Positions 1 through 64,000 of a stretch of 64,000 bases of DNA are shown here, piece after piece. The stretch comes from Octopus bimaculoides. Lineage: Eukaryota. The stretch spans positions 37,950,293-38,014,292 of the forward strand of contig NC_068984.1 in the NCBI RefSeq assembly GCF_001194135.2, in the 5' to 3' direction. A model generated the notes under the pieces. The model did no database searches. It saw nothing but the letters and a program-made list of their open reading frames with translations, and was not told where the DNA came from. The position numbers and the translations under genes were made by a program. Each line of letters begins with the position of its first letter. Position 1 is the stretch's first letter.

Positions 1-1510
1 CACAGTATTTAGTTTGAACTAGTCTGAATTCATATTCTACAATCAATAGAATACCTACCAGTGTTATATTGGTTTATATATATATATATATATATATNNN
101 NNNNNNNNNNNNNNNNNNNNNNNNNNNNNNNNNNNNNNNNNNNNNNNNNNNNNNNNNNNNNNNNNNNNNNNNNNNNNNNNNNNNNNNNNNNNNNNNNNNN
201 NNNNNNNNNNNNNNNNNNNNNNNNNNNNNNNNNNNNNNNNNNNNNNNNNNNNNNNNNNNNNNNNNNNNNNNNNNNNNNNNNNNNNNNNNNNNNNNNNNNN
301 NNNNNNNNNNNNNNNNNNNNNNNNNNNNNNNNNNNNNNNNNNNNNNNNNNNNNNNNNNNNNNNNNNNNNNNNNNNNNNNNNNNNNNNNNNNNNNNNNNNN
401 NNNNNNNNNNNNNNNNNNNNNNNNNNNNNNNNNNNNNNNNNNNNNNNNNNNNNNNNNNNNNNNNNNNNNNNNNNNNNNTTATTGTAAAATTTGTATTGGT
501 TGCAACTTGTAAATTTCATCTGACAGTTTAGTCACCCAGACTGGTTGGATTTTCTGTTGAGTGAAACTAAAAATTCCAGTCAACATGAATTTTACAATGT
601 ATTCTTTTTGAATCTTTGTTATTATCTTTTGGTGAATGTTGTTTCTATGTACATATACAAATTATAACTCATTACTCTAAATTATTTTTAAAATAACTTA
701 ACTTTAAAATTTAGACAATTGTAGGTTAGAGTTTTTTTAGATTAAGCTTTTTTTTTTTTCATTTAGATATGTTATGCGATATGGGGGGGAGTGGCCTGCT
801 AAACATTGATACACTTAAAATTTTATGATAAAAATTATTTTAAAATCTTTCTATTTAGCAAATCTTCATTGAAAATTGATTATTGAATACAAAGTATCTA
901 AATTTTTTCGTTGGTAACTATGATAATGGAAAAAGAAAGGTTTTATTGATCTATGTTGTGTGCAAAATAGCTATATCAATCAAATCACTTAGATAAAATG
1001 ATAATAGTTGATTTATATAATCACAAAATTATTTCAGGTAGTATTAAATATAAACTTGTGAAATTACTAAGGTCTCATGTGTATGTATTTACATTAACAA
1101 AATAGTTTGTTCTTTCATTTAATATGTACTAAGTTAGTTCTTGATAACATTGTTTCTGATAATGTTTCTATTGATTCATTTAACATTCTTCTATAGAAAT
1201 ATCTCAGTAAAACAAAAACTTAGTTTGCATAAAATTAATTTGTTTTCACATAGAAATTTCGCATGATAGGCTTAAGGATCATATTTTCTTTCATCATGGA
1301 CTTGATTTTATAAAATATCATACAGAAAAACAGAGAGAAAGGATTATATATATTCAATTTGTATTTTGTCTTATTCTTGTACCAAAATTATTTTATCTAA
1401 ATGATTTGAAAATTTTCTTTTAAACTAGTTTGACATTCTTAATTATGTTTGCCTGTGTCCATATTAAACAAAGCAAAAGAAAAATAACAGTTCTTATACT
1501 TTACTTTCAG

Positions 1511-1617
1511 ACGCCGATTTCCTAGCAGAAATACTAGCCCAAACCAAAATGCCACGTCTCAACCCAGTTCTGACTCTGGTTCGTCATCAAGCAATTTTCA
1601 GGGGAAACAAAGTTCTT
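1511..1617 (+). CDS. PIAS: PIAS exon immediately after SAP domain ([12 protein letters not shown]...GKQSS)
   Basis: Acceptor ttactttcag, donor gtaagt, phase 2 to 1. RRFP matches the PIAS LYRRRFP segment that follows SAP. The end phase fits the downstream exons. Confidence 0.82.
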
Positions 1618-4600
1618 GTAAGTTAAAATTTTAAACGTTTATTATCCTCAGGTTTTTCTACTTATTCTTCCTGGAGAGCTTGGAAGAACTCTTTTGCAGG
1701 TATAATGGTAATAGTATTTAATTTATTTTTTATCTTCTCTAGAGTTGACAATTTCAGCCTTACCAATTGAAAAGATTGAAGTGCACTGGGTTATTATATA
1801 TAAAATATTTTATTTGGTAAAAAAAAAAAAACTCTGAAAGCTATAAATTAGTACATTATAATGAATTAATTATACTAATTTCACATGATACAAGCTACAT
1901 CTGTATTTTTATGCTAAGTTTAGTATGAATTGATTAGGTTAGTAACTGACCTTTTTTATTTCTAATTATACTGCATTCCAATCAACACTCTTCAATCATC
2001 TCCAGATGCTATATTTCTAAAGTAGATGGAGAAACAAAAATTGAAAACTAGCACCTAAAGTGCAATCTAGATGCAGCATCTTTACTTTAGATAATGTTGG
2101 TTTTGTAACATAGCATACAGGCTTCCCCCAAAAGATGAAAAGGAAGGTTGACTGGTAGGATTCAAACTCTGAATGGAAGGGACATAACTAAATGCTGCAA
2201 GTTATTTAGCCCAGCACTAACATTAGAAGCCTCTCTACTGTTCTTGTTTTAGATATTATTAAAACATTTGATGTATAAATTTATATTGATGTATTTGTCC
2301 TTCTTTTTGTCACAATGGTTATTATTTCATATAACATGGATTGTTTAACTTAAAGACATTACTATTAATAATACCTACATGAGCCATTTAGTCTCATAAA
2401 AAGCATTTCTTTAAGATGCCTGCCAATTGTAGGTGTCACTCACAGAAAATCTCATGTTTTAAGTAAACTGAGAAATGTGGAAATATGCTGCTCAAGCCAC
2501 AGGCATGGCTCAGTGGTTAAGAAGTTTAATCACAACTATATGGTTTCAGGTTCAGCCCCACTGCATGGTATCTTGGGCATTTTCTACCCTGGCCTCAGAT
2601 TGACCAAAACCTTGTGAGTGAAATTTTAAGGGTGGAAGGTGTGTGATAGTCCATCATGGGTTCCATTTCTGTTTCTGGATAATAGTTTTAACTTGTCATT
2701 TAGTTTAACACTACCTGTGGTCCTCAAGTGTTTTAATGAACTTCCCCAGCAAGTATTCAAGCCAGGCCTCTAGTTCTTCCTCCTTTCCTTCAATTCTCTG
2801 AGAGGCTCTAGGTGCTGCCCTTCTCTTACTAAAACTATTAAATAAAAAAGGAAAAAAGGAACATATTTAAATGGTTGCAATGAATGTAAACCCTCACACT
2901 ATGGGTATTTGTTTATTTTATTCATTCAGGAATTTTGTGGTACATATTAACTAATATACAGGTTGCAGAGTTTAAGATGTTAAATTAGGATTTTCTGTTC
3001 AGGAAAATTTTAAAATTTTACTACACTATTTAAATTACTTATTGAACACTATTTAATCAATAGATATTTGTTATTTGCATATTTAACTAATTTAATAAAA
3101 TATTGATTGATTTTTTACGCTTCATGAATATGATTTTCAGTGTCATGTTTATGTACCCTTTTTTTCTCTCTCTTTTTTTAATAATAAAAAAAAATTACTA
3201 CTGTCTCATGTAGTAACTCTACATTTGGTTTGATTTCAGCTTAATAGCCAGCTAATTCCCACTAACAATGAAATTGTTCTGTATTAACCATCATCATCTC
3301 TCTTTACAATTTTTCTGCTTATTCATTGCTGCAACTCAATGGTAATTCCCTGCTTGGTAGATCATTTCATAAAACTAACAATTTTTCATTATTTTATTTG
3401 TTTTTTCATGAAAATAATTCAAATGCCAAACAAAACAAAAAAATTAATAAAATGGAATAAAATAATAAAAAAGCACAAATGGAATGATTAAATTCAATTG
3501 AAATAATGTCAACATTGCAGGATGTTTCTTAGATTAATCCATATTTTATTTATATACATCATTTTATCATTATTCTCATTCTAGTATGTTTTTGTATTTT
3601 TTGTGAAAGCAAAAAATTTCAAAACAAAATAAGCTCAACTTAAATTGTAATCAAATGGTTTACAGCTGTATAGTGTGGAAAATGTTAATCTTTTATGTAG
3701 AAAATCAAGACATAAGTGTGGTGATGTTCATCTACTTCAAAGATAGATTATCATTTTTGAAAATTGTTTTTGATAAAGGGTGCCTCCCTCTTTTAGTACC
3801 ACAAAAGCAATCTAACATCAAGAAGTTGAATTTAGAATTGAATGCCAAATTTAGGTACATCAACGACATGTTAGTTGCTGAACAACAAAGCTTGTTTCAC
3901 TTGGTTATAGCTAATCAATGATTCCCAATTTAGATGTCATGAGGCAAACTCTAATNNNNNNNNNNATAGGATTATATTTTAATTGTTCACCAGTAAAATG
4001 AGATTTGTGGTCACTTCAATGTCATTTTAATTTTTTTTTTTTTTTTTTTTCTCTTTATACATCAGTTATCTCATTTTGTTTTTATATTGGCTTGAATTGG
4101 GTGGTTTTTAAAAGTTCATGATATTTGTATGAGTTGTTAGATTATTTTCTATCAGACTAACTCCTTAAGCTGTACTGTCATCAAAGTGTTTGAGTTAGAC
4201 AGTAACTAAACATCTTAGGTAACTATATGCCATATGTCATCAAAATTACTGAAATGCAGTTTCTGATAATATTTCATGAGTAAAATAGAAAATGGATATT
4301 CACAGGGGAAATAGTGTTTCCTTTGTGGCTATTGATAGCCACATAATCAGATTAGAGATTCAACTGTCAAGACAGTTTTAAAGTTGATCTGTTAATAGAA
4401 TGTGTGTCAAGAGAAATAACTACTGAATTCAAAAATAAGGCCTTTATAGATTTTCTTCATATAAATACTTTTTTGATTGATATTAATATTTTGATGTGAG
4501 ATGTCAAATATTGAATTCTCCGTACAAGTCTATATTGGAAAAAAGAGCCAGTAAGGGATCCTATTAGAAATAACAACAAAATCTCCTTCAAAATCACACC

Positions 4601-6825
4601 CTACTTACTGTCTTGAGAAAGGAAAGAATACATTGGACAATGCAGTACTATATACTCCTAAAAAATAGAATAGCCATTGACAACTGGAATGCATTTGATG
4701 ATTGGGCTTTTCAATCATTTTAAATTGGCTAAAGACAACAATGTAGAAAAGCATAAACCAAAATATTATTGACATTTTTTTAACTTCATGTGAATGAGTG
4801 AAACAGATTGCTTGTTAGAGTAATGAATTTTACTACTGGATACTCTTCTTTACTCTAGCCACTTGACCATGAAGTAAGAGTGAACACTTTGTTCAATTAA
4901 ACAAACTGGAGCATGCAGAAATATGTTCGGTTGCACAGTATAAACAAGAGATGTCTATCAGTTCCATAATAAGTGTTCAGTTTGATTAATTGAACAATCA
5001 GCTTGTTGAATTATTTGCAAGTGGCTGAATATTCCACAGATACATGTACCTTTAATGTAATTCTTAGGCAGAGTCAGCATGACACAGTGTGCAACAAGTG
5101 GAATTACTGAAATAAAACGCCATTAATAAACTAATGATTTATTGAAATAATTGTCAGAAATGCATTATATATGCACATCAATCTCTCCAGTTTACTTGAA
5201 CCCTAATAATAGTGGGTGTTTAGGCAGTATAATTGTGGACAGTTAATGACAGTACTCTTGCTAATGAAATCCCAATAGACCTCTCTATTTCAAAGTACAA
5301 AGATATTGTACATAAGAAATTTACATCTTCCTGTATACAGGGTTTGCTTAAAAAAAACCAAGAGGTATATTCTTTGTGTACTGGAAAGATAGTAAATAAA
5401 TGTTCTGATACTTAACTGGTGAGAAAACTAAAGGAAGCCTTTAAGTGAAATGAATGCTGCATTTGTATAGCAGGTGTGTTTTCTCACTATAAAGACTGGA
5501 AAACTATGAGTAGAGATGCAGCTATACATAAATTATACTATATAACATATCTCTATAGCAAAATTGGTGGTAATTAAATATTTTTGTAAAGTATCACTTG
5601 AAGAAAAAAAATCGTTACTCTCAGAGCTGTATTGATACAGTACAAACCTATAGGTTAAAGAGTTGAAGTGTTGAAAATTTTTTATTCTGGTCTTTTAAAA
5701 TAGGAATTGGAAAACAAGTTCAGTGTATCACCTTTCTATACGCCATCCAGATTACCTAATAAATGTAGTAACTTGAAAGATTCAGGATGGAAGAAGAAAT
5801 TGTATCCCCTTTTTTACTGATCTATGATACATTTTTGAATAAGCATATCACTATTTGTTCAAATTATTCTTACATAATATAGTAGTCTTTACACAGTCTA
5901 AATTAGCTAGTCATTGTACACTTATCATGTGTCCACATGTCAAAAGCTATAGCAACAGCAATTTTTGACTTTGAAACTGTCACGTGACTATATTCCACAG
6001 AAGCTCAAAAAATATATATAATTATTATATTTCCATTCCATAAACTTTACAACCGGAATGAAATTGAGAGAAAATGCAAAGAAAAGGACTTTATTAAGAA
6101 ATTCAAACCCACTCTTAACAAACAATGATTAAATTTATCTTACTTGGGGTTTAAAAATCTTATCCCTATAACTAAAACACAAAAAATCTCTCAAATGTCA
6201 TCATTTCTAAAAATAAACTTGGCATCATTTCTAAAAATAGCCAAACACCTACTGGGGTTTTAAAATNNNNNNNNNNNNNNNNNNNNNNNNNNNNNNNNNN
6301 NNNNNNNNNNNNNNNNNNNNNNNNNNNNNNNNNNNNNNNNNNNNNNNNNNNNNNNNNNNNNNNNNNNNNNNNNNNNNNNNNNNNNNNNNNNNNNNNNNNN
6401 NNNNNNNNNNNNNNNNNNNNNNNNNNNNNNNNNNNNNNNNNNNNNNNNNNNNNNNNNNNNNNNNNNNNNNNNNNNNNNNNNNNNNNNNNNNNNNNNNNNN
6501 NNNNNNNNNNNNNNNNNNNNNNNNNNNNNNNNNNNNNNNNNNNNNNNNNNNNNNNNNNNNNNNNNNNNNNNNNNNNNNNNNNNNNNNNNNNNNNNNNNNN
6601 NNNNNNNNNNNNNNNNNNNNNNNNNNNNNNNNNNNNNNNNNNNNNNNNNNNNNNNNNNNNNNNNNNNNNNNNNNNNNNNNNNNNNNNNNNNNNNNNNNNN
6701 NNNNNNNNNNNNNNNNNNNNNNNNNNNNNNNNNNNNNNNNNNNNNNNNNNNNNNNNNNNNNNNNNNNNNNNNNNNNNNNNNNNNNNNNNNNNNNNNNNNN
6801 NNNNNNNNNNNNNNNNNNNNNNNNN

Positions 6826-6883
<58 letters not shown>

Positions 6884-9800
6884 AAGACAAGTTCTGCATC
6901 ATAAATCTTTTGATAACATAACCTTGTCCTTTAGCTATTATTGGTATTAAGAAGAGCATCCAGCCATAGAAACCATACCCAAAAAATGAACTATGTGTAC
7001 AAGTTCTGTTCCTCCAACTCATCTAGGAGAACACTAACTCTAAATAAGCAGAAATAAAAGATGATGTTGATTGTCCTACAGCAATCCTTGGACACCTGTA
7101 GGTCATGAAGTTGCTGCCTGATGTTCATCTCCAACTTACACTCATCTCATCATTATTCATTTTTCTTCTTTCTTTCTTTCTTTCTTTTTTTACTTTGCAG
7201 CATGGTATGATATAATTAATTGAAAAAAGAAACATTTTGATCTTTTTAGACCTTTATAGACACTTCTAGTTAAAAATGCACTTATGTCAATGATTTTGAT
7301 CCTGCTGTTTAGAACTGTATCTATGCTTAGTAAATGTTTTTGGTGCAAATGGCTATTATAAGTAAAGCAGCATGCTTTTAATGCTAGGATAAGAAAAAAA
7401 TATATTGACTCTTTGGCTAGTAGCATATTGATGAACCCAATTGTTAATCTCTCCTACCATTCAATAAAATGTATTTACCTCTTTTCTGGAAAGCATTTGA
7501 GGATTCAGCATATTTCATGACAATATATACTGACTTTTACTGGTAAGTGGGAAGTACTGTTGTTGAACCAACAAACAAGCAATGGAACATTATATGTATG
7601 CTGTACAAAGAAAGAATGGAATGTGTGTGTGACATGAAGAAATGTTAACAGATACTGATGAATGTATTCAATATTCCTGTTGGCGCATGTTAAATACATT
7701 TGAACCTGTTTTAAGTTAACTTTAAATACAGCTGTTTATATTTTGATGAAGATTGCTTGGTAATCTGGGACAATAACAATAAATAGTTGTAACATTGCTT
7801 ACTCTGCAGTTCAATATTTAATAGTTTGTTGATAACTGCTTAACCAATGAATAACTGTGACAATGGCTATGGCTACTTTATTTCAACTTTCACTCAACTC
7901 TAATTTAGAAAAGTTTTATATGTTGAGTTGACTTCATATTTTCAAATTTAATTTTGGTTCTTCTGCATTAATTATTCCTGGTAAGCTAAGATTTAAGATT
8001 TTGCATTTAGTTGAATCTCCTTTAAAATTTTATCTTAATACCTTTACTTTTATCTTTTACATGGACTGCAGCCATGCTGGGGCACCACATTGAAAGGTTT
8101 TAGTTGAACAAATCAGCCCCAATAGTTATTTTATCATTCACCTAATCTTCATTTTTTATTTGTGTGACATTCTTTAAAAGTGTAGTTCATAATTCTTTGT
8201 TAAGGGTTCTTGTGAAATAAATCAGTTAAGGTTCAAGAAAAGTTTTGGTTCATATTTAGGAGAAGCAAAATGTAGAACCAAGTAAAGCATTATTTTATTA
8301 ATACATTATGTCCTGATTGAGAAGGCCTGTCATTAAAGATGATCCAGTCATGACCACCTTATCTCTCTGTGCATCTATTAATACATTGTCCAATGTATCC
8401 TTTGATTTGAAGGTGGTAGGTTGTAATTTGAGAGGGATTTGGCTGCTATTATTCTCAACTTAAGCAACCATTTGGAGACTCTTTCATTGACAGAATGATG
8501 GTTAAGTTATACAACCAATTGATTTGTGGAAACACATAATCAAATGTCTCGTAGCTATTATCAACTCTATGTAAGTAAACATATAGGGCCTGGGTAGGTT
8601 GATTCTACATTAACTGAAAAACTTATATCTACTCTAAGCTACTAAATTTCCTTGAGAGAAACAGACTTACATTAAATATATTGAAGATAGTCATAAAAAG
8701 AATTTAATGTATTAACTATAATAACTTTTCTCATAGATAAACTTACATAGGTTGTTCAGTATACAGAAATAGTTAGATATATGAATTCTATAACTTCTAC
8801 AGTATAGATACACAGAAATTGTCTCTGCTTCGATGGTAAATTAGCACCCTGTTGCCTCAACCACTGAAAGTATACCAACTCAAAAGTGTACTTAACAAAT
8901 GTGAACATTGTACTGTATAATATTGAATTCTTGAAGCTAGAAATTATTGTAATTTTGTAGATGGAGTAATTTTAATGCTTCTGTGTATATTAGTCTATAA
9001 GATGTTCCCCTACATATGAAGTAAACATTTCTTTTGATGTGTTATTATATAAAGGAATCATGAAACTCAAAAACTATTGTTAAATATGTCGACAACATAT
9101 ATTGTCATCAGTATTTTGCTTCTGTTTTTTATATATGCATGGGTTGGACAGTTCTTCTCTACTACACCATCTTGCCAGTTATTGCAGTTCTCCTTCATGA
9201 GATTCAGCCTCCTAAAATCAGTTTTCACCAAGTTTTCCCATGTTTTCTTCTTCCACTTTAATCACTTTCACTTAGCACTCTTTTACTCATTGTCACTCTC
9301 CATGCACATCACACATCTGTACCAGTGCAGTTTTCTCTCTCACTATAGTTGATTCCTCTTAAACCGAATTATTTTTTCAATTCACTTGTTTTCTATTTTT
9401 CATGTACACTAACATGACACATCCCAGTGAAATGTGCTTGCCTCATTTTTTTCTTATGTAATAGTTTTGTAGGTGGTGTACTTAAATTGTTTCAGGCGTG
9501 TGTTTTGGTGATTTTATTGGATAATAATTTAGCATGTGTGAAAATTTTTTTCTGTTCTTCAACCCCAGTAAGTCTATATGTTGGTTGTATCCTGTCTTAA
9601 ATGTGTTTGTAGTGATTTTCATGTAATTCCTCTTGGTACCATATATGGGTATTATGTTTTCTCTCTCTCCCCACATATATATAATAACCTTAGGTACAAT
9701 CCTCTCAAGTGAATAATTTAAACATATGTACTAGCTAAATGTTAAGGTTGGGTTGGCTGGATGTGTATTTTGTGTTATGGTATGAGATCCAGGAATTCAT

Positions 9801-12800
9801 ACTGTCCAGACAAGTCTAGCTCACTTTTACATTGTTATTAATGAGTTTGTAGTATTTATCTATAGTTGAGAAATGTGTTTTTAATAGAAACAGAAAGTTC
9901 TTTGTTGATGATCGTATTCATGGCAAAAGGTGGATTGAACTCAAATTATTTTCCTCTTCCTGCTTCTGCTCTTGTGTAGTCAGTGTTCTTTGTATAACAA
10001 TTTCTTGCTAAAGCCATTTCATCAGTAAAATACATACACACGTGATTGCTCAAGAAATGAATTGTACATATATATGTAATTTTACACTTGAGTGTAATTC
10101 TATTTCCAGTTTTGACTGTGGTGTTTTCTAATAAATTTATTTAATTTTGCACAAGTAACTAAAGTATGTGTGTGCGTGCACATGCATGTGTGAGATGATA
10201 ATTCTTGACTTATAGTAAAGAAGTCATAAACATTCATGTTATTTAATTTAGATACAAATTAAACACAAATATATTTTAAATAAATAACTTTAAAACTGAA
10301 AATGTTGGCTGCTTCGGATGAGTGTTTCTGTGCCAAGTAAATGTTTTTAGAAGGTTGTAATTTCTTACTCATGAAGTAAGAGTGGTTAAGAAGTTCATTT
10401 TGTAATCAGAAGGTCCTAGATTCAATCCTGCTGCATGGTATTCTGGGTGTCTTTGGCCTTTCATTGATCTATGCATTGTGAGTGAAATTGCATCGGTGGA
10501 AACTTTCTGGGGGCCTACTAGATGGTTTGTACTGTACTTGTAAAGTAAAGGTGCAACGTGTCTCTAGAATACTGAATCACTTGCATATTAAATTTAATGA
10601 TTAGGCTGTTCATTAATTGAGCATGAGTATGCTCTTTGTTGAAATCAGTAGAGAATCTGTCATCAAATAAGAATTATATTAGGTTCTGTGTGAACAGGGA
10701 AGTTAATGGAAAATCCTACTGAAATTAATTTCAGAAAAATATAGCATAAGCAGTTCCTTACAGTAAAGAATGTTAATGATTGTTATACCTGAAATCCTGA
10801 AAACATTTTGTATATCCTTCCATTAAAATGAGATTAAAACAAAAGATAATGAGAAACGTCGAACATTTTGATAAATGTAAAAATAACCGCCTTCATTTCA
10901 AACAGCAAATTGTAAGCTATTGTTAATTATTTTGTTTGGGTGGAGAGAAATCAAAATGAATAATGAAACTCGCTTTCATCTGCAACAGAACTATTCGTAA
11001 TAAAGCTGCCTGAAACGTCCATTATATTGATGTTGATTTACCAATCAAAGATTGTGTTGTTGTTTCTGAAATGATGACCTTTTTCTTTTTAATTAACTGC
11101 ACCTGACCGAGTAGGAGTAAAGTACATAGGTGAAAGTGATAATTTGCAGCAAGCAAGAAAACTAAAAGCAAATGCATTAAGAGAAAAGATAAACCAAAAA
11201 TTCACATTTATTATTGCACATAACAAAACCTATATGAAATGTGTTGATGTAATACTAAATTTACTGCAAAGTATTTCATAACTGTTGAAGAGAAATGTTC
11301 TCTAGCAGATTCAGTGAACTTATAAATCAAACCTCATGGGGTGGGGGGACATGAATGCTGATAAAGTTGCTAACAAATTTCATAGAACTGCAACATTACT
11401 GAAATCTAAACTATTTGCAGTATGTAACATCACAGTTATGGTATTCACACCTCTCTTGATAATGGTCCAACAATATTTATATTTTGTTTTCAGTTTTGAC
11501 TTGGAAACTGTCACAGTTCATCTATAATTTACTTCTTAGCTGACTCCTTTCTTCTGAAATACTTTATAGAAGCTGGCTGTTTCCTCCCCTTCTCCCCCCC
11601 CCCTCTCATAGGAGTTGAACCAAGCAACATGGCCTTGCCCTTTCATCCATATTATTTACCCTTTTCTGTTTCACAGGAACATCTCTTCCCTCTTCTCAGA
11701 TTTTTGCTAACTTCTTTATTCCAGTGTCAAATGAACACACACACAGAACTTCCTTCTACATGCATTCATCAACTACAGGTTTATATGTTTACAAAATAAA
11801 ATCCAAAAGACTTAAAAGAGTGATACTGTCATTCCTGTTAGTTTTATTCTTTACCATTTCTTATGAGAAACTGTCAGCACAATATTTTTAGTATTTTCTT
11901 TTCAATTTCCAATAAGACAGTATTTACTTTTCTTTTTTTAAATGTTCAAGTTTTTTCATACGTTGTTCATCACTTCTCCCTGTGCCACAGTTTTACATGT
12001 TGCCCTTCTCACTTAGATTTTATTCCTACAACATTCAGATTACTCTGTCAAATATAATGCTTATTTATTCACATTGTTTTGAATTTATCACACACAATCT
12101 TGCAGCTTTGAGATTTCAGTGATGTGATTATTTATTTTTACAATGAAATTGTGAGAGGCTGGATATGGCTGATATATTTTCACAGGAACTTATTTTAGAT
12201 TTTTAGACATTCAACAGAATATATTGCAAATAGACTCAACAGAATTATATTGCAATACATTACTGATTAACCTTAATTTAGTTTCATTATTACCTGTAAC
12301 ATCAGATTTTGAGGTGTTTGAATCCTCCTCCCTGATGATCATGAATTCAACACTTACTGCATCTATTGTCCTTGCCTTTAATTCAAAGCTTTTTACTGTG
12401 CTTTCTTCAATCTGTCCATCTGACAACAGATACCATTTTACTACAAGGCTGATTGATTAGTAATAGGAATGACACATATCTGTAGCAATATTCAGATGAA
12501 CAAATATGCAAAAAGTATTCTCATGTGCTTTCATGAAAAGTAGAAATAAAGCAGCAGAAAGAAATTAATCTATAAATATATTTAATGAAATCCATATTTG
12601 TTATGAAAACATCGAGACATGTTAAAAATGGAAGTCTTTGTAAACCGGTAAATTGGTATTGCAGTACAGTTGATGGTATACCATAGAACCAGTTGTGGGT
12701 TTGGTAGTTTGTATATTGTCAGTGATACTTAACTTTGGCCTAAGTTTTTTCTGCTGATTTCTTAGCTAGTTCTTCAAAGAAAATAATAAACGAATAAATT

Positions 12801-15350
12801 CTTGTAAAATTCAAATGTGCTGAGAACTTTTCATTGTATAGTGAGAATTTCTCAACAAATTAAATGATTAGCTTTTAGGAATGTTATGAAATTACATCAT
12901 AGTTTTTATGCCTCTTCAAAAAATTCTGAGTTAAAGTATTAATGTAAGATTATTTTTATGTTTTCATCAAAAAAGTCATAAAACTTTATTTTAGCAATAA
13001 AATTTAATAGTTTATTTTAAAATTAATATATCTTATAGCAGCTGTATTCAGTTCTGTAAATTTGTTTTGAAAAAAAGTGCATAGTGCCTTTTTAAGATAT
13101 TTCTAATATAGACATAAGGCCAGAAATTTAGGATGAATTAAATTAACCTGAGTACTTAACTGGGTTTTTTTTTTTTTTTAAATTCTGGAAGAATGGATGC
13201 AAAGTTGACCTCAGCAGGATTTGAACTCCGAATGTGAAATGACAGAACTAAATAATGCAAGCATTTTGTTTTGTGTTCTACATTTTGATTAAGCTGAAAT
13301 TGGTTCACCCTGAAAATAAGTTGTTAGGGAATTGTGGCTAATGTTGATACTAATTAGAAATGCTAAAGCTTATGACTTAATTGTGAAGTGCAAATAATTG
13401 AAGTAATCCACTGCCATTATTTGAACACATAATTTATGCTTTAGAACAAGTGCAGAAGAATTTACTTTTATTGATTTTATTTGGGTCAATTAAACGCATT
13501 TAGAGCAGCATTTTACATGGCAAGTTATATTAATAATTGTTCAATGTATGTGTGTGTAGTACAATGCAGTAATTGAACTATTAGATTAAAGGATTGCTTG
13601 GTTGAATTTCCATTTGCTTTAAGGACTAAAATCAGGCTAACAAAAACAAGAAAAGAACTCTGATCTTTGTGCAGTTCTGAACTACTTAGCAACATAAATA
13701 ATAAAAGGAGCAAGCAGGGCCACTAACTAGATTCAAATTAAGCTTTCCATTGTTTATCACCCAGCATGCAATAATAGGTACATGTTTGAGTGTCATTAGT
13801 AGATGTATTGTTTTTCTGTTTAAAATTGTACTGCAATGTCTAGTATTACTTCATTAAAAATGTATGCTGGTTAATTTATAATTTATTCAACAACCTTCCT
13901 ATTTTTGTGCTACAAAAGTAATCACCATTCTAACGAGACAATGTAATGTGTGTATGAGTGTGTTTCGAAATATGATATTGGACTTTTGAAATTGAAAAAA
14001 AAAATTCTATTTTTCATTTTCTCTTTGTATAAAAATGAAACTTATCTAGAAATTTAAATAATTGAATTCAGTTTAGGCAGTTAATGTTTCTAGTAGCAAA
14101 TGAACTATGAACGGCATAAGATTAAACAAACTATATTTATCAAAAGTTTATTGTAGTTCATAAATAAATATACTAAAAAATTTTATACAAAAGAGAAAAT
14201 GATAATGTTAATTGCTCTGTCACAAAAATAAAAGCTACATGAATATAGTTGTTTGATCATCTCTCATATTATATTTGAGGACAGCTATTCATCACAATGC
14301 ACACAACTCCAGATGGCCCTGCATTCTTTACATATTAACATAGCTAACACATCAACATTAGATAATCTCTTTCCTCATCTAAATTCTTATAAATGTTACC
14401 TAATCCACTTACACACCTTTTTTTTTAATGAATATTATGTTGTAAGGAATACTCTTCCATTAAATCCACTATATTTACTAACCTGCTTTCCTTGTACATA
14501 TTTCCCAATGGGTATAATCCCTCTGACCTGGTTAATTATTTGCCACTTATAAAAACCACCCATCTTAAATATATTCCTTAACTAAGTCAGAGTTTCAGAC
14601 AGCCACCTAATATAGTTTATAGTGCTACCATTTCTCATTTCTGGGATTTGCAGTTTGCAGTCAGATTGCCCTGTTACAATTTGTCAACAACAGCTCTTTG
14701 ACCAAAATTCTGTATAGTGTATCATAGAGTTTGAGAAGGATTCCCCCCCTCTCCCCCAAAAACCTACAAGCTGTTACACTCAGTCAACACCTATGTCTGC
14801 TTCAGCAGTAGTAAAACACAGTTAATACACATGTCAAGAAAATATACAACCTTGTGTTCTCTCTCTTTTTCTGATTATGAATAAATCATGACTACAACAT
14901 TTGGGAACTCATAATCTGTGACCATTTAATTATAATGTAAAACCATGTATTTATAAACTCTGAACAGCTGTTGATCTTATAACACACTGTCTCGCACTGC
15001 AGTAGTGCTTACGTATCTGCTACACACAATCATTCTACATCATACTCAAAAAGTTTTTGACTGATTGACAAAACTTCATTCATTAGCATACTACAACCAG
15101 TAGTACAATGGTAACATTGTATCCTTTCTCTTGCTATTCTATCATTGCTAAAATTATTCTTGCTTCTTTGGACTAACAAGCTTTGTATGACCACCACTAA
15201 CCCATCTTGCTGAACTTGCAAGCTTTGTGTTACTAGCAACCAATCCCACCTGCTTTTCTATCTCACCCCATAAATTCTGCACTATATGTTTTGCCTGAAC
15301 CTTTATAGCCAACACTGCAACTCTTTGAAACAATTTGCCCTTCCTATATA

Positions 15351-15394
<44 letters not shown>

Positions 15395-18300
15395 TGGTTG
15401 GCGTTAGGAAGGGCATCCAGCTGTAGAAACTCTGCCAAATTTAGATTGGAGCCTGGTGTTGCCATCCGGTTTCACCAGTCCTCAGTCAAATCATCCAACC
15501 CATGCTAGCATGGAAAGCGGACGTTAAACGATGATGATGATGATATTGTCATAAGCATGCATACACTAAAGGTTCCTAAAAGTAATTGATAGCTTCTGTT
15601 ACCTAGCTAATCTACTTAGTTGTGTAGCTGGGTATTTTGATGGTTGTAACCAAAATAAGATTGGTTGAAATAAGTTGAAGGAAATGTTACCTCTGCTGAA
15701 AATAAATGGATTCTCTCTCCAAGTGAAGGGTAAATTGCATGATGCTTGTGTACAAAGCACAATGTTGCATGATGGTAAAACACGAATGGTGACTGTGAGA
15801 ATATGCCAAGCTTGGAAATAAATGAGATGAGCTTGCTCTGCTACATGTATAAATGTTAGTGTGCATGAATGGAGTACAAATGAACTGATAGAACAACTGA
15901 GTTTAAAAGGAATCAGATCTAGAATGAAAGAGAGATTACATTGTTATGGATATGTAATATGCATAGAGGATGACAGCTGGCTTAAGAAGTGCTAATGATC
16001 CAAGTAAGTAGAAAGAACCTGCTGAAGAGGAAGACATGGAAAGGAGTGATGAAAGCTAATCTCAAATGGTTGAATCTCAAAAAGAAAATGATAAAGGACT
16101 ACAACAATAGTTATGACTGAAACCAGAAATGATTTAGGATGATAAGTTGTGTTGGTAATTCATTGTCCTTGACTGCACAAAGTAATTTGCTTGAAATTAA
16201 TATCTAATATGTAAAGAAAATCTGCTGATATGGAATTACAAAATTCAATATTATAATAGCATCTAATTTACCAGACAGTGAAAAACATATGAAATCACCA
16301 TGGGTGGGTACTAAAACAGGTGTCAGCTTGCTGGAGCAAGGGACATAACCTGTCTTGAATGAAAACACATTATTCAAAATACCCGTGTTGTGCTAAATAA
16401 TTATACATAAAGCGTAAATGTGGACAACAACGTTCCAATATTAACAACAAACAAGATGAAGACAAATACCCATCAAATGCAAATAATGTACATAATTCCT
16501 CATCTCTTAAATATAGAACTGAACAAAGTATGTCACTCTGTGTGTGTGAGAGAGAGAGAGATTTGGTTGACTGATTAAGCAATACATTTCCTAACCCTGT
16601 TATCCATTTTGACCATACCATATATTTCTACTATAGCCTTGTGAATTAAATGTAGGTGAGTACTGTGTAGAAGTTCAGCATCCATCAGCCATAGGTGTGT
16701 TAGTGGAGCAGTGGTGGCAGTGGCAGAATTGAACATCAAACAAAAATACCTTGTGATATTTCGTCCTCTATTTTAGGACCCTTAAACCATGGGTAACTTT
16801 GTCTTTCCTGTTAGGTGATTGATGAAATAAATTGACCAAATACTGAGTTGGTGTAATCAAACTAAAACCATGAAAGGCATTGCTGTATCCTGGCTAAACA
16901 CCCACTGAAATCACATGGTTTTGGGTTCAGTCCCACTGAATGGCATTTTGGGCAAGTGACTACTATGATCCTAAGCTGACCAAGGCCTTGTGAGTGAATT
17001 TTGTAGAGAGAAACCGAAAGATAGCAGTTACGTGTGTGTGAGCATGTACTTGTGCACATGTGTTTTAGTCTCCTTGATTTGGCATCATGCACTAACTGTA
17101 AATAAATGATACTGACATTTAAGTGGTGTCTTCCATTTCCAGTCTCCTAAGAAAACATCTGGCCAGGGGGAAAATTTTACTTTGCTTGAAAACAGCTGAG
17201 GGTTAGTGGTAGGAAGGGTATCCAGTCATAGAAAATCTACTGCAAGGAATTCTGTCTAACCCATGCAAACATAGAAAATCATCATCAACATTTAATGTCC
17301 ATTTTCTATGCTGGCATGGGTTGGATGCCTTGAGAGGGATTGGCAAGGCCAGGGGCTACACCAGGTTCCATAGTCTGTTTTTGCTTAGTTTCTACAGCCA
17401 GCTGCTTTTTGCATGGCACTTTGGTTTTAGGGTTTTGGTTATGTTGTGGTGGGTGGGTCTTCGTGAATATAGCAATGTGTCACATATTTTGCTCCCCTGT
17501 CATCTCCTTCATATGGTTCAGCGTTTTGAGATCAGCCTTCAAATGCTTTGTCCCATGTCTTCCTGGGTTTCCCCCTTCCACAACTTCCCTAGGGATAAAA
17601 GTAGATGCTAAAACAATGATGCTGATGCATTGATGATATCTATAGAAAGTTGCAGGCTTGGCTGTGTGGATGAAGTTTGCTTCCCAACCACTTGATTTTA
17701 GGTTCAGTCCTACTGTGTGGCACCTTGGGCAAGTATGTTCTACTATAGCTCTGAGTTGACTAAAGCCATATGAGTGGATATGGTAGAAACTGAAAGAAGC
17801 CCACCATGTGTGTGTGTTTGCATTTTCTCTTGTGCTCACTGCCTTGTAAACAATAACTTAACAGTGTTATTTGCTTCCAGGCCACCCCAAAAGTATGTCC
17901 AGACTTCTTGATGTGCCTTCATTTATTGCATGCCTTTGTCTGATAGGATCCAATATGTCGAAGAACTTCATCAGTTGCCCTTTCCAACACCAACCACTTT
18001 ACAGCATGTACTGGGTACCTTTTTTCATGCCACCAGCATTAATGAGGTTGCCATGCAGCTTGCAAGACTACAAAACTTGAGTGGATGGAGATGAGGCATT
18101 AAAGTATGAGATTGGGAGCCAGAGTAGAATGGGTTTCTTATTGTAGAAAACCTACAGGACTACTCACCTTTTAGGTGAGAGTGTGAGAGTAATTGTATGG
18201 AGCTGGAAGGAGATAAAAATAGTGGTGATGAGGTGTGCAGGTGAACCCTCAAGGAATGAGGTGAGTTGAAGTGAATGGTAACAGAAGAACCTGGGTAGAA

Positions 18301-21300
18301 GTTATAATAGTGTGAGATGGAAAATGGGTGAGGGGAGGGGAGTGATGTTAGGTAAGTTGCAGGAGTATGGGAAGAGAGTGAGCGTCAGATGGTGGTGGAG
18401 TGATCAGTATAGAGTATGGGTAGAGAGAAGAGTATTAATGAATGAAGGATGAAGAACAAGTGAAATGGTTTCAGATAAAGTAGCATCAAGGAAGAACTAA
18501 TTAGAGAGATGATGGGTGGTAGGATTAGGTAGGTCTTATCGACAATGGTATATCACAATAATCCTGGGCCTTTATAATCTCATGAAGGTCCTGAGATCAG
18601 CCTTCACCACTTTGTCCCATATCGTCCTGGGTTTCCCTCTTTTGGACCAGGTTTTTAGTCTTAGGATAACATTCTCCCTTACCTCACACCAATTACAAAG
18701 GCTCTGAAAAAGGATCATTAGTCTTCCTCTGACTAAACCATTAAAAGGAAGGTGCATTCATGTGTGTGTATGCATAGTCTTTAATATGATTTAGTTCAAG
18801 CAAAATGGTACTACCCATTTCCTCTACAGACCCTTCTGAGCTTGTAAGGTTACTGAAATTGATATTCAGGTTGAACTTCTAGAAGTCCATGTCTGTAAGG
18901 AAAATATTGGTCAAGTATGAACTCCCCTTAGTGATAAAAGTTTGAATAAAGTGCTTTGAATTGGGTTTATGGTGTGTGATATACTAAGGAGAATGAGTTG
19001 TGGTTTGAGTATGCTTGCTAGCTTAGATCAGACATATGGAATATTGTTGTTTGTTTGTGGGCATGTATTGACAAGTAGGAGTTTGTTTATCATGCAGATA
19101 GCCCTTTTTTTTTTTGTCATCTACAATGTATGTGTACCAGCTGCATTGTCACAGATATGTGATCAATGCTCCATTGTTTGGAGCATTTTTATCATGTAGA
19201 ATGTCAGCAACTATTAAGATATAAAATAGTTTTCGCTTCTCAAAAAAGGAGGTCTCTCCTTTAGGATATAGTTTTCGTTATGAAAAGGCATCCACGTTAG
19301 TTAGTGGATGTTTTAGTTTTGTTTTGTTGATGAATGAACAATATTTGTTTGACATGTTTGTTTGGCTGTCTTGATGCTGGTGAATAAATGTGATAGTGTG
19401 TGCAGACCTGTTATATAAAAGCTTATTCTCCTTTCTTCACATTTACTAATTTCTCCTTTTACACTACATTTTCTCTTTTCACACCCTTCTCTATTAGTTT
19501 ACCTAATGTAATGGTTATAGACGAGGTGTTTATGGTGAAGTATAAATTTAATCAGTATAAGGAAAACCTTATCTGACTTTGATTTATATGTGTTTGGAGA
19601 ACCATAGCAATAATGGTTCTTATTTTTCAATTTTCAGTAAATTCAGTTAAATCGGAATTGATCAGAAATCTGGCTGTACACCCATTAAACTTAAAGTCTT
19701 CAATAGGGATGCAAGGAAAAAGTATGTTTTTACTTTTTTACCCACTTTCTTTTATTTTCACTTTCTCTTTTATTTAACACCTGTGTAGATCTTTTATAAA
19801 AAAAAACAACACATTATTAAATATAATCAGATAGCAGGTTGTCACTCTTTCACAATCAGTTCTATTTTAACCAAATTTATAGTAATGAATGATTTAGATG
19901 CATTTTTATTTATGTGGTATATGCCAGGAGGTTATGAAGAAAATAAGAAAGTAAAAAATGAACAAGTAATGAAATGGAAAAAAAATTCTATCCCAATTAT
20001 TGGTTTTATTTAAGTTCTTTTTTCAGCTTTTTCAAAACTAAATAGATAGATAAGCAATAAAACATAGATGGAAAAAGTGGACAAAAACATGATGAAATGA
20101 ACACGTGTGTTGATGAAGATTATATTTTCAGTTGAGTAAAGAATCAGTACTAGAAAATTTTGAATTACAAATCCATGTCTAAGGAAAATATGGGCAGAGG
20201 ATGAACTTCTCTCTGGTGATAAAAGTTTAAATTATATGCTGCAGATTGCTTTGAGGTTAGGAATGTACTAGTGGTTGAAAACTTAAATGATATCAAATAA
20301 TGATCTCGATTATTGAGATTTTGTTAATTAGGCTCAAAAGNNNNNNNNNNACCAATAATGTAGCCTGAGTTAATTGTTTATAAGATGGGAGGTTTTGCTG
20401 TTTATTGAAAAGTTTAGATCAATATCTTGGATCTGTGTAAGGATCTGACATAATAGTTCTACAAGAGATACAATTCCTGTGACCAAACAGCAAGTTGTTG
20501 ATTGCTTTTCCATTCAATCCTTCATCTGGTACATAGGCTAGCTATTGAATGTTAAAAATTATTTGTGAATTTAAAATAGTAAACAGTGTGGTATGGGTGC
20601 TTCCTGCTACTGATAATTAATGCCTCATAATCAAGAATAAAATGTATTCAACTTATGAAAATGAATTATTAAATGAATTGCCAAAATCACTTAATTGAGG
20701 TACACTCATAGATAATTAAAACTTAACAGTATTATTTATAACATTTATCATCCCATCATTCTCTTTCTGTTAAATTTACTGTCTTAAAAATTAATAGTTA
20801 AATAAAAGATACATATTTTTAATGTATTTCAAGTACACATAATGTTTTGCATACATCACCACTGGGGTGACCTCAGTTTTTGTTGCTAATAACTATTGAG
20901 TTCAATTAGTAGTGGTGAGGAAATTTGAGGAGTGGGTGCATGATATCGCTTGCCTGGAGAATGTTCTTTAGACTTGCTCATTTACTGTGAAAGAGTGCTT
21001 TTATTTCAGTTATGCTATAAAGCTACTGTTTATTATTTCACACTATATAATTTTTCCCACTATTTCTGCACTGTTTAGATTTAGTTCACTGTCATTTAAA
21101 ACATATTACATCTATTTAAAAAAAGTAAAATTATATCCAAATTTATCCTCTTAAAATATTCAGAATATTTTGTTTCAGTATTCATGTTATGCTACCATTT
21201 AGATTATTTGATTGAAATAAAAATGAGCAAAGATTTATTTGATTGGTATTCCACCAGCCTGGAAAGGCACACACACAAATGCCTGAAAATAAGAGTTGTA

Positions 21301-24152
21301 GGATTCTTGACAAAAAATCTGAAAAAAAAAAGAAAAAGAAAAAAAAGTTAAAATAGTTATATTTGTATTATTCCTTTATTTAATTTTATTTTCCTTCAAC
21401 ATCATGATTACTCATTTCCAGAAAAATTTGTACCACCATAAGTATCTGCTTGTAAGCCACGTACCACTTCAGTCACCATTATCATGATGTTTTGTGTAAT
21501 TTTTTTGTGTATCACATTGATAGTCAGATGCCATCTTTTTGAATATGTCAGGTATATCCTGTCAATTTTTTTTTTTATTTTTTCATTTCTTTTTCTAGTC
21601 TAAAGAAGGAAGACAGTTTCTTTGGGGCCTTTTAAAGTTAAAGGCTTAATGAATACAGTTCAAGGCTTATAGATATTGGCAAAATGATTAGCATACAGTA
21701 TAAGTAAAAAATAAAAAAAATATTGACTGATGATTGTCACAGAAATAAAGAAATTTTTAGAGGACTGACAAGTGCCATAATAATGAATATTTTCAAGAAA
21801 TAGTGAGAGTGTGACTTAGTAGAGGGCTAGTAAACTGAAAGCTGCTTCTGGTGGTCAGTTTCTTTATGGAGTTGTTACTTTCTCTTTAGACACTGTTTAA
21901 TATTAGTAGTTTGGTATGTCTGCACATTTTCAGGCACAGAAGCAATATTTCATAATTGTAAAGGTTTTATCTCTCAGTAAATGCTCAAGTCAAATACATT
22001 TTAGCTATGAAAAGGACCTTAGTCTCTTTAGTGTAGTTTTAGTGATAGTGACTGCAAGGATGTGGGTTATAAGATAGCAAGAACTAGATTATCAGAAGTT
22101 GAAGATTTTAATCAATGGCTATTGTGTTGGTTATTTGACAGATTTAAATACAACATGGATTAAATGAAGAAACACCACATTAAAACATCAAATATTCTTG
22201 AGCCAAGTCCACATGCTTTTAAAGTAGGAAACAGTCAATTTGCATTGTGATGTGCTGTAGTGTCAAGGATTAAAGAAAAAAAATTCTTATTCAACACTTT
22301 TATTGGAAGATGTGCCATTTTATTGAAGTTCATCCTATTCATCTCAGTGTTATTAAGTAATGATGGCTTTATTGTAGATTTTTGCCTATGAATTTAAATT
22401 CAGTCCTGCAAATAATGAAACATTTGACAACTCCAATACTTCTGAATGGTTTATGAGTTTAAATGAATAAGTTTGTATGATGCGGCAAGAAGAATCTGAC
22501 ATTTTGGGAATCATCATTCATCTGAGAGAAAAGAAATGTTTCAACTTCCCTATGTTTGTTTACAGCTTAGTGGTTTGGGTTACTGAATGCAGCCTTGCTC
22601 TTTCAGCCTGCAGACAGGCACATTAATGTTTTTACCAGTTGCAATTTCCATGGACTAGGACAGTTTACTAGAATTAGTCAGACCAGAATGAAGAAAACGA
22701 AAAAATTATTAGTTGTGTGTTGGATAAAGGTTTATTTTTCACTTTGTTTGCTAAAGAATATGAAAGATTATTGTTTGACCTCACTGGGAAATGTTGCTTT
22801 TGAAGTACTAGAATTATTAGATAACAAGAATATACTGCCAAGAAGAAAAGTTCAAAAGCAGTGTTGTCCTGATAAAATGGGCCTTATGAATTCTTCAGTT
22901 TAATAATTTGAAAAGTGCAAAAAAAAAAGTATTTTGGTTTATGTCCATGATGCATCTACTGAATTCAGAAGACTGAGCAGTTAAAATGTAAGAACACGTA
23001 TGGAATTTACTGAGCTGTCATGGATGTGGATATAAAAGAGATTTGGCCTTAAATGGAGTGTAACATATAACCTAACCAAATTTGAGCCAATAAAAGTCAC
23101 AGAGAGTACACATAGGATATTGGCATCTAAAATGTGGCTAAATGCATTATACTATTATACTCAATCATTATACTATTATACTCAATCAGTTTTGAGTCAA
23201 AAAATTTTGGGGTTCATAAAAGATCCAGATCTTGAAATATTTGCTTCCTTTCAGTATCATCAAGACATATGAACTAAATACAAAAATAATAGTTCTTTTT
23301 TCCCTTTCTTGATTATTTTATACCATTAAAAGAGTCTTAGGACAAACTGAATTTCTAGTGATGCTTCAAATTTCAGAGTGTTGCCTACCTCTAGGAGGAC
23401 TTGCATTCATGACTGCAAGCAAAAAAAAAAATACATTCATTCTGCTGCTACATAAGTAGTGATCTGTATATGTGTATAACCTATATTTAAAACAATACAG
23501 TATTGTATCACTTAGGCTTAATGACTGAGGTTAAGGGTGCAAGATATTGACCTCATAGTCTTAGGTTTACTTTCTAATTTGCACCAATTCAATTTATAAT
23601 GTATCCAATGAAAAAATGGATATGAAACAGTAGAGAGAACTGAAAGATTACATATTAAAATATTTAAATGACTATTTGATTCATATAATTGTATTTCACC
23701 TTGTATTTATTCATTAAAAACAAATTGTTGAAATAATCTTTAAAAGTATCAGTTCCAACCAGGATGTAAGTTGCAACTTTCTATCACTATTCACATTTGA
23801 AAACGTTAATAGCAAATGCTTCAATTCAGAGCCCAACAGCATTTTGGTCATTGCATAACTTGACATATTTTTCATGGGAGGGAGTATAAACCTTTCCTCA
23901 TAGTGCATGAATTAAAACTGATTTTAAATAGTCATAGAAACTGTCATACTCTTGCATAAAAACAAGCTTTCTTTGCATAGGAATGGATTCAAATTTTAGA
24001 GTTATTTTATTATATTTTTTAGGATTATATACTTAAGCACGCATACACATCACATAGTTAATATATGAAATGCAGAAAGGTGTATGTAAGTTTTCATGCC
24101 TGGACCTTGGTTTATGTTTCCATTTAAGTTCCGCACAATCACACTCACATGT

Positions 24153-24189
<37 letters not shown>

Positions 24190-24760
24190 TTGACTATATG
24201 CCAATCGACATCAAGTAGTTATATCATCAAAAGCATTCCAGCCGTGCCCTTTTTTTTTAAGTGGGGTTGTCCGGGCTGCTATCTAATGTATCTTCCTTTT
24301 AAATGCGTTTCATGTACTTTGAGTGAAATTTGGCTGTTACTTCAGAACGATCACTAAGCGGTTCTTTTATTAATGCGGAAACATTTTTCTGTAAACCGAT
24401 ACGAACAAAGATTAGTTTTATTCCTCTTCGATGACATTTTGTCTCGAGTTCTAATAATGAAATTTTATTTTCTCGTCTCTGTTCCATATGATTGTAACGA
24501 TTACTTCCCCTTTTTACAACCCTTGAATGTGACATACTTTTCGTAACCATTGTTTGTCACGAGTCAGATATGTACTTTATTTATATGAACTATTTTTACT
24601 ATAAGTATTTCTCATTTTACGAAAACAAATTTTAGATTAGAAAAAATATATTTATTTATACTCTTTGTATAGGTACTTTTGGTTTCACGAATAGCAATCG
24701 AATTAGGCCTCTGTCAAGGTCCAACATTTCTAACTTTACTGAATCGCTGACTCGAGTATT

Positions 24761-24792
<32 letters not shown>

Positions 24793-27700
24793 GGGTCTTT
24801 TGACTATATTTAAATTTTATTTGAGGGGAAAAGACTAAATTCGTGTTGATTATAATAAATCTATTGAACAAAGCTACAAAATTGAGCGTGGACACAGTTT
24901 AGTAGCACAAGTATTAACGAAAGTAGGATCAGATGTAGCAGTATTAACGACAGCAGTAGGAGTGGTGGTAGTAGTAGTAAAAGCAACCGGAGTAGCGGTA
25001 GTAGTAGTATTTAACAAGGAAAGGAGTAGCACTATTAACAGCAGGAGTAGCGGTTGCAGCAGTTGTGGTGGTGGTAGTAAGTTTTATCTTACGAATACAA
25101 CTGTATACGGTCAAGTAAACAATTATTTTCTACTACTTGGCTCCATCACGACCACAGACCAATGAATTACCCCACTCACGGACAGGTTATGCTGGCACTG
25201 GACTTGCTACCAGAAACGCTAGGTTCTGACCTTTCTGATAACTTTGACTTCTTTTCCCCGCTGCTTTCCCTCAGAAACTAATGGATGCCACTTTCTCGGC
25301 CAACTTCGCCCATTGAGGAATGTATATTACGAATTGACGGAGTCGATGCATGCAAGTTTTAGACTAATTATAATTTACTGCTGATTGTATTTTATTTACC
25401 TGCGTATTTTGATAGAGGAAAACTTTTTTTAGTCACGTTAATTTTGGGCCTTATTTCCTATCCAAAATAATATTCTCTTGTCCTCCAGCTCGGCATACAG
25501 GAGTTGTGAGTTGTAAGGTATTTCATTGGGTGTTACCATCATGTTAGAGTAATGGCGCCTAAAAAATCAACAGTATCAAACGTTCTTCCGTTTCATGTAG
25601 TGGATAAAACGGCTTTATCACCGGGATATACGCATTGGGACCATCATGATATAATTTATACTAAAAGTGGTAAGTCATGAGGCATTTGCACCTCTCAGAA
25701 TTTGTACATTTGATAACTAATGAAGCTGCATTGTTGAGTAGTAGAACTTATCTGCTTAAAATATAATAAACACAGCACATATCTCTTTTTCTCCGGTGCT
25801 TTGCGATGAACATTTCTGTTCAGTTGTGACTATCAGTCTCTCACTGGAGAATATATCTTACAAATATATAATGGGGCCTTTATGTAGGCTGCTGGCTTTT
25901 GATTAACAACAACGCTGTTAATGATTATCTCGTCGTCCAGAAACGGCCTCTTATCTAAAAATCCCTTGGTTAGAATCAACACAAATATTGCTTTATTTCT
26001 TTTTTGTTCTTTATTTATTCCTTGTTGGGAAATAAAATAATGGTAGTGTTGGCTGACGTTAAAAGAAAAGCGAACCAGGCGACTACTAAGAGATTCTTTC
26101 CTGATCATATGAAATATTTCTTAACACTGCTATTTTCTATTATGCAAGCGACTGTTTTACTTTTCTGTTTATAACTTGTGAGCAAATTATATATACCATG
26201 GTGTCTCGTTGCTTGTTGGAAAAATACTTCGTTATTAGGGGAGTTGGAATGGTAGTTTGTTTTCTTATTTTTTTTTGCTCGAAAGATATTTCTTTCTAAT
26301 ATAGTTTTAAATGTAATTAATTTTGTCTAGTTTAACAGAATAAGAATCCAGTTGACTGGAAAGTTATGCAAATTATTTAATCCAGTCCTGATACACGAAT
26401 CGTTTCTCGTATAGAGTCAGCATTTTTAGATAATATATAATGTCATAACTGCTATAAAAACAAGATCAAGATTCATCGAAAATTAATATATTTCATTTGC
26501 CAGTATTAACTTTCTCGTCCACGACTTTATAAAGCAATGACGTATATTACTTTCGCAGACTGAATGTGTAGCTTTATGCTAAAAGAGATTTAAAATTAAT
26601 GTGAAAGTCAGTAAAACTTTTGTGTTCGTGTTAGAAAATAGTAATTTCGATCTGGCGATCTTAATTTAATGGCTATTCTTGAAAACAACAGCAGCCTTTT
26701 TTTTTTTATGCAGACTATCAAAATGTCTTTTCATATGTTTGATTATTTAAACTCTCTAGGTAGGTACTCCTTTAAACTTCTGGTCGATTACCCAAGTGTT
26801 GTATTTGCCGTCAATATTGTAGTTCCCTTTCTATCTTGTCTTTTTTTTTCTCACGCAAATAAATTTATCGCCTTTGCTTATGATTCTATTAAAGAGGAAA
26901 ACGACAATATTATTTCCGAAATAACCAAACTAACATTTGTTTTTTTATGATAAAGTTTCAAATCGATGTCTTGGTTTTGTATTACAATTGTCAAACATGG
27001 CCTATTAAAGAGAAAGTGTCATCCATCACTCAGCCCCACACTCGTTCACCTCTAAGATGTGGTTACTAATTATTTCAACTAACATCTCTCTTTCTCTCTC
27101 TCTCTCTCATAAAATTATTTTTAAAAAAATTCTAGTAGTTCTTGATCATAACAAGTGATTTGTTTTGCCTTGAATAACAATTTCAAAACTTCAGTTTTGT
27201 ATAGATTGTATTATTTTTCAAATATTTTAAGCATAGAATAGCCTTTTTTCCCCTTTTCTTATCGCTCCCTCCGATGAAAAAAAAAATGCTATTTTGTTTG
27301 ACAATGTATTATCAAATTTCTGTATTGTAACCGATTTTCAGTTTTCTTCTTTGGACTATCCAGGCTTATACTGCGAGATTGAAAAAGTGTACGAGTAGAA
27401 CGAGACTTATTATGATTATTATTATCACTACTACTGCTACAATTACATTTTCATCTTTAGATAAGAAGTCATTCAAATTATAAAAGCTAATAGTTTGGGA
27501 AAAACCAGGAAAAAAAAATTCACACAGAAACTTCCATATGCAATATGCAGAATAACAAACGACTTAGGCAAATAGTGCGAGATGTAGCCACCATTGTTTT
27601 GTAGGGAATTGACATATTGGTAGCAGTGGGTTATCGCGATAGAGTGCATAAAATAGTCACATTTGTAGGTCGATTATTTTCCCACCCTTTTTAATATTTG

Positions 27701-30700
27701 GATTTTTCTAGTTACTCAAATGTTAGTGGGAGAAGAAGAAAAAGCAGTTATGGCGAAAGTAATTTTGAATCTTTATTTGTGGCAAATTGCATTGGCTTCT
27801 TGAAAAAAGCCAACAATATCGGAGACATGTTGTGATATTTATACTTTCTCTCCAGCTGGGAACGAAAACTAGATTATGGTTAGTTTTTCAGTGAACTGTG
27901 TTCATAATACGTATAAGCTCTCGAAAACTAGTTTCGGTTTATATAGTTATTACTTCCGCTCAGCTTTTGGAAGGAGAAAATGTGACTGTTATGTCGTTCC
28001 CTGTATGTTGGACTAACCATTAATTAAATGCATCAGCTTGCATATGAAATGGATGGATATTGAAAGGGATTTCCGAATTGATAATTACTAAGTTCAGATC
28101 CCTTGTAATATTAACAACATAAACCTTTTCTAGTAATGCCGTAGAGCGCTGGCCAAAATGTTTTTTTTATATCTAGTTACGGCCGTTTATATTCTGAGTG
28201 GGGCCAATAAAATGAGTCAGGTAAAGATCGATGTAATCCACTGCATGACCACTCCCTGGCTTTGTGCCTATATTAGAAATCAAGACATTTGTATTTTAGT
28301 CCCTCAAAGTTTGATGCTCTTGTTAGAAGAATCACCAAGGCTGTTATATAAAAAGTACTTGGATCTGACAAAATTAGCATTGAGGGCGTTTTCTCTTTAT
28401 TTAGTAAATAATTCATGTGGCGCTGATTTAGATGTTGCATTTGTAAGAAAAATAGTGGGAATGCTATAAACCTAATGCCTTGTATACATACGTTCATTAA
28501 CTATCACTTCCGGCTCTTGTGCATTTATTTATGTATGTTAGCCTTTTTTTTAAAATACACTGAGAGCATGCCTGTCTAAAGGGATCGTATTCAAAGTGTA
28601 AATATTATTACATGGCTGACATAATGTACTGCACAATACGCTCTGCAAAGTCTCGATAAAATTGAAAAGTAATTGAAACACTTCAGCTACCTCCTCGTTG
28701 GAAATATAGTCATGAAAGAGTAAATAGAAGAGTTTGTACAAAAGTTTGTAGATATCTGGAGAGATATAGATATAACAGGTATCCTAGATTTACTCTTTAT
28801 GGAATTTAATCTTAGTTATCCTGAAAGACAAGACTCCTTTTTGCTGTTTGCTTTCCTAGAAAAAGTATATTCAATGAATTTACTTCAATTTCATTTCTTT
28901 TTGAAAAAGTAAATTGTTTCCCAATTAATTGTTTCTCATTTATTTATTCAGGTCCAATTGATTTTAGCAGTAAGCACAATCACTCAAGTCCTGTGAGTTC
29001 ATTACCAGTTCATCCAGATGTGAGGTTGAAACGGCTACCGTTTTATGACATTTTAGGAGAGCTTCTGAAACCAACTAGTTTGGGTATGTATGCTAAGAAA
29101 ATAAATTCCGTTTGAAATAGTGTATTTTGTTGCTAGCTAAGCAATATTAACGAAGAGTTATATCCCTTCAGATTTTTCAAAAAATTCAAATGTTTTGATT
29201 TTTACTTTGGTCATTCGATAAGTAGAAAATATTTCAGTATAAATATATAAGCTATGCCTTAATTCTGGATAATTCTTTTTTTAATTTGAAAACTCTGAAT
29301 TCAGGTATACTAATGTAATCTTTGCATACGAATTCTATTAACTTAAGTTTTTGTGGGATAAATTTTAACTATAAACAATTGATAACATCGCATGTCTGTA
29401 CCAGATGTTATTAAAAGAGAACTGTGCATAAGAAACGTGATAGATTTCGTTAAAAGGTAAAGTTGTGAAGTGTATACGAAGTTACTGATTAGAATTCATC
29501 ATTAATAGCAACTATTTTGAGTATCTTGTAACAGATGGCTCATGAGTTTTTTAATAAGCTTCGTGCTTTGTTTCATGTGAGATATATTTGACTTTAAAGT
29601 AAATCATTATTTGTTAAACATTATGATGAAGTCTAATTTGATATGTAATGATTTGTCTTTATTTTACATTGATTTAGTTTATACCTGAATATCTTCATAT
29701 TCTAATGAATCGCTGAAAAGATATGGACTGTTGTGCAAGAAAATTTTTACAGCTAAATATATAGGAAATCTGATAATGTCTAAATTTCACAAATTAGTTT
29801 TTAAACTCAGCTTGTGAAGACCTGTTGGGGAAAGCGAAATCGTGACAGCACCTGTGCCCAGCGTCGCTTTCTTGGCACTCATGCCGGTGGCACGTGTAAA
29901 GACATTCGAGCGAGATCGTTGCCAGTGCTGCTGGGTTGGCTCCTGTGCAGGTGGCACGTAAAATACACCATTTTGAGCGTGGCCATTGCCAGTACCGCCT
30001 GATTGGCCTTCTTGCCGGTGGCGTGTAAAAGCACCCACTACACTCTTGGAGTGGTTGGTGTTAGGAAGGGCATCCAGCTGTAGAAATTCTGCCAGATCAG
30101 ATTGGAGCCTGGTGTAGCCATCTGGTTCACCAGTCCTCAGTCAAATCGTCCAACTCATGCTAGCATGGAAAGCGGACATGAAATGATGATGAGTTTTTTT
30201 TTTCTCCGGAAATTTACTAAAATGAATACTGCATGTATATCATGAAAGTCTAATCCACAAAAACTGATAACACTTCAGCACAGTAGGCCTACCATTAAAT
30301 GAAATTAGTATATGTATTGAAATTAACTACAGGATGGTGACAAGGTGGTTGAAATTTATGAAAAAGGTTGTAAGTTTTGAATCAAGGGAAATGTATATCT
30401 GTAGGAGCAGGGCAACTGTAGATGATTGAAGAGAAACCAATTGAACAAAGAAAAAAAGTAATAACTGCAAGAAATTTTATGTACTTACCTAGATTTGTGC
30501 AAAATATTTCAATATTGTAAGTTTAAAAAGCTCCATGTAGAGTAAAATAGACATAAGAAATTCTGAGCATCAAATGTGAAAAATGATTATCAAAGAAGAC
30601 TCTTGGAGGGCAGTTAAGATTTTTAGAATTACTTATTGATTACTATCCCTGCTCCCCTTAACCATCCTATTATGAAATGAGAATGGTTCTTATTTTAAGC

Positions 30701-33700
30701 CTGACAGATTGAGAGAAACAGAATGTCTTTTGCAAATAGGTGATATTGTAATGTGTTTGAACATAATGGATATTTGCACTTGGAGGTTTAAAGTTGAAAT
30801 TTTAAATTGTCATCTTTTCATTTCTGTATTAACATTTTATTTGATGTATTTTGTTTTCCATTTGACTTTTGCAGTCCCTAAACCTACTGGTCGTTTTCAA
30901 GAAACATTCTTTATATTCCATCTCACTCCTCAACAGGCACAAGATATTGCTATGTCCAGGTAAATAATGTCTGTGTGTGTTCACTAGTTGACTATTAAAT
31001 CGTTAGAATCTAAAATATTATTGGTGGCTAATTAAGTTAATATAATTTTGCTAGTTTTCTTCTATATCCTTATGTTAATCAATTCCTTGTAAGTAAGGTT
31101 AGGTGAAAAATTGTGTGTGTGGGTGTGTGAGAGAGAGGAAAAGTGCAAGGTTGAGCGACCAGGGTGTTCAACACATCATCAAAAGATTGTGTGTTCAATT
31201 CCTGGGCCAGGTGACATGTGCTCTTGAGCAAAACACTTGATTTCATTTTACTCCAGTCCATTCCACTAAATGAAATAGCCATTATGTCTACCAGGTCCAC
31301 TGCAAATGAAATAGCTATCATATTCTCCCAGGTCATGGGTGAGCAGACCAAGAGAGCATCTGTCTACTCACAACTACACAGGCATGTAAAAGAAATAGCC
31401 AAAGTATGGTACATGCTTATTAGGTCAAATTTGCATGCAAGGAATTATGGTGTAATATGTCTAGTGTGCCATACAACAACTGAGGACAAAGAGAAACTAA
31501 TCGGTAAAATAAGAAGTTCATCTGTATATCTATATCAAAGAACAAGCCATTCAACAAAACACTTCAGTTTCAGTGCAACCATTGTCACAAGTACAAGCTA
31601 AGATCAGACAGCCCTATCCATACTGGCTACATTTCCTACAGTGATGTAGCTCTGGCAGGTTCTAATGCGTGCCAATGATCCCCTTAGATATAGTTGTCTC
31701 ATATTTTGAAATGAGATATGTTGGGGATCACATCATCACATAAGAAGTTCTGACAACTACTTTTAGGTCATGAAGGCTTTATGAGAAGGAACAGATCCTG
31801 TTGAAATCCTGAGGAAAACTCCCATTACTAAGTTTGAATAACATTTCCATAGCTCTGAGGTTATTTCAGAAGTGAGGGTGCACAGTATGGCTGTCTTTGC
31901 TCACACCTTCCAGTGATAAGGTGAATAATATGATATGGTCAGCAGATTGGTGCTTATGCAGGGCTGCCCATCACTTTTGTTTTTTTAGGGCTGCTCAAAG
32001 TTCTCATAGGGAAAGCACCAGCATGGTGAGTTTATTAAGATGCTTCTGTCAGTTAACTAAATGCCTCAGCTGGATTTTGTTTTAGTTCTGTCGATCATGA
32101 ACTGCACTCTTATAAACTTGTACTTGATGGTCTCTTGTACTATGTATATTCGTGTGTGTGTATGTGTGTAACAATAATGAGCTAAGGGAAATAACTGTGG
32201 ATTGTGGCAGTGTTTGAACAAAGACAAATCTAACAAGATAACTACTTGACTTATTGAAATTATCACTACTTCCAGAAAGGCTTGGTGACAGTCTCAAGAA
32301 TCGAGAATTTTCCAAAATTAACATCCCATTAAAGAAAAGATATATTTTGACTTTTTGATAGCTGTGGAAATGTTTTCACCTCAATACGCAGCTGTTGCTC
32401 AACATTGTCTCCAGCAGACCGAAATATATTTAGCTGTACAAGAAATTGTAGAGTATATTTATGGTCTAAGTAATATGAATATATGTATAGTGGGTGGGTG
32501 TGTTCCTGTTCCATGCTGACATGGATTGGGCTTTGACTGGATCCCATGTGCCCAAGGCCTGCATCAAGCTCCAATGTTTGCTTTGGCATGGATTTTACAG
32601 CTGGATACCCTTTACACTGTTTTTTTCTTTTTTTGCTTGCTCCATTGACAGTGCTACAAGCCCTGGAAGGTTGGGGATCAGTTTCATGCAAGACGATGAG
32701 GTTGCAATGAGAGAAAGAGAGCTGTGCAAAGCAAGTTCCTCCAGTGATATCTCTGCATGGCTATTAATATCTTACAGGGGAAAAAATGTCAAGTTCATTT
32801 TGCAACTACATGTCCCATTGCACTCACTTTCTGCAAGTGTCCTTGGAGCCTGTGTGTGTATGAATGTGAAGATACACACACGTGTGCACACATACATATC
32901 TTCTATATTAGATACTTATGTAATACCAAACTTCAATACTGCATGGATTGAGATTTCTGTTGACAGGACACTAGTATATAGTTTTAGTTATTTAGGTTAA
33001 GTGTCTTAATTTGGGTAGTTACAGATCTGGTGTTGCTTTGGTACATTGGTTAATACGGCTGGTTTAAAGCAGATGTAGTGTTTGAACCCCATGAGCAATG
33101 TTACATTTTTATCTTGTGTATATCTTGGTCTGCCTTGACATTGCATGCTAATGTAAACAAAATATCATCATCATACAAGCAGTGTCAATTGTTTGCAGTT
33201 TTCTGTGAAGACAGGCGTGATTTTGTATTGTTTGTGTTCAAAGAACTAGGTAAATTGTCATGCTTGGAAAAAAGGTGTGGATTGGTGAGAACAAGAGCAT
33301 TTGACCATAGTAAATCTGCCTTAGCAAATTTTGTCTGACCCATGCAAATAATGAAATTTGAATATTGAAGCAATGTTAATAATAGCTATAGCTCCTGTTG
33401 CCTACACTAACTTTATATTCAGAGTAATAAAACATCATTTAACTTGTAATAACTCTAACATTATCCAAAATGAATGAAATTTTGTTAGCTCTCCTTTAGC
33501 TAATATCAGATAAGGCAGGAGTTTGATTAAATTTTCAATGACTGATTGATCTGTGTTTAACCACAGTACAAAGCTTTTGTCAACTCTGTACTTTTCCATC
33601 AGGATCATAGCCTTCTTTATCATGAATTGCCCATGTTCTGTAGGATTGTGAATCCTAAATTGATGTAGATGGGCAATAGACCCATTTCAAATGTAGCCAT

Positions 33701-36700
33701 TTAAACTACCATTTTATCGCCAAACAGCCCTCCATACTAACTCATCTGTGTTTTGTTGCACCATTCATATATTTGCCTACGATTAGAAAATTGGCAGAAT
33801 TTGGTTTTGTTAAACCCATATATTGATAACAAAAACTTATTTTTTCATTCTGGTTAAATGTTTCAGTGTTATTAGCTTTTGAAATCATTGGCTTCTTTCT
33901 GGGAACTCTCCAGTCATATCTAAAATCTTTATTGTTTTTATGTAATATGTTGACAAATCCATAAAATTTGTTAACTCTCTAATAGTTGTACATCAATAAT
34001 TAATAACTTCCACCACTCTGTCCTTTCTAAAACTACACACAAGATAAAAATTGGCCATTGATTAATCTGTCAATGATTTTTATGTTGCCTTATGAAAATT
34101 AAAGTTACAACTAGTCCAAAAATACAATTATATGCATGTACCTGCAAAGAAGAGAAATCATACCTAATTAGAATAACAAAATCAGTGAGCAGCTAAGAGC
34201 TGTTTATTAGGTCAGTGGATGTACTTTTTACATCTGTTTAACATCCGCTTTTACATGGCCTAGATGAGATTAGGGCTTTGAGGGTGCGATTTTATTGTTG
34301 GGTGCCTCACCTGTTGCCAATCTTCATTTGCTTTTCCTGTAAGGGATTGGTTTTATATTCTGCTACTCATTGCCAATGCAGAGCGACCAGTCTGTAATGT
34401 CAGCAAGGAATGACAATATCAGTTTCACTGCACTTGTTCTGCAAAATGTCAACATTCATATATTTGTATACATATATAGACATATGTATGATAGGAAGCT
34501 TGCTTCCCAACCACATGGTTTCAGGTTGAATACCACAGTATGACACCTTGGGCAAGTGTCTTCTACTATACCCTCAAGCTGACCAAAGCCTTGTGAGTGA
34601 ATTTGGTAGTTGGAAACTGAAAGAAGTCTGTTGTATATATAATTTCATGGACTTGCAGTACATTGTGTCCTTGAACAAGTTACTTCTTGTGAAATTTCTC
34701 TAGTCTACTCAATTGAAATTGAGTGCTGGTGCAGCTGCTTGTCTCTCCATGTATCTTATTTTTGATGTTCTGCATCAGTAAAGAGAACGCTAAAAGGGTT
34801 TGTGTCTGTTCATGGCAATTTGCAAGTACTTCTTGGCTACTCAGACCTGCTTGCAAGTGACAGCTATGTTTTTCATATATGTGTATATGCATGCATTTGT
34901 GTGTGTACATATGTTTTGCCACATGCAGGTATTAAAATAATACTATACGTTATTTTTGTGTATACATTTATGTATGTGCCTGCATGTGTAAATATGTGGA
35001 TATATGTATGTACATGCATATATAAATGTATATCCCCCACTGCTATCCCACCTCAGCCTATATATCACTTTCCTTCCATACATTCTTGCATCTTCTTATC
35101 CTACCACCCTTCCCATTCTTCTGTCTCTTCTATTCACCTTGTACATTAAGGGCTAACCCTGACACATTAACTCTCTCTCTCTAGATCCATCCTAATTAAT
35201 CCCACCATTGTGAAGAAACCATATATCTCTTCTACAGCAAGAGGCATGTTCTTACACTGATGTGCATCACATACACACACGTGCATGCAAATAGTTTTAA
35301 TTTGTCTTCCAAATCTACTCATTTGGCTTTGGTTTGCTCAGGGCTATTATAGAAAGCATTTAATTGTCTGTACAGTAGGGCTGCATAGTTTCCTCTCATA
35401 GCAGGGATACATTTTACCTATTCTTAAAACCAATGTGTAGATGTATATGTTATATACATCTTCATGCATGTAATATGTGTATAAGGCAGCGAGCTAGCAG
35501 AAACATTAGCATGCCGGACGAGATGCTTAGCAGTATTTCGCCTGTCTTTACGTTCTGAGTTCAAATTCCTCTGAGGTTGAATATGCCTTTCATCTTTTCC
35601 AGGTCAATAAATTAAGTACCAGTTGCATACTGGGGTTGATCTCATTGCTTCGGGAACGTTTTTCGGTGCTGGACACTGTTTTCCGGTGCATGTCTTCTTG
35701 TCCCAGGCATGTTCTTGCGGCCTCAGGCTCATTCTTTCAGTGCCAGGCATGTTCCTACTCCAATTTGTTTCTAGTGGTTTTCTTACAATTATCTTAAACT
35801 GTTAAGCAGTTTATCTATTGAAGCTATGTTTCTACACATATAGTAGTGAAATTCTTGTTGAAATTCTCATTTAATTATGAATAGCTTGTTTTGGGAAGGT
35901 TTGATAGTAACATAATATTAAATATGGTATCAAGAATGATATTCCCCCTTTTTCAGGTGATTAAAAAAATTTTTTTAATTCATTAGAAATGTTTAAATTA
36001 TTATCGTTATCAGCGTCGCCTTACTGCCACTTGTGCCGGTGGCGCATGAAAAAAAACATTCGAGCGAGGTCATTGCCAGTGCCGCTGGACTGGCTCCTAT
36101 GCAGGTGGCACATAAAAAACCGCCATTTGAGCGTGGCCGTTGCCAGTACTGCCTGACTGCCCCTTGTGCTGGTGCCACATAAAAGCACCCACTACACTCT
36201 TGGAGTGGTTCGCGTTAGGAAGGGCATCCAGCTGTAGAAACTCTGTCAGGTCAGATTGGAGCCTGGTGCAGCCATCCAGTTTGCCAGTCCTCAGTCAAGT
36301 CATCCAACCCATGTTAGCATGGAAAGCAGACGTTAAACGATGATGATTATCCACATATCTAGGGGCAGCTCTCCTCCCACCTGCATCCACATTTTGCACT
36401 AAACCAAAGATAAATGTCTACTATAACAAGGGTTTTTTTCCTTTTGAACTTGATTATCTGCAGCCTTCACTAAAACACTAGACTCATTGGGCTTTTTTTA
36501 TTTTTTTTAAATCCAGCCGTCTTATCTTATTTGTCTACATTTTCCCCTACCAGTGATTTTTTACACTTAAATATGTATTTACAAATCTGTACATATATTA
36601 ACATGGAAAGCAACCATAAAACTGTGGAGGTAATGTTTGTGTTTATGTATAGATATATGCATCTCTGATACAGATTACATATGTGTGTTATATATATATA

Positions 36701-39700
36701 TAATGTGCATATTGAACAGTAAAGTATATGAATTTTTTTTAAATCTCAATTATTTTCCATTTTTTCCAGAGATTTTAGACCTGGTGCTAAATGTGAATAC
36801 ACAACACAAGTGCAGTTGAGGTAAGTAATGATTTTAAGGTCTTTGTTGTTCCATGTCCAAAAATATTTCAATTTTGCTTGGTTATTTATCACCTCAAATA
36901 TTCAGTGTGTTTATATTTTGAGTGTTAAGTTTAGTAATGAGTGACACACTTATATTTTTATAGATTTTGCCTTTTGGAAACAAGCTGCGAACAAGATGAC
37001 AACTTCCCTCCAAGTATATGTGTGAGAGTGAATGGGAAACTCGCGACATTGCCAGTAAGTGAACAATATTTATTGTGGAATTTTTTATAAAGTATTTAGA
37101 TTTTGCATGTCAATGACAAATGTTTTTTTCTTGATTTTGTCTTTTATAGTGTATATTTTTTAATGGCTTTTATTTATTGGGTAATTGTAACAAAAAATTA
37201 TTCCATTTTCAGAATCCAATACCAACAACTAAACCTGGTGTTGAGCCCAAACGTCCAGGACGTCCAGTTGACATCACAGCTTTATGCCGGTTGTCACCAA
37301 CAGTGCCCAATCATGTTGACGTGTCATGGGCTTCAGAGTTTGGAAGGGTTTGTATTGTTGTTTATTAATAATTTTCATTTTGTAGAAAGTATTCTTGTTG
37401 CATTTATTTTGTTTCACTTCAAATTTTGAACCATAACTATGTGGTATTTTAACATGCTGATATTGAAATGTTCGGTGTCATTCCTTTTCTGTCCCAGGGT
37501 TACTGTGTTGCAGTTTACTTGGTGAAAAAGCTTACCTCTGACATTCTACTACAAAGATTAAAACAGTTTGGTAACCGCCATCCAGATCATTCCAGAGCTT
37601 TGAGTGAGTATATTTTTACTTTTGTAAATATAATTTTTAGTTAATAAATTTTTTATATTTTAAAATTAAAAGTTAAAAGTTGGAGTAACTTGAACTACAT
37701 TTACAGAAATCTAATACTAATTTGGAGATTATTATGTACAATGATATTGTTAGTGGAAACTTTCTGTAAGAGCTAATAATATAATTTTAGCATAGTGGTA
37801 CTATCAATGTGACGTATGAATAAATTCAACTAAAATGTTTTATCATAATTATTTCTTAAACTGTAGTTAAAGAAAAATTACAACATGATCCAGACAGTGA
37901 AATTGCAACTACTAGCCTTAGAGTATCATTGATGTGTCCAGTGAGTATTCTATATATATATATATATATATATTTTCTTTTTAATTTTCCTTGTTTATAT
38001 GATTATCTTTAGATGGTTTTTCAATTGGTTCATACCCTATGGTTAACTTTCACGGCTACTGCTAAATGTTTTTTTTAAAGTTTCCCCATTTAATGAAGAT
38101 TTTCTTTAAAGAATACATTGTGCATAAAACTATTAATTGATCTATCATTTAATAAAATTTGCTACATCATTATTTTAGCATCTACTTTTCTGTGCTCACA
38201 TGGGTCAGACAAAATTCATTAATGCCATCAGATTTTCAATGGCTTGGGTACTTTCTGTCAGCAGCCCTCAATTGTTTCCAAGTAAGAGGATAGTTCTCCA
38301 TGGACAGACACTGCATGATGGTCATGTTTGTTAACAACTATCATGCAATGTTAATGTAATCAACAAATTTGTTCTGTTTGCTTTTAAGGAATTTGTCATT
38401 AAAAGAGTTTATCAGATTTGTGTATTTATTTTACAGCTTGGAAAAATGCGTCTTCAGATTCCCTGTCGTTGCAGTACATGTACACATTTACAGTGTTTTG
38501 ATGCTTTCACATTTCTTATGATGAATGAGAAAAAACCTACATGGATCTGCCCTGTCTGTGATAAATCTGCAGCATTTGATAAACTTATTATTGATGGGTA
38601 AATATATTAACAGTTTTTATATAATTCAAAGTAATTTGAAGCTAATAAATATAGTTTGTGTAAAATTTTCTTACTTTCAATCTCCCTAGATTGTTTTAGA
38701 TTTGAAATAATCACAATGCTTGAGAGGTGAGCCTACATTGTTCCAATATGAGTTGAGGTTAGTGTGTTTTTCTCAGTTATGAGTTAGATGGTCAATATTA
38801 TTTTAGTGATCATTTCTCTCTTTCAGATTATTTGTGGAAATTCTTCAACAGTCTGCTGGTTGTACAGAGATTCAATTTGGTGAAGATGGTTCTTGGAGTC
38901 CTTTGAAGGCTGTAAAAGAAACATTACTTATCAGCAGCCCAGTTATTAAAAGCTCATCAATACCAGGTAAAGTGAAAACGATTTGCCTTCAGTTTTGGTG
39001 GGTGGGTGGGTGGTAATTTTGACTGGATTCTTTGCTAACCACTATCCTGTTCTCAAGAGAAAGTAAAAGGCTTGTCTTTTGGTTTTGTGTGTGAATAGAC
39101 AAGTCTTCACAGGTAAAGTTATTCAGTAGCCAAAGAATAAAATTGTTTACTGGGATTCTTTTTTCCTACCAACCTGTTAATCAAGAATTCAGATCATAAG
39201 GCACATAAACTCCTATATAGTCAACAGTCTCAGAGCAAGTTCAATCAATTCTATCCAGATATAAAACTTGGTCACTTGAGCTGAATTATTTATTTCTTGG
39301 AAGTGTTTAACAACTGATGTCTGAGATGAATATTGCATGTTCATCTCATTGTAGAGGTATGTGAATATCTCTGGGTATATTTTCTTAAAGCCATTATTAT
39401 TTTTCTCCAAATCCAGCAGCTACAGCATTCATTTATTAGTATTTGTGGATTGGTAGTACTGATGTGTAGAGAACTGAAGATGTTTCCAGATAACTTATTG
39501 ATTGGTTTCAGCCCCCACTGCATGGTATCTTGGGCAAATGTCTTCTATCATAGCTTGGATGGGGGTTATAAATAGATGGAAACTGAAATAAGCCCATCAT
39601 GTGGGGTTGTTTGTGTTCCTTTGTTTCAATATCATATGGTGTTGTAAATCAGAGACATTGTCACTAGAAGAGTGTTATTCATTTCTAGTATTCTGTTAAA

Positions 39701-42700
39701 ACATGTCTGGCCAAGGAGAACTTTTACCTTGCTTGGAAACAGGTGAGGGGTGGCTATAGGAAGGGCATCTGGCCATAGAAACTAATGCAACCATGAAAAA
39801 AGGACATTAAAATGATGGCATATTGGAAATGTGTTTGTTGCATTGACTAAAAGAAATAGAATAACATCCTACCTAAAGATCATTTTAATGACTATTTTTA
39901 GAATATAGGTATTTAACTTCTTTAGAATAGAAGGCTGAGAACGGCCCCAATGCCTTTTATACAAAATCAAAAGTATGTTCTTGAAATCTTATTTTTTTAA
40001 ATTCAATTTTCTGAAGTTATTGCTTCCAAAACATATTTATATTTTATTTTAAAAGGATCACCCGAGAAAAAAGCAAGTCCACAGCAAGATGTGATTGATT
40101 TGACTATGGATTCCTCATCTGACGAGGAAGATCTCACACAGCATGTTACTCCATCACGAACTCCAAGTACATCACAAACCAGTAATTCTTCAGGGTGTGT
40201 GAGTCCATATGTTATTCCTATTGGCACGCCATCTCCTCCCTCACACTTCTGAATGCTGTCTGTGACCACACTGTACAGACTTCAACATTGCCTTGAACTG
40301 TTTAAGCTGCATGTTGTTTCGACTTGATGGCTGGACTTTGTATATACATATAGATATTCCATTTAAGCACAGAAACTTGCAATTTCTCTTTTTTGCAAAA
40401 CTTAGTTTAATAGAATGATTTTTAAATTCAAGATACTTATCTTGTTAGATGTCTACATACTTGCAATTCTGGCTTATCATCACTTGGTTATTCCATACAA
40501 CATGTATCTACAATTATTTTAAATTACATTACCCTCTCCTCACATTTGTATAAATTGTTTAAAAGAAAAAAGAAAAAAAGTTTATATAGACCAAATGGAC
40601 AAAAAAATTACTTCCCTCTATATATAACTTATTAGATCTCTCTACCTGCACTCTTCCATTACTTTGGTCATTTTCAGTTAGTTACATTGTACGCATATAT
40701 GTTGCAGAGAGAATGTATGTGTTTAAAGATATATACACTCGCATACATATTTTTGTCATTTCCCGCCCCCCACCCCCTTCACATTCATTTAATTGTAATA
40801 TATTTTGACATTTGGTAAAAATTCTCCCTCCATCATTGTCCTCATCTTTTTTGTCTCTTCATCATTCCATTTTGATTTGTTTTATGGTATCAGATTTGTT
40901 TATATATCATACATCTGAGAACAAATGTAAGTTGGTTTTATTGCATTTTTGTTACTCTTGTTCAACAATTCTTGAATAACAGCAGTGAGGTCCTGATTGC
41001 CTCAAATGCGTATATTTACAGTCTCTGTAGTCTTGAAGTGGACTGGTTTGGGTAAACAGATTTTCAGATCTTTAAATCAACTAAGTATAATTAAAATATT
41101 GATGAATTTGTAAGCTATTATATTCAAATGTTTCAATTTTTTGAAATATTAAGTTGATTAGTCACCTTTATTTTACTTGCGCGTTCTCTCTTTCTCTCCT
41201 TTATTTAAATGGTTCATTTCAATAGGTTTCTCTGAATTGATATTTTTTATAACAAGCATGAAAAAAAATTTTTCGAGTGTCTTATGAAGAATGCAATTTA
41301 TAAAAATAAATCATTACAGTGAATTAAGAGGACTCTATAAGATAAATTATAAAAAAATCGTAATCCTTCAATTAAATTTTCAACAGGTGTTTAACTCACA
41401 ATCTGTTTACTAAGGATAATATTGTTATATAGTTTTGCTGTTTACTGTCAGGTTGTTTTAAACTGGGTGTTTTTTCTTCTTTTGTTACCTTGTAGTTTTT
41501 GCTTTCGTTACATATTTGTCATTTTCTCCAAATGTTACTGTTTTCTAGTTTAACCCTTTAGTGTTCAGATTACTCTGTTAAATATGCTTTTTCACTCAAA
41601 TTGTTTGGAATTAATCTTCTAGTTTTGAGGTTTCAATGATGTGATTTTTTTTATTTTTAGAATGTCAATGTAGGTTATGTGAGAGGCTAGATATGGCCAG
41701 TTTAAATGTAAAACATTTGGAATATTTGGGCTGGATATGGCCAGTTTAAACACTAAAAGGTTAATCTATTTTGTAGATAATATTTAAATTTTATAATAGG
41801 GATTTAATTTAAATGTAATTCTAAATGCTTCTGATGTAGTTATTAAAAGTTGCAGTCTCAACTAATTTCTTCGTATATTTAACAAAATCTTATTAATTTC
41901 CTCATCTATAGTATGGTATATCTTAGAACGTGTGTACCTCATATTTTTTCATTAAACTCCCCCTTCCATCCTTTTTTTTTATTTTGCATAAGATTTTTAA
42001 TGTTAGGGATAAATCTTTTTTTCCACTTCTTTCTCTCCCTCACCCATATCTTTTTGACACATTCTTTTTCATTTTCCCCAAAATACACAAGTTAAAACTA
42101 CTTAACATGAATTTCATTTAGCAACTTAGTAAATAATTCTGCTAAATAAGTTGTTTCTGTAACTTTTTTTAACATGTGAATGCTACTAATTGAGTTTATG
42201 TATTTAGAATATTTTTTGAGTAATTTAGAGTAAATGTCTTTCGTAAGCATTTTGATCATGGAGTGCCTTTATATTAAGATTTGTAATATTTTCTTAATAG
42301 TTTTTAAAAGTATCTGATTTTCCAATAAATAACATCTGACTTATTTAGTAATTCTGTAGTTTTCTTAATTTACTTCTTAGTTCAGTTGTAAGTAGTGTAA
42401 TTATACTTTTGGTAAAATGACAAAAAAAAATGTATTTAAGAAATATGTGAAACTAAATCAGGCTAATAAGAATAATATTTAAATGAATTATTAAATAGAA
42501 ATAGTTTTCACTGTTTCCTCCCAGTCTGCTCAGGATTATTTATATTCCTTTACTCATTACCTGTGATAATTGAATTTATCATTGGTTTCATGATGTAGAG
42601 GTGAAATATTGCTACTGTTATTCCAGAAATTGTTAAACTGATGTTTAATTGTACACAAGACAAAAAGGAAACCCTTTTTGTGCCATTGTACTGGAAACTG

Positions 42701-45089
42701 TTATTTGAGGCTATGCCTCCAACAATGTGCAAGTTCAGTCCTTATGTTCCTAATTGTTTTACAGATGTACAAGTAATGGCAATAAAGTGGCAGCCATTGG
42801 CAGTGAAATTCAAACTATTTCTTTGTTTTGGGTTTTTATTTCATTTATTGAAAACTTGCAGTCTAGGTTGGTAATAAACATCCCAGTTTTGCTATCAAAA
42901 CTAGAAAAATTTTCTTAAGTGTTTAATATTGCATTTAAAAAAAAATTAGCAATATCGAATTTTATTTTATGTTTCTTAAAATATATTTTTATATTGCTAA
43001 TTAGATTTAAATTGGATGACAAGATTTCAATTAATTTACCTGCCTTTATTGTAATTGAATTATTGATATAATTTACTTTTAGTTCTTATTTAGAAATTAG
43101 AGCACAAAATAAAGGAGTTTTTTTTTTTTTTTAGTTTAGTATTAAGAAACCTTTGCAGAATCATATTTTTACTAATATTTCAGATGTTATCTACTGGAAT
43201 AATGAATGTCAGTGTTTAAGTTTTCCTATTTATTGATGTTTTCTCTTCAACAAATTTAATGGCCTGTTTAATAGTCCAGCATAAGTTAATTAATCTTTCA
43301 TATTTCAAATATTAACGTCAGACTTGGGAGTTAAATTACTCAAAAAAGATTATTAAATCTATATCATTTGTACATAGATCTGATATGTTATTTAGACAGT
43401 CTTTATTTCAAACTGTTAGTGGAATATCTAAATTTAAACTATAGTTGCATATTATTTGCTTTTATTTAATTAAAACTGGCTATATAGTGATGAATGGATA
43501 ACTAACTATAATATATTCATGCACATAAAGGCAGATATTTTTTATCTATTATTCAGTGATCATTTTTAAAGCTTCAAATATTGCAGTATAGAAAATAAAC
43601 CTGTTTTAACTTCATTCCCAACCTGGCTGCTTTTTCAAAGTTTGTATGCAAGACATTCAACAAATTTATTTGATGATACAGTTTTTCAGAAAAAGTTGTC
43701 AGTAAGTCTGACTCCTCTCATTCTTAATGCTCAAGATTTACATATTTTAAAAATATTACCTACTTTATTCAGAGATTTTCTCAACAATCTGCAACTGTTT
43801 CTTTAGATCTGTATCATTTTGAAATGTCTTGCTCTGTTATTTAATTTTTGAAACACATCTTATTGAAGATTTATCATACAAAATTTTTTCTTTATATTCA
43901 TTAGAAAGATATGAAAAGTTGCACGCATGCATAGTGTCAAAAATTGTTTTCAATGTATTGACTTAGCTGAAGTTTTCTCAAATCTTTTACTTGCCTACCC
44001 AATGCAGGTTGTCCTGTATCAGGTTAGGTTGGTAACTATTCCTAGTTCCAACCTGTTTTCTCATGAAGTTAGTTTCAGCAGCCTCATAATTTCAACATGA
44101 TTCCTTTGACCTTGTTATACTAAATTACCTGTGCATCTACAAAGCATACTTCCCTGCTGTTTGATGCCTCTAATTTTCAAGATACCTTACTTCAATCAAC
44201 ATATTGTCCACATTACACTGTAACGGCAAAATATAGCCAAATTCAAATAGTAGTTTTTGTATTTCACTTCAGTACCAAGGACAGAACAATTTTAAACCAT
44301 TCTTGTCACTTTATACCATCCTCCTTAGATTTGGATACTGACCATTTGTGCTGCTGTGCAGAAATTTCTAATAATACATTCTGTGCATTAATTTGTTACA
44401 ATATTTTATCATTTAGAATACTGTATTTCATACCTATCTGTCATTTCAGCAAATCTGAACTTGTGTGCTGAAAATTTTATTTTTCTGTCTCTCTCCCCAC
44501 AAATTCAAACTCTTGAAGACATGTACATAAAACACACACACTGTGCAAGGAAAGATCACTGAAAAACAATTCACTGCTTACTCAATGTATTGATAAGAAT
44601 ATTTAACAGTTTTAACTTTTGATATATATATATTCAAGTAATTGTTTAATGAAAAAAATATTGAAAAATTTTTCAGTTTGCTTTTTTCTCAGCTGTTGTG
44701 TTAAAAATTTTGGTTTAGTTGTATTTTTTTGAAAACTATCAGGTCTTTGAGCTGTGTTTTCATTTGCTTACAAATATACAACACTTTCAATAGAGAATTT
44801 GTGAGTGTTTTGTGCAAGTGCCTGAGATGTATTAACAATGTAAGTGAACAATTTTTCACTTATTTTGGTCATTGCTTCTGTTATTTGTGTGTGTGTGTGT
44901 GTGTACACACACACATGTATCTTTTTCTTTTTACAGGTAAGTTAATTTAGTCAGGCATATGCAAAATATACTCTATGTTCAACTATGTAATTTTTTTCTT
45001 AATACTACACATTTTAACTATATATATATATATATATATATAAAAACAGATTTTTGTGTGCAGTGAATTATTCTTGCTGAACTTTCCAA

Positions 45090-45121
<32 letters not shown>

Positions 45122-48100
45122 TCTCTCTCTTTCTTCTCAGCCTTCTGGTTGAAACATTACCATTGTACTTGTGTTGTTTAGTACGAGGTTGACCCTGATT
45201 GAGTTTTGATAGCTCTCTCTTTTTTAATCTTTCTTTTCTGAAAGTGGACTACATTATCTAATGTGCCCTTCCCTTTTGAGACAGTAAGGTGTTATTTGAG
45301 TGAGATTTAGCAGGTCGAGTAATCGCATAGAAGATCCCTCATTCACTCTTGTGGGTTCATTGTATATGCTGGTGTTTGATAGAGCAAGTCTATGACGCTT
45401 GTCTATTCTTCCTGCAATATTTATTTAGAATCTTACTCGGCAGTTTATTCAGCTATTTGTATATGTTGTATGCAGATGTCTTTTGTACACTTGTAACTTA
45501 TTAGCTAGCTAAAGATCTATTGAACTTTAGGCTGCTGCAGTGTTTGGTACCTCTCCAGGGCTGTGTTGCCATCAATTTGACACATCTACATCCTGTGTTG
45601 TAGTGATCAAAATCAAGTTTGATGCTAGTTCTAATAATTTCCATGTCTGTTATATAATTGTCTGCTTCAGAGAATAGCCTCTTAGCTATTCCTGGTTGTT
45701 AAATAGGCCATAACATCATTGTTGAGACATGTGTGTGTGTATTTATGCAGACATACATTATATATAATGCAAAATGTTTGAAACAGTTTTGCTTGTCCCA
45801 TAATTATTTTTTTAAATTTACATTTCAGAAAAATTTCATGTTCATCATATTTATTCTTGACATCCCAGATGCTAGGCCTAATCACTAAAAATTGACAAAG
45901 TATTTTCTACTATATCACTTGAAATATCCATTAAAATGCTTTAAGATCATCTTTTATGTTGTTATTGTTCTATTTTTGAACATTGGTGCAGTGTAAATTT
46001 TTTGGTCATTGAGATTCTAGTTTTGATTCTTAAGAATGCTTTACATATTGACTCTGGAAGTACATAATAACTTTTTTTTTTTCCTTTTACTCTGTAAATC
46101 CAGAAATTTATTGTAAAAAATTTACTTTTTTGATAAGAAAAGATTATCTTAATCTTCAAGGAGAATTATAAAGACATGAATTGTTTTATGAAAACGTTTT
46201 AGATTTTTCTTAAATTGATTTGATTCTTTAACTGGTTGTAGTTAAAGATTATAAATATACTTAAGAATGAGACAAAACATTTTCAAATTGATGTAGATAC
46301 TTTTTTGTTTTTCTTCAGATGGATTAGCAAAACCTACTAACCACTCAGATTCAATGCAATCAGCTATTGAAAACCCATCTTTAATGAATCATTAGATTAA
46401 AGTTAAACATATGAAATGGGAGTAAAACTTTTGATCCTGTTAAAATATTTTTACTGATAATTGTTCGAATGCTTTGGATGATGTTTAGAACATATTTAAA
46501 ACTATCGCAAGTAAATTTACAAAATAATTGAAGTGTTTTGAAGTTACTATTTTTACTATGTGTTACTACTAATAATTTCTCACATTTAATACTAAAGACT
46601 GCTTGTAAAAATATATATGAAGGTAAGTTACGAATGGAACATGAAATCCTTTTTCTTTTTGTTCTAGTACAGATGTTCTTTCATTATTACTATTATTATT
46701 AAGTACTCATACATACACATGCACACATACCTATATTTATATGTGGTTAAGTTCTATAATTTTTTTCTATCTGATTTGTCCATACTTAGATTGCTATAAA
46801 GAACTGCAACATGTAATTTATTTTATAAGATTACTTATTTCTGTTGATATTTATTAGGAATATGGTCGTGTTCTTGTGAAGATATTTTCCTCAGCCATTG
46901 AGATTCTTTCTCCACCATGTATTGTTTATAAGCTTATTGCAATAGGCATCCTTAAATAGTCTTATTACAAGGTCCTGTTACTGGTTCTTCTATATTTTGC
47001 CCATTATAGAGAATGTTCTCATTGGAATGAACTAAAATTTTTTTGCTTAAGCTATTCCTTAAACTTATTAGGAATTGTATTTTTAAAAATTCATTAGTAA
47101 TTGTGTGATTTGATAGATATAAAAGCTAAGACAGAAGTTCTACAATTGGTGACAGGAATTTTGGACCCCCAAGATCCTTAGTATTTGTTTGTTCTCTAGT
47201 TTCCTTACTATAAAATTACTAACAAAATCAATCCAGTTTTAGATCAGCATTTTTAAGATTTTGTGTGATAGCTGTATAGCCAGATAATTAATTTCTTTAT
47301 TTTTATAATAAACCATTTTATTAGTGTTCCATTTTATATGATATGGTTAAACATGACAATCCTGAGTAAATGGAAGAATAACAAGGTGGGAATCATTGGG
47401 AAGCTAATTTTCCATTGGGATTAAATTTTAAAAATATGTAAGGATGAAAAAAAAAAACCTTAAGAAATTAAGTAATTTTTTTATTATTGCTAATGTGTTT
47501 GTTTTGTCTCTTTCTTTATTTCTTACAGATCATCAATTGCGACTTCAGTTAATTCATCTCCTGTGTATTCCAACAATGTATATCTTCAGCCGCCTTCCCT
47601 TCCTGTTATCACCTCCAACAGTATTGCAGCAGTATTTGGCTCGCGGTCATCTCCTGTGTTGAAATCTGCACACTCATTGTACATATCACCTCCAAACTTT
47701 GCTGAACTGTCAGCTAATGATATTTCTGAAAATTTTACAAAACTACCAGTTTTCCCTGGAGCCAATTCCAGTTCAGCAGCAGCGGCAGCAGCAGCAGCTT
47801 CAACACCAAACCCAAGGGGTAATGAGATTCACTTTATATCTATCTGAATTCCTCTCAAAATGGCAGAGAGATTTGAAACTACAGTTGCTGGATGGCAGTA
47901 GCTCTGTGCATATAGGTATAAAACTAGTATACTATTTGGACAATAAAAAAAAAATCATTTTAACGACTCCAAATTTGGGTTGGCATCATCAAATATTCAG
48001 AGAGGACATTAACAGTCCTTGATACATCTTCATTAGTTTTTTTTTTTTTTTTTTCTCCTTTCTTGTTACAATCATTTTGTCTGTCTTTGAGAGTTAAGGA

Positions 48101-51100
48101 TAAATAGCTTAAACAGGTGTTCTCATTGTTTTCCCCATTAACTATTTCTTGCTTTTAGTTAGCATAACTATTATTGTCTCTTTTGTTGAAGATTTCTGCT
48201 GAGAGTATGTGAATTATTCTTAACTTTTTTTTAAATTTTTTTTAAAAGTATTTTGATTAAAGTAATCTGGCTGCATAAAAGGTGTAGGCTTGATTAGATG
48301 GTGTGGGCAATCATCTCTCAATTGTAATATAAATATTTATATGAATGAATGTTTAGACTATTGTAAATAAGANNNNNNNNNNNNNNNNNNNNNNNNNNNN
48401 NNNNNNNNNNNNNNNNNNNNNNNNNNNNNNNNNNNNNNNNNNNNNNNNNNNNNNNNNNNNNNNNNNNNNNNNNNNNNNNNNNNNNNNNNNNNNNNNNNNN
48501 NNNNNNNNNNNNNNNNNNNNNNNNNNNNNNNNNNNNNNNNNNNNNNNNNNNNNNNNNNNNNNNNNNNNNNNNNNNNNNNNNNNNNNNNNNNNNNNNNNNN
48601 NNNNNNNNNNNNNNNNNNNNNNNNNNNNNNNNNNNNNNNNNNNNNNNNNNNNNNNNNNNNNNNNNNNNNNNNNNNNNNNNNNNNNNNNNNNNNNNNNNNN
48701 NNNNNNNNNNNNNNNNNNNNNNNNNNNNNNNNNNNNNNNNNNNNNNNNNNNNNNNNNNNNNNNNNNNNNNNNNNNNNNNNNNNNNNNNNNNNNNNNNNNN
48801 NNNNNNNNNNNNNNNNNNNNNNNNNNNNNNNNNNNNNNNNNNNNNNNNNNNNNNNNNNNNNNNNNNNNNNNNNNNNNNNNNNNNNNNNNNNNNNNNNNNN
48901 NNNNNNNNNNNNNNNNNNNNNNNNNNNNNNNNNNNNNNNNNNNNNNNNNNNNNNNNNNNNNNNNNNNNNNNNNNNNNNNNNNNNNNNNNNNNNNNNNNNN
49001 NNNTATATATATATATATATATATGAAGCAAATATATGTAACTAAATTAATCCAGAATTTCCTTTAAGGCAATAGACATATGCTAAGTATTTTACTGAAG
49101 TCTATTTTACTGAACTCTGAATGTTGTCATTATGACAATTACTATATTTATTATATTTAGTGTTTTGTTACCTTCAGAAATTGATAGTTAGGGGTGAGAC
49201 ATGTTTTAAGAGGGATTCAGTTTTCAGAGTGTGGTTGTGTGTGCCTGTGGCTGTTTATTCATTTTAACACCAATATATAAAAATGTGGACCACAAAATTA
49301 TCAGCAACTCAGTTGGAAAATTTGTTTCTAGAATCCCCTTTTTCTTTCCCAGCCCCTTATTTTTCTTTAAATTTATATTTATTATTTTTTTTTTTAATAA
49401 AGACTTGTCTTGTGAAAAAAATGTGTTGAAGTTATTTATTTTCTTCTGCATCTTACTTAATTTATAAATAAGTTCACATTGAGACACAGCGACTTTAAAA
49501 AGATGAATTAGTAGCAGGTTATGTGCATGATTGTTCTTATTTTTATTTATGTTTGATTGTTTACATTGATAATAGCCTAAGTCCTTATAAATCTGCCCTA
49601 TTTTTGAATGTGTATGTATGTGTGCATGGTGCATGCATACATACATAGAAACATTTATGATGAGTTCATACAAAATAATGGTGTTACAAAATGTATATTG
49701 AAAGATTATATTTTAAAAACCATGAAGTTTATTGAAGACTCACTATACATATTACAAAATTATTTTTATTTATCTTTAGTCTCTAATTTCTAATTATTAA
49801 ACTCAAACTAATATTGCTATTAAAAAGATTTACTTAGCTTATGTTATTTCTTTAACTGTAACAGGAAATGTATACAGCAAGAGAAAAATGTTCTACTTAA
49901 AACTTAAGCAATTTTAACTAGCATTTCTCCTGTGTAATAATTGAGATATCAGGTTTGGATGCCATTTTGGGGTTTTTTGTCTCTTTTTTTTTTTTTTGTC
50001 ATGGTATTTTTGAACAAGCTGTTGTTTCAATTGTTTATAAATAATGATGCAGCAAAATTTAGAGAGGAAAAATGCAGTTCTATTGCTTAGAAAACTAAGC
50101 AGAAAACATTAAAAAAATTTTTTTATTTACTTCATCTCATTTATTTATATTTACATACACATTAACATCCATAAATCTATTAAAATCTGAAACTTATTTC
50201 TTTTTTCTTTGCTTGTGTTATCTTATTCTACCCTTTAGGTTATTTCAAATATTCTGTAGTACTTCTGTTGAACATATATTTAGTTATCATCCATTTTATC
50301 TTTCTCTGGAACAATCAAGGGTCAAAGCTGAAAAATGCCCCGATTTCATTGATTTAGTTTTCTCATTTCTAACAGATATGGTAAATTCATAGAAGGCTTG
50401 GCTATGGCAGCTGCTTGAGAATCTGATGTCATGTTGACTCTTGTCGTTGCATGTTGTGAAGTTCCATTGAGTGACAAGCAACATACATTCAAGTGAGTGG
50501 CCTGCTCTACTCTCAATTCCTTACATTTTGAAAACCAGCTGCAAAATATAAGAAAATAGAAAACAATAGCTATATATATATATATTTTTTTTTTAAATTT
50601 AGTATGCAGTTTATTTACATACTCAATATGTTTTAAATTACTTTTTTTTCTGCATTAACTCAGATATTTTCTATTTCTTTTGAGAGTAAATCATTCTTTT
50701 GTGTCACACTGCTTTTTGTGTGTTTGCAAATATCATTATAAGCCTGTAGTTTCTTTGCACGTTGATTTTTTAATAAATGCATTGTAAACTATTCTTAAAA
50801 TATATGCTTTACATATATTTGCATTAGTCAACAGTGATATTGGATCTTTAGTGAAAATCTGCAACCAAAGAATATGCTGCTGCTTTCATCTCCTTCCCAG
50901 GTTCTTAGCTCAGAATATTTTCTAATTTTCATTATAATTTCACTATTTCTGCTCTTCATTTTCAGACTTGTTTTAGTATTATTATATTTCTATCAAATTC
51001 CAAATATATATTGCCTACGAAAATTTATATCAGACTTGAATGTAGAATAATCAATTATATTGTTTGAATTTCATGATTTTGTTCTTTTAAGACACTAAAT

Positions 51101-53692
51101 TTACTAATTATCTTTTGTGAGTTCTTTTTTTAAAATTCTCCCCGATTTCAAATTTCAGAAGACATTTTAATAAAGTTATGAAAAACGAAAACCCTAAAAA
51201 AAGCTAAACTATAAAATCTAGAATTTATTTAATGAATTTTTTAAAAAATCACTGAAGTTTACTTGTTCATCAGGAGAATTTTGCACTAAAATGTTTATAT
51301 TTTTGGAAACATCTGTTTAATACATGTATTTTGGTATCAGAATTCTTTCGTCAGTTTGAAACCTTCTTGCTTACTCCTGACATTAGACAGTCATCTTTAA
51401 ACAACACTTTAGGATTTAGGCTTAATACAAAAACACATAAATACTGCACTCAGTTATTAATCTGAAAAGCAGCAGCTTGTTCAACCATTCTTTTTCTTTC
51501 TCTTTTACTAGAGACTCTCAAGACATTTTTCAATATGTATCTTGTTTAAATATTGTATTCTAGTTATTAATGCATGTGTGTGTGTGTTTCTTATCTTTCA
51601 TCAGATGTCTCCATGTACTCATTGCTATCACCAGAAGCCAGTGATGATATGGAGGTAAGTGAAATGTTTTGAATCATATCAATGTGCATCATATTTTTTT
51701 CCTTTTGCAATTGTGGGTATAGGCATGCCCAAGTGTTTTATGAAGTTCACTTTGCAATCTGAGTGTCTGGGTTCAATCCTACTGTGTGGCATTTTTTTAC
51801 CATAGCTCCTAGGCAACCCAGCCTTTGAATTTGAGTACACAGAAACTAGTATGCCTATAGATAGGTTGAACTTATTCAAAGGTTCAGTTTTGTCATGCTG
51901 TTACTGCCTGCAGATTACATTAAGTACAGGTGTCTGTGGAATGCTCAACCACTTACACTGTAATTCATTAAGTTGGTAGTTCTGTTGATTGAACAACGGG
52001 AATACTCAATCATTGAAACCAACAGAGAATCCATTTACAACTATTACCAGTACTTCTCATTAAAAGAGGTGAAAATTTAACAATTCAGCAATTTTGTTAT
52101 TGGAAACTGAACCAATGTATCTACGGTTTGTCAATGAATAATTCTATTGTTTCTGTACTATTTATTCAAGTTTAGCTATAGCTTTAATTTAAGCCAATCC
52201 ACTTTCAATAGTTTATTCAGTCCCAGTATTATGCTTGTGAGACTAGGCTTCAGTATAGTTATGTACATAGTAGATAGGAAAATGTGGAGGCGCAATGGCC
52301 CAGTGGTTAGGGCAGCGGACTCGCGGTCATAGGATCGTGGTTTCGATTCCCAGACCGGGCGTTGTGAGTGTTTATTGAGCGAAAACACCTAAAGCTCCAC
52401 GAGGCTCCGGCAGGGGATGGTGGCGAACCCTGCTGTACTCTTTCACCACAACTTTCTCTCACTCTTACTTCCTGTTTCTGTTGTGCCTGTAATTGAAAGG
52501 GTCAGCCTTGTCACACTGTGTCACGCTGAATATCCCCGAGAACTATGTTAAGGGTACACGTGTCTGTGGAGTGCTCAGCCACTTGCACATTAATTTCACG
52601 AGCAGGCTGTTCCATCGGCAGAGTGCCAACAACAACAGATAGGAAAATAATTCATTACTCTCATAAAAGCAATTGACAAATGTATATTGTATAGAAATTA
52701 ATATTGTTGTTTGTTTATGCACCACTGCCTTATATAACCCTCATTTTAAAAACAGATTTGATACTGTGCTGAATTTTTATGTAAAGCTGGACACTACGTG
52801 TGCCAGTAAATTATAATCACTCTAAGTGCCATTCCATATTTAAATTATCTTGTACCTATTTTAGTTGTTTCTCTTGGTTACTACATATATATATAATATG
52901 AGCATACACACACACCTGCAATGGTGATTGAAATGGAAAAGAAGCAAAGGCACAGCAGCAATCTGACTTATCTCAAGAACATTTAGAGACTAGAGAAACT
53001 GGCAACTGTATTCCATTCCTTCACAAGAGAAAGATCAGATGCAATCAAAAATTAATGAAATTCAGAAATGCCAAAATTAAACTCTGAAAGAAACAAATTT
53101 AAAGAGGGCAAATATGTATATTTGAAAATAAATATTGTTTCTATATTATATCTACCATTATCATTGATCATTCTAGTGCACCTTACGAGATCTTCTTCAA
53201 TGATCTTAAATGCTTTGATTTTAGAGCATAGGTAAAATTTAAGACAACTAGCCTTCATTCAATAGATTTAAATTGTTATCACAATGCTACATTTGAATCG
53301 GGATATGGTCTCACAAAATCATTAGGAACTTTTAATAGAATTGTATAGCATTTCCACAATGATCACTTTTTACATGCATTTGAAAGAAAATGTTTTATTT
53401 TTCTGTTCTATTTCTTTAGATATCTAACTTGATTGGTTTACCAGGCTATCTCCCTAACAGTAACATTGTATCCAGCATGAATAGCAGTAGTAGCTGCAGT
53501 AACAGCAGTAGTAGTATTAGCAGCAGCAGCAGCAATAGTAGCGGGTGTAAGAGCAGCAGCAGCATCAGTCATAGCCATCCACCCTTACCTACCACAGTTA
53601 TGACTAACTCCATTGCTGTAACCACTTCATCTGACTGTTTGAATTCAAACCTCAACCAACTCAATCAACCTGATGTCATATCACTTGATTAA
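1511..53692 (+). CDS. PIAS: PIAS-family E3 SUMO-protein ligase, spliced multi-exon CDS, 5'-partial (SAP exon(s) not in window)
   Basis: Fifteen AG/GT-bounded exons join in one frame (1918 nt). They give [39 protein letters not shown] (PINIT variant), SLMCPLGKMR..HLQCFDA..WICPVC (SP-RING), [14 protein letters not shown] (SIM) and PDVISLD*. All are hallmark PIAS motifs. The paralog name cannot be assigned. Confidence 0.96.
4960..5100 (-). mobile_element. Old fragment of the 3' part of the same SINE family
   Basis: gcaagtggctgaatattccacagatacatgtacc resembles the reverse complement of the SINE tail. Similar + strand fragments lie at about 10545-10625 and 51890-52020. Confidence 0.6.
15344..15391. 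repeat. (TA)n microsatellite
   Basis: Directly visible. Others at 76-97, 6826-6882, 24766-24791, about 37950-37972, 45019-45042, 49004-49023 and 53858-53902. Confidence 0.95.
15392..15544 (+). mobile_element. Short 3'-end fragment of the RTE family adjoining a (TA)n tract
   Basis: gagtggttggcgttaggaagggcatccagctgtag...gttaaacgatgatgatgat, nearly identical to 60677-60818. Confidence 0.88.
15820..16125 (+). mobile_element. Degenerate RTE ORF2 C-terminal fragment
   Basis: Decayed match to the LRW.GHV.RM / RKTW.EV region seen at 62040-62280. A similar minus-strand piece lies at about 18560-18660. Confidence 0.55.
17140..17590. mobile_element. Cluster of degenerate RTE tails (+ about 17140-17280; - about 17281-17440) and a minus ORF2 C-terminal fragment (about 17490-17590)
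   Basis: gtaggaagggtatccagtcatagaaa; atcatcatcaacatttaatgtcc; ttgtcccatgtcttcctggg (reverse of GRPRKTW). Confidence 0.65.
17655..17820 (+). mobile_element. Older SINE family (gttcagtcc.actg.gtggcaccttgggcaagt.t.ttctactatagc core)
   Basis: The same core recurs at about 2500-2660, 10375-10520, 16880-17040, 34490-34640, 39465-39600 and 51715-51840, all on +. Confidence 0.75.
19638..19721 (+). CDS. PIAS: Candidate symmetric (phase 1-1) 84-nt PIAS exon, [28 protein letters not shown]
   Basis: Acceptor ttcttatttttcaattttcag, donor gtatgt, 27 sense codons with no stop, in frame between exons 1511-1617 and 28952-29083. No homology support recognised. Confidence 0.55.
24154..24184. repeat. (TG)n microsatellite at the left edge of the CpG domain
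   Basis: Directly visible; (CA)n at about 45089-45118. Confidence 0.95.
24905..25080 (+). repeat. Degenerate AGT/AGC/GGT trinucleotide repeat with recurring agtattaac units
   Basis: Directly visible low-complexity run. Confidence 0.8.
25552..25669 (+). CDS. PIAS: Alternative first coding exon, [39 protein letters not shown]
   Basis: ATG in gtaATGG context, 39 open codons, donor G|gtaagt at 25670. Phase 1 matches the 28952 acceptor. Lies in the CpG-retaining region. Confidence 0.68.
28952..29083 (+). CDS. PIAS: PIAS exon, start of PINIT region (PIDFSSKH...[26 protein letters not shown])
   Basis: tttattcag / gtatgt; 132 nt, phase 1-1; conserved HPD.RL..LPFYD motif. Confidence 0.96.
29808..30192 (+). 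mobile_element. RTE 3'UTR copy with three internal repeat units
   Basis: Same tail as 15392 and 60601, preceded by about 66-nt tandem units. Confidence 0.88.
30875..30959 (+). CDS. PIAS: PIAS exon ([29 protein letters not shown])
   Basis: ttttgcag / gtaaat; 85 nt, phase 1 to 2; RF.ET.F.F.LTPQQ motif. Confidence 0.96.
31140..31330 (+). mobile_element. Degenerate CORE-type SINE fragment
   Basis: gttcaattcctggg...gtgctcttgagcaaaacactt resembles the B box plus CORE-SINE central domain. Confidence 0.5.
32495..32605 (-). mobile_element. Degenerate RTE tail fragment
   Basis: catgctgacatggattggg...ttttacagctggataccctt. A further decayed + copy lies at about 39700-39820. Confidence 0.6.
34490..34640 (+). 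mobile_element. Copy of the older SINE family
   Basis: cttcccaaccacatggtttcaggttg...gacaccttgggcaagtgtcttctactata...gccttgtgagtgaatttggtag. Confidence 0.75.
35485..35643 (+). mobile_element. Third SINE family (ggcagcgagctagcagaa...gttctgagttcaaattcc...ttaagtaccag)
   Basis: B-box-like gagttcaaattcc. Degenerate minus-strand relatives lie at about 2125-2225, 13110-13280 and 58825-58910. Confidence 0.7.
36011..36347 (+). mobile_element. RTE 3'UTR copy
   Basis: Aligns along its length to 29855-30192; ends aaacgatgatgat. Confidence 0.88.
36770..36820 (+). CDS. PIAS: PIAS exon ([17 protein letters not shown])
   Basis: ttttttccag / gtaagt; 51 nt, phase 2-2; QVQLR motif. Confidence 0.95.
36964..37054 (+). 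CDS. PIAS: PIAS exon ([30 protein letters not shown])
   Basis: tatttttatag / gtaagt; 91 nt, phase 2 to 0. Confidence 0.97.
37213..37347 (+). CDS. PIAS: PIAS exon with PINIT-equivalent motif ([45 protein letters not shown])
   Basis: ccattttcag / gtttgt; 135 nt, phase 0-0. Confidence 0.97.
37498..37603 (+). CDS. PIAS: PIAS exon ([35 protein letters not shown])
   Basis: ttctgtcccag / gtgagt; 106 nt, phase 0 to 1. Confidence 0.97.
37867..37940 (+). CDS. PIAS: PIAS exon ([24 protein letters not shown])
   Basis: ctgtag / gtgagt; 74 nt, phase 1 to 0; [15 protein letters not shown] motif. Confidence 0.97.
38437..38597 (+). CDS. PIAS: PIAS SP-RING (MIZ zinc finger) exon
   Basis: ttttacag / gtaaat; 161 nt; [43 protein letters not shown]. 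Confidence 0.98.
38827..38966 (+). CDS. PIAS: PIAS exon ([27 protein letters not shown]...SSIP)
   Basis: ctctctttcag / gtaaag; 140 nt, phase 2 to 1; EIQF.EDGSW motif. Confidence 0.96.
40056..40194 (+). CDS. PIAS: PIAS SIM1 exon (…[16 protein letters not shown]…SNSS)
   Basis: Acceptor ttttatttt aaaag; 139 nt. Hydrophobic core plus Ser/acidic tract. The phase-2 donor gtgtgt at 40195 is needed to join 47529; a competing gtgagt sits at 40199. Confidence 0.93.
41554..41760. mobile_element. piggyBac-type MITE with TTAA target duplication
   Basis: TTAA-CCCTTTAGTGTT ... AACACTAAAAGG-TTAA; TIRs match with one mismatch. A truncated relative lies at about 12033-12172. Confidence 0.85.
46319..46395 (+). 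CDS. Candidate alternative terminal PIAS exon ([25 protein letters not shown] in phase 1)
   Basis: Strong acceptor ttttttgtttttcttcag; all three frames close within 26 codons; ATTAAA directly after the TAG. Confidence 0.35.
47529..47818 (+). CDS. PIAS: PIAS Ser/Pro-rich exon with Ala8 tract
   Basis: Long pyrimidine tract tttctttatttcttacag, donor gtaatg; 290 nt, phase 2 to 1; matches ORF-track 47563-47847. Confidence 0.85.
51605..51654 (+). CDS. PIAS: PIAS penultimate exon ([17 protein letters not shown])
   Basis: ttatctttcatcag / gtaagt; 50 nt, phase 1 to 0; bridges 47818 and 53420 in frame. Confidence 0.85.
52284..52636 (+). mobile_element. Young tRNA-derived SINE, full length, 12-bp TSD
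   Basis: A box TGGCCCAGTGG, B box GGTTTCGATTCC, (CAA)n tail, flanked by AGATAGGAAAAT at 52272-52283 and 52637-52648. Confidence 0.93.
53420..53692 (+). CDS. PIAS: PIAS terminal exon ending QPDVISLD*
   Basis: tatttctttag acceptor; 91 codons including TAA; C-terminal PD(V/I)ISLD is characteristic of PIAS1-like proteins. Confidence 0.95.
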   Translation: MSNLIGLPGYLPNSNIVSSMNSSSSCSNSSSSISSSSSNSSGCKSSSSISHSHPPLPTTVMTNSIAVTTSSDCLNSNLNQLNQPDVISLD

Positions 53693-53746
53693 AACATCTT
53701 GATGCATCTCAGTGTCAATACACTCATAAATACTGATATGTTTGTA

Positions 53747-53752
53747 AATAAA
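53747..53752 (+). terminator. First canonical polyadenylation signal AATAAA after the PIAS stop
   Basis: AATAAA 55 nt after the TAA. More copies occur downstream (e.g. about 54604), so usage is unknown. Confidence 0.3.
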
Positions 53753-53863
53753 GAATACATTCAAACTTGTTTCACAGTTCACAAACTGTTTCTGCATACT
53801 GGTACTATATACTAGCAAACCCACACACACACGCAATATATTTGTGTATGTGTGTGTTTTATA

Positions 53864-53904
<41 letters not shown>

Positions 53905-55538
53905 TGAACATGTGCATATGTATATAGATTTAGAAAACAACATTGACTGATTGCGCAAGGCAGCAACATTATATATATAGTGATTATTTATAACACTTGT
54001 CATTACTTTTTATAATATAAAGTTTTGAATTTTATCACAGCATCGTACAGTTGTCAGTGATGTAAAACTTAGTTGGTGGTTGCTTTAAGCCTTTTTATAC
54101 AATCATTTCTGTTCAAAATTTATTAGACTAGTACTGCATACATTTGAATTGTAAAGCATTTTCATCCTCAAATAGGTATCAGGTACTATATTATTAGGAT
54201 TCATTTGCAGTTAGATTCTTAACTGTCTTTACTTCAAAAATGGAAGTTATGAAAGAAAAAAAAAATTTCTATTTTCATAAAATTGTTCAGACGTTCAAGT
54301 GTTTACGAATTTAAATATCTAAAGTATTTAAATAATGGTTAACTATATTTATAGTAAACAAGCGATTAAGCTCATCTGATAAAAGTGTGATCTACATTTA
54401 TTGCATATGATTAAATATCCTTTAAATCTAACATCAGGAAAATATATTTACATTAAAATCAATATTTATCATCTGATTTCTGTGTCAAAATTGGACTTCG
54501 CTGAATTTAGACATACCAATTATTGATTTGAAATGAAAGTATGAATCTTATAAATCTATTCATTGACTTTTTTTTTTATTTTTCTAAACCTCTCTAAAGA
54601 TGATAATAAAAATAATTCAATAATATTTCTGAATTAAATAATAAATACACAGATAGATTTGAAGACTTATTTTATTCAAACTATAAATATTAGGGAAGAA
54701 AATTAAGAAAACTTAACAAAAACAAACTAATCACATATTGTAATTGTAAATTACTGTTGCTAATTGTTGATGTTTTCATAGGTATTTTACCTAAGAATAA
54801 ACTCTGGTTGTGATCCAATCATTTTCAGTGTGTGTGTGTGCGTGCATGCATGTGTGTGCATGTCTAATACTTTCACACTCTTGTAAAATTTTGTTTTGGG
54901 AAGGGGCTTAATGTTTATCACAAGATCCTGTGAAATCACATGCAGCAGAGTCTGATGTGGTTTTCACCTATTTCATTCTATACCATGTCATTTTACCATT
55001 TGCAAATATTCTGATATGTTATTTACATCCATTTGATTTTCTTTGTTCCCAACCATGAACCCAAATACTATGAGTATAAATCACATTTCTTAAGCCACAT
55101 TGACAAATCTAGATTATATTGAATTTTTATTTAAAGGTACAATTCTTAACCTGGAGGAAATTTAAAGCATTCAAGTGGCAAGATTGCTTTTAGGTTGAAA
55201 ATTTATTTACATTGAATTCATTTTTTCTTGGTGTTGATTTTTTTTTTCAAGACTAATTTTTTTCTTAATATATGGGAAACAGGGTTACATAATAAACTGG
55301 TAAGGAGGGAATGCTGGAAAGAAAAAAAAAGATTAAGAAACAATGATTTAAAGCAACTAAAGTTTATTTCATTTATAATAATCTTTCTTGGACACAGATG
55401 AAACCTGAGTGCAATGAACTTCATATTGTCCTACAGTATTGCAATATTTTACAGTTGAAGTGGCTGTAAAGAACAAAACAAGTACCCAGCTCTCAGTGAG
55501 AATTTGTTAGAAACATATCAGTAGTGGTAAACTGTATC

Positions 55539-55888
55539 GTTCGTTCGTCGTTGGCACGACGTCGAGGGTTCCAGTTGATCCGATCAACAGAACAGCCTGC
55601 TCGTGAAATTAGCGTGCAAGTGGCTGAGCACTCTACAGACACGTGTACCCTTAACGTATTTCTCAGGGATATTCAGTATGACAAGGCTGGCCCTTTGAAT
55701 TACAGGTACAACAGAAAGTTGTGGAAGAGTACAGCAGGGTTCGCCACCATCCCCTGCCGGAGCCTCGTGGAGCTTTGAGTGTTTTCGCTCAATAAACACT
55801 CATAACGCCCGGTCTGGGAATCGAAACCGTGATCCTATGACCGTGAGTCCGCTGCCCTATCCACTGGGCCATTGTGCCTCCACTGCCA
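55539..55888 (-). mobile_element. Second young copy of the same tRNA-SINE, inverted, 11-bp TSD
   Basis: Reverse complement aligns to 52284-52636 with small indels; TAAACTGTATC at 55528-55538 and 55889-55899; many CpGs retained. Confidence 0.93.
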
Positions 55889-57909
55889 TAAACTGTATCA
55901 ATATATTGCTGATCTATAAGAAACATTATTTCCAATTTTTCATGTCTCGGTGGGGCATTACCAGGCTTGAGAACTGATTTGGTTATTGTTTAAATAAATA
56001 AATTATAGTTGGTTTATTTAGTACATTTATAGAACTCTAGGAGTTGCAAGGATGACGACAGTTTAAAATGAATGAAAGAGGAAATGATGTTGAGTGCTAA
56101 TGTTAATCTAGCTGTTACTATCTACAATTTTAGGTGTTTTTGTTACTATACACTTCAGCCTACTTGAATATTATGACAAAATATAAAATAGATATCCACT
56201 TAGATAAGCTAATAGTAACTTGACAGCTGCTATCACTAACATTCCCCACCATGACCACCATCTATTTTTGAAACCAATAAATATGCTTTACTAACATTTA
56301 AACTACATCACTAACTTCATACTCTTAAAGTTCATAATTCTTATTAAATTACACTATATCATTGGATGGTATAAAAATTGGAATAAAAATGATTTAATTA
56401 GAAATATATTCCTATTTGAATTTAATTAGAGATTTCTTTATTTTCTGTTTTATCATTTGAATCCTTCGGGTCTAGAAATAGTAAAATGGCTTCCATGAAA
56501 TGGCAAACATTTAATGAAATTCTGGTTTCTACTAAGTAGTCATAATTACTTCCTTTTATACTTTTCTCACTATAACTATCAGTTACTTTTAATCATAAAT
56601 TGTGCAAAGAGCACAATTTGTGGTTACAGATAACTCATAGTTGATACATGTCAATTTATAATTAACCATAATTTTGGTTTCCTTTTTAAGTTGTAACATC
56701 CTTGAACACTAAGTTGAATCTTGTATAGGAAATTTGTTGCATCCAATGAAATGTTTGTCATAAAGTGTAGTTGTTTGGTATTTTAGCTGCTAAAATATAG
56801 TCTTGAATTGAAGTTAAAACTAAAGAATATGCAATCACTTATTTTTTTCTGTTGCTTCAACTTTTGTTAAACTAATGTGTGTCAAATATAATTTTTAAAA
56901 ATATCTCTTAATATCATAGGTATTTTCAAGTCATTGATATCCTTAGTTGGTATAGCTACACAATAGTAGCTGCATGGTATTGCTGTGATTAGAACATGGG
57001 GTTAGATTTTTTTTTTAATGATTATCAGTACTCTTCTACTTGGGGTAAATAATGTTTATATAATATTAAATTATGCTGTTGGGATGTTTTCCCTTTTTAA
57101 TATGATCGACCTAAACATACTTTTTTTTATATTTTGCTGATTCTTGTCAGATGAGTTTGCAAATTAAAAAAAGTGTCTCGGAAATGTTTAAACAAATTCC
57201 TTTTAGACATCCTTTACATCTGAATACTCTTCTTTCATATCAACTGTTCTCAACTGTACAATGAAACTGATGCCTATTTTTCTGCTTGATTAGAATGAGG
57301 AAATTAAGGTAATGTGCCTTGCCTAAGGGTACAATATAATGCCTGTGGCAGGGTTTGAATAGTCCAGTATCTTAACCATTCAGCCACCATTAAAGCTTTC
57401 TTTTGGAGGCAGTGTGAACGTGTTTTCATATCTTAAAGACCATTTTCATTATTATTACTTCTGATTTGTGCTAATATCCAGAAGTATCTCATCCATCCAA
57501 AAATCTTATTCCAAGGTACATTGTTTTAAACATACTGATGGTTTATATTTTTACTGTTTCATCTTGTAAAGTGATCCTGCAATCAAGCTGGTGTTGTTCA
57601 CTCGAGTGTTTTTAGAACCTGGTGAGCGGGGGAAGAAAGTTTTGTATTTGATCTTGCCATCATCTCTCTATTAATACAAACCTCTTCTCTTTGTTTCTCG
57701 TAATCATCTAGAAAAAAAAGCAGAAATCAATTCATTAAACCATATCATATTTACAGTTGCTTATTTTATGACTAAAATAATTTCTTTTTCTCAGTAACTA
57801 TGTTCTGTGAACATAACTAAATAATTGTTGACTGTTTTATTCCTAAAACACAAGCCAACTTCATGAGTTTAAAATATTTATAAAAGAAAAATTTTTTTTT
57901 TTTTTTTTT

Positions 57910-58695
57910 NNNNNNNNNNNNNNNNNNNNNNNNNNNNNNNNNNNNNNNNNNNNNNNNNNNNNNNNNNNNNNNNNNNNNNNNNNNNNNNNNNNNNNNNNNN
58001 NNNNNNNNNNNNNNNNNNNNNNNNNNNNNNNNNNNNNNNNNNNNNNNNNNNNNNNNNNNNNNNNNNNNNNNNNNNNNNNNNNNNNNNNNNNNNNNNNNNN
58101 NNNNNNNNNNNNNNNNNNNNNNNNNNNNNNNNNNNNNNNNNNNNNNNNNNNNNNNNNNNNNNNNNNNNNNNNNNNNNNNNNNNNNNNNNNNNNNNNNNNN
58201 NNNNNNNNNNNNNNNNNNNNNNNNNNNNNNNNNNNNNNNNNNNNNNNNNNNNNNNNNNNNNNNNNNNNNNNNNNNNNNNNNNNNNNNNNNNNNNNNNNNN
58301 NNNNNNNNNNNNNNNNNNNNNNNNNNNNNNNNNNNNNNNNNNNNNNNNNNNNNNNNNNNNNNNNNNNNNNNNNNNNNNNNNNNNNNNNNNNNNNNNNNNN
58401 NNNNNNNNNNNNNNNNNNNNNNNNNNNNNNNNNNNNNNNNNNNNNNNNNNNNNNNNNNNNNNNNNNNNNNNNNNNNNNNNNNNNNNNNNNNNNNNNNNNN
58501 NNNNNNNNNNNNNNNNNNNNNNNNNNNNNNNNNNNNNNNNNNNNNNNNNNNNNNNNNNNNNNNNNNNNNNNNNNNNNNNNNNNNNNNNNNNNNNNNNNNN
58601 NNNNNNNNNNNNNNNNNNNNNNNNNNNNNNNNNNNNNNNNNNNNNNNNNNNNNNNNNNNNNNNNNNNNNNNNNNNNNNNNNNNNNNNNNNNNNNN
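57910..58695. other. Assembly gap (largest of eight: 98-478, 3956-3965, 6267-6825, 20341-20350, 48373-about 49003, 57910-58695, 59105-59114, 60032-60600)
   Basis: N runs, several bordered by (TA)n or poly-T. Confidence 0.99.
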
Positions 58696-59072
58696 TTTTT
58701 TTTTTTTTTTTTGTCTTTTCAAGAAACCTGTTTATTGTTCATAACTTTAACTGCCAACATAACTAAGATTAATAATTTCTTACTTTCGTACAAGGTACAA
58801 ATTTTGGATATGAGGTACAGACAGTTTGATCTCAGTACTCGACTAGTACTTGTTCTTATCAACCCTGGAAGAATAAAAAGGAACATGAACTCTGGCAAGA
58901 TTTGAACGCAGAAATATATAGAAAGGCATATTGTCACGTACTCACCAGTTTCATCCATGTTGTTTAATAAGAATATGTATGTGTATGCTAACAATTACCA
59001 TTGCTAATTATCCTTGATATAGATGGCACTGTACCTCTCTCCACACCAGAAGGAGTTACTAAGCTTAAGAGT

Positions 59073-59104
<32 letters not shown>

Positions 59105-59299
59105 NNNNNNNNNNTTTTTTTTTTTTTTCTTCTTCTTTTTCAACCTTAAGGATTTGCAAGTATATGATAATTCATTGAGCAGTAATTCTTGTAATAATTA
59201 TTTTGATATGTGCCTTCAGGCAAATGTTTGCACGAATCTTCCTTTCAGATGCTACCCACTTACTCTTCCCATCCAGCCCACCTGAATGGGAAGAATCAG

Positions 59300-62200
59300 A
59301 ACAGCCATAATCAATGTAAGTTAAGTCTGGTGGGATTGTTAAAATGGTTGACAGGATGTATGTAGATGTGTTCTGTGTGCAAGAAACAAGATGGATAGGG
59401 GCCTCAGCTAAACTTCTCACAAAGATATAAATTCTGAATAGGCATAGTGATGTGACATACTTTTGCTAGGGAAATGGGTAGATAAGGTGATTGAGATAGT
59501 CTAGTCTGAGTGTACGATGGGATAATTAAGCTTAGACTAGTCTTGGGGAAAAACACAGCAGCAACATTTATCTCAGCATATATCAAGACTGGCAAATGAA
59601 CTAAAGGACTGATTTTTATAAGGTGCTTTTGCAGATTACTTTGACCAATGGCAGTGATTTGGACATGTTGGGCAATAACCTGATAGATTAAGTAGGAAGG
59701 TAGATAAAACACAAACCCCTTCAGGTAGATGGCCCTGCTCAGTAGGTAGTAACTCTATAAGATGTACCCGGTGCAAGCTATGGACACATAAGAGGTGCAG
59801 CAACATCAAAGGCAGGTTAACTAGCAAGTTAGTTTTTGTTTGTGGCAGATGTTCAGGTGCAATAAAGACTGTAAACAAACAGGAAACAACTTCTATCTCA
59901 TTCCAGGGTGAAAAACTAGAGGTAGTCGATAGCTTCCGCTATCTGGGCGACCAAGTTAGTAGTGGGGGTGGGTGCGCTGAAAGTGTAGCTGCTAGAATAA
60001 GAATAGCCTGGGCAAAGTTTAGAGAGCTCTTNNNNNNNNNNNNNNNNNNNNNNNNNNNNNNNNNNNNNNNNNNNNNNNNNNNNNNNNNNNNNNNNNNNNN
60101 NNNNNNNNNNNNNNNNNNNNNNNNNNNNNNNNNNNNNNNNNNNNNNNNNNNNNNNNNNNNNNNNNNNNNNNNNNNNNNNNNNNNNNNNNNNNNNNNNNNN
60201 NNNNNNNNNNNNNNNNNNNNNNNNNNNNNNNNNNNNNNNNNNNNNNNNNNNNNNNNNNNNNNNNNNNNNNNNNNNNNNNNNNNNNNNNNNNNNNNNNNNN
60301 NNNNNNNNNNNNNNNNNNNNNNNNNNNNNNNNNNNNNNNNNNNNNNNNNNNNNNNNNNNNNNNNNNNNNNNNNNNNNNNNNNNNNNNNNNNNNNNNNNNN
60401 NNNNNNNNNNNNNNNNNNNNNNNNNNNNNNNNNNNNNNNNNNNNNNNNNNNNNNNNNNNNNNNNNNNNNNNNNNNNNNNNNNNNNNNNNNNNNNNNNNNN
60501 NNNNNNNNNNNNNNNNNNNNNNNNNNNNNNNNNNNNNNNNNNNNNNNNNNNNNNNNNNNNNNNNNNNNNNNNNNNNNNNNNNNNNNNNNNNNNNNNNNNN
60601 GGCACATAAAAGACACCATTTCGAGCGTGGCCGTTTTCGTGCGGGTGACACGTAAAAGCACCCACTACACTCTCTGAGTGGTTGGCGTTAGGAAGGGCAT
60701 CCAGCTGTAGAAACTCTGCCAAATCAGACTGGAGCCTGGTGTTGCCATCCTGTTTCACCAGTCCTCAGTCAAATCGTCCAACCCATGCTAGCATGGAAAG
60801 CGGACGTTAAACGATGATGATTCCAAAATGTACAATGTTTGCTCTGGCTTTGGTCCTAGAAAGGTCAGAACAAGGTTGTTGGGGGTTTTGTGATGAAAAT
60901 GACCTGATGAAACCAGCCAGTCATCTAATCACCTAACAGTCTGGTGAGCACAGAAGCTGGATTTATTGCATCTTCACCAGAAAATGGAATAGATAGATGC
61001 TTTTGAATATAAAGTCTGGGTGAGGAATGTATAGCCTAACAAAGGTTAGTGGGTAGTGATTTCAGACTTAGAGCTAAAACCAGTCTGGAAAAGAATGTTA
61101 CAAAAGCTTAAAGATTCAGTGAACAGTAAGAAATTTAGAGAAGTATGAGTTGAAGCATTTGATAGGAAAGAGGAGATACGTATATTGGAGAAGAAAACTG
61201 GAAATTCCTTTAGGACAACCTACTGGGGCTACAGACCAAATCTGGCTGTTACAAAGTTCCAGTCAGATCAAGGACAATGTAATGGTAAAATGAGGCAAAA
61301 ATGAAGAATGGGAGTAGCAGAGAATTAGACCAGGTTTATTTAACAAGGAGGAGAAGCTGAATGGAAGTAGTTTGCCAATGTGTTACAATATAAGGATCAA
61401 AGGCATGAGGTATTGTGGATTGCACTTAATGATTCTGAAAAGAAAGAGGAATGCATGGGAGAAAGATGGTCTTCCTAATGTGAACCTAACAGAGAGAGCA
61501 GCTATCCTAGTTGGCAACAGTATAATAGATAAAGAAATTAAGGGTATGAAAGCAGGGAAAACTCCTGAGTTAGTAGTGGAATGGGATATAACCTAATGAT
61601 GGTAACAAAAGGTCCTTCTCTCAGGGTGAAAGGCAGATAGTATAATGCATGTGTACAAAGAGTGTTGCTTCATGGCAAGGAAAAGTAAACTATGAATGCA
61701 AAAACTAGAAAGGAACGAAGCTAGTATGTTCCTTGGATGTACAACAAAGTGCAAATGTGTTGTGAAAAATTGGGCTCTAATTGTGTTTTTTTTTTAAATG
61801 AGAAAGATACATGACTGTAAAGTGAACTATAATTTAAAAGAACAATAAAAGAAATCAAGGAGACAGTTGTATAAAGAAGTGCTGATTGTTAAATGTGGAT
61901 GGAATTTGTAGAAGGAAACACAGGATGAAATAATGGTGATTTACTGTGCTTGAAAAAAAACATCCATCTCAACAAAAGTGAGGTCCTAAATGCTTCATAT
62001 TTATGTATACATATATATGTTTATACCTAGTTTTCCTTTAAGAGAAAAATTGGGCATAAGAGGCATCAGATGTGTGCCAGAGAGGAAACTGCACTGGTTT
62101 GGTTATGTGATATGTATGAATGAGGACAGCTGTGTAAAAAAGTGCTGGGCTCTATCTAATTGTGGAGGGAAGATGTGGGATGAAGTGGTGAGAAAGCATC

Positions 62201-62554
62201 TTCAGATGCTGGGTCTCACTGAGGAAATGACAATTGACGAGGAGTTGTGACAATTTGCTGTACTTGAGAAGACACCATGCTAAAATTGCTGTCATCCATA
62301 CATACAGGCTTGTCCTTTACAGGTGCTGGTGCCACACAAAATGCACTTGTGCCAGTGCTGTGTAAATGCACCCGTGCCAGTGGCATGTAAGAAACACCCA
62401 GCACACTCTGTAAAGTGGTTGGCATTAGGAAGGGCATCCTGCTGTAGAAACTTTGCCACAACAGACAATTGGAGTCTGGACAGCTGCCTGGTTGGCCAGC
62501 TCTTGTCAAACAGTCCAACCCATGCCAGCATGGAAAATGGACATTAAATGATGA
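59300..62554 (+). mobile_element. Older degenerate RTE LINE, interrupted by the young copy
   Basis: APE remnants VDVFCVQETRW (59362) and GHVGQ (about 59660), resuming GFG..RLL..FCDENDLM..KPASHLIT after 60822. Also MKAGKTP (about 61545), SLRVKGR.Y.ACV (about 61615), LHWFGYV..M (about 62085), then the 3'UTR ending aaatgatga. Confidence 0.8.
59690..60818 (+). mobile_element. Young 5'-truncated RTE-clade LINE (RT C-terminal part, gap, 3'UTR, (GAT)n tail)
   Basis: Open frame 59691-60031 reads SRKVDKTQTPSGRWPCSVGSNSIRCTRCKLWTHKRC...EKLEVVDSFRYLGDQVSSGGGCAESVAARIRIAWAKFREL. The 3'UTR at 60601-60818 ends aaacgatgat. Confidence 0.9.
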
Positions 62555-63192
62555 CCCAATTGGTCTTGTCCCTGCCGTAGCACCTAAACTCCCTGTCAAA
62601 CCTTCTTCATCTCTCATCTAAAACTAAGGCACTGTTTAGCTGCTATAATCATATGAGTAGAATATGCACACATCTCATCCCTCAGTAACGTCTCATCTCC
62701 TTGGATCCACTTCCTTTTAAAATACATCCCTCATTCTCAATATCATCCCTTCCTACTTCATTTTCCACAATCGTCCCTTTCTGTGCTAAGATACATCTGA
62801 GGACTGCCATAACCTTATTTTTTTTTTTATCTGCTATTATTCTCATCATTCTGATATATCTGCTATTGAAGGCTTCCCTCTCCACTTTCACAATACCCAT
62901 CCCCACATACACTGACATCCATCTCTGTCACTGTACATCTTTCTGTCGTCACCCCCACTCTCCCAACCCATACATCATCTACATATTTTCTGATCTACCT
63001 ACAAGTTTGTTATGCTGCTGCTGCTCACCTCCCTGTACTGCCACTTATTACCTCCTGTTTCCTAAATCACTCCTATTCCTCCACCTTCTCCCACCTTGAT
63101 ATTTACCTTCAACCACACCTCCACTCAAGTTCTATCCACTACGTTCTCCTCTACACCCATCTCTAACCATCTGTTACTCTCTTTTCACACCA

Positions 63193-63550
63193 ATCATCAT
63201 CATCATCATTTAATGTCCGCTTTCTATGCAAGCATGGGTTGGACGATTTGACTGAGGACTGGTGGACCAGGAGGAGACACCAGGCTCCAATCTGATTTGG
63301 CAGAGTTTCTACAGCTGGATGCCCTTCCTAACGCCAACCACTCCGAGAGTGTAGTGGGTGCTTTTACGTGCCACCGGCACGAGGGTCAGTCAGGTGGTAC
63401 TGGCGATGGTCACACTCGAAATGGTATATTTTACGTGCCACCTGCACAGGAGCCAGTCCATCGGCACTGGCAATGATCTCGCTTGAATGTCTTCACGTGC
63501 CAGGGAGGCGACGTTGGTAATGATCAACGACCACGCTCGAAATGGTGTAT
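63193..63550 (-). mobile_element. Young RTE 3'UTR copy, minus strand
   Basis: atcatcatcatcatttaatgtccgc...gatgcccttcctaacgccaacc is the reverse complement of the tail. Confidence 0.88.
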
Positions 63551-64000
63551 TTGGAACTTATCTATTCTGCCTGATTCTTTGTCCATATTCTTTCCTAAAT
63601 TCAACTTGTTTCTTGAGAGTATGCTCTGACACTAAGTCACTGCCATTATTGTTTTCTTTCCAGCTACGCCATCTCATATATAATGTTCGGTGGCCACATA
63701 TCTCCTCTAAGCAAAACACTCTGTCATGCATTAACGTCGCAACACCTGGCGTAAAGCCACCTATCTCTCTTTAATACAACCATACTCAGTTGAGAGTCTT
63801 TTCTTTGTCTTGATGACCTCACTTAGTGCTTGTGTTATCAAAAAAGCACCGTAAAGTGGTTGGCATGAAGACGGGCATCTAGCTGTAGAAACCATGTGAA
63901 AACAGAGACTAGAGTTCAACACTGTTCTCCAGCTTTCTCAATTTCATGATAGCTTAAAACTATCATCTTGGAAATAGATAAACAACTCGTTTTTATTGCA

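What the first reader, a model, noticed from the sequence alone, without database searches (positions are those of the whole stretch)
25552..25669. Alternative ATG exon predicts a SAP-less PIAS isoform
Seen: ATG, 39 codons and a consensus G|GTAAGT donor in the correct phase for exon 28952. This gives a 614-aa ORF (MAPKK...[11 protein letters not shown]...PDVISLD) that keeps PINIT, SP-RING and both SIMs. Established: the PIAS SAP domain mediates AT-rich DNA/matrix binding and contains the LxxLL motif. Inference: a promoter switch yields a catalytically competent SUMO ligase uncoupled from SAP-dependent targeting. I do not know whether this isoform has been annotated.
Basis: partly seen in the sequence, partly recalled or inferred. 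Interest (0 to 1): 0.8.

Follow-up and report, generated by a model that had tools for sequence, protein, structure and literature searches.

The report
Already-annotated SAP-less octopus PIAS isoform
The exon is real in the sequence and gives exactly the predicted 614-residue SUMO ligase without its DNA-binding SAP domain, but this isoform is already in public annotations of three Octopus species, so it is a correct re-discovery and not a new finding.

Summary
There is an ATG at 25552, 39 open codons and a G|GTAAGT donor after 25669, in phase with the acceptor at 28952. Splicing the window's exons from this start gives a 614-aa protein. It is identical, residue for residue, to RefSeq XP_014783370.1 / UniProt A0A0L8I9P7, [quoted passage not shown].

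The same 39-residue N-terminus, 39/39 identical, is annotated in O. sinensis (isoform X5) and in two isoforms that are probably from O. vulgaris.

Pfam finds a complete PINIT domain and SP-RING and no SAP.

The finding missed a second SAP-less first exon 330 bp upstream (25162-25222, MNYPTHGQ...). It is also annotated, and it is also found in more distant cephalopods, probably decapodiforms. The MAPKK exon was found only in Octopus.

Three things remain unshown: where the transcript starts (own promoter, extension of the upstream exon, or an internal exon), whether the ATG is used, and what the protein does.

Novelty is already known as an annotation, with function unstudied. Interest is low.

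The parts
25552..25669 (+). The 5' end of the exon (UTR) is unknown.
   Evidence: The spliced translation equals P0128 (XP_014783370.1, 614 aa).
25670..25675 (+). Donor site GTAAGT of exon 1c (phase 1).
25541..25552 (+). Three-codon upstream ORF (ATG TTA GAG TAA) whose stop overlaps the main start (TAATG). It matters only if the transcript starts upstream of 25541.
25162..25222 (+). Coding part of a second SAP-less alternative first exon '1b' ([20 protein letters not shown] + G), donor CTAG|GTTCTG. Sequence similar to the 5'UTR of a related species' transcript begins near 25101.
   Evidence: The spliced translation equals P0133 (XP_014783384.1, 595 aa).
1511..1617 (+). Canonical SAP-PINIT linker exon ([10 protein letters not shown]...GKQSS), phase-1 donor. 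The SAP exons lie upstream of the window.
19638..19721 (+). 84-nt cassette exon ([28 protein letters not shown]), phase 1 in and out.
   Evidence: Present in X1/X2 models, in Argonauta and in the P0004-cluster transcripts.
28952..29083 (+). Shared acceptor exon (PIDFSSK...LKPTSL) where PINIT begins. It receives donors 1617, 19721, 25222 and 25669, all in phase 1.
30875..30959 (+). PINIT exon.
36770..36820 (+). PINIT exon.
36964..37054 (+). PINIT exon.
37213..37347 (+). PINIT exon.
37498..37603 (+). Exon between PINIT and SP-RING.
37867..37940 (+). Exon leading into SP-RING.
38437..38597 (+). SP-RING (zf-MIZ) exon.
38827..38966 (+). Exon after SP-RING.
40056..40194 (+). SIM1 exon ([16 protein letters not shown]). 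Read-through of its donor gives an alternative end, [18 protein letters not shown], with stop at 40250-40252.
47529..47818 (+). Ser-rich tail exon. Read-through of its donor gives an alternative end, GNEIHFISI, with stop at 47845-47847.
51605..51654 (+). Small tail exon ([16 protein letters not shown]).
53420..53692 (+). Last coding exon, ending ...QPDVISLD (C-terminal SIM-like motif) + stop.

Best explanation
Window 25552-25669 is the coding part of a real, already annotated alternative 5' exon (called 1c here) of the single PIAS-type SUMO E3 ligase gene of Octopus bimaculoides. It lies in the 27-kb intron between the SAP-PINIT linker exon (1511-1617) and the first PINIT exon (28952). It is spliced to 28952 in phase 1. 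It replaces the SAP domain and linker (about 125-170 residues) with a 39-residue peptide that has no detectable relatives. The product is isoform X5 (614 aa). It keeps the whole PINIT / SP-RING core, the central SIM with its acidic tract, and the C-terminal VISLD motif. By analogy with other PIAS/Siz proteins, it should still bind UBC9 and stimulate SUMO transfer. It should lose SAP-dependent chromatin/matrix tethering, the LxxLL contacts and the linker's basic stretch, so its location and substrate choice should differ. Shown: the sequence features, exact identity to the annotated protein, the domain content, and the same N-terminus annotated in O. sinensis and (probably) O. vulgaris. Inferred: a separate transcription start just upstream, use of this ATG, ligase activity and changed targeting. 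This exon is one of two neighbouring SAP-less first exons. The other, 1b at 25162-25222, is the more widely conserved.
For: The spliced model equals P0128 = XP_014783370.1 / UniRef100_A0A0L8I9P7, 614 aa. The identical 39-aa N-terminus occurs in O. sinensis X5 (P0127) and in CAI9720737.1 and CAI9720741.1 (P0136, P0122), which differ in their 3' ends. The O. vulgaris annotation paper says alternative forms were added only by PASA updates from Iso-Seq and RNA-seq assemblies (PMC10700109). With two MAPKK isoforms at one locus, at least one should therefore rest on a transcript. The O. bimaculoides and O. vulgaris/sinensis lineages split about 34 Mya. Pfam finds PINIT at 63-214 (full model), zf-MIZ at 259-307 and no SAP; isoform X1 has SAP at 10-42. 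The crystallised PIAS2 and PIAS3 cores (4FO9, 4MVT) align from residue 47-53, just after the junction. The start context is gtaATGg, and the 175 nt before 25541 contain no ATG. This is the only strong donor in the intron with an in-phase ATG ORF of at least 39 codons. In amphioxus, the N-terminal 115 residues with SAP keep PIAS in the nucleus (PMC5719053).
Against: The exact-sequence look-ups for the MAPKK isoforms found no assembled transcript. The annotated start codon is a pipeline's choice of ORF, not a measured N-terminus. Annotations are not fully independent, because protein models of one species are used as evidence in another. The 39/39 identity is weak proof of constraint: the whole protein differs between O. 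bimaculoides and O. sinensis at only 5 residues and 2 indels, all in the tail. No protein with this peptide was found outside Octopus. Candidate acceptors at 25275 and 25489 and seven upstream ATGs allow non-promoter origins.
Confidence: 0.7

Rival explanations
1. The junction is real, but the exon is not a separate first exon. Transcripts would start at the exon-1b promoter (or further upstream). They would either run through the weak 1b donor (CTAG|GTTCTG) to the strong donor at 25669, or splice into an acceptor at 25275 or 25489. The MAPKK ORF would then be only the longest ORF picked by annotation software. It would sit behind several upstream AUGs and short ORFs, so little or no MAPKK protein would be made, and the transcript would be regulatory or a target of nonsense-mediated decay.
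For: Seven ATGs lie between 25162 and 25551, including the 39-codon MNYPT read-through ORF. Two acceptor-like sites have pyrimidine tracts as good as the gene's real acceptors: 25275 with 18/20 and 25489 with 15/20. The 1b donor is far from consensus, whereas 25669 is perfect. By my reading, entry from any phase-1 exon at 25489 runs into a TAG at about 25545-25547.
Against: The 175 nt directly upstream of the start region are free of ATG, and the start context is good. Three annotation efforts chose this CDS. The peptide is unchanged across about 34 My.
Confidence: 0.2
2. The exon is a chance ORF next to a chance consensus donor. It would have been first called by gene prediction in O. bimaculoides and then carried over to the other species through protein-homology evidence, with no real transcript behind it.
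For: In shuffled intron sequence, a GTRAGT donor with an in-phase ATG ORF of at least 39 codons arises in 18% of trials. The O. vulgaris pipeline aligned the O. bimaculoides UniProt proteome, which contains this 614-aa entry. No transcript contig with this product was found.
Against: Two different MAPKK isoforms are annotated at the (probable) O. vulgaris locus, and extra isoforms there come only from transcript assemblies. ATG, frame and donor must all be intact in three genomes for the models to exist. The strict G|GTAAGT case arises in only 1.9% of shuffles.
Confidence: 0.07

Closest known systems
RefSeq XP_014783370.1 / UniProt A0A0L8I9P7, 'E3 SUMO-protein ligase PIAS2 isoform X5 [Octopus bimaculoides]', with its counterpart O. 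sinensis X5 (XP_029634643.1) and CAI9720737.1 / CAI9720741.1
   Same: Identical 614-aa sequence to the window's spliced model. The other species share the same 39-residue N-terminus.
   Different: Nothing differs; this is the same object. These are computed models with no published functional study found.
SAP-less isoform from exon 1b: O. bimaculoides X7 (XP_014783384.1), O. sinensis X6, CAE1267559/61 and Logan transcripts such as SRR27666059_22315
   Same: Same gene, same acceptor exon 28952, same phase, same loss of SAP and linker. The exon lies only 330 bp upstream.
   Different: It has a different 20-residue leader and a weak donor. It is backed by an assembled spliced transcript, and it is also found in a more distant cephalopod cluster with 88% protein identity. 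That cluster is probably decapodiform; this is my recollection of the accession series, as the species is not shown in the outputs. Exon 1c was found only in Octopus.
Engineered or natural N-terminal truncations of PIAS/Siz ligases: amphioxus bPIAS 116-600 constructs, crystallised human PIAS2/PIAS3 cores, yeast Siz1 167-465, and mouse Miz1 (an N-terminally short PIASx-beta form; the last two from memory)
   Same: All have PINIT + SP-RING without SAP. In amphioxus, the SAP-bearing N-terminus decides nuclear retention (PMC5719053). The solved cores start where this isoform's shared part starts.
   Different: Most of those are laboratory constructs. Here the truncation is encoded in the genome through an alternative 5' exon that adds its own 39 residues.
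Classical PIAS isoform diversity (PIAS2 alpha/beta, PIAS4 lacking exon 6)
   Same: One PIAS gene gives several proteins through alternative exons (PMC9316396; the reference list of PMC5719053).
   Different: The described vertebrate variants differ at the C-terminus or inside the protein, not by loss of SAP. This octopus gene also has alternative C-termini ([27 protein letters not shown]).

Membership tests
Siz/PIAS SP-RING SUMO E3 ligases | SP-RING (zf-MIZ) zinc finger | tested here: met
   PF02891 at residues 259-307, 71.8 bits against a cut-off of 33.5.
Siz/PIAS SP-RING SUMO E3 ligases | PINIT domain upstream of the SP-RING | tested here: met
   PF14324 at residues 63-214, covering model positions 2-142 of 142, 106.7 bits. 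4FO9 and 4MVT align over residues 47-392.
Siz/PIAS SP-RING SUMO E3 ligases | N-terminal SAP domain with LxxLL | tested here: not met
   No PF02037 hit in P0128. Isoform X1 of the same gene has SAP at 10-42. The gene is a family member; this isoform lacks the domain because of its exon choice.
Siz/PIAS SP-RING SUMO E3 ligases | Central SIM followed by an acidic/Ser tract, and a C-terminal SIM as in PIAS1-3 | tested here: met
   By inspection, [16 protein letters not shown] and the terminal PDVISLD are present. The positions match the description in PMC8998487. Binding was not tested.
Siz/PIAS SP-RING SUMO E3 ligases | UBC9-dependent stimulation of SUMO conjugation | not testable with these tools
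   Needs an in vitro SUMOylation assay.
Alternative-promoter (alternative first exon) isoform | Spliced transcript joining 25669 to 28952 | tested here: inconclusive
   Implied by RefSeq and PASA-updated models. No transcript contig was retrieved.
Alternative-promoter (alternative first exon) isoform | Own transcription start upstream of the exon, independent of the canonical and 1b starts | not testable with these tools
   Only sequence hints exist: an ATG-free 175 nt on one side, against candidate acceptors at 25275 and 25489 on the other.
Alternative-promoter (alternative first exon) isoform | ATG, frame and donor kept in close relatives | tested here: met
   39/39 identical residues plus the shared junction Gly in the O. 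sinensis and CAI97207xx models. This is protein level only; no DNA was available.
Alternative-promoter (alternative first exon) isoform | Conservation beyond the genus (other coleoids) | tested here: inconclusive
   No protein with this peptide was found among cluster representatives. SAP-less forms in the more distant cluster all use exon 1b. Clustering can hide isoforms, and no genomes could be aligned.

The most novel reading that the evidence does not exclude
Coleoid cephalopods keep an internal promoter region in the large SAP-PINIT intron of their single PIAS gene. The two leaders would give different regulation or location, for example non-chromatin SUMOylation in the large nervous system. 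Some gastropod models also replace SAP at the same exon boundary, so this could be an old molluscan way of separating the ligase core from chromatin tethering.
Probability: 0.3. Interest if true: 0.4.

Novelty: already known. Interest (0 to 1): 0.15.

Why it matters
If the protein is made, it would be a natural separation-of-function form of a SUMO E3 ligase. It would have the full catalytic core and SUMO-binding motifs but no SAP tether. That would be useful for asking what SAP contributes in vivo in an animal with a single PIAS gene. As it stands, the isoform is a database entry in three species that nobody has studied.

Tried and rejected
- **Genomic DNA of relatives.** I tried to fetch O. 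sinensis DNA for a nucleotide-level comparison. The gene spans 148.6 kb and no DNA was returned. Look-ups of X3, X4 and two CAI models were not on record.
- **Transcript contigs.** I looked for assembled transcripts encoding the MAPKK isoforms of three species. I also tried the 42-aa and 39-aa read-through ORFs of exons 1c and 1b, in the hope of hitting unspliced genomic contigs. Nothing was found.
- **Other isoform combinations.** I built four further window-encoded isoforms (1b or 1c with the GNEIHFISI or CVSP ends) and looked them up exactly. None is in the collection.
- **Relatives of the 39/40-aa peptide.** No candidate shared enough 5-residue words with it. A full HMMER scan of 1.84 billion representatives gave only two marginal hits (E about 3-5e-4) to repetitive, unrelated proteins. 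I reject these as chance.
- **Repeat or RNA origin.** The region 25000-25800 is unique within the window, so the exon does not come from a repeat present elsewhere in the window. Rfam found nothing in the window.
- **Literature.** Searches for described SAP-less PIAS isoforms returned nothing specific.
- **My first gene model.** It had 589 aa because it missed the 50-nt exon 51605-51654. This was corrected.

Full report
**The observation.** An ATG lies at 25552 in a good context (gtaATGg). It is followed by 39 sense codons, a G at 25669 and GTAAGT at 25670-25675. The nearest in-frame stop upstream is TGA at 25507-25509. The exon at 28952 starts behind a normal acceptor (tttattcag|GT), and the split codon G+GT gives Gly, followed by PIDFSSK.

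I rebuilt the gene from the window. My first model had 589 residues because I missed a 50-nt exon.

**More than chance?** In the 27.3-kb intron that holds the exon, it is the only GTRAG-type donor with an in-phase ATG ORF of 39 codons or more. Dinucleotide-preserving shuffles produce at least one such site in 1.9% of trials for the exact G|GTAAGT form, 18% for GTRAGT and 38% for GTRAG. The sequence alone is therefore suggestive, not decisive.

**Context.** The window is part of the single PIAS-type SUMO ligase gene of an octopus, on the + strand. It is 100% identical to Octopus bimaculoides proteins.

- The SAP exons are not in the window. The first PIAS exon here is the linker exon 1511-1617 ([10 protein letters not shown]...KQSS).
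- An optional 84-nt cassette exon lies at 19638-19721.
- The O. sinensis gene spans 148.6 kb.
- All four exons that can splice to 28952 end in phase 1: 1617, 19721, 25222 and 25669.

**Already annotated.** The 90%-identity cluster around the best hit contains P0128. This is XP_014783370.1, [quoted passage not shown], also UniRef100_A0A0L8I9P7. It has 614 aa and starts [47 protein letters not shown]. The window's spliced model is identical to it.

The same N-terminus, 39 of 39 residues, heads three other models:

- O. sinensis isoform X5 (XP_029634643.1, 613 aa).
- CAI9720737.1 (613 aa).
- CAI9720741.1 (515 aa, ending GNEIHFISI).

The species of the CAI entries is not printed in the outputs. 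From the accession series and the chromosome-scale contig I take them to be the O. vulgaris annotation. The paper for that annotation says alternative forms were added by PASA updates from Iso-Seq and RNA-seq assemblies (PMC10700109). Two different MAPKK isoforms at one locus therefore imply transcript evidence for at least one.

**Strength of the conservation.** It is weaker than it looks. Between O. bimaculoides and O. sinensis the whole protein differs at five residues and two indels, all between residues 423 and 535. Zero changes in 39 residues is therefore not by itself proof of coding constraint. I could not obtain DNA of another species.

The peptide has no relatives elsewhere. No cluster representative shares enough 5-residue words with it. 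A full scan of 1.84 billion representatives gave two marginal hits to repetitive proteins, which I discount.

**A second SAP-less exon that the finding missed.** Protein P0004 comes from a spliced 3.3-kb contig of a public sequencing run. It starts [21 protein letters not shown] and then continues with PIDFSSK. The alignment extends into the 5'UTR from about 25101.

With this first exon, the window model equals O. bimaculoides isoform X7 (XP_014783384.1, 595 aa) exactly. O. sinensis X6 and the CAE1267559/61 models also carry it. Members of the P0004 cluster are 88% identical to the octopus protein. I think they are decapodiform, but that is my recollection of the accessions. All SAP-less members of that cluster use exon 1b, and none uses MAPKK.

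The SAP-less design is therefore shared widely among cephalopods through exon 1b. Exon 1c is so far seen only in Octopus.

**What is not settled.** The transcription start is unknown.

- If transcripts began at the 1b start and ran on to the strong donor at 25669, the MAPKK ATG would follow seven other ATGs, including a 39-codon ORF.
- Two acceptor-like sites, at 25275 and 25489, have pyrimidine tracts as good as the real acceptors of this gene. The exon could therefore be internal. By my reading, entry at 25489 from any phase-1 exon hits a TAG at about 25545-25547, so inclusion would be non-productive apart from re-initiation.
- In favour of an own start: the 175 nt before 25541 contain no ATG. 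The only nearby upstream ORF is three codons long, and its stop overlaps the start (TAATG).

**Likely working.** Pfam finds the complete PINIT domain (63-214) and SP-RING (259-307) and no SAP. Isoform X1 has SAP at 10-42. The crystallised PIAS2 and PIAS3 cores align from residue 47-53, just after the junction. The central VIDLT motif with its acidic/Ser tract and the terminal VISLD are retained, in the positions given for SIM1 and SIM2 of PIAS1-3 (PMC8998487).

From memory, SAP-free Siz1 and PIAS fragments are active E3s in vitro. In amphioxus, the SAP-bearing N-terminal 115 residues keep PIAS in the nucleus (PMC5719053).

The best-supported mechanism is therefore a ligase-competent protein without SAP-mediated tethering and LxxLL contacts, and hence with altered localisation and substrate range. 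All of this is inference.

**Verdict.** The isoform is already annotated in three species by at least two pipelines, so novelty is "already known" and interest is low. The residual interest is the pair of neighbouring SAP-less first exons and their different depth of conservation.

Noticed in passing
It is annotated as O. bimaculoides X7 and O. sinensis X6. It is also present in a spliced transcript contig of a more distant cephalopod, including part of the 5'UTR.
   Followed up: yes
window 25275 and 25489: Two acceptor-like sites with strong pyrimidine tracts (18/20 and 15/20) lie between exon 1b and the MAPKK ATG. The MAPKK exon could therefore also be used as an internal exon, which would be non-productive.
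   Followed up: partly
window 19638-19721: An 84-nt cassette exon ([28 protein letters not shown]) sits in the SAP-PINIT linker. It is present in the Octopus X1/X2 models, in Argonauta hians, and almost unchanged in transcripts of the more distant cluster.
   Followed up: partly
window 47819-47847 and 40195-40252: Two alternative C-termini arise by read-through of donors. GNEIHFISI* removes the C-terminal VISLD motif and is matched by GNEIQFISI in all transcripts of the more distant cluster. [18 protein letters not shown] ends just after SIM1.
   Followed up: partly
window 15438-15538, 29898-30192, 36052-36346, 60636-60821: An interspersed repeat family (70-95% identity between copies) occurs in introns and downstream. 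It contains a recurring ORF fragment (...[13 protein letters not shown]...), and further fragments of that ORF turn up at other sites on both strands (e.g. near 62500 and 63400).
   Followed up: no
P0006 (UniRef100_A0A0L8IB28) versus window 63297-63470: This O. bimaculoides UniProt model replaces SAP with a 96-residue N-terminus. That N-terminus resembles only a short stretch at 63297-63470 (32-50% identity, E 0.04-0.24), where repeat-like ORF fragments also lie. It is probably a mis-predicted start.
   Followed up: partly
P0058 (Arion), P0069 (Physella), P0059 (Bulinus): Some gastropod PIAS models also lack SAP and join an unrelated N-terminus at or next to the same boundary (...G[LM]DYS). 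Some of these leaders look repetitive and may be prediction artefacts.
   Followed up: no
window 24880-25080: A GTA/GTG/GCA-rich trinucleotide tract lies directly upstream of exon 1b. The related transcript contig starts with a (TG)n run at the corresponding place.
   Followed up: no
window 98-478, 6267-6825, 48373-49003, 57910-58695, 60032-60600: These are assembly gaps (runs of N), often flanked by (TA)n-like simple repeats. None touches a PIAS exon.
   Followed up: yes
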